The translations under genes were made by a program, and so were the position numbers. Shown piece after piece: positions 1 to 64,000 of a stretch of 64,000 bases of DNA (its first letter is position 1; every line of letters starts with the position of its first letter). Origin of the DNA: the human T2T-CHM13v2.0 reference genome, Homo sapiens; the NCBI RefSeq assembly GCF_009914755.1, contig NC_060931.1. One strand, 5' to 3'. The notes beneath the pieces were generated by a model, which was not told where the DNA came from, made no database searches, and saw nothing but the letters and a program-made list of their open reading frames with translations.

Positions 1-3000
1 TTCAGTTTTTTGGGGAAGTCCACAAAACTGTGGAGCAGGTCAGGCTGAACTCTTGTGAAGTCATTAATTCTATATTTGCTCTCTCCCTTTCATCTTCATA
101 GGTTTAATAGTAAATCATTCCTCATTCCTCTGGACTCTGGTTTCTTTTCTGGAGCTTGTTCCAATGATGTAGAGCCCTAAACACAAAGTACAAATGCTAA
201 ATTTCCCCCTGCAAAGTTAAAAAAAAAGGGCAAGACATGACATTCAAAATAAGCAAGCACCCCTGAAAGCCAACTGGTTATTGCTAAGGTTGCTGCTGGT
301 GAAAAATTTATAAATTGCTTTTTTAGGCAAGCAGTGGAATGGTCAAAAATGCCAATAATTTAACTTCCAAGAGTTTTAATTAAGAAGAAAAAAATTAAGA
401 GGTAAACACTTGGATCACGTATATTATCTAGTGACCCAAAATAGATATATGACTTCTCTCTGGGATAGTTTGATTTCCCTTGGAAGTTTCAGAACACGTA
501 ATTGGGGGCAGGGCTACCTGAGGCTAGAGTCAAAATGATTTTCTTAGTGCCTAGTTGCATATGAGGCAGAGAAAGCAATTTCCAGAAGAGAAATCACACT
601 GCATTTGGCTTGCCCATCAATGGCTCCATATAATAGCAACATCACTCACACATAACTTTGTTTTAGTGGCTGATATTAAGAAAAATTGTTGCCTGCAATA
701 TGATGCACAGGGCTGTCAAATTCACACATACATGCCCTTTGGTCTGAAAATGATTCTGTTTTTATAGCATCAATTCAGCAGTGCAAAGTTCATAAATTTG
801 TATTAGGAATATGAGGGCCACATTGCATCACAAGAAGAAAGCAAAACTCGGTTACTGAGAAAATGTAGGCCCATCTTCAGAAATTGATGTCTGGGTCTAA
901 CTCATGAGTCAGTGGGAATTTTCTAGAAATCAATGTGGGATATAGCTCATATTTTGAAAAGGTAGATCTTCAAAGGGGACTTTATTCGATATTTATGATG
1001 AAGATGATTGCCCAAACCTCTAAAATGGCAGTAAGCCTTAATTGCATCGTGTAGAAGTTGAATGCTCTCATAAGAAAATCATCTTGGGCTGAACTGGATA
1101 AACTCTGAGGTCTGAGTGAGAGAGGTTTATCTCAGCAAGGAAACTGGATTACTGCTTAGAAAAAGAGAATAATGAGTAGCATTATCAACCTAACACAATA
1201 AGTACTGCTTTTAGGAGAAGTTTGAAAATAAATGAATAAAGACAAGACTGGAATCAGCCACTTCCTTGTAAGAGAAAAAAACAAGTAGAACTAAAGTCTC
1301 AACACCCATATCAGGAAAGTCACTGGGGAGCAGGCTTCTCTGCAGATGTAGTATAGGGGCTCAGCCAGAAAATCAAGAGCAGCGAGCAGAGCAGGTGGGA
1401 GGAAGCAATTGCATGATACTTTGCCTCTCACATGCAGTGTTTTGGAAAATAGCTATTTCTTTAAAAGGATACAGCAAGAGAATATTTACCTCTAACTCTC
1501 CATGGTCCTGCCTTTAAAAGGGTTCTGAAGGCAGAGAATGGACAACATTTTTCCCAGATTTTTCTTCGTTTTCTTAGACGAGTCAAAACAACCAAGGGAA
1601 AAGAGTGGTTGCAGCTGTACTTGAAATGTAACATGGAAAATGGGTAGAATCTATAACACGACTGCTCTGGAACAAAAAGCATTCTCCAGGATTCTTGTCT
1701 TCAAAGAAGATGAATCCAAACTTGGCATGACATGGCCTTTCTACTCACTTTAGAGCCAAGGGGCCAAGAGGGAGCCTGATACTCTAAACCCTTCCACCTT
1801 AACCAGCTCAATGGCTTTCTCTTAAAGGACATGATCCACAGCACAGCCAGGTATGGCTGGGTGTGTATTTTTATGACTGTCACTGTTGAGTCCCCTTGGG
1901 GCATATTCTTCAACTTCTCCTCCCTCCTCCCCCATGTAGGAAAGATGAAAGGGGATCTCCAAGAGCCTTTGTCAACTCGCGGTCTTGTCTCCTGTTTTGT
2001 GGGGAGCCAGCTCACGTACTACTTGGAATCTGTCTTTGACCTGATAATTGACAAAATGTCTCATAAGCACAATGTTCAGTTCTGGAGGCAAAAGCTGGAG
2101 TTGAGCATCTACCCTCTAAATACATGCACAGAGTACATGTGTGACAAGTGGGGCAATGTTTTTATTAGGGGATCCTGAAAGCAATACAGGAATCAAAAAT
2201 CCTTTCTTCCAACGCTTGCAAGATGATTTCTACATGTTGTAAGTAACATGTCCCCCAATTTTTTTTTTTTTAGAAATCAAGTGTATCAAAGTTTCACGTT
2301 GACAAGCTCCTTTCATTTCAATTTGAAGGTGATTAAATAACTGAACCAGAAAACCTAAAGAAGGTCCTGCTTTTCTTGTAGAACCTATGAAATCTATCCC
2401 ATAAGGACTTTGGGCACATACGAAATGAATTTGAGACCTTCCATGAACCCACTTTCCTTTTTCTCAACAAAAGACCCCTATACATGAACAAAATAGCACG
2501 GATGTGGCAGAAAATGCAATTGAAAGAGCAAAAGACTTCACTGTGAGAAAACAGACCTCTCTGGTTTAATGACCAGGCAAGAGTTTACAAGGCAGCCTCT
2601 TTGGGAGAAAGACCGGACACTTGTTTCTTACTTTCAACATGTAGCATCTCATTTTTGAAAACCACATGAACTTTGCTTTCTTGGCAGGTAGGAAAATACA
2701 CTGCGCAGCTGAACTTGTTTTTATTTATTCTACATTCCATTAATGCAACTGGCCTTTTTTCTTGAAGTATTAGCAGCCCAGAAGTTAAAGGGCTATAAAG
2801 AATCTGTAACTGGAGAAAACAGGAGCACTCAGATCTAGGTTTGCAATAGTTTTATGCAGAGTAAGGACTTGGGGGAGGTGCAAGGGGGAAAAAGATTCTT
2901 TGGTTCCTTGAGGTACCTGCAGATGACAATCCCACTCTCTCTCTAACAGTTACTCAGGAAACAGACCAGAGCTGGTTGTCCTTATTGACCTTTGTGACGG

Positions 3001-3178
3001 TGTGAAGAAAAACTTGTATATTTCCATATCCACTTCTCCCACATTTGCTCCTTTACCTATACCATCACCTACACTTACAGCTACAGCTGTTGACTTCTCT
3101 CTTATACTTATAAGAGTGATGGAGCTACTAAACTAAGCGGTACATCAGAAACAAATTCAACTATGAAGGAGTATGTCT

Positions 3179-3180
<2 letters not shown>

Positions 3181-3234
<54 letters not shown>
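3181..3234. repeat. Compound (GT)n(GA)n microsatellite
   Basis: About 17 GT units followed directly by about 9 GA units. Confidence 0.97.
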
Positions 3235-4649
3235 ATGAGCAACGGACCAGGGGACATGCATCCCAGAACCTCCGTTTGTCATCACTGCTCTCTTCTCTGG
3301 TGTCACATGCATTTGGTCCCCTAAGGTTTAAAGGATGATAAGTAACTTTGGTTTTGTGTTTCTGCAAACTGGCCCCAAATTCACAGGGCCACACCAACAG
3401 ATTTGTGTTTTAAGTGTGTGTTGGGGGATAATGTTCACCTTCCTGGAAGTATCAGGGGAAAAATGAAAAAAATGAGGTTGGTGATGTGTGTGAGGAAGGG
3501 AACAGAAGAATGGGGCTGGCCCAGTTTTCTTATGTCACATCCCGTTGTTCAAACTGTTCTTTTAATCCAATTAAAGGCTTTGAGTTGACGAAGCCACTCA
3601 CTCAGAAATCAGTGAAACCCCCATGCGCTGTTTGTGATCTGCAGATGTCAATGGGTGAGTGTGGTCCTCAGAAAGCTTCAGGCTGTAGCAGTTCTTAGCT
3701 TGCCTAGTTGGTTCTTTGGAGAGACATTCTCTGTTGCACTTTCACTCCAGCTAGAGCATGGCTAATATTAAATACTGAGAGTAATAAGAAAGATAAAAGT
3801 GATTGCCCAGTGGCTTGCAGAAACAGTGGGCTCCCATGAAACAGGCATTCAGATAGCACACCATGCCAGTCACAGCAATTCTGGAGCATGCCTGGTGACC
3901 AAGGGAGCTATGTTTCCTCAAAACATGAAGATTTTGAAGATGCCTGAAGTACAGGAGCAGGAGTCCCTGGATAAAATGTAATGTCTGGGTTTCTGGTAGT
4001 ATAGCCCATGCTAGGAATATGAATGAGACCAGATGCAACATTTGTTCACAATCTGTAGCCCATTTTCAGCCCACACTCCAGAACTGAGACACCTCCCTTT
4101 CTCCTTGATGTGCTACTTCCTAAGTCAAGATGAAGTATCTTGTCGTGATTCCCAAAGTGCACATTCACTCAATAGCAGCAAGAGAAGGCCAGTACGGAGC
4201 CCACCTCTCACCATGTCACTGGGCTAACCTTCATATCACAGGGCACACCTCCATCTGCTGGTACTGATTCACTGACACAGGTTTGGCATCCAAGCCAGTT
4301 AGTCCACAAGGGTGAAATACTGAGGCACTTATAATAGAGGAAACAAATCAGCTCTTGTCCATAAGGTCTTTTAGCCTCATACAAATCACTAGTTCAATAA
4401 TAAATAATAAAAATGGCACGAAGATGCCAGATGTGCAAATTCATATCCAGAGACACCTGTCAAGATCGAAAGACTGGTGTCAGGGAATCGCTTGAGGGAT
4501 TTCAAGTCCTGGAGCCAGACAGGACCAGTGTTGATAAAGGAGAAAGAAAAGCCTTCCTTTCAAGATGAGTCACAGGACTTTCTGGTGAGGTTGGTGAGTG
4601 CAGTAGATGGGAATCAAGATTCACTTGAAAGCTGCTATAATGCAGTAAA

Positions 4650-4880
4650 CCAAGGGTTTAAGCACAGACACTACAATATCAAAATATGCCCCACACTGCC
4701 ACTTTAGAGAGCACAGCTTTGATCTCAAGCAAGTTAGTTAACCTCTATAAGACTTCTTTTCTTCATCTGTAAAGCATGGATAATAGACATAACTACCTCA
4801 TAGGGTCAGAGAGTACATGTAGATGTACATGAAATTTTAGGAGACTGCCTGGTATGTTTAAATTCTCAGTAAATATTGGC
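4650..4880 (+). mobile_element. MIR SINE (degraded)
   Basis: Core GCAAGTTAGTTAACCTCT...CTTCATCTGTAAAGCATGGATAATA and 3' TGCCTGGTA...CTCAGTAAATATT. Confidence 0.75.
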
Positions 4881-5241
4881 TGTCAGTATCCAGTTAAGAG
4901 TTTTGTCAGTGCTTGCCTGGCCCAAGAGTCTTTTCCAGCAGAGAGAAGCCTAGCCACAAAGCCTGTGACTTCTGAGATTAGGAGTTCCAGGAGGGCCTGG
5001 CTAGAAAAAAGAAACGAGAATGTCTGAGTGAAGCTGAAGGGATGCTTCTCCATGGCACTCCCACTCCACATGTAAAAAGAAAGTCATTTTCTAAGCAAAG
5101 GCTCCATGATCAACTTAAAAGGAGCTTGTATGTTTTCAGAAATTAAGTTATTTGTACAGTTTTAGAAGTTAGTTGACACCAAATAAGAGCCCCTTTGGGG
5201 ATGGAGGGGGGAAGAATTTCATTTATAAGAAAAGATTATTC

Positions 5242-5578
<337 letters not shown>

Positions 5579-6478
5579 TCACAGGGAAGCAGGGAGAACT
5601 GTAGGAATCATTAGGCCCAAATCCTGCTACTCTTTGCTGCTAATGAGTTACAGACGTTGAAACCTATGAATAGAAACAGAGAGACTTCAGCCTCCTTTGC
5701 TTCCAGGCTCAGGTAGCCTTGGGTGAGCAGATGTCACCTGATTTTAGAAATTTGAGCAAGCAGGTTTGCAAATCCAGAAGCCACGCATAGAGGCCCTGCC
5801 TCAGCACACCTGGTTTGTCCCTTTGGCCCTTAGGATTCTTCTTGCTCCTGTTACTTGCCAGTCAAGCTGTCAGAGAAACCTGAGTGAGGGATAAGTCATT
5901 GCCCTAGTGACTACCAAGGAAATTCCAAGTTTACACGAGGTTGGAATCGTGGACTTGGTCAACCTCAGGCAAGATGTCTGGGCAGGGCATCCAGCTGACT
6001 ATGCACCCAAAGGACACAAGGCTTCTTTCCTTGAGCAGACTGCAGAAGTGGGGCCGAGGATGTGGAAGCAGTTTCTAAACCAAGAACACCATAAAAACAG
6101 AAGGGCTTGCTCTTATTATTATAAGGGCTTTGGGGAATGCAATGGGAGAAGGCCTGGCCCCCGTAAAGGATTTCCTCCGTGAACATCAAAGCATTGACAA
6201 GGGGGGGTGGGAGGAGGACACAGGTAGAGGTTGGAATGTTGGCTCTTCCTCAAAGGCACTTCCTGCAGAGAATCAAATCCAGAGACTCCAACGATAATGA
6301 TTCTCATTTTTATTACCATTTTATTATTCAAGATTGGCTCAGTATTTTTCCCCCCAAAGGCATTTGAGTGAAGATGAAAAGTACCAAGTTAATATCTTGA
6401 GTGAGCCAAGCCCCCTTTCTATGACCAAGGTCTTCGTGGACAGATGCGGCACCTGCTTGCTATTGTAGCTCTGCCTCC

Positions 6479-6488
6479 ATGACGTCAT
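6479..6488. promoter_or_regulatory. Perfect palindromic CRE/ATF motif
   Basis: ATGACGTCAT with CpG intact; motif match only, function untested. Confidence 0.35.
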
Positions 6489-8135
6489 TGCAGCAAGGAT
6501 CAAGGCTGTCCCTAAGTCATAGGTTCTGGTGTTTTGAGTGAAAGAGACAGAGGAAAGGGGGCTTTTTCAAGTGATTCCATTGGCCTAATTCTGGACGTGC
6601 TCAGAACACTTAAGTAGCAATTCCCATGGCAGACGTGTCGTAGAGATTTTGAGTAAGCACATTGAAATGAACAATGCAGTGCTTAACAAGCTTCAACTTC
6701 CTGGGCATCAGTGAACTATGACTGTGATACAATATGTAAACCAAGACCTCATTCAGCTTGTGTGGACAGAGGGACATGAGAGATGGGAAAAGGAAATTAA
6801 ACAGAGGGCATTAAAAAATACACGTTCCAAGAAAATAGATACTTAATGATCAAGGGCTCCCTGTCTGGTGCTTAATGATAATGATGCCAATTTACCGACA
6901 ATAATAGAGGCCACAACATTGTTTAGAACAAAGGGAAGAAGCCAACATTTACTGAATGTACTTACTGCCAGAACAGAGGCATCAACCTGTGGTGTGTGAT
7001 TCAAATGCTTCTCAGTTGACTGAAAATTTTAACAAGACTCTTGTATGTGCTTATAAAGACTGTAAGACATCTGAGAAGCTTGTCTAATGTGGAAAAAAGT
7101 AAATTCACTTGCAACAGATTGGGTAATTTCTAGTACAAAGGGAAGAAAATAAAGTTTATATACAATCTTCCATTTTTCCATTCATTAATAGAATCTGTGC
7201 TGCGAAATTTGCAAGCCAGGATTATTCTACATCGAAAGAGAATGTGATTGAGATTGTTGATCTTATTCCATTTGGCTGTTAATCATGGTCAGTTATTGAG
7301 ATATTTGTCAGCAGTGAAAACAAAGAGGGTATCACAATTAAAAAAGAAAACCTCATATAGCTAGGTGGTAGAAATTTGTCAAAAAGTTTTACTTAATTGA
7401 TACATCAGATAATGAAATGGGAACTAAAGGGTTCTGAGATATTTTATTTTTCACCTCCAGAGTCATAGGATTACTTGTTCTTACTAATGTGGCACAGCAT
7501 CCAAATCATTTGTACTTGAAAATGAAGGAAAATTAAAAGAACACTGACCATCATTCCTTCTTTTCACATACCAGCTGAGTCAAATAAAGATGTGGATCAA
7601 ACACTTAACAACTGCAACTTGAATTTATTTCCCAATATCCTCAACTCTAAATGTCAAATAACTAGCTATTTAGTTGTTGCTAGGTTGTTGTTGTTGTTTT
7701 TTTCTTTGCTTTTGTTAAACAAGTCACAATTTCAGAAGTGAGTTACAGATTTATGTGTGTTTGAGATTGCATTTACATTTCTATTCCTCTTGGAATACCA
7801 TCTCAGATTTGCCTGCATTATGGAATAGGAGGGTTGGAAAAGCTTCAAGAAGTACTGACTATGCTAAAAATTCCCACACAGAAGACACACTATCCCTAGA
7901 ATTCTTGGTATCAATCTATGAATTTCAGAACTAACACCAAATGTTTGGCCACATGGCCCATGTCTGGGCAGTGTTTGAGCACTTTTAGCTCTGAGAAAAG
8001 ATATTATCTCACAGACCCATTGACAGTGGTGTAATACTAGAGTCAGAATTGACATATTTTCTGTCTAGAGACCAGCTCCATCTGTTCAATATCACTTATG
8101 GCACAAGTCGTGAGTTGCCTACCATTAGGAAAGAA

Positions 8136-8230
8136 AGTGAGAGAGAGAGAGAAAGGAGGGAGGACAGATGTAGGAAGGAAGGAAGGAAGGAAGGAAGGGA
8201 GGGAGGAAGGAAGGGAGGGAGGGAGGGAGA
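8136..8230. repeat. Polypurine (GA)n/(GGAA)n/(GGGA)n tract
   Basis: Directly visible. Confidence 0.93.
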
Positions 8231-8679
8231 TATTGAGACCCAAGGGCATATGCCAATTCATAAATATAGAACTGGATGATTTTATTTTTAAGCAAAACAA
8301 ATATGTATCTGAGTGCATGCCGATAGCCAGCAGATGACTACAAAGCTGTAGATTTTTCTGTCTATTTATATGAAATTAAATATGTAATACAATTGTTACA
8401 TATCTCCCTACTTTCAGTAAACAGAAGATATTCCCTTTGCATCAGTAGTACATTGCACTTACTCTGACATCCTGTTTTTTTTATAATTCCCCATCAGGCT
8501 TGCTCTGACATCTTGTTTTTCATAATTCTCCCTCCGTGTCTCCTGTGGCTATCCCTGACAGTGTACCTAGCACATATCACATATGATGAGTCACATTCTT
8601 CAACATTCCTCTGTGAGGTTAGATTAAGCCTAGTTTCCCCACACTACACAACAATCGTTTTCCTTTTCTTATGGGTTAA

Positions 8680-9090
8680 TAGAGCACTGCTTTTGAATAG
8701 GAGCAGCATGTGTCCAACTAAAGATTATGATTCCCAGCTTCCTTGCAGTTCAATATGGCTATGTGAGTGGCCAACGAGAAGGAGATTGTTGTGGGGACCT
8801 TCAGGGAAAATTCTTTAAAAGTGATTGACTCACCTAGGGAATGTGCTCCGCTGGTTTCTTTCCCTTTGCTCTCTCTTGGTGGGGAGGGTCAATGGACTTT
8901 GAAGAGCAAAGTCACATATTAAAACAAAAATGCAAAAGCTTAGAGGGTCTCTGATGACATCAGACCTGGACTTTCTACTTTTGAACTTATTTTATGTTAG
9001 AGAATAAACTCTTCTGGGTTTAAGCCACGACTGTATGTGTGTGTGTATGCCTGTGTGCGTGTTAAGCCCACCTATTTCTAACAAATATAC
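8680..9090 (+). mobile_element. Old MLT1 (MaLR) LTR, H/I/J-type
   Basis: TTCCCAGCTTCCTTGCAG...GTGGCCAAC and 3' TTATGTTAGAGAATAAAC...TTTAAGCCAC. Confidence 0.65.
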
Positions 9091-9294
9091 CAGATAAATT
9101 TTTAATCTTGATGAAAACTGACCAATGACTAAGCCATATGCTGAAGTTACGCACTTTTTCGTGAATAAAATGTATCTCCCTATTTTCAAACTGTCTTTTG
9201 ATTGTGGCTAATATCCATAGTTTTAATAGCTAATAGGTTCATCATTGTTATAACAAATTCTATGTGGTCTATAAAGATTATTGGTAATATAGCC

Positions 9295-9520
9295 AACTAT
9301 GGGATAAAAGTACAAGTTAGACGCCAGTGGAGGACAACAGCATAGAAATGACACCAGACAAGGCCTTGCAGGAGATGACTGTAGCTTTCCTGTGATGGAG
9401 AAGAGGAGTGGGAAGAACGTGCAGGCAGAGGAAATAGAGCAGGCAAAGGAGTGCGGGCTTGAAAGAATATGGCATTATGGGGAATCGCAAATGGCTTGGT
9501 GTGACTACAGAGAGAGTGAT
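9295..9520 (-). mobile_element. L2 fragment
   Basis: Purine-rich GCAGGCAGAGGAAATAGAGCAGGCAAAGG typical of antisense L2. Confidence 0.55.
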
Positions 9521-10025
9521 GGGCACTTTGGGAATTACATACATAACCTTCAGGCCACACTCTTCTCATTGGACGACCACGAGTAAAACACAGCTTTGCT
9601 GTCTCACCAGGTACGTTGTCAGTCAGAAGGCAAACAGGTGGTTTGGAGATACGGAGTATTCAGTCAACAGAATCATTAACAGAGGCCCCATTTGGGTTCT
9701 GGGGGAGTCTCACTTTTTTCCAGTTTATGTCCCAACTTTGTCGTAAGAAAAGTGGCAAAGTTGCTCATTCGACCTACATTGTAATTCAGCAGTTTATAGC
9801 ACCAGACTCTGCTTCTGACTGATGACCACATCAGCGGTGAGGCTACGTGCAAAAGAGACTTAGCTTAAGGGAGTTAAAGAAACGTTCTGATTCTCTGTGC
9901 CATAAAATGAGAATTTTAAACCTTCAGCCTATCATTTTCTTTCTTTAACTGCTCTAGTACAGTTAGAATTGGCCAGCTCACCCCATAATCCTTATATTTC
10001 TTATGCCCTTAAAAATGGTCTAATG

Positions 10026-10239
10026 CAGGGGTCTATGCAAGCCAAGGACCAAATATACAGCCCACTGCCTCTTTTTGTAGAGGAAGTTTTATTGGAACAC
10101 AGCCATGCTCACTGGCGTATGTGTTGCTTCTTTCGTGCTGTAATGGCAACATTGAGCACTTTCAGAAGAGATCATCTGGCCTGCAACACCTGAAGTATTT
10201 ACTATCTAGCCCTTTACAGACAAAGTTTACTGACCTCTG
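10026..10239. mobile_element. MER58A-like hAT-Charlie MITE
   Basis: CAGGGGTC...GACCTCTG termini, internal AAGTTTTATTGGAACACAGCCA, perfect 8-bp TSD GTCTAATG (10018-10025, 10240-10247). Confidence 0.9.
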
Positions 10240-10835
10240 GTCTAATGCAAGAGATGGAAAATGAATTAAATCTCAAAGTAAATGCCAGCCTCTCACTTCT
10301 GCTGAGTTATTGGAGGCCTGTCCCTTGCCTCCGGCAATAGGACAGCTCCCTGTCTAACTGGTGCTCCCGCCTTCTCCTCCCCAACCCTTACACCCCCCTG
10401 CCACATACACACACAGACCAAGACTGGAGGTCCAATGACAGAGATCTTTTCCTCACTGGCTCTGTGGCCAGGAATGAGCCCTTTGGCCTCTTTGAACCTC
10501 CATTTCCTCACCTGCAAAAGAGTCACGTTGAGAGGATCCACCTCCTAGTGCTGTTACCAGGATCGAATGAGAAAGGCATGTGAAAAGCTTCTGTGAACTG
10601 TAAGCCACCCTTTGAATAGGCATTGGGCTTTTTATTCTTGTTACCACATTATTTTATTTCATGCAGTTACATTTATTTATTCAGCAAATATTTATTGAAA
10701 CCTTTGAAGCAAAAGTTCACATTGGGTATGGATGGGTAGATGGGGAGTGGAAAGGGAGGGTACAAGAGAGGAATCAGAAATTTTGCCCTCAAAGTGCTTA
10801 TTGTCTAAAGCGGGAGTTTATAAACCAGCTTCCAT

Positions 10836-11128
10836 TTGTTTGTTTGTTTGTTTTTGAAACAGGGGCTTACTCTATTGCCCAGTCTGGAGTGCCGTGGTGT
10901 GATCATAGCTCACTGCAGCCTTAATCTCCTGTGTTCAAGTGATGTTCCTGCCTCAGCCTCCCAAGTAGCTGGGTCTATGGGGGTGCACCACCATGCCTGG
11001 ATTTTTTTTAAACTAGAGACAAGGTCTTACTATGTTGCCCCAGCTGGTTTCAAACTCCTGGGCTCAAGTGATTCCCCACCTCAGCCTCCCAGTGTTAGGA
11101 TAACAGGCATGAGCCACCATGCTCAGCT
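10836..11128 (-). mobile_element. AluJ
   Basis: Antisense dimer with J diagnostics (GATCATAGCTCACTGCAGCC, CCTGGGCTCAAG); approximate TSD AGCT(T)TCCAT. Confidence 0.93.
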
Positions 11129-11139
11129 AAGCTTTCCAT

Positions 11140-11530
11140 ATGATATGCTGTAGTAGCAAACAATCCTCAAATCTCAGTGGCTTACAGTAAAGGGTTATTC
11201 TCAGTCATGTTCATATTGCCTACAGATCAGCTGGTGTGTTCATCTCATTCTGAGAATCAGGCTGAAGGAACAACCTCTATCTGGAACATGCTTTACATAT
11301 CAGAAGGAGAAGAAAGAAAGCAGGGAAAGAAAACAGGCATCATGATGGCAACTAAAGGGTATGTTCCCATCTCACTGGCCAAAGCAATTCATGTGGCAAA
11401 GCCTGATGGGAAAGGGGCATGAATGTTCTTTCCCACAGGGAAGCACAGCATGGCATTGAGCCACAGGTTGGGATGTATGAGCTTCTTGCAGGGAAGGCAG
11501 CAAATAGTTGGGAATGATGATGCAATCTAA
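11140..11530 (-). mobile_element. Old MLT1 (K/L-type) LTR remnant
   Basis: AAATCTCAGTGGCTTACA...GGCTGAAGGAACAACC...CACTGGCCAAAGCAATTCATGTGGC. Confidence 0.65.
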
Positions 11531-11535
11531 CACAG

Positions 11536-12059
11536 TGTACTAGTCAGGGTTCCCTAGAGAAACAGAACCAACAGTGGATATGTATACACACACATATATC
11601 TGAGGAAATTTATTATGGGAATTGACTCAAGTGGTTATAGAGATTGGGAAATTCCATCATATGCATTACACAAGCTGGAGAACCAGAAATGCCAGTGGTC
11701 TAATTCAGTTTGAGTTGCAGGGCCTGAGAACCAGGGGAGCTGATGGTATAAGTCCCAGAGTCCCAAGGCCAGAGAACTGGGAGTTCTGATATACAACAGT
11801 AAGAGTATATGGATGTCCCACTTCAAGAAGATAAGTAAAGAGCTCAACATTTCTGTGCCTTTTTCTTCTATTTGAACCCTCAATGGATTGGATGAGGCCC
11901 ACCCACACTGGCGAGGGCAGATCTTCTTTACCAAGTCTTCTGATTTAAATGCTAATCTCTTCTGGAAATGCTGTCACAGGCACATCCAGAAATAATGTTT
12001 ACCGGCCATCTGGGCACCCCTTAGCCCAGTCAAGCTGACACATAAAATTAACCATCACA
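11536..12059 (-). mobile_element. MLT2 (ERVL) solo LTR
   Basis: TGTACTAGTCAGGGTTC...GACACATAAAATTAACCATCACA termini; perfect 5-bp TSD CACAG. Confidence 0.93.
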
Positions 12060-12157
12060 CACAGGGAAATTCATGCATACACAGCAAACACACCCACACA
12101 CCCATACACCTCATGTATAATACATTATTACACTATATATAAAATATATACACTGTG

Positions 12158-12196
<39 letters not shown>
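12158..12196. repeat. (TA)n(CA)n microsatellite
   Basis: Directly visible. Confidence 0.95.
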
Positions 12197-12199
12197 TAC

Positions 12200-13280
12200 A
12201 TCATATAGTGGACAGCAAGGGGCATCCAAAGTGCAGGGACATTTCCTTTTTCTGCCACTTAGAAACTAGCTATTTGACTTTGAACAAGGCACTTAAACAG
12301 GCAGAGCCTGTTTCCCCACCAGAAAAAAATGAGATCATAGTACTTGACTTATAGCTTTGTGGTCAGGATGAAAATATTTGATTCAAACTAATTGCAAAGC
12401 ACAATGTCCAGCATAGAGTTATCACTAAAAAAAGAATTTCTCCTCCTCCTCCTTTACCTCATTTTTCTTGCTATTTCATTGCAGAATAATAAGGAATGCT
12501 TTATGGACAATGGCATTTAACCTGAAGCCTAACATTTGAATAGTATTTGAACAGGCAGCAGAGAAATTTGAGTAACTCTACAACTCAGTTTCCTTATCTT
12601 TAAAATGGAGATAATAGCAGTAATTACTACTTAGAGGTGGGATGGGAATAAAATGAGTTAATACACAGGATGTACTGAGAACAGTACTTGGCATATTGCA
12701 AGCATTCTGTGAGTGTTTATTAGATACAAGTACACACGTAAGGGCTGAAAGTGGGACTAGGGGAGGAAGGGTGTTCAGATGGAGAAGTTGGGAAACGCAA
12801 ATGCGAGGAACAGGGAAGGTGTGAGGGCTGCACAGGGACCAGAGAGCAGATGGTTGTGGCAGAGTGTGCATGAAGAGAGGCGTAGGAGATTCGGCTGAAG
12901 AGGCACACAGGGGCCTGAGCTTGCAGACTTGCTTCTGTAGGCAGCAGGACCTGGCTTGAGCTGTGCTTCAGGAAGATCACTGTTGTGAGCACGTAGAATG
13001 GATGGGAGAGGGCAGAGATGGGAACCAGGAAGGCCAGAGAGAAGGATTTCGCAAAACATGGTGGAGTTTAGTGACCGTTTCCTTAGGACAGCAAGAGAAA
13101 GCATGGAGAGAAAGGGCTGCTGCATGAGGGAAATGGAAGTAAAATCCTACAGGCCTGCGGCCTGATTGAGTTGGGATGGGGTCAGGGGAGAAGAAAGGTT
13201 GGAGGGGAGACAAGAATAAGGTTGAGGATTCAAGTCTTGTTGAAGATAAGAAGTTAGCTTTTAGACACATAGAGGATGAA
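12200..13280. mobile_element. Interleaved MIR (+) and L2 (-) fragments
   Basis: MIR cores near 12280 and 12585 (CTCAGTTTCCTTATCTTTAAAATGGAGATAATA); purine-rich antisense L2 near 12490-12560 and 12750-13280. Confidence 0.65.
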
Positions 13281-13462
13281 AGTTATGAGGACAGTTTGTA
13301 ATATTACCTTGCTTGAAAGTACATCAATTAAGGATTCCTTGTTCCTTAGAAAAGCAACCTGGGGGACAGGTGTTAAGATGCTACCTGTCATTTCCCCACG
13401 ATGTGAATATTGTCACTCAGATTTCTTTCCAAACTCCAAAAAAGATCAGCTGCACTGAAGAT

Positions 13463-13697
13463 TGTTATTCTTATTATTATTATACTTTAAGTTCTGGGAG
13501 TTGAACAATGAGAACACATGGACACCAAGAGGGGAACATCACACACTGGGGCCTGTCAGGGGGTGGGGGACTAGGGGAGGGATAGCATTAGGAGAAATAC
13601 TTAATGTAGACGATGGGTTGATGGGTGCAGCAAACCATCATGGCACATGTATACCTATGTAACAAACCTGCACGTTCTGCACATGTATCCCAGAACT
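13463..13697 (-). mobile_element. L1PA (about PA6-8) 3' end with twin-priming inversion
   Basis: Antisense tail plus TATACTTTAAGTTCTGGGA joined to an oppositely oriented 3'UTR segment; TSD ACTGAAGAT; TTTT/AA endonuclease site at 13705-13710. Confidence 0.88.
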
Positions 13698-13972
13698 GAA
13701 GATGTTTTAATCAGGGGAATGAGAAGGGAGCCAGGTGGCCTGAGAGCATGCTGGTGTGGTGTGAAGGGGAAAGCAGGTGCTAGTGGGAGATTAAGAGCTG
13801 AAATCTGAGAGAAGAGAGCAAGGGCATGGAATACAGGTGCAGAATGGGAAGTGGGACCGTGTCATCTTCCTAAAATATCAACCTTTTATGTGTCCAGTAT
13901 ATTACCGAGTGAAATCAAGAATATTACAAAACAATGTACAATAGAATATTTTTATTTAAAAAAATCTATTCC

Positions 13973-14336
13973 CTACTATGGAGACATAAAAAATAATGAG
14001 ATCATGTCCTTTGCATGGGCATGGTTGGAACTGGAGGTCTTATTTTTAGCTAACTAACGCAGAAGCAGAAAACCAAATACCACATGTTCTCACTTATACG
14101 TGGGAGCTAAATGATGAGAATACATGGACACATAGAGGAGAACAACACACTGGGGCTTACTGCAGGGTGGAGGGTGGGTGAAAGGAGAGGATCAGAAAAA
14201 ATAACTAATGGGTTGTAGGCTTAGTACTGGGGTGATAAAATCATCTGTACTACAAACCCTTGTGACATGAGTTTATCTATATAACAAACATGCACATGTA
14301 CCCCTGAACCTAAAATAAAAGTTTAAAAAATGTAAA
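13973..14336 (+). mobile_element. L1PA13-16-type 3' end
   Basis: AATGAGATCATGTCCTTTGCA...GAGAGGATCAGAAAAAATAACTAATGGG...CCCCTGAACCTAAAATAAAAGTT. Confidence 0.9.
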
Positions 14337-14763
14337 AAGTATGTATTCTCAAGCTTAGAAAAAATACTAGGTTATATACCTAATGTTATCAGTGATGAGA
14401 TTATGGGTGATTAAAATTTATTTCCTTTGTTTCCTGAGTTTTTCTGCATTGAGCACATATTAGTTTCCTTATGTAAATATTAAATACTATGATAAGGGAG
14501 AAAGAGTGGGAGAAAGGAAACATCCCTGGCATATAGAGCTCAGAGTCTTTACACACACAGAAAGACATCACACACACAATTTATGCTATTGTTTTGTGAC
14601 ATTTAGAACATATAGTCTAATAAAAACAGATGTGCAAACAATTTTTTGGCAAGCAACACATTCAAAGATTGGGGCTGCCTGTAGCTGATTACATCGCTGG
14701 TGTGTCAGAAATAGTGTTTTAAGTTCAAAATGCTTGCTAACAGAAATCATTACAATACACAGG

Positions 14764-14820
14764 CTAGTTTGGAGAGAAATAGCCTAAAATTTGGATACAT
14801 TTAAAAGAAAATGTTTCAAT
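14764..14820 (+). repeat. Dispersed ~57-bp repeat, copy A (pairs with 20274-20330)
   Basis: 14776-14814 matches 20286-20324 at 34/39, ungapped, including an exact 16-mer. Confidence 0.8.
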
Positions 14821-15663
14821 GTGTTTATATTCCAACTTAGCCTCAAAGAGGCAACCTTTCAACTTAAGAGTCATTTTGGACAACTGTTCTTGAAATTGTC
14901 TTGTATATAAGACCCAATTAACGGAGACTATTGAAAAATGTTACTTTTTTCTTGTAACCAGACTATGTAGCAAGTAAGAACCCTTGAAGTGATTTAGCAA
15001 AAAATTAATCTTCAGGCCCTTTTAATATAGAACTTACCTGTTTTGTTTTTCTTTCTTTATTGGATTCCTGAGAAAGGAAGGCTGCCAAGTATTTCCTTCA
15101 AGGAAGGTTTGAGGACCCAGTCCTGTCTGCCTCTAGCCAAGAAGAATTTTATTTTGGTTGCTGAAAATTCAAGGAGATTGGCGTTTGCAGGAAAAAGAAG
15201 TGGCTTATAAATGTTGTAGGTGACAAACGTCCAGAAAAAAAATGACTAAGGAAGTAGCACCATAGGTATAGGTGTTTCCCAAGCATGGCCTTGAAGGGAC
15301 AAAGCAAAAGGGGTCAGTGGTCTTCTCAGGGGCAACCAGAATGGCCATGCTATAAGTAACCATTTCCTACTTCTTTACCCTGCCCCCAAGACTTGGTCCT
15401 GCTTAAGACCCTGGAACCTAGAAATAGCCCAAGTTAGAAAAGAAGTCCTGAGCATGACTGAAGTTACATTTCCAATGTATCCCGGCAGGATGGGGACTTG
15501 AAGTTGAACTTAGGTAATATCATACATAATATGATATTTCTTGTGCACCTGAGTTTAAGGACTGTCAAAACCCAGTACAATTCTAACTAAAAGGATGGTC
15601 CGATGATTCCCTCTTTGAAACATGCACACATTTTGTGAAGATACAAAACAGTGGGAATGTGGT

Positions 15664-16074
15664 GTAACCAATTCATGACTGAGGCACTCATTCTCCCAGA
15701 AGCAGAGAGGATTGGTTGCTAAAAGTTCACAATTGTGATCCTTTCTGAGAACTGCCCTCTGCCAAAGGAAGCAGCCTTGCCCCTCCCCAGAGGTGGCCTG
15801 AGTCTCATAATTTATTCATGCAGGGATACAAAGGCGCAGCCCCTTGCCTCAATTTGTGACAATTCTGAAGGCCCATTGCAGCTCCAGAGCTCCCAGTAAG
15901 ATTGGCTGAGTCCTCCATTGCAACTGCATTGCGGTACAACTTCTCCCTCTGCTTCTTCCTGCATCCTTCTCTTCCTTACAAATATTCTCAAGTTCATTCC
16001 CAAACAAACTGCCAGCATGCAAATCTCTGCCTCAAAGGCTGTGAGTCTGTTTTCAGGAAACCCAACTTAGGACA
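15664..16074 (+). mobile_element. LTR16-family (ERVL) solo LTR
   Basis: GAACTGCCCTCTGCCAAAGG, GCCCCTTGCCTCAA, GCTCCAGAGCTCCC, end AGTCTGTTTTCAGGAAACCCAACTTAGGACA. Confidence 0.8.
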
Positions 16075-17683
16075 ATAAACTCCCCTAAGCTTTTCCCATG
16101 AAACAAGCACAATAATTTCAATTTTGCCCAAACATCGATACCTTGTACATTCAGACACCTAATTTTTGTGATTGCTTAAAAGAAGTGGATTTTGTTATAA
16201 CTTTTTCTCCAATGAGAGCATTCATAGAATGTTTTAAGAATCAAGAATTGCTAGGAAAGTACAAATTGTAGGGCATTCCAGAATTTCCTTCTCTGATGGA
16301 CACAAGCCAGAATTGCATTCCAGAAGCTCATTTTTAACATATGGTAGTTGCCATCGACAAAACAACTGTCAAACATCACAGAAATGGAAGATATAAATGA
16401 ACAAATAAGATGCTGATTTATAATGTTTTTATATATCCCTATAGAACAAAAGGGATCATGTTTTCATCAGATGGTCTTTGAGGTCAGTATGGAAATCTGC
16501 TCCATGACTCTGGGATGATACAAAGCCAGACTTTTCCCGTGCTGAACCCACTAGGGAAAGAAATAGGAAGGCATAAAAAGAGAGAAAGTAGTAAGCAATC
16601 ACTTAGTTGTGATTCTGTATAGGTAAATGCTAATTATGTTCCTTATTTCCCCAAATGCCTTCTAACTGGGAGGATTATGGCCATAGGACTGAAGGTGTTG
16701 AATGAGGAGGGAGATGTCTATTTTCTCTCCAGAACTTTTGTTGTTGAATCATCCCTTCATCACTGCTACCAATATTCACCAACAGATGAGATCTAGGAAT
16801 ACAAATTAAGACAAAAAAATAGAAAATAGAAAAAAATTAAAGAATTTTTTAAAATTAAAAAAGCTTAAATGGTGCACATATTTCACCCTCACTCATTAAG
16901 ACTGATAAAAATATTATAATCAATTCAGTTGTAAAGCTACATATTGAACCTCTAAAATATTAAATGTAAAGATCAAATCTAGAATTATTAGAGACTGATC
17001 TTGAGAGAGGCAGAAAGAGTTTGAAACATTTTTTTTTAACTGAAAGACCATTATAAGGATTTTTCCCCCTGCAAAAAGCAAGTTCTCAGTGCTGTGTATT
17101 TTGTTTGTTCACATTTGGACTAAGGTAAGTGAATATAGTTAAGATGGTACATTGGCCTCTTCAGAACAATATGTTACTTTAAGGAGAGAAGCCCAGATTT
17201 TAATTGGGGTAACCAAACCCTCGTCTAGTTTGAACTAGACCAAGATACCTGACATTAAATGATTTGCTTTGTAAAATCAACAAATTAACTAATTGTAATT
17301 TACATTGTTGGTGTCATCAGCTGGATATAATTTCCTACGTGTGCCCAAAGTAACTCTACAACTGCCAAAGGCTTCAGAAGGCAGTCTGGGTTGCCCAAAT
17401 GCCACTGTTCAGCTTCCCAGGGTTATTGGAACAAAGGTATAATACTAATTTGACAACAGTTTTCTGTGTATGGGCATTTGTTTGTTTTTAAGAAAAGATT
17501 TAACAGGAAGAAACAAAGGTTGAGAAAATCTAGAGAAAGAATGAACCCAGATTGTGGACTATAAACATTTGATTTCTTTGATGTAACTTACAACGCTTGG
17601 CAAAGAGATAAGGAAAAAACTCCAAGTGCTTCATGAATATAGAAATAGAAAAAAGAATGCAGATACCCATTCAGTTTGGGGAC

Positions 17684-18117
17684 TATTATAAACGGAATTG
17701 GTCTCCCCCAAATTCATATATTTAAGCCCTAATCCTAATGTGACTATATTTGGAGATAGTGCCTTTAAGAATGTGATTAAGATTAAATGGGGTCATTAAG
17801 GGTTCAGACCTAATCTGCTAGGACTGATGTTCTTGTAAGAAGAGGAAAAGATACCAGAGACCTCTCTCTCTCTCTCTCTCTCTCTCCCTCCCTCCATCTC
17901 TATCTGTCTCCCTCCATGCTGCTCAGAGGAAAGGCCATGTGAGGATATTGAGAAGGCAGACATCTGTAAACCAGGAAGACAGGTGTCAACAGAAACCAAC
18001 CCTGCTGGCACCTTCATCTTGAACTTCTAGCCTCCCCATAGTGAAAAAATAAATTTCTGTTGTTTAAGCCCCTCAGTCTGTGGGATTTTGTTATGGCATC
18101 TCAAGCAGACAAATACA
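17684..18117 (+). mobile_element. MLT1A/A0-type solo LTR with internal (TC)n
   Basis: CCCCCAAATTCATAT...AATAAATTTCTGTTGTTTAAGCC...AATACA; perfect 5-bp TSD GGGAC. Confidence 0.9.
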
Positions 18118-18984
18118 GGGACATTGGTGATAAGTTTCAGGAGTTTTTCAGTGCACTAGAAAGACCTTGATGAGTAGGTATAGGGATAACTTCACCCCTT
18201 CCCATACTTTTCATCTGCTGCCACTTTTTAAAGTTTTGGCATCTTTCAAGTGTTTTCATTTTCCTCATTAGGTTTTGGCACCTCATTTCTTCCTCTCTCT
18301 CTCTCTCCTTCTTTCTTTCCTTCCCTTCTACTTTTTCCATATTTCTTGGTGGCAGTTAGGAATAAATTGTGGGAGGCAACTTCACATGCTGCCTTAAGCC
18401 AGAATTCACCCAGTTATCAATTAAAAGAAAATATACTTAGTACTTAACTACGTGCAAGTTCTGTACCAGGTTCCTGTTAGAAACAAAAGGGTATAGGTCC
18501 TCTAGACATGTGTTATGTTCCTCTTCAGGCTCCCAATAAAAGAATGAATGGCTCTTAATTACATGATCAATGATTTTACCCCTTGAATGAACAGAATTAC
18601 GGTTAAGTGCATTGCAGATGCAAAAAAACAATATTCTTCCATTTGTTTTTAAGTGATGAGTATGAGTTGGCAGGTTTTTAAATTTATTAAAAAATATTTG
18701 GTGAATAAGACACAGACATTTGATTGAAAGCTCCCGGTTTTTAAAGAATCTCCTTCCCTGTAACTCTCCTCTTCTCTTGCTTAGAAAGCAAGTCAGGAAG
18801 CTGTGGCCTACCTGACACTCATTTAGTGAGATACCAATTCAATTCATCTTGGAATCAGCATCTAAATATTCACTTTTATTTTGGTCAACCTGGGTTGGGA
18901 CATGTGTATTTCCAAGGGGCAATGCTAACAAAATGCATGTTTAATGGCTTGGAATAACTACTAGTCAAAAGAATGAAGAGCAAG

Positions 18985-19333
<349 letters not shown>

Positions 19334-19957
19334 TCACCTTTTTCAAGTATTTCCTTACTTACAGTAGATGAACCTGTAGCCTGAGACCATGCTGTTTGAG
19401 CTTCCTGTTCTGGAACAGCCATTTATGCAGCTCTTATGAATAATTAGGGAAAGCCCATTTTCCCATCACTAGCTGTTTTGCATCCAATATCCCTAGTCAC
19501 CCTTCACTTATTCCGCATTCTGTTGTTACTGCTGTTTCTCTTTTCCCCATATTTTTCATGGTCTCCCATTCACAGAAAGACAATCGTCTGTGAAGGGGTG
19601 GGGTACTCCAGCAAACGAACTGAGAATCAGGAGTCCCGGGTTCTGATGCTGCTTTGGCCACATCACTTTACTTGCTCTTAGCTTTGTCTCCTCATCTGCA
19701 AAGCAAAAGCATGGGATAATTCCCTCTCCTAGCACCAAAATTAATATTATATTTCAGAAAAGCATTATCCTATGGCTTATATATAGTTAAATACTTAAGG
19801 ATGAAGATGGGGAAAAAGTGATTTTTTAGAGCTCCATAATTACTTTGTTGGTCGGTCTGAAGACCACTCCTAGGTTCAGTGATTCTCTAGGAGGACTCAC
19901 AGAGCTCAGCATAGAGTCAGATTATGGCAATGATTACTCCATTGAAAGGAAACCAAG

Positions 19958-20144
19958 AACTGGATGAGGTAGTGCATGCCTGTGGTCCCAGCTACTTGGG
20001 AGGCTGAGGCAGGAGGATTACTTGAGGCCAGGAGTTTGAAGCTGTGGTACTCTATGATTGCACATGTGAATAGCCACTGCCCTCCAGCCTGGGCAACATG
20101 ACAGGACCCAGTCTCTAAAAAGGAAAAAAAAGAAAGAAAGAAAG
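19958..20144 (+). mobile_element. FAM (fossil Alu monomer)
   Basis: Single monomer retaining 7SL-derived GTGAATAGCCACTGC; TSD AAA(G/A)GAAACCAAG. Confidence 0.88.
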
Positions 20145-20273
20145 AAAAGAAACCAAGCATATTCAGCCAAAGAAAAAGGCACATGGGCAAGGTCCTGGGG
20201 CAACCAGGCACAAGCTTCCAGAGGTCCTTTCTTACTCAAAGGAGTCACACAGAATACACTTCATTCTCTCAGC

Positions 20274-20330
20274 CTACCTTCGGAGGACATAGCCTAACAT
20301 TTGGATACATTTAACAGAAGCTGTCAAAGA
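20274..20330 (+). repeat. Dispersed ~57-bp repeat, copy B, inserted in MER21
   Basis: Interrupts MER21 between CTCAGC and AAAAGTTGTGACAAC; matches copy A. Confidence 0.8.
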
Positions 20331-20730
20331 AAAAAGTTGTGACAACACGTGTGAAATGTTGTCACTCAGGGAAGCTTGCCCCCAGAGTTTTTACTGGTGG
20401 ATGGCCACATAAGCAGCCTCTGCCTAGCACAGACTCAAATGCCAGCTTCTCAGGAAGAAAGCAGGTGTTCCACATAAACCATAGTATTTGTACAAATAGT
20501 TTAAACATAGTGGGCCACTCTTATCAGTTAATCCTGGTGGGAACCCTCCTGAAACCTAAATTCCAGACACCAGCCAAAGGCCAACCTTGTAAGCAGGCCT
20601 GTCAAAGGATAACAGTCAGACCTGCTGTTAACTCTTTTCTGCACGGTTATATAGCATGTTTATTTCTTAAATCACTCTAGGAATTGGCCACTTGCGTGCT
20701 GCTCTGAGGTGTGTACAAATTTGTATTAAA

Positions 20731-21070
<340 letters not shown>

Positions 21071-22939
21071 AAATTGTATTAAAATAATATTTTCCAAACA
21101 AATTTAATTTTTTTCCCATTAGTAAAGTGGCATTTCCCCTTAAGAAAACTTAGAAAGTAAAAAAGTAGAAAGAATAAAAACATTATAAATAGTAGCAGTT
21201 TCTAAAAATAATTATCTCTAGACCGTCTTTCAGATATTTGAGCATGATTATCACAATCCCTATTTAAATGATATTCTGTTGTTCTCATTTTTATCTTACA
21301 GAAAATTTTTCATATTATCTGAAAACATTTTGCAGACATCATTTGTAATGACTATAATTAATTGTATCATAATTTATACTATGATGAATTTCCCTTTGTC
21401 ATTTAAAAATATTATTAGTAATCTTGTAATGAACATCTTCATGCACAAAACTCTTTATGTATTTAGAATTATTTCTTACGATAGATTCTCAGAAATTGAT
21501 TTACTTACCCAAAGGCTATGAACTTTTTAAAGGCTTTTGTCATCGCTCACTAATGGATCTCCCAGAGTTATAAAATTTGGGTATTCACTAAGAAAAGTAT
21601 TTCTCTAAAGTGAAATGATGTTCTCATGTGTTTTTCTTCCAGTGCATTTCAATAATATTTTTCCCGTTTGTTTTTTTTCCCCTCCCATAACATTGGCCTC
21701 CATGTTATCTAATCATCCCACTGCTAGGATGTGCTTTGGGCAAAGGCAAAACATTCATAAGTCTCTTAAAAAGCAAGACTGTCACCTGGGAATCCGCATC
21801 ATGTCTTATCACAGATTAATTCACCTGTTTCCTGAGCAAATGGGGTACAAGTTCTCCAGGTTTGGACTGGGAGACAAAGGAGGGGGTGGAGAGGGGGACC
21901 AGAAGGAGCTGGGGTGCTGAAATATCCTTGGTAGGGTGGCCGTATGGTGCGGCATGCAGCTAGGCCATGGGTAGATGTGAGAGAGTGACAAATGGGTTCC
22001 AAAATACGAGGTGTGAAATGATACTAAAAGATCCAATCTAATCTTTGTTATAGTCTTGCTCAAGAACAGCTTCCACCCACAGAAGCACCAGAGGTCATGT
22101 AGCTCAAAGAAACCAGGGTTAGAGCAGGACAGCTTAGACTGCAGTGCTCGTGCCGCTGTCTGCTAACTGAGAGGCTGGAGCACATCACCTAGTTCCTGCT
22201 CCTCAGGCCTCTCTTTGGTAAAAGGGGGATAATAGGACATACTCAACCTACCTTACAAGGCTGCTGGGAATCAAGTCCAATTCTGGTAATCAACGATCAG
22301 GAAATCATTCACTCTTCACACACAGCGCCTGGTACATGGGATGTATGAATCAGTGATTATTGAAATTAATAGAAATGGTAGGAGAGAAAATCCCTTATGA
22401 ACTTTCAGACTGGTAGAAAAAAGAAGAGTCTTCACTCCATCCTCAGCTCAGTCTGAAACATCAGGCAAACATAAGATTCTAAAAATTGTGGTTTTTAAAC
22501 AATAACAATTACTGTTCTGTTTTCTGTTGCTAAGAATCAAATCAAAACTTATTCCACTGGCAATAATCTAGTTTCATTGTGGTGAGAATATTTTAATTAT
22601 GAGGCAGTCCTACTGTGCTCTAATATTTGCTCTGTTGGTTTTTTTAAATCAAAAACTCATATATTAAAATGAACTGCTAAAACAAAAATCTCTTAATGAA
22701 TTAACAATAATTAAGTTTAGCCAGATAGTGTGCTCCCTGATAGTGAGTGTGTGTGTGCGTGTGTGTGTGAGTGTGTAAGGTTTCCTGCAATTATAAAAGT
22801 TTTACATATACAATTTAGGAAATATAAAACAATATAAAGAACCAAAATCTTATTGCTCAAAAGCAACCATCATTAATAATTACCACTACTTTCTCCAGTA
22901 TTTTCTTTTATTCCGTTTTTAAAATCACCATTTGTTCTT

Positions 22940-23150
22940 TAGGCTACATAGTGAAATAGAAATGTTATTTTAGAGCATACAGAACTTACTAAAATTTTGC
23001 CTCTGCCACTTGCTAGCTATGCCATCATGGGAAGATTACTTAGTTTCTCTGAGCCTCACTTTCCTCATCCATAAAATGTAAGTAATGATATCTACTTTCC
23101 AAATCAGGATTCATCAAAAATAACATGCACAGATAATTAAAGTGCACACA
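22940..23150 (+). mobile_element. MIR
   Basis: CTCTGCCACTTGCTAGCT...CTCTGAGCCTCACTTTCCTCATCCATAAAATG. Confidence 0.8.
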
Positions 23151-23697
23151 GATCAGTTCTCACAAACTGCAGTACATACAAAACTACAGACCATACCCAG
23201 AACACAAGCTAGAGTTCAAACTATTTAGAAACAACATAGCAAATAATTTGTATTTGTAATAGGTAATGATGCTTATGCACACTAACAGATGTGCATACAG
23301 GGATGTTTTCTGAGCAATGATAATTCTATCGTTAATATTCAATACAACAATAAGGTCTGACAGAATCACCTTCATGCTGACTTGCTGGAGGTCAGAGAGG
23401 CTCAGCTGTCTTCACATAAGGAAGAGGCTGCGTGACTATGAATGACGTCGTCTCACCAGTGCTTGGGGCATGTTAGAAACATAAATTTTATTTATTTATT
23501 CTCTGCTTCCTTTCAAGAGGATTAGAGAGTATAGAGGTGCCAATACAGTTTAAAATAAGACACACAGAGAGGATCCCATCAAACCGAACCACCCCTCATA
23601 CTGATTGAGCACCTACTGTGTGCTAGAGCACTCTGCAGGTGACTGGAGGTAACGGGATAAAGGAGGCCACTCTCCCCAGGAGCTCCCAGGTTGGGAA

Positions 23698-23898
23698 ATC
23701 GTTTCTCAAAGTATGATCCAAAGACCCCTCCTGATCCCTCATATAGAATCACCTACAGTGCTTCTGAAAAATGAAGAAAAAAAAAAGAAGATTGCTGATC
23801 CCCGACTGGGAGTCTCTCCTAATGCAGAATGTTTGGGCCTCTCAACCATTCACCACCTCTCCATTTCATGGTCATGAGTGCTGGGGTTTGAGAATTTT
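23698..23898. mobile_element. MER5-type hAT MITE, followed by a MIR at about 23960-24200
   Basis: GTTTCTCAAAGTATGATCC...AGAATCACCT...GTTTGAGAA termini. Confidence 0.65.
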
Positions 23899-26800
23899 CA
23901 GAGGGGAAACAGGATTAGCAACAGTGAATTCTGAAGTGCTGTACCAGTGTAATGGTCTATTCAGCAGAAGCTTGGAGGTTAAGAATGGTGACTTTGGAAA
24001 GCAACAGACCTGGATTCAATTGCTGACTAGCTGAGACTGTGGTGGAGGCTTGCAGTCTCTCTGAGCCTGTTTTATCATTTGTCCAATGGGTTTAAAGTTA
24101 CCTGCCTCCAAGTGGTGTTGCATTAAATAAGACACTGTTCTATAAGAAAATGCTTAACACATTGCCTCATTCATGGGAGGTACTTGAAATGCAGCGGCCA
24201 TTGTTGTCATCAGTCACATCACAGTCTAGGTCCTACTTTGGCATCAATCAGATCCCAGGGACATAACACAGGTGTTCCCAAGGCCAAGGTCATCCCAGGC
24301 TTCAACAAAACCCTGACCCTGGAGCCTGGCCATTCACCTACAACAGCTAAGGGCTGAATTAACCAAGACTCATTTTTCCCAGCATGAAAAAAGAGGACAT
24401 GCCCTCCTTCTTTGCCTCTTTTCCCTTGTCTCCCTTTTCTCTCTCAGAAAGAAAAGATGCACCACCCCAGGAAAACACAGTGGCAGAAACCTGTTACCAG
24501 TTTTGTCAGATCCCAAAATGGCAGATGGCCGCAGCCTGCAGCCTCTCACTGCATCCAAGATGTCTTCATCTATCTTCCTAGGACCCCAGCAAAATGTTTT
24601 TGGCAAAAGCAGGAGGAAGGGATAAAAATTAAGTATAAGGTGCTGCATTCATAGGGGCTTTTATGGGTCTGGATGTGTAATGATGGTTTAATGGCAATCA
24701 AGAGGCAGGTAATTAGGAACAAGCGGCTCTGATCACCCTTGTACACAGCCACAGATAGCTCCTCCACACTCCTGAAACCTTGTTTGCTTTCTCCGAGGCA
24801 GAAATCCCACAAGGTCTTCACGTTGCCAGCTGTCGAGCTAACGAACTGCCAGTGTGTTCTTGAATGGGAGCACTCAGCCTACCGAGGCTCCCCTGAGCAG
24901 CTTGCGCTGTCTTCACCATGTGATTGCTTTTATCTGGCCAGTGCAGGAGCTGCTCCTAATCACCCTGCTGTTTGCCTCCAAGGGTCAAACTGGGGACCAT
25001 CACTACCTAAACAAATGAGGAGGATGTCACCTTTGGGGGAGACTGATAAGCAGTTGGCAGGCAGGCCACGGGCAAGAGAAGGCGCCAGCAGCCAGCAGTC
25101 TGCAAAGGCCGTAAATATGTTACACTCTCAGCAGGGAGATGGGCAATATAGGCACCAAGAGGCCTTTGTTTAATGAGCTGTCAGAAAGCAGGCATGAAAT
25201 TATGTTTGAAAACATGTGCAAGCTGCAGAGACAGAGCGAGGGCCTATAAATGGCCCTCTTCCTTCATGCTGGATGTTTTGGAGCATCTTATCAGTCTGAG
25301 AACTGTCATAGGATGAAAGCTATCATTAGCAAACTAATGGTGTTTGAAAGCTACAAATTTTTCTATCTCTTCTCCATTTTTGACTTAAATGGATTATAGA
25401 AAAAAAATCTTAATGGTTTTTTTCTTTCCTTGGGATTTTGGTAAACATGCAAATTGGAAGAGAACCAAAAACAAACCGCAAAAAAAGTATCTCTGGAAGA
25501 ACAAACCAAATGGTTATACTTAGAATCTCTGCTCAGAACAGTCAGCTGACATTCTTTTCAATTCTGTTGAGACTCTGTTCAGAGAAATCTAATGCAACTC
25601 CAGCCAGCATTTTATTTCAATCAGGCCCATAAAAGAAAGCATAAATATAAAATAGATTGTTCTCCTATAATCTGAGTATTAAAATTTGTGGGTAGGTATA
25701 ATATCACTTCTACCACATCAGCTATCAAATAATAGAGAATAATTTTTCAAAGACTAGAAATTATTCTTGTGGGTCCCATGGTTGTGAAGTTTATTTCTAT
25801 TCAGGGTGAAACCTAAAGATGTTTAAAAATCTGCCAGGACTGAGAGGCATCGCTGATTTAGGGCGTATTTGGGCCCCAATTCCCAAATTCTGAAAGGATG
25901 CATGAGGGCTTGGTTGCCATACATGGGTCTTTTTCCTTCAGTGCACCACAACCCTGCATTTCCTCCCTCTGATCAAACCAGGCAGCCAGAAATGACTTGC
26001 ACAAACCACTTCCCCATTAAAAGGCCCAAGACTAACCATCTGAAGCTGATTCAGGAGAGGTCGCCAAATTAGCAGGGAATAGTCTCTTGAGACCCATCTT
26101 CTCCGCAGATTGAACAGTAGCAAGCTGCTCCCTTCCAGATTTGAGAAAAGAGGAAGATCTGAATAGGAAATAGGAAATAGCAAAGTTCCATTGAAAAGGT
26201 AAAGGGGTGAAGGTTAGAGAAACAGAAACTAAAAGACAAAGAAAAACAGGAAGAAAAAAAAATGGTGTTTGCCGTACACCATGCATCAATAACTGACATT
26301 CACAGGACACTTTGTTTTCCTGCCTTTTATGCTGGTCCCCTGTGTGTAGATGAGAAATACAAGGTACCTAAAGTCATCCAGCCGATACGTGAGCCAGCCA
26401 TGGAGCCAGGGCTGGGAACCCAGGGCCCACGTCCCTCCCACGCGGGTTTATCATCTTTGAACGCATTCTGCAGGCCCTCTCTCTGAAGGCTGCGCATGGA
26501 TTCTACGTGCAGATCCTGACACAATGTGGGTGCTCAGTCTGCATTTAATGGGGAAAGGAGAGCTTTAGTCCACAGAAGAGACAAGAGAAAATCAAGACAG
26601 AAACAAAATTGGAAGGAGTACAAGCATGGCTATTCTGTGTCCAGAATAGGGCCTGTGAGGCCATGTATTCCTTTTCAGTTTCCCAAGTGCAGAGAGGAAA
26701 TCATCCTTTATTAGGGCTGAAACTACACAGTGGCTTGGGATTGTGGAGATTTCCTGAGGCTGTTCTGTGGAAGTTGGGATTCTTGATATCACTTTTAGTC

Positions 26801-27129
26801 TGGAAAAAAAATTTTTTAAACATTTATTCCAGTTCAATAAATATGGAACGCACTCTTATTAGATGCTGATGCTGTGCTAAGTACTGTGGGGAATGCCAAA
26901 ACGTACATAACAGGATCTCACAGTCCTACCCTCCCATTCTCTCCATCCCCCAACCCTCCCTTCATCCACCTGCCACTCCCAGCTTCTTCCAGGAGTTCAG
27001 GCAAGGGAGAATGATGGTTTGCCAGAATTAAGATTTTTGTTCTTCAGCATCCCCAAGGACTTATATTTATTGAATGTCTACTCTGTGCAATAATCTCAGC
27101 AATACAAAAATATTCATATTGGTAATCTG

Positions 27130-28625
27130 TGCTTATTTATTTGAATTATTTTTTAATTTTTCACCATTCACATGGTTCAAAACTCTCTCCTGCACTTGTC
27201 CAGTCACCTAGTGCCCCTATCCAGAGACAAATAGTGTTATCAGTTTCTTAAGTATCATTCCAGACATTTTTCAATGTATATACAAGCAAATTTTTAGGAT
27301 TTTTATGGCTTTAACTTTTTTGACATTTAAGCCTCTGATTTCCATTTGGTACATATTCTGGTGTGAGAAGTGAGGTATAGATGCACTTTAATTTTTTTCC
27401 ATAATACTACCCAGTTATTCAAACATCATTTATTGTGTAATCTATTTGCTCCCCAATGATGGGAAATGCCACCTTAATCATATCCTAAAATCCTTAGGTA
27501 TACATGCATCCTTTATGTCTATATTCTAAATTTCTGTATGTATTTTGGCCTATGTTAGGCTTCCTGTTTTGTTACATTGATTTGCTATTTATTTATATGT
27601 TAACATTATGCTGTTTTAATTATTGTAGCTTTATAATATGCTTTAATATCTGATAGGACTGATATTAGAACATTGCTATTCTTTTTCAAAATTTTTTTTA
27701 GAATTTTTAAGATATTATTTGTTTTTTACTTGAGGTTTGGAATTAGCCTGTCTTATCAAAAATTACTATTACTATTATATTGTAATTTATTAAATGTATA
27801 AATCAACTTAAGAAAAATTAACATATTGTTGAAGACATCAAGTCTTCCTTTGCCTTTCCATTTGTTGAAATCTTTTGTCTCAGGAACATTTTAAAGTTCT
27901 CTGTTTAAGTAGCATTTAAAGTTTATTTCTAAATATGTTATATTTGTTGGAACTCCTGTAAATGTGACTTTTTAAAATTACATCTTCTAACACTTTTTGA
28001 TTGTTCTAATAACTTTTTATAAGCTTCTGTACGTTAGCTATGTGCCCAGTCATCTGTTACTGTTTGTAACAGGTTTAAATAAATACGTGGAGGTTTTCCA
28101 GGCAGGAAATTCTATCATCCACAAATAATGATAGTTTTATTTTCTTCTTTTCAGTATTTATATGTCCAGTTTCTTTATCTTGCATAATTATATCGTCATC
28201 TTCAGAAAAGTCTTACATAATAGTAGTGAAATTGAAATCCTAATATTCAATGTATTAATAAAACTTGAATGGATATTAAATTTTATCAAATGCCTTTTTA
28301 ACATTTATGAGACTGATCATATGAATTTCTTCCTGGAATCTGTTAATATGGTGAATAAATTAATAGATATTCTAAAATTGAACTCTTTGCATTTTTGCAA
28401 TAAAGCCCACTTGGCTCATTGTGGCAGAGACTTTTAGGAACTTTTTTCATGACTTCTATTTTCAAGATATTTAACAGTTTTAGTTTTTTACCCAAAAGTT
28501 ACCCAAAACTTATTTAATGACAAGCTTTTAATATCTAGGCAGTAAGAACTTTTTGTTTTTATTATTAAGTCCCAGTTGTATTGCATTGTGACTTTTTCTA
28601 ATTTTTGGAATATATTGAGAGTTTC
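27130..28625 (-). mobile_element. Ancient L1M(E) fragments
   Basis: T-rich antisense L1 motifs: CCCAGTTATTCAAACATCATTTATTG, TTTAATTATTGTAGCTTTATAATATG, ATTTTATCAAATGCCTTTT. Confidence 0.8.
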
Positions 28626-28659
28626 TTCTCTCATAGATAACTATTTCACTAATGTATGG

Positions 28660-29690
28660 CTCCTGAAATCTCTAACACCTCTCCTCTATCTTCATTTTTA
28701 GGTGATGAGCTTGTTTCCCACTTCACTGGAAAACAAAATGGGAATATTCAGAAGATAAGTTCCACAGCTCCCATAGCATCTTCCTATCTACCAGGATTTG
28801 GACCTTCTACACCCTGCTCCCATTAAGGAATTAGCCTTGCTCTTGTCCAAAACTAGCCTTTGCGTATGCCTTAGATCCTATCCCCCTTGCTTGCTCACAG
28901 GCTTTGCTCCAGCAATTCTCCCTATTTTTCCCCTATACCATCAGCTTCCTCTCTCTACTAGGTCATTTCCACCAGCACACAACAATACTGTCTCTCTCAT
29001 CTTAGAAATGGAAACTAACAAAATTGAGTTCACTTTTCCTTCTGACACTATCCCTTTTCTACCTCCCCCACTTTACAGCAAAACTCTTTGAAAGCTGCCT
29101 GAATTTCACTGCTTCCATTTCCTCTCCTCTTCTCACTTAAACCTACTGCTGCCAGAACCGGGACTCCACCACCTCACCAGACCCCTGCTTGTCAATATCA
29201 TCAATGACTTCCATCTTGCTAAATCCATTTCTTGTCCCCATTGAACTTGACCCTCAGTAACACCTTGTCAAATTAACCACTCCCTTCTCATGGAAATGAT
29301 TTCTTGTTTTCTAAGACACTACACATTTCGTTTTCCTTCAACACCCCTGGATGCTGCTTCCCAGTCTTGTCCCTTAACCTCCTAGCACTGAAGTGATGCA
29401 GGGCTCAGTCCACAGATCTCTTCATCTTTCCTGTTCACTCCATACTCACCCTCTTGGTAATTCCCTTCCAGTTTCATCGTTTAAATGGCATCTGTCTGCA
29501 AATGATTATCAAATGTATGCCTCCAGCCATGGCCACTGCTCTCAACGTTAGCTTATCCATCTAACTGTCAACTCTGTATCTCTACCTGGACGCCTGATGG
29601 AGGTCTCCAATGTACCATGCCCTAAACTGAAATTTTGATCTTCTTTATCCACAGAATCTGCTCGACCCTATCTCAGTTAAAGGTATCTAT
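28660..29690 (+). mobile_element. L2 fragment (about 1 kb)
   Basis: CACTTCACTGGAAAA, CAATGACTTCCATCTTGCTAAATCCA, CCCTATCTCAGTTAAAGG. Confidence 0.8.
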
Positions 29691-29892
29691 GCCCTGGTCT
29701 AGAAGGCCTTCAGTAATTAGAAAGCATGTATTTTGTGTGTATGCCTTGATAAGTGTTGACTGTAGCTATAGCAAGGGATAATTCATCATCAGGAAATGGT
29801 CAGGAGAGTGTCTCCAAATCTTTTAAGCATGCGCTAACCTTCATATATAGGGTCCTTGTATTACCTTTTCTCAAGTTGTACTATAATGTCCC

Positions 29893-29951
29893 GACCTTCA
29901 AAAGACCTTATCCTTGTACATTTGAGGACTCTTATCTTTCCTAATTAAAGT
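29893..29951 (+). repeat. Dispersed 58-59-bp repeat, copy D
   Basis: 52/59 ungapped identity to 20998-21056. Confidence 0.92.
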
Positions 29952-30389
29952 CAGATGGTTGTCTTGTGGGTTTTCTTCTTCCTTTCTCTTTTGTGAGCTG
30001 CCTCTTAACAGCTGTGGTGTGTTGCTAGTGAATTATCAGTGGACAGACGTGAGATTCCTTTATGATGTTAAATGACATATTACAGTGTTTTTTCTCCACA
30101 AACTACAAAAGCTAAACATCATAGACAATATTAAATCTTATGCAAGAGTTATCTATTTTACAAAACATTAGTTGATTTCTAAAATAGAGTTGCACATTTT
30201 TTTGGCTGTTTTCCTAACATGTGCTCTATTTCATGAGAAATATTTTCAGAGCATTAAATGATGGTTTCTGGTTTAAACGTTTTAGACAACAAACAACAGC
30301 AAAAAATTTTCTCTGACCTTAAATGCTGGAATGAGGTAATCATTATTAAGGAACAGCTAAATTAAAATTAAGGCATGCCAGTGTAATCA

Positions 30390-30895
30390 TTGACTCAGGC
30401 AAGGGTCATCAACAGATGCGTATACCATTGAAGAATACATTACATGGTTTCAAGTTATCATTATACAGATTACTTATTAATTACAATGGAGAGAATTGCA
30501 AGACACCACCTAACTAAGTGATGTAAACAGGCATCATTAATAATAAGACAAACTGTCATTTTGTGCCTCCTGATACGATGGGGAAGTTTATAACATCACT
30601 TGCTTAGAATTCTTACCAAAAATATTTAACCTGAATATGACCAGGGGGAAACAAACAAAAAAAATGAAAAATCCAGCAATAATAATACTATAATTACATA
30701 GGAACAAGTCCTTTGTCTAAGAATATGCATTTGAGCCTGAAGTATCATAATAAGCACAACTCACTGTCAAATAGTTCACTGATGGGGGGTGCAAATTGTT
30801 GACAGTTGTTGAATCTAGACAAAGAGTATATAGGTATTCATTGTACTCTTCTTTCCAATTTTCTGTAAGTTTGACATTTTTCAAAATAAAAAGAG
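30390..30895 (+). mobile_element. L1MC/ME 3'UTR
   Basis: ACACCACCTAACTAAGTGAT...GTATTCATTGTACTCTTCTTTCCAATTTTCTGTAAGTTTGA...AAAATAAAAA. Confidence 0.75.
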
Positions 30896-32140
30896 GAAAA
30901 GTCATAAATTAGCGGTTCTGGGAAGAGAAAATATCAGTTGTTACAGTCATATATCTCTGTAACCTGCACTCACTGCAATGTTTCATTGAGATTTATTAAA
31001 AATGACAAGAAGATATGTCTACCTCAAAACTCCAGCAGAACATTTTTCTCAAGATGGTAGACTAAGCCACCATTAAAACTAAAGATGTTATTTGAGCTAA
31101 AGGAATAATAAACACAGTCACCGTCTACCTACTCTCTCAAACTAGCAGGTTCATTCACTCTTAACTCCTCCCCTCTTCCACCTTCCAGCCCCCATGTTTA
31201 ATCAACCAGTTACCAAATACTGAAGATTCTACCTCACAATCTCCCCCAAATTTAGCATCTCTTCTCCATGCATCAGGTACTACATGATTACCAGGAAGAC
31301 TCCATGACTGTGTGCATGCCAGTCTTCTGTAGGGAACACCTTCCCTTCCTTCTCTCTCAAGTGACTTTCGTCTCCATTCAGGTTCAAAGCCATCTGCTCT
31401 GTGGAGATGGAGGCTTGTTGCTCCTTCTGCTGGTTCCCACTGCGTTTTGCGTTTCCTATAGCACATCTCCCATAGGGCTGTGCTGTGCTCTGACTGGATG
31501 TTTCCGTGTCTTACCACTGGACTGTACCTCATGGATCTTTGGTCCCAGTTCCTACCACTGCTAACAGGCACACAATGATGTTCAAATTATATTTGTAGGA
31601 ATTAATGAGGAAACCAGGGAAGACAAGATAAGCTAATCGTGAACTAAAATGAAAAAACTTGTTTTAAACAAGACTGTTTCTAAAGTTATACTGGCCCAAA
31701 TTGTACATCTAGTCTGTTATAATCTTTATTTTAAAGCTTTCTAAGGGAATCAAGATAAGGTTAAGTTGATGCACTGTGAGAATGTAGAAGGCAGACGTTT
31801 TGAATACTGGGTTCTGTGAAAATAACTCTGTTACAACAGAAAATCTCGTAAGGCATGGATTGTAAGGGAACAGGTCTTAGGGAAATAGGTTTGTCCAGTA
31901 TGTCAGAATTTTGGAAGAATAAAGGCTGGAGAAATAAGGCTAACTGGAGTGGGAGTGACCCTAGAAATTTCCAGTCCTTGCCTCTGAGATCCTTACCCCA
32001 TTGCTGACCAGGAGAGTCATATGTTGTGATGCATCACGGAGGAGTCACTAGCAATGTTTCTCTCACTCTTATGTCTTTTAGAAACTGTTTAGGAGGAATG
32101 GGAAACAAGATTTTCATGCTGTCACCCATTCAAGTTCACT

Positions 32141-32451
32141 TTTTGTGTTTGTTTTTAAGAGATAGGGTATGGCTCTGTCATGCAGGCTGGAGTGCAGTGG
32201 CATGATCACAGCTCACTGCAACTCAAATTCCTGGGCTCAAGAAACCCTCCCATCTCAGTCTCCTGAGTATCTAGAACTACAGGTGCACCACCATGCCCAG
32301 CTACATGTGGTTGTTGTTGTTGTTGCTTTTGTTGTAGATACAGGGTCCTGCCAGTTGCCCAGGCTGGTCTCAAACTGCTGTCCTCAAGTGATCCTCCTGC
32401 CTTGGCCTCCCAGAGCACTGGGATTACAGATGTGAACTATCGTGCCTGGTC
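32141..32451 (-). mobile_element. AluJ
   Basis: Antisense dimer with J diagnostics and (GTT)n linker; imperfect TSD ATTCAAGTTCACT/ACTTAAGTTCAGT. Confidence 0.93.
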
Positions 32452-32669
32452 ACTTAAGTTCAGTTTTAATGCAGCTGTTCTGTGATAAAAGGCTGTTCAG
32501 TTCTGTGACAAAAGACTTCCAGAAAACTTCTTCAGCATCCTGTGTAGCAGTGTGCAAGGGCATACAAATATTTTTTTGAAAATAATATATTTACAAGGGA
32601 GCAACTGGGAATCAAAACCATATCTAACATTAAATTTCATTTCCAATATGAATGGATTTAAAAGCACAG

Positions 32670-32849
32670 GGGCAATATTGTGTTTAATGGGTACAGAGTT
32701 TCAGTTTGGGATGACGAAAATGTTCTAGAGATTGATGGTAATGACGGTTGCACAACCACATGAATGCACTTAATGCCATTGAATTGTATAGTTTAAATGG
32801 TTAGAATGGTAATTTTTATGTTATATATATTTTACCACAATTAAAAAAA
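32670..32849 (+). mobile_element. L1MB 3' end
   Basis: GTTTAATGGGTACAGAGTTTCAGTTTGGGATGA...TTTTACCACAATTAAAAA. Confidence 0.9.
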
Positions 32850-35540
32850 CATGAACGGAGAAACATCTTGAGTTAAAGAGAGATATTTTTAGATTTGCCA
32901 AACCACAGATTTTTGAAAAGCTGTTTGGAAAATTCTGAGGGAATCTCTCTTTCCATCCTGGCTCTGATGAATTCACTTATATTGTTGCATGACATTGCTC
33001 AGAGTTGGGGGGATGGGGAGAGTCTCATAGTTTAAACTTTCCTCTATGTGGAGATCTGATTCTAAAACATAAGATCCACAAGATAGTCTCAAATCTCTTT
33101 TCAAGGGCCCTACTTCTGCCAAGCTCAAGCTTCCTGGTCTGTGCCAGACAGGGTGCCCATTCACCAGGATTTCCTCTCATCTCTCCTCACTTGTGGATAT
33201 TACTACCCAGGACATGGCCCTGGTAGATTTTGGGTCCAGGGAAGAGGAGGTGCATGTTACCTGGCACATCATAACTATATTTTTGTCAAATGTTGAATAA
33301 ATGTGTGTGTGCACAGGAAGCATTCAAAAGCAGAGGATGCTTTTTGAAAAAAACTTTGCCTGTGAGCTAAAAATGTAAACCTTATTTAGGATTGTCCTCC
33401 TGTGTCTAAGGATTTGTTGATATAACACCTTTGCTTATAGCATTAGTATTGTGATGAGAGAAGTCTAACAGAATGTATTTTTTAAAAACAGTGAGCTCTT
33501 AAAGATCATCCTGAAAAGTTTCTCCTCTCCTCCTCTGGAGTTGCCAAGCTTTCTTCTCTTTTTTACAATTGTTCACATGGACTCTGCATTTCTTTGCTGA
33601 AAGAAGGGAACCCTGTCTCTTTTAGATATACTTTCTAGGGTTACATTGAAATAATCTACTTTAAAGCCGAGACCCTAAAGACCTCAAGGCATAGGTAGAC
33701 ACTGAGGCACAATGGCCATATATTATATAACAATTGCCATATTACTGAATGAATGCAAAGGGAACCCAATGATACATGTGAATGTCCATTTTTGTTGGAA
33801 GAATATCTGGCATGTTTCCCTGTTATACTCTAGAATTGTAGAGACAATGCAGATGTTTCTCTCAACAAGAGCTTTCCAAAATTTTCCTGACAATGATGTG
33901 TTTGGGCTGACAAAGATGGTGCCAACACCACTCTGGCCTCTCATCCTATTTCCCCTTTCACTCTTCACAGTGTCTTGAGCACAGACAACCCTTTATCTTG
34001 GATGGTCTCTGAGAACCCTGTTTTTTCCCCTGCATTGGCAGCTTTCCCTTATATACTGATTTTTTAATATATTACTATCATTATTAATAGTACCAATGAT
34101 AATAATATTTTCCTTCTGTGCACCAGCTACTTTGCATATAATATCATGTTTCAATCCCAAGAGGTAGAATAGATATTGTCAGTTACACTTTCTAGATGCA
34201 GAAATTAAAGAGAAGCGAAGGGACATAGTTAGTCCAAATCTCTGTGATGTATTTAATGTGCTGTGTATGCTGCTTGAGACTTCATCATACTGTGTAGGCC
34301 CAACTTTGGATCTGCAAACAGGTAGCACCTACATTCAAGGTTGGGAGGTCTTTCTTCCTCAGAATCCTTTCTTATTCTTCAGCCTTTTCTTAGAAAACCC
34401 TGTTGTTCTATCCAATAGGAAAGCAAGTTTAATGTAAATAACATCTAAAGAACACTTTCCAGACTTTTACCAGCTGCGGGAAACAAAGAAGGCATATAAT
34501 GCTGAAAAGCACTAAGGTATCAAGAACACATCTTAACTCTATATGAACTGATCACACATAATTTGGTACTCTAAGCACACTTCACAATATTTTTCATTTT
34601 TGTAATCCCAAGTAGCCTGGCTACATGTATGGCAATAAATTACCTTCAAAAAGAAATTCAGTGTCAGCTAGAGGGGTTAAAAAACTATTTGAAAATAAAA
34701 GGACAAAATATTTAATTTATTAGGAATCATCAACTACTTTTATCTGAATTCCACTGGATAAAATGAAGAACCAGAATGTATCCCCCTGTTTTATTTCTTG
34801 TGTGTATGTGTTCCTTTGTTGTCAATAACAAAGAGTAGGAGGGGCTTAGCACTTAGCATTATCAGAAAATATAATATTTTGAGAAGAGGCAGAGCAAGAT
34901 GGCCGAATAGAAGCCTCCAGCAATCATTCTTCCCGCAGGAACACTAAATTGCACAACTATCCACACATAAAAGTACTTTCATAAGATCCAAAAATCAGGT
35001 GAGTAATCACAGTACCTGGTTTTAACTTCATATCACTGAAAGAAGCACTGGAGAGGGTAGGAAAGATAGTCTTGAACTGCCAACACCACTCCTCTCTCAT
35101 TCTCCAGCAGCAGGCTTATGCCTCAGAGAAAGAATCTGTGCACTTGGGTGAGGGACAGCACAATGACTGTAGGACTTTGCATTGGAACTCAGTACACCAG
35201 GCAGAACTCAGCCAGCACCTATGGAGGAAGCATTTAGTCTAAACCTAGCCAGAGGGGAATCATCTCTTCTCCAGTCACAACCTGAGTTCCCACAGCCCTG
35301 CTACCATGGGCTAAAGTGCTCTGGGGTTCTAAGGAAACTCAAAAGGCAGTCTGGGCCACAAGGACTGCAATTTCTTCACAAGTCATGGTGCTGTGCTGGA
35401 CTCGGAGCCCGGGGACTTGAGGGGGCATGCAACCTAGTGAGACACCAGCTGGAGTGGCTAAGGGAGTGCTTGCCCTACTCCTCCTTCTACCCCAGGCAGT
35501 GAAGCTCACAGCTCTAGGAGAGATTCCTTACCTCCGCTTG

Positions 35541-35589
35541 AGGAGAGGAGAGGAGAGGAGAGGAGAGGAGAGGAGAGGAGAGGAGAGGA
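35541..35589. repeat. (AGGAG)9+ pentanucleotide repeat in the L1 5'UTR
   Basis: Directly visible. Confidence 0.96.
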
Positions 35590-36079
35590 AGAGTAAAGAG
35601 GACTTTGTCTTGCAACTTAGGTACCAGCTCAACAACACTTGGTTACAGCACCAAGAAGGCTTGTAGGATTCCAGATTCCTTGGCTATGGAAAGGCATTTC
35701 TGGATCTGCCCTGGGCCAACTGGGGAGCCCACTGCATTGAAGGGAGAGTCCCAGGCCTTGCAACATTCAACACAAGCTGACAGAAGAACCCATGGGCCTT
35801 GAATAATCATCAGGGATAGCCAGGCAGTACTCACTGCAGGCCTGGGATGGTGGTTGCTATGGGAAGAGACTCCTCTGTTTGTGAAAAGAAGAGAGAAAAG
35901 TGGAAAGGACTGTTTTGTGGCTTGAGTGCCAGATCAGCCACAGTAGAATAGAGCACCAGGTAGACTTCTAAGGTTTCCAATTCCAGGCCCTGGCTCCTGG
36001 ATGGTATCTTTGACCTGACCAGGACTTTGGGAACTTGCTGCCCTGAAGAGAAGGAAACTAGGCTGGCTGACTTTGCCAC

Positions 36080-39000
36080 ATAGATGGAAAATATAGGGAT
36101 GGAAAAAGATGTCCCATGCAAATGGAAACAAAAAAAAATCAGTAGTGACCATACATATATCAGATAAAATAGATTCCAACACAAAAACTATAAAAAGAAA
36201 CAAATAAGGTCATTATATAATGATAAAGGGGTCAATTTAGCAAGAGGATATAACAATTGTAAATATATATGCACTCAATACTGGAGCACTTTGATATATA
36301 AAGCAAATATTAGCGCTAAAGAGAGAGACAGACCCCAATACAATAATAGCTGGAGACCTGAACACCCACTTTTAGCACTGGACAGATAATCCAGACACAA
36401 AGTCAATAAAGAAACATCAGACTTAATCTGCACTATAGACCTAATAGCTATTTATAGAGCATTTCATCCAATGGCTGCAGAATATAGGTCCTTCTCCTTA
36501 GCATATGAATCATTTTCAAGTATAGATCATATGTTAGGCCACCAAAGTTTTAAAACATTCAAAAAAACTGAAATCCCATCAAGTATTTTCTCTGACCACA
36601 ATGGATTAAAACTAGAAATCAATAAAAAGAATTTTGGAAACTATACAAACATATAAAAATCAAACAATATGCTCCTGAATGACCAGTGGGTCAATGAAAA
36701 AATTAAGAAGGAAATTGAAAACTTTCCTGAAATGAAAAACAATGAAAACATAACATACCAAAACCTATGGGATATAGCAAAAGTAATAGTAAGAGGAAAG
36801 TTTATAGCTATAAATGCCTACATCAAGAAAAGTAGAAAAACTTCAAATAAACAGCCTAATAATGCATCTTAAAGAACTAGAAAAGCAAGAGCAAACCAAA
36901 CACCAAATTAGTAGAAGAAAAGAAATGATAAAGATCAGAACAGAAATAAATGACGTTGAAGCAAATAAAACCATACAAAAGATCAATGAAACAGAAGATT
37001 GTTTTTTTTTAAAAGATTAACACAATTGACAAACCTTTAGCCAGAACTAACTGAGAAAAAAAGATAACAGGCCCAAATAAATAAAGTCAGAGGTGAAAAA
37101 GAAGACATTACAACTGATACTGCAGGAATTCAAAAAATCATTAGTGGCTACTATGAGTAACTATATGCAAATAAATTGGAATATCTAAAAGAAATGGATA
37201 AATTCCTAGACAAATACAAGCTACCAAGATTGAACGAAGAAGAAATCTGAAACTGAACAGATCAATAACAAATAACAAGATTGAAGCTGTAATAAAAAGT
37301 CTCCCAATAAAGAAAAACCAGGGACACAATGGCTTCACTGCTGAATTTTACAAAACATTTGAAGAAGAACTAATACCAATCTTACTCAAACTACTCCTAA
37401 AAATAGATGAGAGAATACTTCCAAACTCATTCTATAAGGCCAGTATTACCCTGATACCAAAACTAGACAAAGACATATCAAGAATAAAAAAACTACAGGC
37501 CAATATCCCTGATGATCATTAATGCAAAAATCCTCAACAAAATATTAGCGAGTTGAATTCAACAACACATTAAAAAGATCATTCATCATCCGGGCGTGGT
37601 GGCTCAAGCCTGTAATCCCAGCACTTTGGGAGGCCGATGGGGGCGGATCACAAGGTCAGGAGATCGAGACCATCCTGGCTAACACGGTGAAACCCTGTCT
37701 CTACTAAAAAAATGCAAAAAACTAGCTGGGCGTGGTGGCAGGTTGTCTGTAGTCCCAGCTATTCGGGAGGCTGAGGTGGGAGAATGGTGTGAACCCGGGA
37801 GGCAGAGCTTGCATGAGCAGATATCGTGCCACTGAACTCCAGCCTGGGTGACAGAGCAAGACTCCGTCTCAAAAAAAAAAAAAAAAAATCATTTATTATG
37901 GCCAAATGGGATTTATCCCACGAAGACAAGGATGGTTCAACACAGGTATATCAACAAAATGAAGGACAAAAACCATATGATCATTTCGATTGATGCTGAA
38001 AAGGCATGTGATAAAATTCAATGCCCCATTCATGATAAAAACCCACAAAAAACTGGGAATAGAGGAAACATACCTCAACACAATAAAAGCATAAATGACA
38101 GACTCACAGCTAGTATCATACTGGATAGGGAAAAACTGAAAGTCTTTCCTCTAAGATATGGAACACTACAAAGATGCTCACCTTCACCACTGTTATTCAA
38201 CATAGTACTGAAAGTCCTAGCTAGAGCAATCAGACAAGAGGAAGAAATAAAGGGCATCGAAATTCGAAAGGATAAGTCAATTATCATTGTTTGGAGATGA
38301 TATGGTCTTATATTTGGAAAAATCTAAAGACTCCACCAAAAACTATTAGGACTGATAAACAAATTCAATAAGGTTACAGGATATAAAATTAACATACGAA
38401 AGTCAGTAACATTTCTGTATGCCAACAGCAAACAATCTGAAAAAGAAATAAAAAATTAATCCCATTTACAATAGCTACAAATGAAATGAAATACCTAGGA
38501 ATTAACCAAATAAATGAAAGATTTCTATGATGTATAGATACTGGTAAAAGCAATTGAAGAGGACACCACAAAGGGGAAAGAGATTCCATGTTCATGGACT
38601 GGAAGAATCAATATTGTTAAAATGTCCGTACTACCCAAAGCAATCTACAGATTCATTTCAATCTCTATCAAAATACCGGTGGTGGCATGCTTCACAGAAA
38701 TAGAAAAAGTATTTCTAAATTTTATATGCAATCACAAAAGACTCAAAATAGCCAAAGTCATCCTGAGCAAAAAGAACAAAACTGGAGGAACCACATCACC
38801 TGACTTCAAATTATAATACAAAGCTATAGTAACCAGAACAGCATGGTTCTGGCATAAATACAGACACATAGACAATGGAACAGAAGAGAGAACCCAGAAA
38901 TAAATCCATACATCTACAGTAAGCTCAGTTTTGACAAAGATGCCAAAAACATATGTCGGAAAAAAAGAGTCTCTTCAACAAATGGCACTGGGAAAACTGG

Positions 39001-39990
39001 ATATCCATATGCAAAAGAATGAAACTAGACCCCTATCTCTTGCCATATGCAAAAATCAAATCAAAATGGATTAAAGGCTTAAATCTAAACCTCAAACTAT
39101 GAAACTACTAAAACAAAACATTCAGAAAACTCTCCAGGACATTAGTCTGGACAAGTATTTCTTGAGTAATACCCCACAAGCATAGGCAACCGAAACAAAA
39201 ATGGACAAATGGGATCACATCAAGTTAAAAAATCTTCTGCATTACAAAGGAAATAATCAACAAAGTGAAGAGACAACCCACAGAATGGGAAAAAAATACT
39301 AGCAAACTATATATCTGACAAAGGATTAAGAACTAGAATATATAAGGAGCTCGAACAACTCAGTAGGAAAAAAAATCTAATAGTCTGATTTTTAAAATGG
39401 CAAAAAGATCTGAATAGACATTTCCCAAAAAAGGACATATAAATGGCAAACAGGCCTAGAAAACGTGCTCAACATCATTGATCATTGGAGAAATGCAAAT
39501 CAAAAGTACAATGAGATATCATCTCACCCCAGTTAAAATGGCGTATATCCAAAAAACAGGCAATAACTAATGCAGGTGAGGATATGGAGAAAAGGGAACC
39601 CTCATACACTGTTGGTGGGATTGTAAATTAGTACAATCATAATGAACAACAGTTTGGAGGTTCCTCAAAAAGCTAACAATAAAAGTACCGTATGATCCAG
39701 CAATCCTACTGCTAGGTATATACCCAAAAGAAAGGAAACCAGTATATCAAAGCGATGTCTGCACTCCCATATTATTCACAGTAGCCAAGATTTGGAAGCA
39801 ACCTAAGTGTCCACCAACAGACGAATGAATAAAGAAAATGTGGCATATATACACAATTGAGTACTACTCAGCCACAAAAAAATAATGAGATTCTGTCATT
39901 TGCAACATGGATGGAACTACAGGTCATTATGTTAAATGAAATAAGCCAGACACAGAAAGGAAAACCTCATATGTTCTCAGTTATTTGTCA
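36080..39990 (+). pseudogene. Disabled L1 ORF2 (endonuclease/reverse transcriptase)
   Basis: ORF fragments 36471-36656, 36669-36872, 36814-37020, 37848-38300 and 38622-38816 resemble L1 ORF2p; many stops and frameshifts. Confidence 0.9.
37590..37888 (+). mobile_element. AluY with Old World monkey-type diagnostics, inserted in L1 ORF2
   Basis: GGCTCAAGCC and AAAAAACTAGC; imperfect TSD AAAGATCATTCATCAT/AAAAATCATTTATTAT. Confidence 0.95.
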
Positions 39991-42900
39991 GAGCTAAAAA
40001 TTAAAACAGTTGAACTTACGGAGATAGAGAGTAGTATGATGGTTACCAGAGACTGGGAAGAGTAGTGGGTGGGCTGAGTGGGGATGGTTAATGAGTACAA
40101 AAATAGAGTTAGATAGAATGAAAAAGATCTAGTATTTGCTAACATAACAGAATGACTACAGTCAACAATAATTTATTATACATTAAAAATATATAAAAGA
40201 GTATAGTTGTTGGATTGTTTGTAACACAAAGAAAGGATGACTGCTTGAGGTGATGGAAACCCCATTTACCCTGATGTGATTATTACACATTGCATGCCTG
40301 TATCAAAATATCTCATGTACCCAAGAAATATATACCCCTACTATGTACCCACAAAAATTAAAAATTAAAGAAAAAAATAGAATTTTTAACTTTTACTGGA
40401 AGTTCAAAAAGATATATAATGCAGTGCAGTATTCAAATGCAGCTGTTGAGTGTTGATGATAGATAGCATGTATTAACATACACAACATAGCAAGACTAAA
40501 TCTGCAATTTCAAGGAAAGTTTTTCTATTCATGAACACACATCTTAATATTTTATGTAAACCCCAAAGTAAGAAAAACAGCAGGGTTCCCATTCATTGAG
40601 CACTAAGGGCTTAATCCTATAATCTTTGGGAAATTGATACTGAAAGATATTGACCTGGGAGTCTGGGGACCTCAACTCCAGTTTCAACTCTGCCTTTTAG
40701 TCTGTAATCTTGGACAAGAAGTCTAAGGGGTTTTTGCCTTCATTTTCTTATATGTAAAACATGGCGACCTAAAATGCTATTACAGGCCTTCCCACCTCTA
40801 ACTTCCTTAATGTTTTCATTTGTACATAGACTGGAGTTATCACATGGAAACAACTTCCAGGAACTTCAAACACTTTATTCTAGTTGATCTAAATGTTAGA
40901 AAAAGATCAAAACTAACTGTTCACTCTACTCTAAATTTCTTTTATAAAATGGCTTTATGGGGGAAATGTGAACAGTTTGACTTAGTATCTTTTTGCTCAA
41001 CTTTAAAAATAATTATACTACTAACTGGCATTTATTAAATACTTACTATTTGGCAGGTACTCTAAATGCTAATGCTTTACATACACTATTTTATATTTTA
41101 TATTTTACATCTCCCTTATTAGATGAAGCAACTGAGGCTTAGAAGATTATATGGCTGTCAGCAGACCATTCAGCTCTTTCAAATCCAAGTCTATTTCTTT
41201 CTGAAGCATTCACTAGGAATAATTATTATATAATATAATTATATAATTATATTACAGGATGTAGGGCTTTACTCTTCAAAAAGTGTAGAGATCTATTAAA
41301 ATATAAACAGTACTTCAACAAATGTAAGAAGTTAACTCTCAAACTAACAATTCATTATGCACATACTTTCATCAGTAACTCCCTACCATTTAATATTACA
41401 GTTTTTTTACAGTAGTAAGAAAGGAAACTGAAGTAATATTTTGTGTGCTTCAAGTAAGAAAGGAAGTAGGGGGAGAGCAATGGTTGAATCCATTTGAATT
41501 CAATTCTAGTGCAGCCAATCTTTTACGGAAATGAGGTTATAATATAAATGAATGTACACTTGTGCTAGAGAGAAACATACATTGTCTTCAAAGTTATTCA
41601 ATTTATATTGCTACTCGGTTGTTAAAGTGTTGGTGAAGTAGCATGTATATAAATATGACACCAGTGACAGCTATAAAGATAAACCTTTTACATTGTAACT
41701 TCTCAATTTAAGCACACAAGACAGTTTGGGGAATAAATCATGATAACGGTAGCCACTACATTTACATGAAAATGAATAAATGTTCTATAGCATCAGTTTA
41801 TTAACCTGTAATGCGTAGATACTTTATCATCACTTTGTAGATTTTTTGAAATGCCTTGGCACAGTTGTGTTACAGATAATGCAGCCTCATCTGGTTGCTA
41901 AGAAATTAATTTTATTACCTAAGAAATTGATTTTCTCAGCACCCAATAGTAAGTAAGACTGCAAGAATGCATGACTGACCCAACACATTAACGAGCTATG
42001 TGACAAACCCAGTGGGAGTATGTTCACTCATATTATTCCTTTATCTGGGGAATATAAGAAGGGATAAAGATTATATACAGACAGGGAGAGGGAATAAAGG
42101 TGATAAAAGCCCTCAGGCCACAGTGATGAGGCACTTCTGGGAGGAAGTTCCCAGGAATCTTCCATGTCGTCAATATTATGGGAATGCTTCTTATCCAGGA
42201 GAGGAAGGCCCACAGGCAGCCCTCAACATGGCATATTGTAATAGCCATTTCTGCAGCGTGATATGAGGGTCAGTGCAAGATCCTTTGGTCCCATATTTTT
42301 TACTATGACATACCCTGTTGCTCAATGGTTCCATTATGCTGGATTTGCCCAAGAATGAAGGCTTTAATTTCAGGAAGCTCTAAAGTGCAAAAAAAGAAAC
42401 AAGAGGATTGTCCAAAGAATAACCCTAGGAATTTCTCTTGGTTGCACAGCAACCAGGCAGCTGGAAGTCCCTTCCCCTCCTGCTGGAGAGGCTGGACATC
42501 CCATTTTGTGTCCAGGGAAAAAGAGGAACCAAGACCTCCAAGTATTGCCCAGCACTCCTCTAAACAGCTGGTACCCAAGCACAGACTAGCACCTGAGCCT
42601 AAAATTGGCTGTGCAAAGACATTCTCATATTTGGTCTGTTAAATAAAAAAACAACAGAGGGGGAGGTCCCTCTCCTGGAGCAGAGCCCTAGAGTACATCC
42701 AGCCTACCTCTCTACAGGATGCTGAGAGAACAAGGAACCCAGGCATCTACTTACCGACTCTTCTGCCCACAAATTCCAGCCATTATCTGGTTACATCGGT
42801 GGTGTTTGCTTGAGCTCTTTGCATAACATTTCATGAATAACGGAGCTCAAGGAGCCTTAGGGGTTGGCTAGACCAAGCCCCAGAGGGATGTAGTGACAAG

Positions 42901-43174
42901 TTTAAGATCACGCAGCCTGTTAATGGCAGAAACAGGGCCAGAATCAGTTTTATATGCTTTCCATAAGGGGAGCACATCTCTGTGCCCTCTAGACTTCTAT
43001 TTTAGGTTAACAGTAGCTTCTGAGGTCTCCAGTTAACACTGAAGTTGTCAACTATTCAGTTGACCATTTAGATGACATGAGTAAAATGGAAGTCACTTAA
43101 TTCTCTCCTCTTACTATACTTCAAACCAGTGAAGGCCAGTCATGCTTGGAGACCTACTGACTATAACTTATAAA

Positions 43175-43870
43175 AGAAATTCCATTTCTAGGTAAAACCC
43201 CAAAGAATTGAAGGCAAGTACTCAAACAGATATTTGTTCATCCATGTTCATAGCAGCATTATTCACAGTATCCAAAAGGTAGAAATGACTTAAATGTCCA
43301 CCAATCAATGAATGAATAAACACAATTTTATATACAACAGTGGATATTATTCACCCTTAAAAAGGAAGGAACACGATACATGCCACAACGTGGATGAACC
43401 TTGAAGGCATTAAGTTTAGTGAAAGAAGCCAGACACAAAGGACAAATATTGTATGATTCCATTTATGTGAAGCACATAGAGTAGTCAAATCCATAAAGAC
43501 ATGAAGTGACTAGAGATTACTAGGAGATGGTAGTAGGGAATAATGGGGAATTATTGCTTAATTGGTACAGAGTTTATGTTTGGGATGATAATAATTTCTG
43601 GAGATGGATGATGGTGATAATTGTACAACACTGAATGTACTCGATGCCAATGAACTACACTCTTAAAAGAGTTAAAATGGCAAATTTTATATTATGCATT
43701 TTTTTTACCACATAAGTTCTCACCATAAAATTATAAATGTTTGAGGTGATGGACATGCTAAATACCTTGATTTGATCATTGCACAATGTATACATATATC
43801 AAAACATCACATCATATCCCACAAATATGTACAGTTAGTGTATCTTAATTCAAAATTAAACAATAACAAA
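43175..43870 (+). mobile_element. L1MB 3' end (to about 43712) followed by an L1MA 3' end fragment
   Basis: ATGTTCATAGCAGCATTATTCACA...TTTTACCACA, then GAGGTGATGGACATGCTAAATACCTTGATTTGATCATT. Confidence 0.88.
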
Positions 43871-44609
43871 CCCCACAAAAGTACATAAAAGAGACTTATA
43901 GAAACCAAAAACACTTTTGGATTTAGTCATGTAACTCTATAACCTCTCTTTTTTTCTGGTAAGTCTCTTTGTTACACCACTTTCTGTTCCCAGAAGTCCA
44001 CTCACATCACTACCCAATTGCCTGGCAGAATCCAACGATGGCATTCATCGTCTTACATGGTTTTGCTTTAGTGATAGAAAACCCCATCAGTGCTATTCCT
44101 GCTTAGATATCTTACTACTCTCTCACATTCAACCTATCCAAACCAAACTCATTCTCCTTACTCTCAAACTATCACCCCTTCCTGTTTTCCCTGCACCTGA
44201 TAATGGCCCCAGTATTCTCCTAGACAATTAACTTCAAAAATTTCAGAGTCATCTTTGATTCCTCATTCTCTCTTCACCTGTCCCCATCCTATACTCCAGT
44301 TCGTTGGTACTTTTGGATGTAGAGGTGAAAGCATGAGCTTTGGCCAAATCTCTGGGTATGCTGGACTTTTATTTCCAAGGAGGAATGTCCTGGCTAAAAG
44401 GTGTTAATGTGGTTTTGTCAATAGGCATATGTTACTAAAGCCAAAGTCAGCAAAGAAGGAGCCTCCATGCTTGGAAACAACCCAGCTAACTGCCATCTGT
44501 GTGGTAGCTTGAGTGTGGATTGAAGAACGGAGAGTCAGGTAAGAAGGAAATTTACAGACAAATAGAGATTACAAAATAATGTGACTGAATCCAAAAATGA
44601 TGTTGGTTC

Positions 44610-45300
44610 AGAGCAAATGTACCAAACAGGTTCAAATCTGAGGCTCACCCCTTATCGTTGTATAATCTTGGACAGGTTGCTTAACCTCTAGGGCCTAAAT
44701 TTCCTTTTTATAAAATGGAAATATCCATTTATTTCTTTCAATGTTGTGATAATTAAATAAAATAATCTATGTAAAGCCCTGGCACAGAGTAAACATTTAT
44801 AATGGTTACCACTCAGTTATTACTGCTTCCAAGTGTCTGTTACATTTGTTCCCTGCTTGGCAGGCTCTGGTGGCCCCTAGCCTTGTATTTTCTTGTCCCT
44901 ACCCTTATCTTCCTAATGTCAACCCCTTTTCTCCTCCATTGTAAACCATCTATCTTTTTCCTCATAACCCCAACTCAGCCTCTTAATAAAAGTTTTTCCT
45001 TGTGCTTCTTGACCCCATCTCCAAACATTGTCTTGTCCTCAGTTCATTGTCTAAGCTCTCCTATGGTTCCCATCTGACGCTTTACATTCCAGCTGCCCAT
45101 TTCATTGGATATACAGCTATTTCCCCTATTAGACTGCAAACTCCTGGGGAAAGACATTATGTTGTTCAATATTTTATGCTTTCTACAGCAAGTAGAACTC
45201 TCAGACAGGGTCTTTATTTTGTTCACTGCTACATTCCAGCACCTAGAACAGTCCTTGGGACATAGGCTGAATGAATAAATAATAATGAATAAATGAATTT
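44610..45300 (+). mobile_element. MIR (44610-44820) and L2 3' end (about 45080-45300)
   Basis: GGACAGGTTGCTTAACCTCT...AAAATGG; TTGTTCACTGCTACATTCCAGCACCTAGAACAGT...TGAATGAATAAAT. Confidence 0.75.
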
Positions 45301-45676
45301 TAATCTGGGTGTGTCTCAAGACTGGTGTATTTCTTGTGCAAATCAAATATGCTCCTTTGGATTTGGTTCTTATTCTTCAAAGTAGAATTTGTAGTGAGAG
45401 TAAAAATTCATCAGACACTATCACCTGAGAAATAAGTTGTTGAGTGAAATGCTCAATTCACCAACAACTGCCTGTCCAGCCAATCCAGGAGCAGCCCCAA
45501 CAGGGTGAGGTCATCTCACTCTGAGTCACTTACTCTCAGTAGGCATGCTTTCAAGCTCTTGAGTAAAAGTGTTTATATAGAATAAAATAGTTACAGAAGA
45601 AAGATAATTTTTCTTAAGATAATAATAAGTACATTAACCCAGGAAGCAACATTCAAGTAACATTAAAAACACTTCC

Positions 45677-45796
45677 TGCTTACCTTGAGATAGAGAAAGA
45701 TCTCAATTCAATAATTAAAGTTTGTATTTGAATATTATACTTGAGGTAGAAACTTTAATTATTGAATTGAGACCTTTCTCCATTCTAAGGTAAGCA
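45677..45796. repeat. Inverted repeat, 47-bp arms, 26-nt loop
   Basis: 45677-45723 is the reverse complement of 45750-45796 at 42/47; the inner 23 bp are perfect. Confidence 0.93.
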
Positions 45797-47953
45797 TTTA
45801 GTGTTATAAATTTTCCTCTCAGCAATGTTTTAGCTGCATTCCACAAATTCTGGATGTTGTATTAATATTTTCATCTTAATTTGGTTCTATGCATTTAAAA
45901 TATTTTCTTAGCAACATCTTCTTTGTCTCATGGATTGTTTGTGTGTTTAATTTATAAGTATTTGACACTTTCCTATTGTCTTTCTGTTATCGATTTCTAG
46001 TTTGATTCCATTATAGTTAAAGAAGATATTTTGTATGATTTCAATTCTTTTGAATTTATTGAGGTGAGGTTTGTTTTATGTCCCAGAATATAGTCTATTT
46101 TGGTGAATGTTTTATGGTTGCTTGAAAGAATGTGTATTTTGCTGTTGTTGGGTCAAGTATTCCGTAAGTATCAATTGGGATAGGTTGGTTGTTGGCATTA
46201 TTCAGGCCCTCTGTATCTTTACTAATTTTTTCCCCAGCATGACTGTCAATTGCTTTCAGCTCTATCAGGGTTTTTTTGCTGTTTGTTTCGTGTATTTTGA
46301 AGCTCCATTGTTTATTGTATACATATTTAGAATTACTATGCCTTCTTTTGAAGATCTGATCCTTTTAACATTATATAATGTCTCTAGTAATTGTCTTTGT
46401 GTGAAGTCTGCTCTATCTGATATTAATATAAGCACTCCTGCTTTTCTTGAATTAATGTTAACATTATATGATTCTTCCATTCTCTCACTTTCAGCCTAAA
46501 TATGTTGTGTTTGTTTTTAAAGTGAGTTTCTTGTAGACAGCATAAAGTTGGATCATAATGATCTGTTTTTGAGTTCATTGTTTCCATCTTCTCACATCTC
46601 TGCACTCTACCATTGAGCCCATCCAGGTGACTTTTTATTTCATTATTGTACTTTTAAATTTCCGTTTGGCTCTTTTTATAACTTCCATTCTTTTGCTGAG
46701 GTTTTCTGTTTTTTCATTTGTTTCAAAGTAATTTGTACTTATTGAGAAGATTTTATGATGACTCCTTTAAAGTCTTTGTTAGTTCCAATATGTGATTAAC
46801 TTCAGCTTGGCTAATATCTGTCTTTTAATTGACCAATTACATTTAAAGTAATTATTAATATGTTAGGAGATTATGGATCCTTTATATTTTAGCAGGTAGT
46901 CAAGTCACCCTGTTTAGGGTTAGCATGTATGTTCTGGCTTAGTTTTGCGGGCTTGTAGTTTCAATGACACTTCAGTTTTCTGAGCCCTTGCAGTGCTATT
47001 CTGGTCTGCTTTGTCCTTCTGGCTTCACTGAAGGTCCTACTGGATACCTGCTATTGCTGCCTGTGGTGTGCAAGGCACTAGTGTGAGCTACCTAGTATGA
47101 TTATGCAGAGAGTTGTTAAACCCACAGGATGGGGAGCGTGTCCCTCAGCCTGTTCTCCAGTCACCTGATGCTAGTGAGCTTCCCACCTGATCTCTGTCAG
47201 TTCTGCAGAAGGACAGAAATTCCTGCCTGGGCCACCTTTTGCTCCTGGGTAGAAAGCCAGAAGCCATGAGGTCTGTGTAGCTCTCTGCCACTGGGTGGAA
47301 GGTAGAAGACCCAGGGCCTACTTCACCTTCTGCTACTGGGTGGAGGGCTAGGCAATTCTAGGCCTGGTTTGCTTTTTGCCATTGGGCGAAGGGACCAGAA
47401 ACACCTGGCCTGAATTGTCTTCTGCTGCTGGGTAGGGCCTGGGAGACATTGGGCTTTCTGGAGCTGCCAGTGCCGGCAGAGTGGCCCACCTGCTGACAAG
47501 TTGTGGGGAGGGAGAGGGCTTGGCCTTGTCAGAGGCTGATGTTGCTGCTGCTGCAGGCAGATGAGGCTCACTGTTGCCACTGGGTATGATACTCCCCACT
47601 AAGTTCCCACTTAGTACCTGCTGGGTTTAGAAAGGGGACTTACACAATTCCCTTTCTCAGGGCATTGGCAAGAGAGAGAAGGCTTTTCTTGTTTCTTTCT
47701 TTTTGTTTATGCCTGTTGGTGATTCCAGCTTATAGCCCTCTCTGGCACCCAGTCTGGGATATATGGAAGACAAAAAGAAAGCCCAGGGAACTCATCTTGA
47801 TTTTGTTTTTCAAGTCCTGATATTCACATTCTTTCTTCCTATATTTCCATTCTCTTATAATTGTTGAATTCTTTCCAGGATATTTAGTTGTATTCAAAGG
47901 GGAAGAGCAGGAAGGTATAAGTCTAAACCATCTTGCCCCAGAACTGGAAGCCC
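45740..47953 (-). mobile_element. Old L1M (MD/ME-type) 5' portion with ORF2 endonuclease remnant
   Basis: Minus-strand peptides PTLCCLQETHFK and KAGVLILISDRADF; antisense 5' end CCATCTTG...GGAAG. Confidence 0.85.
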
Positions 47954-49086
47954 TGTACTCCACGCTTAAAATGACATTAATTGATAAAGACATCATCTGA
48001 GAGTGTTACCAACCTGTCCACTTAAACCCAGCTCCTAAGTTAAATCCTACTTCTCCTTCCCGATGTGGATTTCAAGTTCTCCCTTAGTCTGGTATTTATT
48101 GTAATGTGAAACACAGAATGTTGGAAGTATAGCAATCCCAAGATTAGCATTCCCTCTTAGAAAAACATCTTTAAAGAACAAATGCATTAGGCAACAGGCT
48201 TGAAAATCTTTATTTATCCTTTAAACTAAAAAAGAATCCAATAAGTTATATTACATACCACTCCCTTTTTAAGGGACTATGAGAAATTTCTCCCTTCTCA
48301 AGAATAACTATTTCTTCAAAATAATCTACTTTTTAAATTCTAGGAATAATATGAATCCACTGTCTGTTCAGGCTTTCATCTTTAAGCTAGTAATGAAAGA
48401 TGCTCTGAGCTAAATTTGTGCTCCCCCTCCCTACACCAAGGTCATTTATAGGACTCAATGGCACATATTCTGTGTATTTCTTTCTGCATGTATTTCCCCT
48501 TGTATCCTTCCCATTTTGATCTTATGACCTGTAATTTTTATATCAATTTTGGAATGCGATGGGATAAAAATTAACAAAATGTGAAAGTTTCACTTTCATA
48601 GACATATTTTTAAAAATCCTCCCCCCATTACATTTCTGGGGGAAGGAAAAGCCCCCACCCCAACCCTCCAGGTACTTCCAGCAGCATTAAGGCCAAGTGG
48701 GTACAGGCAGAGAAGAGCTGCTGAGCTTGTTACAGGGAAAAGAGGGAGAGCAGGGCATCCCAAAGAAGAGCCTGGTGCCTCCTGAGCAACACGAGAGTAG
48801 GAGCCGTGTGGTATTCAGTCTTGTGTTCCCATCCCTAACAGTTTCTGGCACATAGTAAGTGCTCAAGAAAAGCTTGATGCATTAAACTGCATGCTTTATT
48901 TAGAAGGGATCTACTCTGCAAAACCCAAACAAAGTGCAGTGTGGGAGGAAACCTAGCTTCCTCTCAAGTGAACTCCCCATCTCCACTCACACTCATAAGG
49001 TCTCCCATAGAGACTTAGCAGCTTAGTAACTTGCAAATAGCAACAGGCTTGGCCTTCCCAGTCGATGACTAAAAAAGCAAGATTTG

Positions 49087-49422
<336 letters not shown>

Positions 49423-50619
49423 AAAAAAGCAAGCTTTGAGAGTGCAGACTTCAGTTACCAAACTATTAACCGAAAGGATGGTTCATAACCTTTTCAGTCA
49501 TCTGTAGACCCATGAGGGTGATTAATTGGAACCATCCAGCCATGTCGGAATTGTTTTTCATGTCAAATTTGAAGGTAGCCCCCACTTCCTGCCATTGAAA
49601 ACTGCAGCCAGAAGGTCTCTTTCAGGAGACTTCCTGTCTGTATTTCCCCAAGATGATGAAGGAAGGATCAGAAAACAAGCTCAACTCTTCACCAGCTGAC
49701 TTCAAACACACTCAATCTCCGCTCACTGGAGTCTGAAGAATTCAGCTGCTTAAGTACAGTCAGAGGTCACTGCAAATCAGCAATCTTTGCACGGGCACCT
49801 TCCAGGCCGGCTGCTCCTGGCAGATGTCCACATCCATCCAAACAGATCTGCAGACAATGTGAATGACATCTCCCGTTGCCCTTTAAAATGCTTTGGTACT
49901 AGAGCTCTTAGCATCCCTGTTGTAAGCCACTCAGGTACATAAGAGTCAGTCAGCAGTTCCAATTAGAGGATCGGAAAAGAAATGGGTAAGTCTTCTCCCA
50001 GATGGCTCTGGTATAAGGAGTGAGCGGCATGGATTGCACTAATAGATTTTGCCCAATCTCTAGACAAGGAGCCAAACAAGCACAAAGCACCCATTAAAGG
50101 GCGAGCCTGCTTTACAACTCCCAGCTTCCTCATCAAGGCCGTTCGGCCACACATCAACTCTGGAGCCAATTTGGTTGCTGAGCTCCTACCCTTTATTTTA
50201 TCACCAGCAAACAAGGCCCAAGGTGAGCCAGTGAAATTATCTTCAGCCCATTATCAGAATCCTGCTGTTCTCCCACTGGGTCCTCCACTTTGCAAGATTT
50301 CCATGAGGCGACTCCCAGAGATGATTTGAGCAGCCATGCCAATTAGCCATGACCTTCAGCCCTAGCAATGCAGAGGGTAATGCTGTGGGTAAGGGGGAAA
50401 ATGGTTTATTAGAATGGAAAACACATCTCGCTGCACAATTGGTGTCTCTTTGGGGCAGTTAGTACTCATATAAATAGAAAGCTTACATCCTAGGATGAAA
50501 GAGTAAATAGGTCCCGAAATGGCGACTCATGCCCTCTCCCTAATTCAGTCACCAGGATCTTGCCTCCTTAACTCTTCTTGGGGAAGGAAGGACAAAAAGG
50601 AAAATAAAAAATCACTGAG

Positions 50620-51035
50620 AAGTATATTTTTTAGCTATTCTATGTAACAAACCTCTTAAAATGTTGTCACTTTACTCAATGGCCATTTGTTCTCTCTCCC
50701 AAGCCTAAGGGTGGGGCAAGTGGTTTTGTGGGTGGTCCTGGCTTGGTAGATCTCAGCTGGGCCTGCTCACGCTTCTGCAGTCACCTGCTGGGCTGGTTGG
50801 GGCCTCACTGATCTAGAATAGTCTCACCTGGGATGACTCAGCGACTTCCCCTTGGCAGGATTCTAGGGGAGAGTGGAACCAATGGCTGGGCTGGAACCTG
50901 CATGCCAGCACCTCCCCCACATGCTGTTGGTCAAGCCAGATTCAAGAGATGGGGAAACAGACTCCGCCTCTGGATGCCGCAAAGTCCCACGGCAAAGGGC
51001 AGGAATATAGAGGTGAGTGGAGAATTGGAATCATC
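50620..51035 (-). mobile_element. Old MLT1 LTR
   Basis: TATGTAACAAAC...CTCAGCTGGGCCTGCTCAC...GGGGAAACAGACTCCGCCTC. Confidence 0.65.
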
Positions 51036-52460
51036 ATGATGCATCGGTAATGAGAGGAGAAGGCAGTGGGAGAAGTAATTTGGGGGGAAAAGAGGAACAG
51101 GCTCAATCTAAAAGAATGGGATTGCTCCTCACTTCGGTTGCCCCTGCCCTCTCTTCAGCCCTCTCCTCAAGTATAGGAAGGTTTAATACCATTTGTCTAG
51201 AAAAAAATTGATCTGATCTGGTCTGATGACTCTGGTGAGCCTCCTACTTCTCTCTGTGGAGTGCCATTGGCTTCTCTGAGGTATTGGGCACACATCTGAG
51301 TAGGCAGCTTTGAGACCAGCAAGTCAGCAGGGCTCCTAAGGCCAGGAGCGATGTCTCAGCCTCCAGCAGCACCCAGGCCACTTTGTCAGAGGAATCGGAG
51401 GGCAAGGAGGAGAATCTTAGCATCACCCTATAAGATCAGGGCCCTGCTTACCTGTCCTATGCCATCATTTGCCATTTCTCCTCATACACACCCACTCCCT
51501 GGCATACTGAGCTACCTTCATTTCCTGAAATTGTGGTGAAAAGAGCCTCATGTCTTTGCACACTCACTCCTTGTGCTGAGAATGCCTCTCCCCACCCAGA
51601 CAACTCCCTTCCCAGTTCAGGGTGAGGGTCACACCTATAGGTGGCTCCCCACTGTGCTTCCAGACTCACCTCCACCAAAACAGTCATCACTCCACTGCAA
51701 TTGTTTACTTTCTGTCTTCCTTGTGATTTTTGTCAGTTCCTCTAGCGCAAGAGCCAAGTCTTTAGTTTCCATATTCCCAGGACTTAAGGCAGAGCCAGGC
51801 ACATAGAAGAGCTTAATCAACAAGGCTCCATGTTCTCCTTGGGGAACACTATAACTTTTCTTTATGGAGTAAGTGGAGGTTTGTAAAATTCTCACTTTAC
51901 TTTCCTTTCACCTCTGGAGCAAAGAAGACTTGTTTCATCCTAATTTGGCCTTGGGGCAGATTTTACCTAATTTACCTAAAATCAACTGGCTCTTAGGTGG
52001 CAGAGCAAGAATCGAAACTTCAGTCTTCCAAGACTTGGCCCAGTGTCTTTTCTCTTTAACTTCAGGTTTTAAAAATACTTATTTATGTTTCAGTGCTCTT
52101 ACTTATACCAAAAGTATTCAACAGATACTTAAGGGCCTACCTGATATGTCAGGGGCTGTTTACGGAGCTAAGGAGACAGTGATATGTAAGACAGACCAAG
52201 TAAGGAGTCAGAAAATAAACATCAATTCTTTATTCCTTCAAAAATGAAATACTCAGACAGTGTTCACTATGTGCCAGGCACTCTTTTCTATGCCTTTCAC
52301 TTGCAGATGAAGAAACTGAAACACAGAGAGGTAAAATAATTTGCCCAAGTTCACACACCCACTTCCTGGTAAAGCAGGAAGATGAACACAGTCTGATTCT
52401 GAGTCTGTGCTTATAACCACTCCCCAGGCTGCCCAAGATAAACTGTTTTTAAATGAGGTA

Positions 52461-53246
52461 TGATATTGGAAAATATATATTCATCTTTGTCCAGTTTACT
52501 GGCATACAACTTCTAAAATGCTTAAATCTTCAAACTGTGTCTTTTTCATGTGTGTGCTAATGAGTTGACTGAATGAGTTGACTGGTGGCTGGCAGACCCT
52601 AAGTAGTTTCAAGATGGGGACTGGTCACCAGGAAGACAAGGCATGATTGTAGGGTTGGGACTTTCAGCCCCCATCATCAATGGCCAATGATTTAATAGGG
52701 AAATCTTCCATAAAAGCAGAAGAGGACAAGAGTTCAGATGAGCTTCCAGGTAGCTGAACATCTAGAGTTTCCTGGAGAGTGGGAAGCCCAGAAAGCTCTT
52801 GGAAACTTTGTGATCTCTCCTCCATACCTCATCCTATGCATCTCTTCATCTGTATCCTTTGTAATATCCTTTATAATAAACCAGTAAACATGTTTCCCTG
52901 AGTTCTGTGAGCTGCTAGAGCAAGTTAATCAAACCTGAGGAGGAGGTCATCTAATTCCTGATTTATACCAGTCGGGCAGAAGCACAAGCAAAACAACCTG
53001 GGGCTTGTGACTGTCATCTGAAGTGGGGGGCAGTCTTATGAGACTGAGCCCCAAATTGTGTGATCTGACATTATCTCCAGGTAGATGGTGTCTGAATTGA
53101 ATTGGATTGAAGGATACCCACCTAGTGTTCACTGTAGACTCTACATCATTACTTGCTTGCTTGCTGTTGGGGAGAAATCCCCACACATCTGGTGTCAGAA
53201 GCGTGTTGTGAGAGTATAGAGGAAACATGGTTTGTTTTTCTAATCA
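52461..53246 (+). mobile_element. MER21A-type LTR
   Basis: TGATATTGGAAAATATATAT...GCTAATGAGTTGACTG...TATAATAAACCAGTAAAC...GGTGTCAGAAG. Confidence 0.87.
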
Positions 53247-53249
53247 TTA

Positions 53250-53630
53250 GGTCATAAGAAATATTCCAAGATAAGTGAAGCAGTGGCGTGGGGGTAATGG
53301 GGGAGGTAGTAGAGACAGAGAATCCTGCTTTAGACAGGGTGGACAGAAAAGGCCTCTCTGAAGAGCTGGCATTGAATCAGAGGCCTGAGCAAAGGGAAGG
53401 GGGGAGCCTTGTTGGAGAAGAGCATTGCAGCAAGAGGGAACAGCATGTGCAAAGGCCCTGGGATGGAAAAGTCCTTGGTGAGTACAAGGAACAGCCAGGA
53501 GGCTGGTGTGAACAAGGAGAAGAATTATGAAAGATGCACTGAGAGAGGCGACCAAGGGCAAATGAGAGAGGAGTGGCTTCTTTGGACATACTGAAGAGTT
53601 TGGATTTTATTCTCAGTACAATTTGTGGTA
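53250..53630 (-). mobile_element. L2 fragment
   Basis: AAGGCCTCTCTGAAGAG...GAGGGAACAGCATGTGCAAAGGCCCTG...TTTGGATTTTATTCT. Confidence 0.85.
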
Positions 53631-56083
53631 GTTTACATAATGACAAATGACATAAAGGGTAAAAACAAAATTAAATAAGTGAAAAAGAGTGGGTATGGAG
53701 GATTGGGATAAAGGTAGAAAAACAGAGCAATACCAAGGGTAAGGTTAGATATAAAATGCAGGTCTTATATTACGTCGTGTATTTTGCCACCAGCATCAGG
53801 CTGCAAATTTGAACACGAGCTTCCACATGGTCATCACAAAGAGGGAAATACAGACAGCTTCGTGGCTCATAATTTCAAAAGATAAAAAGAAAGATGTCAT
53901 TTAGAAGCACACCTGTTCCTAGTACTCAGTCCTTGGAGGATTCTCTTGCTGACTGAAAAGTAAGTTGGAATCTGGAACTGATCAAAAGGAAAATTAAGGC
54001 ATTTTATAACTAGACAGAGATATTTTGTAACTACACTGAGCCATACAAAGTTTGAATGGTTTGTGCATGCTGAGAACATTGAAACTGAATATTAAAATCT
54101 TTCTATGTTTCTTCATATACAGAAATTTCAGTCCACACAATTTGCAAAGCCCACATTGTGAGGCTCAGATCATATCCATAATGATAGAATGGCCCAAGAA
54201 ATGGTTGATTCAGTGGTTTAGGCTGATCTGAGGGTGGGTGTGGGGGCTGCATAGTCAGTCTTCTTCTTACATTGTCTTTATGATGGTCCAGAAAAAGAAA
54301 CTGATCACATGATGTCCACTTAGAGGAGAGGCAGAGCAAGGGGTTTATTATTGCTGGGCTATGAGATGAGAGAGGAATCTGCTCTATTACTGTATTCTCT
54401 CGACGATAGTTATTAACAACTACTTTTTTCTCTGCTTACTAGAAAATGGAGTAAACCCGCAGATTGGTTAAGGAAGTCATGAGGGGGAAGTCTCTCCACT
54501 AATCTGAGCACTCATTTATACTAATAACAGCTCCTTATAGTAAGCACTTACTCCATGCAGTCAGGTTCGATTCCTTTCCACACATTGCCTAAATAAAGCA
54601 TATTACCTTTGGGAGGCGGCAATTGGTCTAGCCGGTGGCAAGCAGTGATGGGATTTAATGGGATATGCAGCCTCACAAGCCTCAGGTGGTGTGTTTTAAT
54701 CAAGTCCCAAAGTGTAGATGATATAATAGAACATTGGGAAAACATTCAAGTTGTTCAGGCTATTTGAAAACTACATTATAATCTCTAACACCAGAGCTCT
54801 AACGGTCCCTAGGGGTTAAGGAAAGGCCAAGGCTGAAGAGGAAGAACCTAGATCATGCACAGAAGTAATCAATGATGAAGATTCCAAGAAACAGAGAAAG
54901 ATAACATGGGGACATGAACAAACTCATACTCTTGATCCAATCCTCTTCAGCCCTCTGGATCCTTTGCACTGTTTGAGTCCTTGGTTCCTCCTTCATGTAA
55001 CTTTGCTTTTGTCATGGAAGAGAGGGACTGAGAAAACACCTCTGGGTTTGCTGTTAGAAAGACATGGTGCCTTTCTGAAGGGTGATGACAGGAGCAGGAG
55101 AGGCAGGAACCAGACTTTGAGTGAGCAGATGGTGAGATGGGAAGCATGGAGAACTCACCAAGAAAGTGGCAACAACAGGAGAGAAATAACATAGCAGTCT
55201 GAGGATACAGTGGGGCCAAGAGCTGTCCTTTTTCCAAGATAGAGGAGACCTGCTGTGCATGTTCCGAAGGAAGGGTTTGAGGCTACAAAGGCTGGGGTCA
55301 AGAAGGAATGGGCAGTTATCTTTGGGGTTAGTTCTGGAAGGGAAACAAGACACTTCTGAGACAGGTTGATAGAAGGGGGCACAAGAGTCTCTATTTTGAG
55401 ATGGAAGGAACATCTGCAGTCCACGTGGCCTCATAACTCTCAAGAGGAATGTGGTAGGGCAATCACACATTTCTAGGAAAGAAAGAACTGGGGCTGGAGG
55501 GAAAGGGGAAAGGACCAGGGTGGCTTCTGTCACATCCTACAGGCTCTTAGAACTAGCTATGCAGGGAACAGGTTCTCAGTATGGATGTCTGGAATTATCC
55601 TGGGTAGTGTCGGGAAAATAAGAATAAAACCCAAGGCTGGCTGGGTGTAGAAGCAGGTTTTCTCTGCTCAGGACTCAGGTGCAAAGACAGTGAGGGGGAA
55701 AAACAGTTCTAAGCAGATTTAGGAAAGACCTAACAAATATAAGATCCAGTCAAAAGCAAATATAGGAAAAGTATGTTTCTAAATCTTCTAGCTATTCAAG
55801 CATATGATGTATTTCCTCCGATAATTGATTTAATCTTCCATAAAAATACTATTTCTCACTCAATCACTTCTTTCCATGCTTCCACATTTATTAAGTGCCA
55901 TTGGACCATAGCATGTGCCAGAGACTATTTCTAATAATATTTCTACATGTGGAGGGCACTTTCCTTCTAATTCAATTTCGTGTTTCACATGAAAGCCCTT
56001 AAGAGACAATAGGAAGGGAAGTGTGTCCAGCTCCACTTGATGAATGAGGAAACAAACTAAAGATGGACTCAGGAAAGTGACTT

Positions 56084-56273
56084 TTTTTTTAGGGGGACAA
56101 GGTCTCGTACTGTGTCACCCAGGCTGGAGTCCGGTGGTGCAATCTTAGCTTACTGCAACCTCTGCCTCTCAGGTTCAAGTGATCCTCCCACCTCGGCCTC
56201 CTGAGTAGCTGGGACCACAGACACATGTCACCACACTCAGCTAATTTTTGTATTTTTTTGTAAAGACAGGGTT
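56084..56273 (-). mobile_element. 5'-truncated AluJ (right monomer plus linker)
   Basis: Perfect 13-bp TSD AGGAAAGTGACTT. Confidence 0.93.
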
Positions 56274-56914
56274 AGGAAAGTGACTTCTAACCCCTAGAAT
56301 TGTAAATGCTCCCCAGTCCAGACCTTTCTTTTCATGGCTGTATCATAGTCATCATTATTTACTTGTGTAATGATTTACTTCAAGTCTGCCTTTCCTGCTG
56401 GATTGTAGCTTCATGCAGGCAGACTGAGGGTCTTGTTCCCTGTTATCTTTCCAGCGGGTCACATTTACCACTGAATCCTCACTGTCTACACGCGTAGTTG
56501 ATAGGCAATAGATTTGCTGGTGGGGTTCTTCCTGGTCTTTCTTGCACAAAGCCATTTTTTGAAAGAAATTACAACTTAAAACTATATGAATTAAGATTCT
56601 TGAATTTTTAACATTTCCCCTCAATATGTTACCATGATCTGGTCCAAATTTATTTGTGCAGCACTTTTTTTCAGGAACTCACTTTATCAGATCTTCCCAA
56701 ATCATGCAACTCTATTTTTATGGAGACGACTCTCTGCCTCTTCACTCTCATAGCTCATCAGTCTTATATTAATTAAATAAAATTATTATAAACATTAATA
56801 TTAACATAAATTAACCAAGTACAACTGCTATAAATAAATTTAGGAATAACTACCCCTGACTCTTGGTAAGTGCACTACACAGCTAGTAGGAAAAAGGCAC
56901 CCGGGCATATTAGA

Positions 56915-57192
56915 GCAATATCTTTCGAACTATTTGACTGCAGATCCACAGAAAGGCATTTCTTATTGCAGCCTAATACATCCACATAAATACTCACATA
57001 CAAACATGCATACTCATAAAAATGCAAACACACCTGTGCCCCTCAAACATAATTTTTAGAAAACACAGCTTATCCTTACAACATGTGATGCATGCTTTTC
57101 TTCTATTTTACATTTTTAAAAATTCTGGTGCAACCTTCTAACGTGTTTTCATGATCCACTCATGGATCTCAATGTGCAGTTTGCAAAGTGTT
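56915..57192. mobile_element. hAT-Charlie-type MITE remnant
   Basis: Termini resembling CAGT.TTT.CAAAC and CAGTTTG.AAA; internal TTTCATGATCCACTCATGG. Confidence 0.5.
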
Positions 57193-57243
57193 ACTAGAGA
57201 GTAACTTTGGAGTCAAGAGTATCCTCCAAAGTTACCCTCTAGT
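57193..57243. repeat. Hairpin, 20-bp arms, 11-nt loop
   Basis: ACTAGAGAGTAACTTTGGAG / CTCCAAAGTTACCCTCTAGT, 19/20. Confidence 0.92.
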
Positions 57244-58713
57244 CCTCAGCCATCACATTTTACAGAACGGATGGAGAGGATTAGTTGGCCTGGGAAGATA
57301 ATGAAGTGGAGGTTGCTTAAGAGCGTTTCAAGTGTATATGAAAATGCTTTTTAAACATGTCAAGAGCTCTGCAAATGTGAGGGGTGAAGGCGGGCTTGGG
57401 TTTCTTCCTGATCAAGACTCCCTGGCAGTTGTTCTTAATCTGCATGCCAGATCCCCCAGTGGTTCCAATAACTGAGTAAGAGATGGATTTCCTACACCCT
57501 TCTGAGGGTAGTGAAAGCCAATCCAAATAGGAGCAGTGTGTCCTCTGTCAGCCAGTGGAGATTCTGCGGATGGCGCTGGAGACAGAGCGTCAGCTTTGGT
57601 TTGCCTTGACACATTATACTCCTCATCTTGCCCTTGGTAGTTCAGCAGTCAGATGGGCTGAGACAATTGTATTGTACATGCTGAGAGGACTGTCAGCTCA
57701 GGCCACGTAACTAGAGGACCATTCACCTTTAAACCCGAGATCTCATCAACTCTTATGGAAACGATCTTTCGATTGTTTTTGCAGGAAAGCCTGAAGGACA
57801 CGTCTAGGGTCTGAAATGAAACCTGAAGACAAATATAAATACTAGAAAGGAGAAAAGACAAGAAAATGGTCCCAGGCTACAATTGCTCACCCAGCCAGAC
57901 AGGGGTAGAGCAACCTCCAGGAAATCAGAAGAGTGCTGAGGGAGATTTGTCAGTTTTGGGGGTGCTATGCAAACATAAGAGCAATTTATTCCTGATTTCA
58001 TGGTTTTGCACGCTGAAAAAGGAATATGTCCTGGAAATGTTCATTCCCATCTCAAGGCTTTCAACACCTGACAAAATGTTAAACCTATTGTCATCTGAAG
58101 CCTCCCTGGCCATGAATATTTAGATAAGATGGGCTGAAAAACTCCACGCTATGTTCCGAGGCCATCCCAGAACTTCCTCTTAGTCTTTATGAATTCTAAA
58201 GGGTTGGGGGATCATTATTTTGGCTTTGAGGGCTTCTCTACCTAATTAGTTCAGTTTAGGGATCACTGCACCACTCCACATGTGCAACCATGGTGATGCA
58301 GATGTAGAACTGACTCCTTCCTTAGTCGACACAAAAATCTGCTCAAATGGGGGTTTCACATGCCGCAGACACACTGAAGGTCTTGAGGAAGCAGAAGGGG
58401 TTTTATTGCAATAAGAGCAGAGAGCAGAACTGGGGACAGCCGAGTTGGCTGACCATGTAGTTCACTGCACTGCCATGGTGGTGCCAAAATAATGAACCAT
58501 TTTCAATTAATTGTTAGGCAATCTACTTTATCATTCTTTCACTCTTTCTCTTGACCCTTGTCTTCCACCCAACCCCAGATATATTTTTAAGGACTTCTTT
58601 ATTCTATATACCACCTTTAGCCTCATATTATCTCACAAGCCTCTAGTGCTTTTCCAACCCCAAGTGTTTTCTATCTTTCTGTTAATTAAAGCAACTTCAT
58701 TCTCTCTGACTCT

Positions 58714-59109
58714 GTTTGTTTGTTTGTTTATTTGTTTTATTTTTAAAATTTTTTTGTAGAGACAGAGTCTCACTATGTTGCCCAAGCTGGTCTCAAACTC
58801 CTGGGTTCAAGTGATTCTCCCATGGCCTCCCAAAGTGCTTCCACCGGTGCCTTGGCCTCCCCTTGCAGGCCTCCCTGCTGCGTTGGAACCCTACCTGCGG
58901 GGCAAAGCCACACCAGGGCCATGAACCCCGGACCCCAGGGACCCCGGGACCCCAAGCATGCGTGGCACAGGATGGCCAGGGGCACCGGCCCCTGCTCTGC
59001 CTCGCCGGGTGGTTTCTGCTTGCACCGGTGCCTCGGCCTCCCCTTGCAGGCCTCCTTGCCGCGTTGGGACCCTCCCCGCAGGGCCCAGCATGAACCATCA
59101 AACTCGGCC
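58714..59109 (-). mobile_element. FLAM/left Alu monomer split by a GC-rich insert (about 58840-59087)
   Basis: Alu runs to CCCAAAGTGCT and resumes at GCATGAACCATCAAACTCGGCC. Confidence 0.85.
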
Positions 59110-59553
59110 TCTGTCTATTCCCACCACCAAACTCAGCTCTGGCAAACCCAAATCCACAAAAAGGCTTATGCCTTAACAGGATCCAGCCTCAATAAAACAA
59201 GTTGTGGTTATAAAGAAAATTTGTTTTCCTCCCTTCTTAGAAGAGGAAAATGTTTGGTCCCATAACCCACAGTCAGAATATGGAACCATGACTATATCCT
59301 GGGTCTTCTTGACCTCATGCTTTGGTGACATAATAGGTAAATGCTAATATTGGGCTTTTTGCATTTTTTTTCTCTCTCCATGGTGAAATAACTTCACATC
59401 TCTGAAAGCCCTGATTTTTCATCTGTGAAATGATAAGGCTGGATGTGGTGATCTCTTAGTCCCTTTGGCTCTAATGCTCAGACAGTGCATGGATTCTCTG
59501 TACTCTCTGGGCCTACAGGGGCCAAGCTATTGCCTCCACGCAAAGAGCAGGGC

Positions 59554-59965
59554 TATATTAGTCAGTTCTTGCATTGCTGTAAAGAAATACCTGAGACTGG
59601 GTAATTTATAAAGAAAAGAGGTTTAATTGGCTCATGGTTCTGCAGGTTGTACAGGAAGCATGGCGGTGTCTGCTTCTGGGGAGACTTCGGGGAACTTTTA
59701 CTCATGGTAGAAGGCAAAGCAGGAGCAGGTGTCTTACATGGAAGGAGCAGGACTGAGAAAGAGCAGGCGGGGAGGACCCACGCACTTTTAAACAACCGGA
59801 TCTCCTGAGAACTCACTCACCATCACAAGAACAGCACTGAGGGGTGGCGCTAAACTATTCACGAAGGAGCTGCCCCCGTGATCCAATCACCAGGCCCCAC
59901 TTCCAAAACTGAGGATTATATGTCAATGTAAGATTTGGGTGGGGACAGAGCTCCAAACCATATCA
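59554..59965 (-). mobile_element. MSTA-type MaLR solo LTR
   Basis: TATTAGTCAGTTCTTGCATTGCT...CCAAACCATATCA; TSD AGGGC/AGGGA. Confidence 0.93.
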
Positions 59966-60182
59966 AGGGACTTTGGTATCATATAGGCTCTGTAACTTGT
60001 AGCTGTGTCACCTTGGACAAGTGCCATCTACCTGCTCAGCCTTATTTTCCTAACCTCTTATTCCACTTAGGTCTTATAATATTCTTCAAAATGACGACAG
60101 TGGCTAGTATATACTAAACAATTACTATATGCTGGACATTGTATTTAGTACATTTTTCACATTGTCTCTTATTTTATGTTTT

Positions 60183-63100
60183 CAGTCAGAACTCTTTGTT
60201 GCAAGTGGCAGAATTAGAACTCAAGGCTACTTCTGCAAAATGGAAATGTCCTGGTTCATTTCATTTCACCCTGCTATCCTGCATGTAGGCACGTGCTTCT
60301 TCACATACATACACAACTTCAAATATGCCCTTGCCTGACAATGCAGCTGTCCCATACACAACAAAAATACACTCAGCCCATCCCCAAAAGGAGGCAACAT
60401 GAAATCTTGTCTAGTTAATGCACCCAGTTCTAAGTCCAGAGACTCTGATGGATAGGAATTCCCCTTGGTCAATCCAGATGTAGCTTCACATAGCTTTACA
60501 GAATTCCATGGCTAGAAAGTAACTCTAACTCCCTGTTACATCCAACATTCAATGGTGGGAGCAAAATAGGGTAATTGGGGAAAAAATGTCTTATTTAGGA
60601 AAAGAAAATAATAAAACAACATACAGGGGCTACTGTCTTATAACTGGTGAGATCTTATGCTGGAGAAGGTAGCCTGTATTGGCTGCCCTGGCAGTGGAGT
60701 GAGTTATGTGATAAGCCAATCAGGAAGTCCTCATTTCTGCTTTCTGGAAGGCTCTTTCTTGCACACATCCACCATGGCCCCATGTGAGCTGCCTCAGGAA
60801 AAAGGTTCCCTTACAGGGCTCCCTTCATTCCTCTAGCAGCCCACTTGCTGTTAGTGCAGGTTTGGGGCCTGCTCATTTCAGGGGTCAGGCAATTACAAGC
60901 ATTTGCATGCCAAGCTTTGGGTTTCTCTGGCAGTTCAAGTTGTTTCAAACTATCCATCCATTATCTTGGCTAATAATAATAGTAGGTGTTGAGTAACTAA
61001 CACATATATTAAATGCTTTCTATGTGCAGGCACTCTTCTAAGCTCTTTACATACATTATCTTAATTAAATCTTGAAGACAGCAGCATCACTTAGATTACT
61101 ATTATTCTCCCTCTTTTCTTGGAAAGAGATAGAGGAATAGGGAGGTTAAGTAGCTTGCCCAAAGCCACACAGCTAGTGAAGTTTGGATTGAACTCAGCCG
61201 AACCACCTCCAGGCTTTTTAGAGCTGTGTTGTTTAACCAAAGCTCAGTTAAGTCATGGTCTTTGAATGTAGTCTTAGGCCTCAAAGCATCTGTCCCTTGG
61301 CAACATGTCTTTGTGTTCCCATTGTGGCCTCTGCCCCTGGGCAATATTAAACAATAGCTGGGTGGGGAGGAGCAGCCAGTCTGCCCCTTGTTCCCAGAAG
61401 GTTGTCCAGTGGGTGGCTCTGTGCAGTGTGATTTGACCATCACCCGCTTTGTTGGCTGGGAGCCCACCACCAACTGGAGATCAGGCTTTCCCCAGATCCC
61501 AATACATATCTTATTGGGATACATATACATATACAATACATATACAATACTTATCTCCCCCTGAGTTTCCAGCTTTTCTGCCTTTGCTTGCATTAACCAT
61601 GACTTGGAGAAGACGGTTTGGCTTGGCCAAGCCTTCAAAGCTCTTGAATCCCTGACTTGCAACCACTTAACCCTGCTGGTCATAGGCCCTCTCCTAAGAA
61701 AGTCACCTCTCACCCACTCCCCATTCCACCATGCTTTCAGATAAGTCAATTTGTAGCTTGTTTTCTTTCTTATAGGGCCAAACTGAAGGCTGCAGGATGT
61801 AATCCTGACATTTCCTATCAAGTCTTTTAAGGCTTGAGCTTTGATAGGAATATGGTCTAAATCTCAAGATACACGAGGTACATGAGCCATGAAAGACTAG
61901 GTTATACTGCTCTAACCAACACCTCCAAAATCTCAGTGACTGACAACTACAAAGGTTTATTTCTTCTTCATGCATCATGCCCATTGCTGGTGAGCAGGGC
62001 AGCTCTGCTCCTGACCTATACTCAGGACTCCAGGCTGATACAGCAGCTGGCATCTTCAATGGGATGAAGGCAATAAGTACCCTGGAGAATCTTGCACTAG
62101 CAATTATGTGTTTAATTTTGTTCAAAATTTATTGGCCAGAACGAGTAGGTGACATGGCCCCACCTGATCACAGGGGCCATAAAATTGAATTCTAACAAGT
62201 GCCTAGAAGGCAGAGAGTGGCAAATATTGGGTGAGCTACTAAAGCTTATAACAGCAAGCTTTGAAAGGGTAACCCACTTTATAGGGTAACCAACTTTCTA
62301 GCCACGAGAGTGAAAAGCCTCTCCACTCCATCTCCTACCCTGACAACTAATTCCATAGTTTAGGTTTGTTCCCTGCAATTCCCAATCTCTTGGTGCCAAT
62401 GTCTACAGTATTCAGAATTATTCTGGCTTTTGAATATATGGAATTATTTTGTATATATGATTAAGAAATCCAGGTTTACATTGTGCTTTGGGCATAGCTG
62501 GAGACAACAGCTCAAATATTCCCAGGATATTGTCTTTCTCCATATTTTCTGGCTTTGCTGCTTTCTATGTTGGCGTCATTCTCGAAAAGGGTCCCATATG
62601 GGATAACAAAATAGCCATTCACAGTTTCAGGCTTACATTCTATTGGTTTAGCAACCCTTATGGAGAGCATATATTGATTTTCTAATACCACTAGCAGAAG
62701 TCAGTGGTTCCACTTAGGTTACATACACATCACCTACCACTGTGGCCAAGTCACTTAGTCCATTCAGGCTGCTACAACAAAATTCCTTAGGTGAGTAATT
62801 TATAAGCAACAGGAATTTATTATTCATGGTACTGAAGGCCAGGCAGTTCAAGGTCAAAGCAATGGCAGATCTGGTGTCTGGTTAGGGCTTGCTCTTTGCC
62901 TCAACGCTGTGTCCTTGTATGGTGGAAGGGGCGAATAAGCTCCCTTGAGCCTTTTTACAAAGGGCACTCATCCCATTCATGAGGGTTCTGCCCTCGTAAC
63001 CTGTTCTATCTCTCAAAGACCACATAATACCACTGCATTGAGGATTAGGTATCAGTATATGAATTTTGGGGTGACACAAACATTCAGCCCTTAGCACCAA

Positions 63101-63290
63101 AGACATAATGTTCTCTGATGGGCAGTTCTGAGTCATGGGCACAGCCCCAAACCAGGAGGCAGATTAGCTCCATCAGAACACTATGGGCTGAGAATAGGGG
63201 AGGGGTGGTTCCTGAGAGAAAAGGAAATGTCCTGGGCCAGAAGAGGAAATGCATGATGGACAGGCAAAGCCAATAGATATTTGTTACAAT
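60183..63290 (-). mobile_element. Old MLT1 provirus remnant (LTR-internal-LTR) with nested MIR (about 60970-61240) and MLT1K/L LTR (about 61890-62240)
   Basis: LTR edge AGTCAGAACTCTTTGTTGCAAGTGGCAGAA; internal motifs AAAATACACTCAGCCCATCCCCAAAAGGAGGCAAC and CTCTTGGTGCCAAT abutting the second LTR at about 62407. Confidence 0.6.
62751..63096 (-). mobile_element. MLT1A-type solo LTR nested in an older LTR
   Basis: CTTAGTCCATTCAGGCTGCT...GACACAAACATTCAGCCCTTAGCA; TSD CCAAG/CCAAA. Confidence 0.88.
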
Positions 63291-64000
63291 CAAATGTTGT
63301 TTATATCCCCACTTTCTGATTGTGGAAATTAAAACTTAGCAAAATTAAGTAGCAAGCCCCAGATCGTGCAGTGGTAAGCCTGAAATTCAAATGCAAGTCT
63401 GATTGCAAATGACGTTTGATATTTACTGTGCTTATTTGCTGGCTAGACATTCCTATTACTGATCTAACAATCTGGAATATATGATAAAATTGTTGCATGA
63501 GCTTTTGAATGCTTAAAGCAAACAATGAGATCTACAGTATTTCTTAATTTTTTTAATGTTGATGAATAAAATGACTCCAAATATAATATGAACCCCCCCA
63601 ACCATCTAAATCTTTCTACAAATTAAAAGACCCCACAATGAATATTTTTTAAGTTCAAAATCTCCTTCAGAAAAATTAAATGGTGGAAATGAGTTAATTG
63701 ATAAATACAAATTCCCTTTTAGAAAGGACACAGATTTAATATAAAATAATTGCCTCTTTATGACTGATTTATCTTAAGCCTGACTGCATTTAAATTATAT
63801 CTTGCCCTTATTCAGACCTTATCTAGGAAAATAAATGAACCTTTAGCTCTGGAAGGAGATAGAATGGAGAATGCCCTATAAGGAGACAAAGAAGAAATAG
63901 CCTGAGTTTTTAAAAGATGGATTGAGATCCCTTTCTCTCCTCCTGGTTGCTGAGGAAGACATACATATCCCACTGCAATAAATCGTGAGTCACTTATAAA

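What the first reader, a model, noticed from the sequence alone, without database searches (positions are those of the whole stretch)
14764..33413. Candidate unannotated family of ~57-60 bp modular dispersed elements (at least 4, possibly 6 copies, both strands)
Seen: two strong pairs (A 14764/B 20274; C 20998/D 29893). B, C and D start xACCTTC, end AAAG and contain GAGGAC followed by (C/T)CTAA. Two more loci seem to bridge the pairs. G (16139-16185, +) TACCTTGTACATTCAGACACCTAATTTTTGTGATTGCTTAAAAGAAG begins like D (CCTTGTACATT) and continues like A/B (CCTAA..TTTG...TTAAAAGAAG). J (33354-33413, -) ATCCTTAGACACAGGAGGACAATCCTAAATAAGGTTTACATTTTTAGCTCACAGGCAAAG matches D (ATCCTT..ACA...GAGGAC; CCTAA.TAA.GT) and B (GGAGGACA; TACATTT-N12-CAAAG). 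A CCT...AGG stem can form in B, D and J, and with a wobble in C. B and C interrupt unrelated transposons, so they are younger than their hosts, yet they lack a consistent poly-A tail or TSD. Inference: a tiny mobile or templated unit with mosaic copies, possibly a structured RNA. G and J rest on gapped alignments made by eye and could be chance.
Basis: partly seen in the sequence, partly recalled or inferred. Interest (0 to 1): 0.8.

Follow-up and report, generated by a model that had tools for sequence, protein, structure and literature searches.

The report
Two patch-repair copies, not a family
The supposed family of tiny mobile elements is really two separate old repair scars, where a break inside a transposon was patched by copying about 60 bases from unique DNA a few kilobases away, which is a known and ordinary kind of event.

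Summary
The two strong pairs are real. A/B matches over 77 alignment columns at 76.6% (40/51 within the insert). C/D matches over 59 bases at 88%. Everything that was said to join them into one family is chance: G, J and the B-to-C/D motifs score inside the shuffled and window-wide nulls. No fold is better than shuffles, and Rfam has no match at any of the six loci.

Each pair occurs only twice in the whole assembly.
- B is a 57-nt insertion in an old solo-LTR-like repeat of about 550 bp. All 7 other copies that align on both sides show an empty site.
- C replaces the last ~20 nt of an Alu. It lies between the Alu body and its A-rich remnant, inside the Alu's 14-nt target-site duplication.
- A and D lie in single-copy DNA 5.5 kb upstream and 8.9 kb downstream, on the same strand.

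So A was copied into B, and D into C. This matches the published class of repair-mediated duplications (Pace et al. 2009, PLoS Genet; capture of nearby DNA by synthesis-dependent strand annealing). Neither event is in that paper's Table S1, as far as I could check.

One thing remains open. The two acceptors lie only about 670 bp apart, which could be coincidence, a break hot spot or one complex event. Interest is low.

The parts
14765..14814 (+). A: donor of B, in single-copy DNA. The BLAST homology starts at 14740, but the stretch before 14765 aligns to host LTR sequence and is weak.
   Evidence: pair. (40/51 identical on diagonal -5510). (701-nt context found once in the genome). (core pattern with <=3 mismatches: A, B and one hit on another chromosome; control 1).
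19846..20645 (+). Host of B: an old solo-LTR-like interspersed repeat. It is also split by a partial Alu with an A-run at about 19958-20160.
   Evidence: 531 candidates, 40 scored, 70-77% identity. (host pieces 19854-19957, 20143-20273, 20327-20662). (copies have a discrete extent of about 540-550 bp and about 70% pairwise identity). (copies start TGTG.. and end ..GCACA).
20274..20330 (+). B: 57-nt templated insertion (acceptor) copied from A, 5.5 kb upstream.
   Evidence: 7 of the 7 host copies that align on both flanks have the flanks adjacent, with a 57-column gap opposite B. No duplication or loss of host bases is visible at the site.
20717..20730 (+). 5' copy of the Alu target-site duplication (AAATTTGTATTAAA).
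   Evidence: It matches 21070-21083 at 13 of 14 positions.
20731..20990 (+). Alu body, host of C. It lacks its last ~20 nt.
   Evidence: sub-threshold SRP and mir-1268 matches typical of Alu. (matches to other Alus). (7 other Alus of the window run on into their normal 3' end and A-run where this one turns into C).
20991..21056 (+). C: templated insertion (acceptor) copied from D, 8.9 kb downstream. The ungapped core is 20998-21056. The homology probably starts at ACTATAA, with a small indel.
   Evidence: 52/59 identical; the gapped alignment extends to ACTATAA. (only C and D in the genome; control 0).
21057..21069 (+). A-rich remnant of the Alu tail.
21070..21083 (+). 3' copy of the Alu target-site duplication (AAAATTGTATTAAA).
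29881..29951 (+). D: donor of C, in single-copy DNA. The ungapped core is 29893-29951.
   Evidence: (the 751-nt context is found once in the genome, plus the 59-nt match to C).

Best explanation
B and C are two repair-mediated duplications. In each case a chromosome break inside a transposon was mended by a DNA end that paired, through a few bases of microhomology, with unique DNA a few kilobases away on the same chromosome. That end copied about 55-70 nt, came off, and was joined back to the other side of the break. This is synthesis-dependent strand annealing, or a related templated end-joining. The broken hosts were a solo-LTR-like repeat for B and the 3' end of an Alu for C.

A (5.5 kb upstream) is the unchanged donor of B. 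D (8.9 kb downstream) is the unchanged donor of C. The two pairs are unrelated to each other. G and J are ordinary single-copy sequence with chance resemblances.

What is shown: the insertion status of B and C, the uniqueness of both pairs, and the single-copy context of A and D. What is inferred: the break, the strand invasion and the repair pathway.
For: 1. B is an insertion. Of 29 fetched copies of the host repeat, 25 aligned and 7 aligned on both flanks (3 on the left flank only, 15 on the right flank only). In all 7 the flanks are adjacent where the window has 57 extra nt. One search shows the same for L022.
2. C lies within an Alu insertion unit: body 20731-20990, then C, then a 13-nt A-rich remnant, all bracketed by a 14-nt target-site duplication (13/14). 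Seven other Alus of the window continue into the normal 3' end where this one carries C.
3. Both edges of the C/D homology coincide with the discontinuities in the Alu. The A/B homology coincides with the gap in the LTR. This fixes the direction of copying.
4. Each sequence exists only twice in the 3.1-Gb assembly. DNA searches with C and D each return self plus partner. Patterns with <=3 mismatches give A, B and 1 other hit against a control of 1, and C and D only against a control of 0.
5. The contexts of A (701 nt) and D (751 nt) are single-copy.
6. Donors and acceptors are on the same chromosome and strand.
7. B has no target-site duplication. C comes with a deletion of the Alu 3' end. Short shared bases sit at the junctions: AC at the left edge of C, and CAG.C at the left edge of B.
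8. The class is published. Pace et al. 2009 (PMC2671141; abstract and sections 6, 7, 8, 14, 21 read; Table S1 searched) define it as follows: an insert of >=50 bp in a transposon, one other copy in the genome, a donor mostly nearby, and microhomology, deletion or filler at the breakpoints.
Against: - Both donors are further than the paper's 5-kb limit for its confidently assigned 'proximal' class. They would fall in its 58 intrachromosomal >5 kb cases, a group in which retroposition was not excluded.
- The junction microhomologies are short (2-4 nt). After 12-22% divergence the original junctions cannot be read with certainty.
- An A6 run (20330-20335) follows B, and an A-rich stretch follows C. 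Both are explainable by host bases or the Alu tail, but they are also what an RNA-mediated event would leave.
- No outgroup genome was available, so no orthologous empty site was seen.
- The genome DNA search missed A when queried with B. Relatives below about 80% identity would therefore escape. By my binomial estimate a family of up to roughly 90 (A/B) or 550 (C/D) copies at 70% identity cannot be excluded from the pattern searches alone.
Confidence: 0.78

Rival explanations
1. One complex event, or a recurrent break hot spot. B and C would have been made together by a replicative repair that switched template several times (MMBIR/FoSTeS-like or break-induced replication), first to A and then to D. 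Alternatively the 19.8-21.1 kb stretch is a fragile site that broke twice.
For: - The two acceptors are only about 670 bp apart, with donors on either side and all four copies on one strand.
- If the two acceptors were placed uniformly in 64 kb, the chance of such closeness is about 0.023.
- The divergences do not differ significantly: 11/51 vs 7/59, Fisher p = 0.20.
Against: - About 670 bp of undisturbed host sequence (the rest of the LTR, its flank and the Alu body) lies between the two inserts.
- The point estimates of age differ about twofold: 58 vs 29 Myr, with wide overlapping intervals.
- The locus was picked because it showed two pairs, so the closeness is partly a selection effect.
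Confidence: 0.12
2. RNA-mediated origin. C, and possibly B, would be a product of LINE-1 reverse transcriptase jumping between templates, giving a chimeric retrocopy (Alu RNA plus a local transcript) made when the Alu inserted. It would not be a later DNA repair event.
For: - The whole unit of Alu body, C and A-rich stretch is bracketed by one target-site duplication. That is also what a chimeric retrocopy looks like (chimeric retrogenes are recalled from the literature, not read here).
- In Pace et al., 17 of 29 inspected interchromosomal cases (their comparison group for the <5 kb duplications) carried poly-A/T tracts.
- D carries an ATTAAA hexamer near its 3' edge.
Against: - The donor is 8.9 kb away on the same strand of the same chromosome. 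That is very unlikely for an RNA drawn from the whole transcriptome.
- The copied tract ends 3 nt after the hexamer, not at a usual cleavage distance.
- The Alu part lacks its own 3' end, so two jumps would be needed.
- B has no target-site duplication at all.
Confidence: 0.06
3. One reading: one unannotated family of ~57-60 bp modular, mosaic dispersed elements (A, B, C, D, G, J), mobile or RNA-templated, possibly a structured RNA.
For: - B, C and D share ACCTTC near the start, GAGGAC inside and AAAG at the end.
- B-J scores 15, which 3 of 1000 shuffles reach.
Against: - The cross-pair, G and J scores are within the window-wide and shuffled nulls.
- The shared motifs of B fall in the part of B that already aligns, more weakly, to its own donor A.
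- There are only two copies of each sequence genome-wide.
- The contexts of G and J are single-copy.
- There is no fold signal and no Rfam match at these loci.
- No terminal repeats or target-site duplications were seen.
Confidence: 0.02
4. A/B and C/D are fragments of two very old, low-copy interspersed repeats that happen to lie near each other.
For: The genome search is blind below about 80% identity for short queries (one search missed A). No Dfam library was available.
Against: - B and C are inserts whose homology edges coincide with breaks in younger or datable hosts.
- The contexts of A and D show no other copy.
- The partner of each copy lies within 9 kb, and nothing else was found in 3.1 Gb.
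Confidence: 0.02

Closest known systems
[quoted passage not shown]
   Same: - An insert of >=50 bp interrupts a transposon.
- The insert is found at only one other place in the genome.
- The donor is on the same chromosome, a few kb away.
- B has no target-site duplication.
- There is a deletion of host bases (C) and short microhomology at the junctions.
- The divergences (12% and 22%) are in or just above the range listed in Table S1 for primate-wide events.
   Different: - The donor distances of 5.5 and 8.9 kb exceed the paper's 5-kb cut for 'proximal' RDs.
- The inserts (57 and about 66 nt) are at the short end; the proximal median is 147 bp.
- C would not pass the paper's pipeline, because only a 13-nt tail remnant lies on its 3' side.
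- Neither event appears in Table S1. No chr7 row has hg18 coordinates 25.3-25.79 Mb. The hg18 position is my own estimate.
Doublets: short paired duplications (Thomas et al. 2004, PNAS 101:10349). Known to me only through Pace et al.'s description and recall; the paper is not held.
   Same: Short (<100 bp) sequences present exactly twice, close together on one chromosome.
   Different: Doublets were defined as exact or near-exact matches. As I recall, they are mostly about 1 kb apart. These pairs are old (78-88% identity) and 5.5-8.9 kb apart.
Templated insertions of polymerase-theta end joining and MMBIR (search listing and abstracts only: PMC4490562, PMC8421209)
   Same: Nearby sequence is copied into a break through microhomology-primed synthesis, without changing the donor.
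   Different: From recall, those inserts are usually shorter and templated within tens to hundreds of bases of the break. Here they are 57-66 nt, taken from 5-9 kb away.
Chimeric retrocopies made by LINE-1 reverse-transcriptase template switching (recalled, not read here)
   Same: For C only: an Alu part fused to an unrelated piece, with an A-rich end and one target-site duplication around the whole.
   Different: The donor is adjacent in cis, the Alu part lacks its own 3' end, and B has no target-site duplication.

Membership tests
Repair-mediated duplication (Pace et al. 2009) | An insert of at least 50 bp interrupts a transposable element at one consensus position. | tested here: met
   B: a 57-nt gap in 7 of 7 two-flank copies of the host repeat. 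C: about 59-66 nt between the Alu body and tail remnant, inside the Alu target-site duplication, compared with 7 other Alus.
Repair-mediated duplication (Pace et al. 2009) | [quoted passage not shown] | tested here: met
   C finds D and D finds C, and nothing else. The A/B core pattern finds A, B and one 3-mismatch hit, equal to the control count. Sensitivity is limited below about 80% identity.
Repair-mediated duplication (Pace et al. 2009) | The donor lies within 5 kb on the same chromosome (the paper's confidently assigned 'proximal' class). | tested here: not met
   Same chromosome and strand, but 5,510 and 8,895 bp apart. They fall in the paper's >5 kb intrachromosomal bin (n = 58).
Repair-mediated duplication (Pace et al. 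2009) | No poly-A/T tract of 5 or more bases at an end of the insert, and no retroposition-type target-site duplication. | tested here: inconclusive
   B has no target-site duplication. An A6 run at 20330-20335 occupies positions where host copies mostly read AATGAG. The A-rich stretch after C is best read as the Alu's own tail.
Repair-mediated duplication (Pace et al. 2009) | Microhomology, deletion or filler at the breakpoints. | tested here: met
   C: the Alu's last ~20 nt are missing and AC is shared at the left junction. B: CAG.C is shared at the left junction, and there is a possible 7/8 match (AATG.GTT) at the right. This is weak because the events are old.
Repair-mediated duplication (Pace et al. 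2009) | An empty orthologous site in an outgroup species. | not testable with these tools
   No other primate or mammalian genome is held.
   There are two copies of each sequence only. The profiles find no further member in the window. B has no target-site duplication.
Structured RNA family | A fold more stable than shuffles and conserved between copies, or an Rfam match. | tested here: not met
   z-scores run from -1.63 to +1.27. C and D fold differently. The 12 Rfam matches at E<=1 all lie in Alus and below their gathering scores.

The most novel reading that the evidence does not exclude
B and C, about 670 bp apart, were written in one multi-template-switch repair or replication event that sampled a donor 5.5 kb upstream and another 8.9 kb downstream. 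Alternatively they mark a recurrent germline break hot spot. Either would be an unusual 'double patch' form of repair-mediated duplication. A third short local duplication at 58.8-59.1 kb in the same window hints at a region prone to such events.
Probability: 0.12. Interest if true: 0.35.

Novelty: new member of a known kind. Interest (0 to 1): 0.15.

Why it matters
The result removes a candidate 'new element family' from the scan. In its place are two clean examples of a known mutational process: nearby DNA captured during break repair.

They show that donor and acceptor can be told apart from one genome alone, by using transposon copies as empty-site controls. They also show that such events extend beyond the 5-kb and two-sided-transposon limits of the published catalogue. 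That catalogue is therefore likely to undercount old, short or tail-proximal events.

No function is implied for any of the four sequences.

Tried and rejected
- Longer homology around the pairs: none on either diagonal within ±2.5 kb. This rules out decayed LTR pairs or a decayed tandem duplication.
- Long target-site duplications of two large insertions (A..B and C..D as flanks): rejected. B has contiguous host LTR on both sides, and C lies inside an Alu unit.
- One family: rejected by pairwise shuffles, a window-wide score census and nhmmer profiles.
- Structured RNA: rejected by folding and Rfam.
- Host of B as LINE-1: this was my first guess, from the many X-chromosome hits. I dropped it once the copies showed a discrete extent of about 550 bp with TG..CA ends. 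I could not name the family without Dfam.
- Thomas et al. 2004: not held.
- Searching Table S1 of Pace et al. for these loci: no row found.


Full report
**1. What is in the sequence**

All six quoted strings are at the stated places. I ran a word-7 blastn of each locus, with 150 nt on either side, against the window. It gave two strong matches:
- A/B: 14740-14814 vs 20249-20324, 77 columns, 76.6%, E 3.1e-9.
- C/D: 20998-21056 vs 29893-29951, 59 columns, 88.1%, E 1.6e-13.

Nothing at E<1 joins G or J to any of A-D, or joins A/B to C/D. Widening to ±2.5 kb shows no further homology on either diagonal. These are isolated short matches, not the visible tips of longer decayed repeats.

**2. Is there one family?**

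No. Three tests agree.
- Smith-Waterman scores against 1000 dinucleotide shuffles:

| Pair | Score | Shuffles reaching it (of 1000) |
|---|---|---|
| A-B | 32 | 0 |
| C-D | 45 | 0 |
| B-C | 11 | 35 |
| B-D | 11 | 23 |
| A-C | 9 | 282 |
| A-D | 8 | 497 |
| A-G | 12 | 25 |
| B-G | 12 | 16 |
| C-G | 12 | 19 |
| D-G | 13 | 8 |
| A-J | 11 | 37 |
| B-J | 15 | 3 |
| C-J | 10 | 164 |
| D-J | 10 | 103 |

- G and J were chosen by eye from the whole window, so the right null is window-wide. Of 4264 60-nt chunks on both strands, 133-296 score >=11, 66-131 score >=12 and 10-22 score >=15 against A, B, C or D. Several unrelated AT-rich places score higher than G or J.
- nhmmer profiles built from AB, CD and ABCD (run with --max) recover only their own members, at 33-78 bits. 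The next best window hits are 5-6 bits. G is never listed at E<=100. J appears once, under the CD profile, at 3.5 bits (E 6.1). The AB profile does not list C or D, and the CD profile does not list A or B. Twenty block-wise dinucleotide-shuffled windows reach 10.3-12.4 bits.

The proposed stem adds nothing. Fold z-scores are -0.15, +1.14, +0.25, +0.10, +1.27 and -1.63 for A, B, C, D, G and J, and C and D fold differently. Rfam at E<=1 over 14-34 kb gives 12 matches. All are below their gathering scores, all lie in Alus, and none falls at the six loci.

**3. Copy number in the genome**

The window's assembly (3.1 Gb) can be searched.
- C (76 nt) and D (81 nt) each find only themselves and each other.
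- A 35-place C/D pattern with up to 3 mismatches finds only C and D. The reversed-pattern control finds 0.
- The 26-place A/B core pattern with up to 3 mismatches finds A, B and one 3-mismatch hit on another chromosome. The control finds 1.
- The DNA search with B found only B itself and missed A. The tool is therefore blind to short matches near 77% identity.
- My binomial estimate is that the pattern searches would still have seen a family of more than about 13-32 copies at 80% identity. They could miss about 90-550 copies at 70%.
- The contexts of A (701 nt), D (751 nt), G (351 nt) and J (361 nt) are each found once.

**4. B is an insertion**

A 572-nt query around B hit a large old repeat family: 531 candidates, 40 scored, 70-77% identity. 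In several copies the two flanks of B lie 3-14 bp apart, where the window has 60-71 bp.

I re-aligned the 29 fetched loci:
- 25 gave a match.
- 7 matched on both flanks, 3 on the left flank only and 15 on the right flank only.
- In all 7 two-flank copies the site is empty. The multiple alignment shows a clean 57-column gap opposite window 20274-20330, with no duplicated or missing host bases.
- L022 shows the same with a longer query.

The host copies have a discrete extent of about 540-550 bp and about 70% pairwise identity. They start TGTG.. and end ..GCACA. The host (window 19846-20645) therefore looks like a solo LTR. I could not name it without Dfam. It is also split by a partial Alu with an A-run at about 19958-20160.

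**5. C is an insertion**

The Alu at 20731 is preceded by AAATTTGTATTAAA (20717-20730). The same 14-mer, with one change, recurs at 21070-21083. This is the Alu's target-site duplication.

Inside it lie, in order:
- the Alu body, to 20990;
- C, to 21056;
- 13 A-rich bases.

Seven other Alus of the window run on from the same point into their normal 3' end and A-run. C therefore replaces the last ~20 nt of the Alu and part of its tail. With a small indel, the homology to D starts at ACTATAA, directly at the Alu break, and ends directly at the tail remnant.

**6. Direction and mechanism**

B and C are inserts in datable hosts. A and D sit in single-copy DNA. Each pair's homology ends where the host is broken. 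So A was copied into B, and D into C. Both donors are in cis, on the same strand, 5,510 and 8,895 bp away.

The junctions look like this:
- B has no target-site duplication.
- C comes with a host deletion.
- The junctions share a few bases: AC at the left edge of C, CAG.C at the left edge of B, and possibly AATG.GTT at the right edge of B.

This is the signature of repair-mediated duplication as described by Pace et al. 2009 (PMC2671141). I read the abstract and sections 6, 7, 8, 14 and 21, and searched Table S1. That study covers:
- inserts of >=50 bp in transposons with exactly one other genomic copy;
- 1,136 such cases, of which 824 have the donor within 5 kb and 58 are intrachromosomal beyond 5 kb;
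- 39 inspected proximal cases, none with a poly-A/T tract, whose breakpoints showed microhomology of 2-9 nt, deletions, filler or short target-site duplications;
- synthesis-dependent strand annealing as the proposed pathway.

The break, the strand invasion and the choice of pathway are inferred here, not shown.

**7. Age**

| Pair | Mismatches | Age estimate (Myr) | Binomial interval (Myr) |
|---|---|---|---|
| A/B | 11/51 | about 58 | 28-108 |
| C/D | 7/59 | about 29 | 12-62 |

These use the paper's rate of 2.2e-9 per site per year on both copies, with Jukes-Cantor correction. The two divergences do not differ significantly (Fisher p = 0.20). C must be younger than its Alu, which makes it primate-specific by established knowledge of Alu.

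**8. What stays open**

- **Distance.** Both donors lie beyond the 5-kb limit inside which Pace et al. could exclude retroposition.
- **RNA route for C.** C's unit is bracketed by the Alu's target-site duplication and ends A-rich. A chimeric retrocopy made by reverse-transcriptase template switching is therefore not excluded. The cis donor 8.9 kb away, and the need for two jumps, make it unlikely (I give it about 6%).
- **A-run after B.** An A6 run follows B, but it occupies positions where host copies mostly read AATGAG.
- **Closeness of B and C.** The acceptors are about 670 bp apart. The naive chance of this within the window is about 0.023. However, the locus was selected for having two pairs, and about 670 bp of intact host lies between them. 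I give a single complex event or a hot spot about 12%.
- **No outgroup.** No outgroup genome or Dfam library was available.

**9. Novelty**

The kind of event is known.
- Table S1 of Pace et al. (both sheets) has no chr7 row with hg18 coordinates 25.3-25.79 Mb. The hg18 position of this locus is my own estimate, not a liftover.
- Their pipeline would probably miss both events. C has no annotated transposon piece on its 3' side. B matches its donor at only 78% over 51 nt (one search gives their criteria).
- Full-text searches for 'short paired duplications', 'templated insertions' combined with microhomology, and 'repair-mediated duplication' turned up no description of this locus. I saw those search listings only, apart from the one paper I read.

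**Verdict:** two ordinary new instances of a known class. The proposed element family is not real.

Noticed in passing
window 58836-58908 and 59017-59089: A third short local duplication: 73 columns, 86%, direct, 181 bp apart, GC-rich. Both copies seem to begin with the terminal bases of the antisense Alu fragment at about 58780-58855, so it would be younger than that Alu. Not searched genome-wide.
   Followed up: partly
window 19958-20160 within 19846-20645: A partial Alu with an A-run is inserted in the same LTR-like host as B. In copy L010 the host pieces on either side overlap by 14 nt (1378-1391), which is consistent with that Alu's target-site duplication.
   Followed up: partly
window 20313-20336: The 3' end of B can be aligned to the donor in two ways, as if the donor's AAAAGAAAATGT had been copied twice imperfectly (a stutter). 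This is speculative and rests on an alternative alignment only.
   Followed up: no
window 43903-43989 and 44608-44525: An inverted pair, 87 columns at 72%, 622 bp apart, with depth 1 in the window's self-comparison. Its nature was not examined.
   Followed up: no
window 13495-13673 and 14101-14295: A direct pair, 197 columns at 64%, 606 bp apart. It overlaps a stretch masked in NCBI's file and lies just upstream of donor A. Not examined.
   Followed up: no
window 19123-19272, 19957-20117, 20732-20973, 32157-32303: Sub-threshold Rfam matches to Metazoa_SRP, mir-1268 and mir-3135 all fall in Alu elements. They are the usual Alu-derived look-alikes, not RNA genes.
   Followed up: yes
L008 (G000:C20:33746879-33746904): The only other genomic match to the A/B core pattern has 3 mismatches. 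The reversed-pattern control also gave one hit, so I took it as chance.
   Followed up: no
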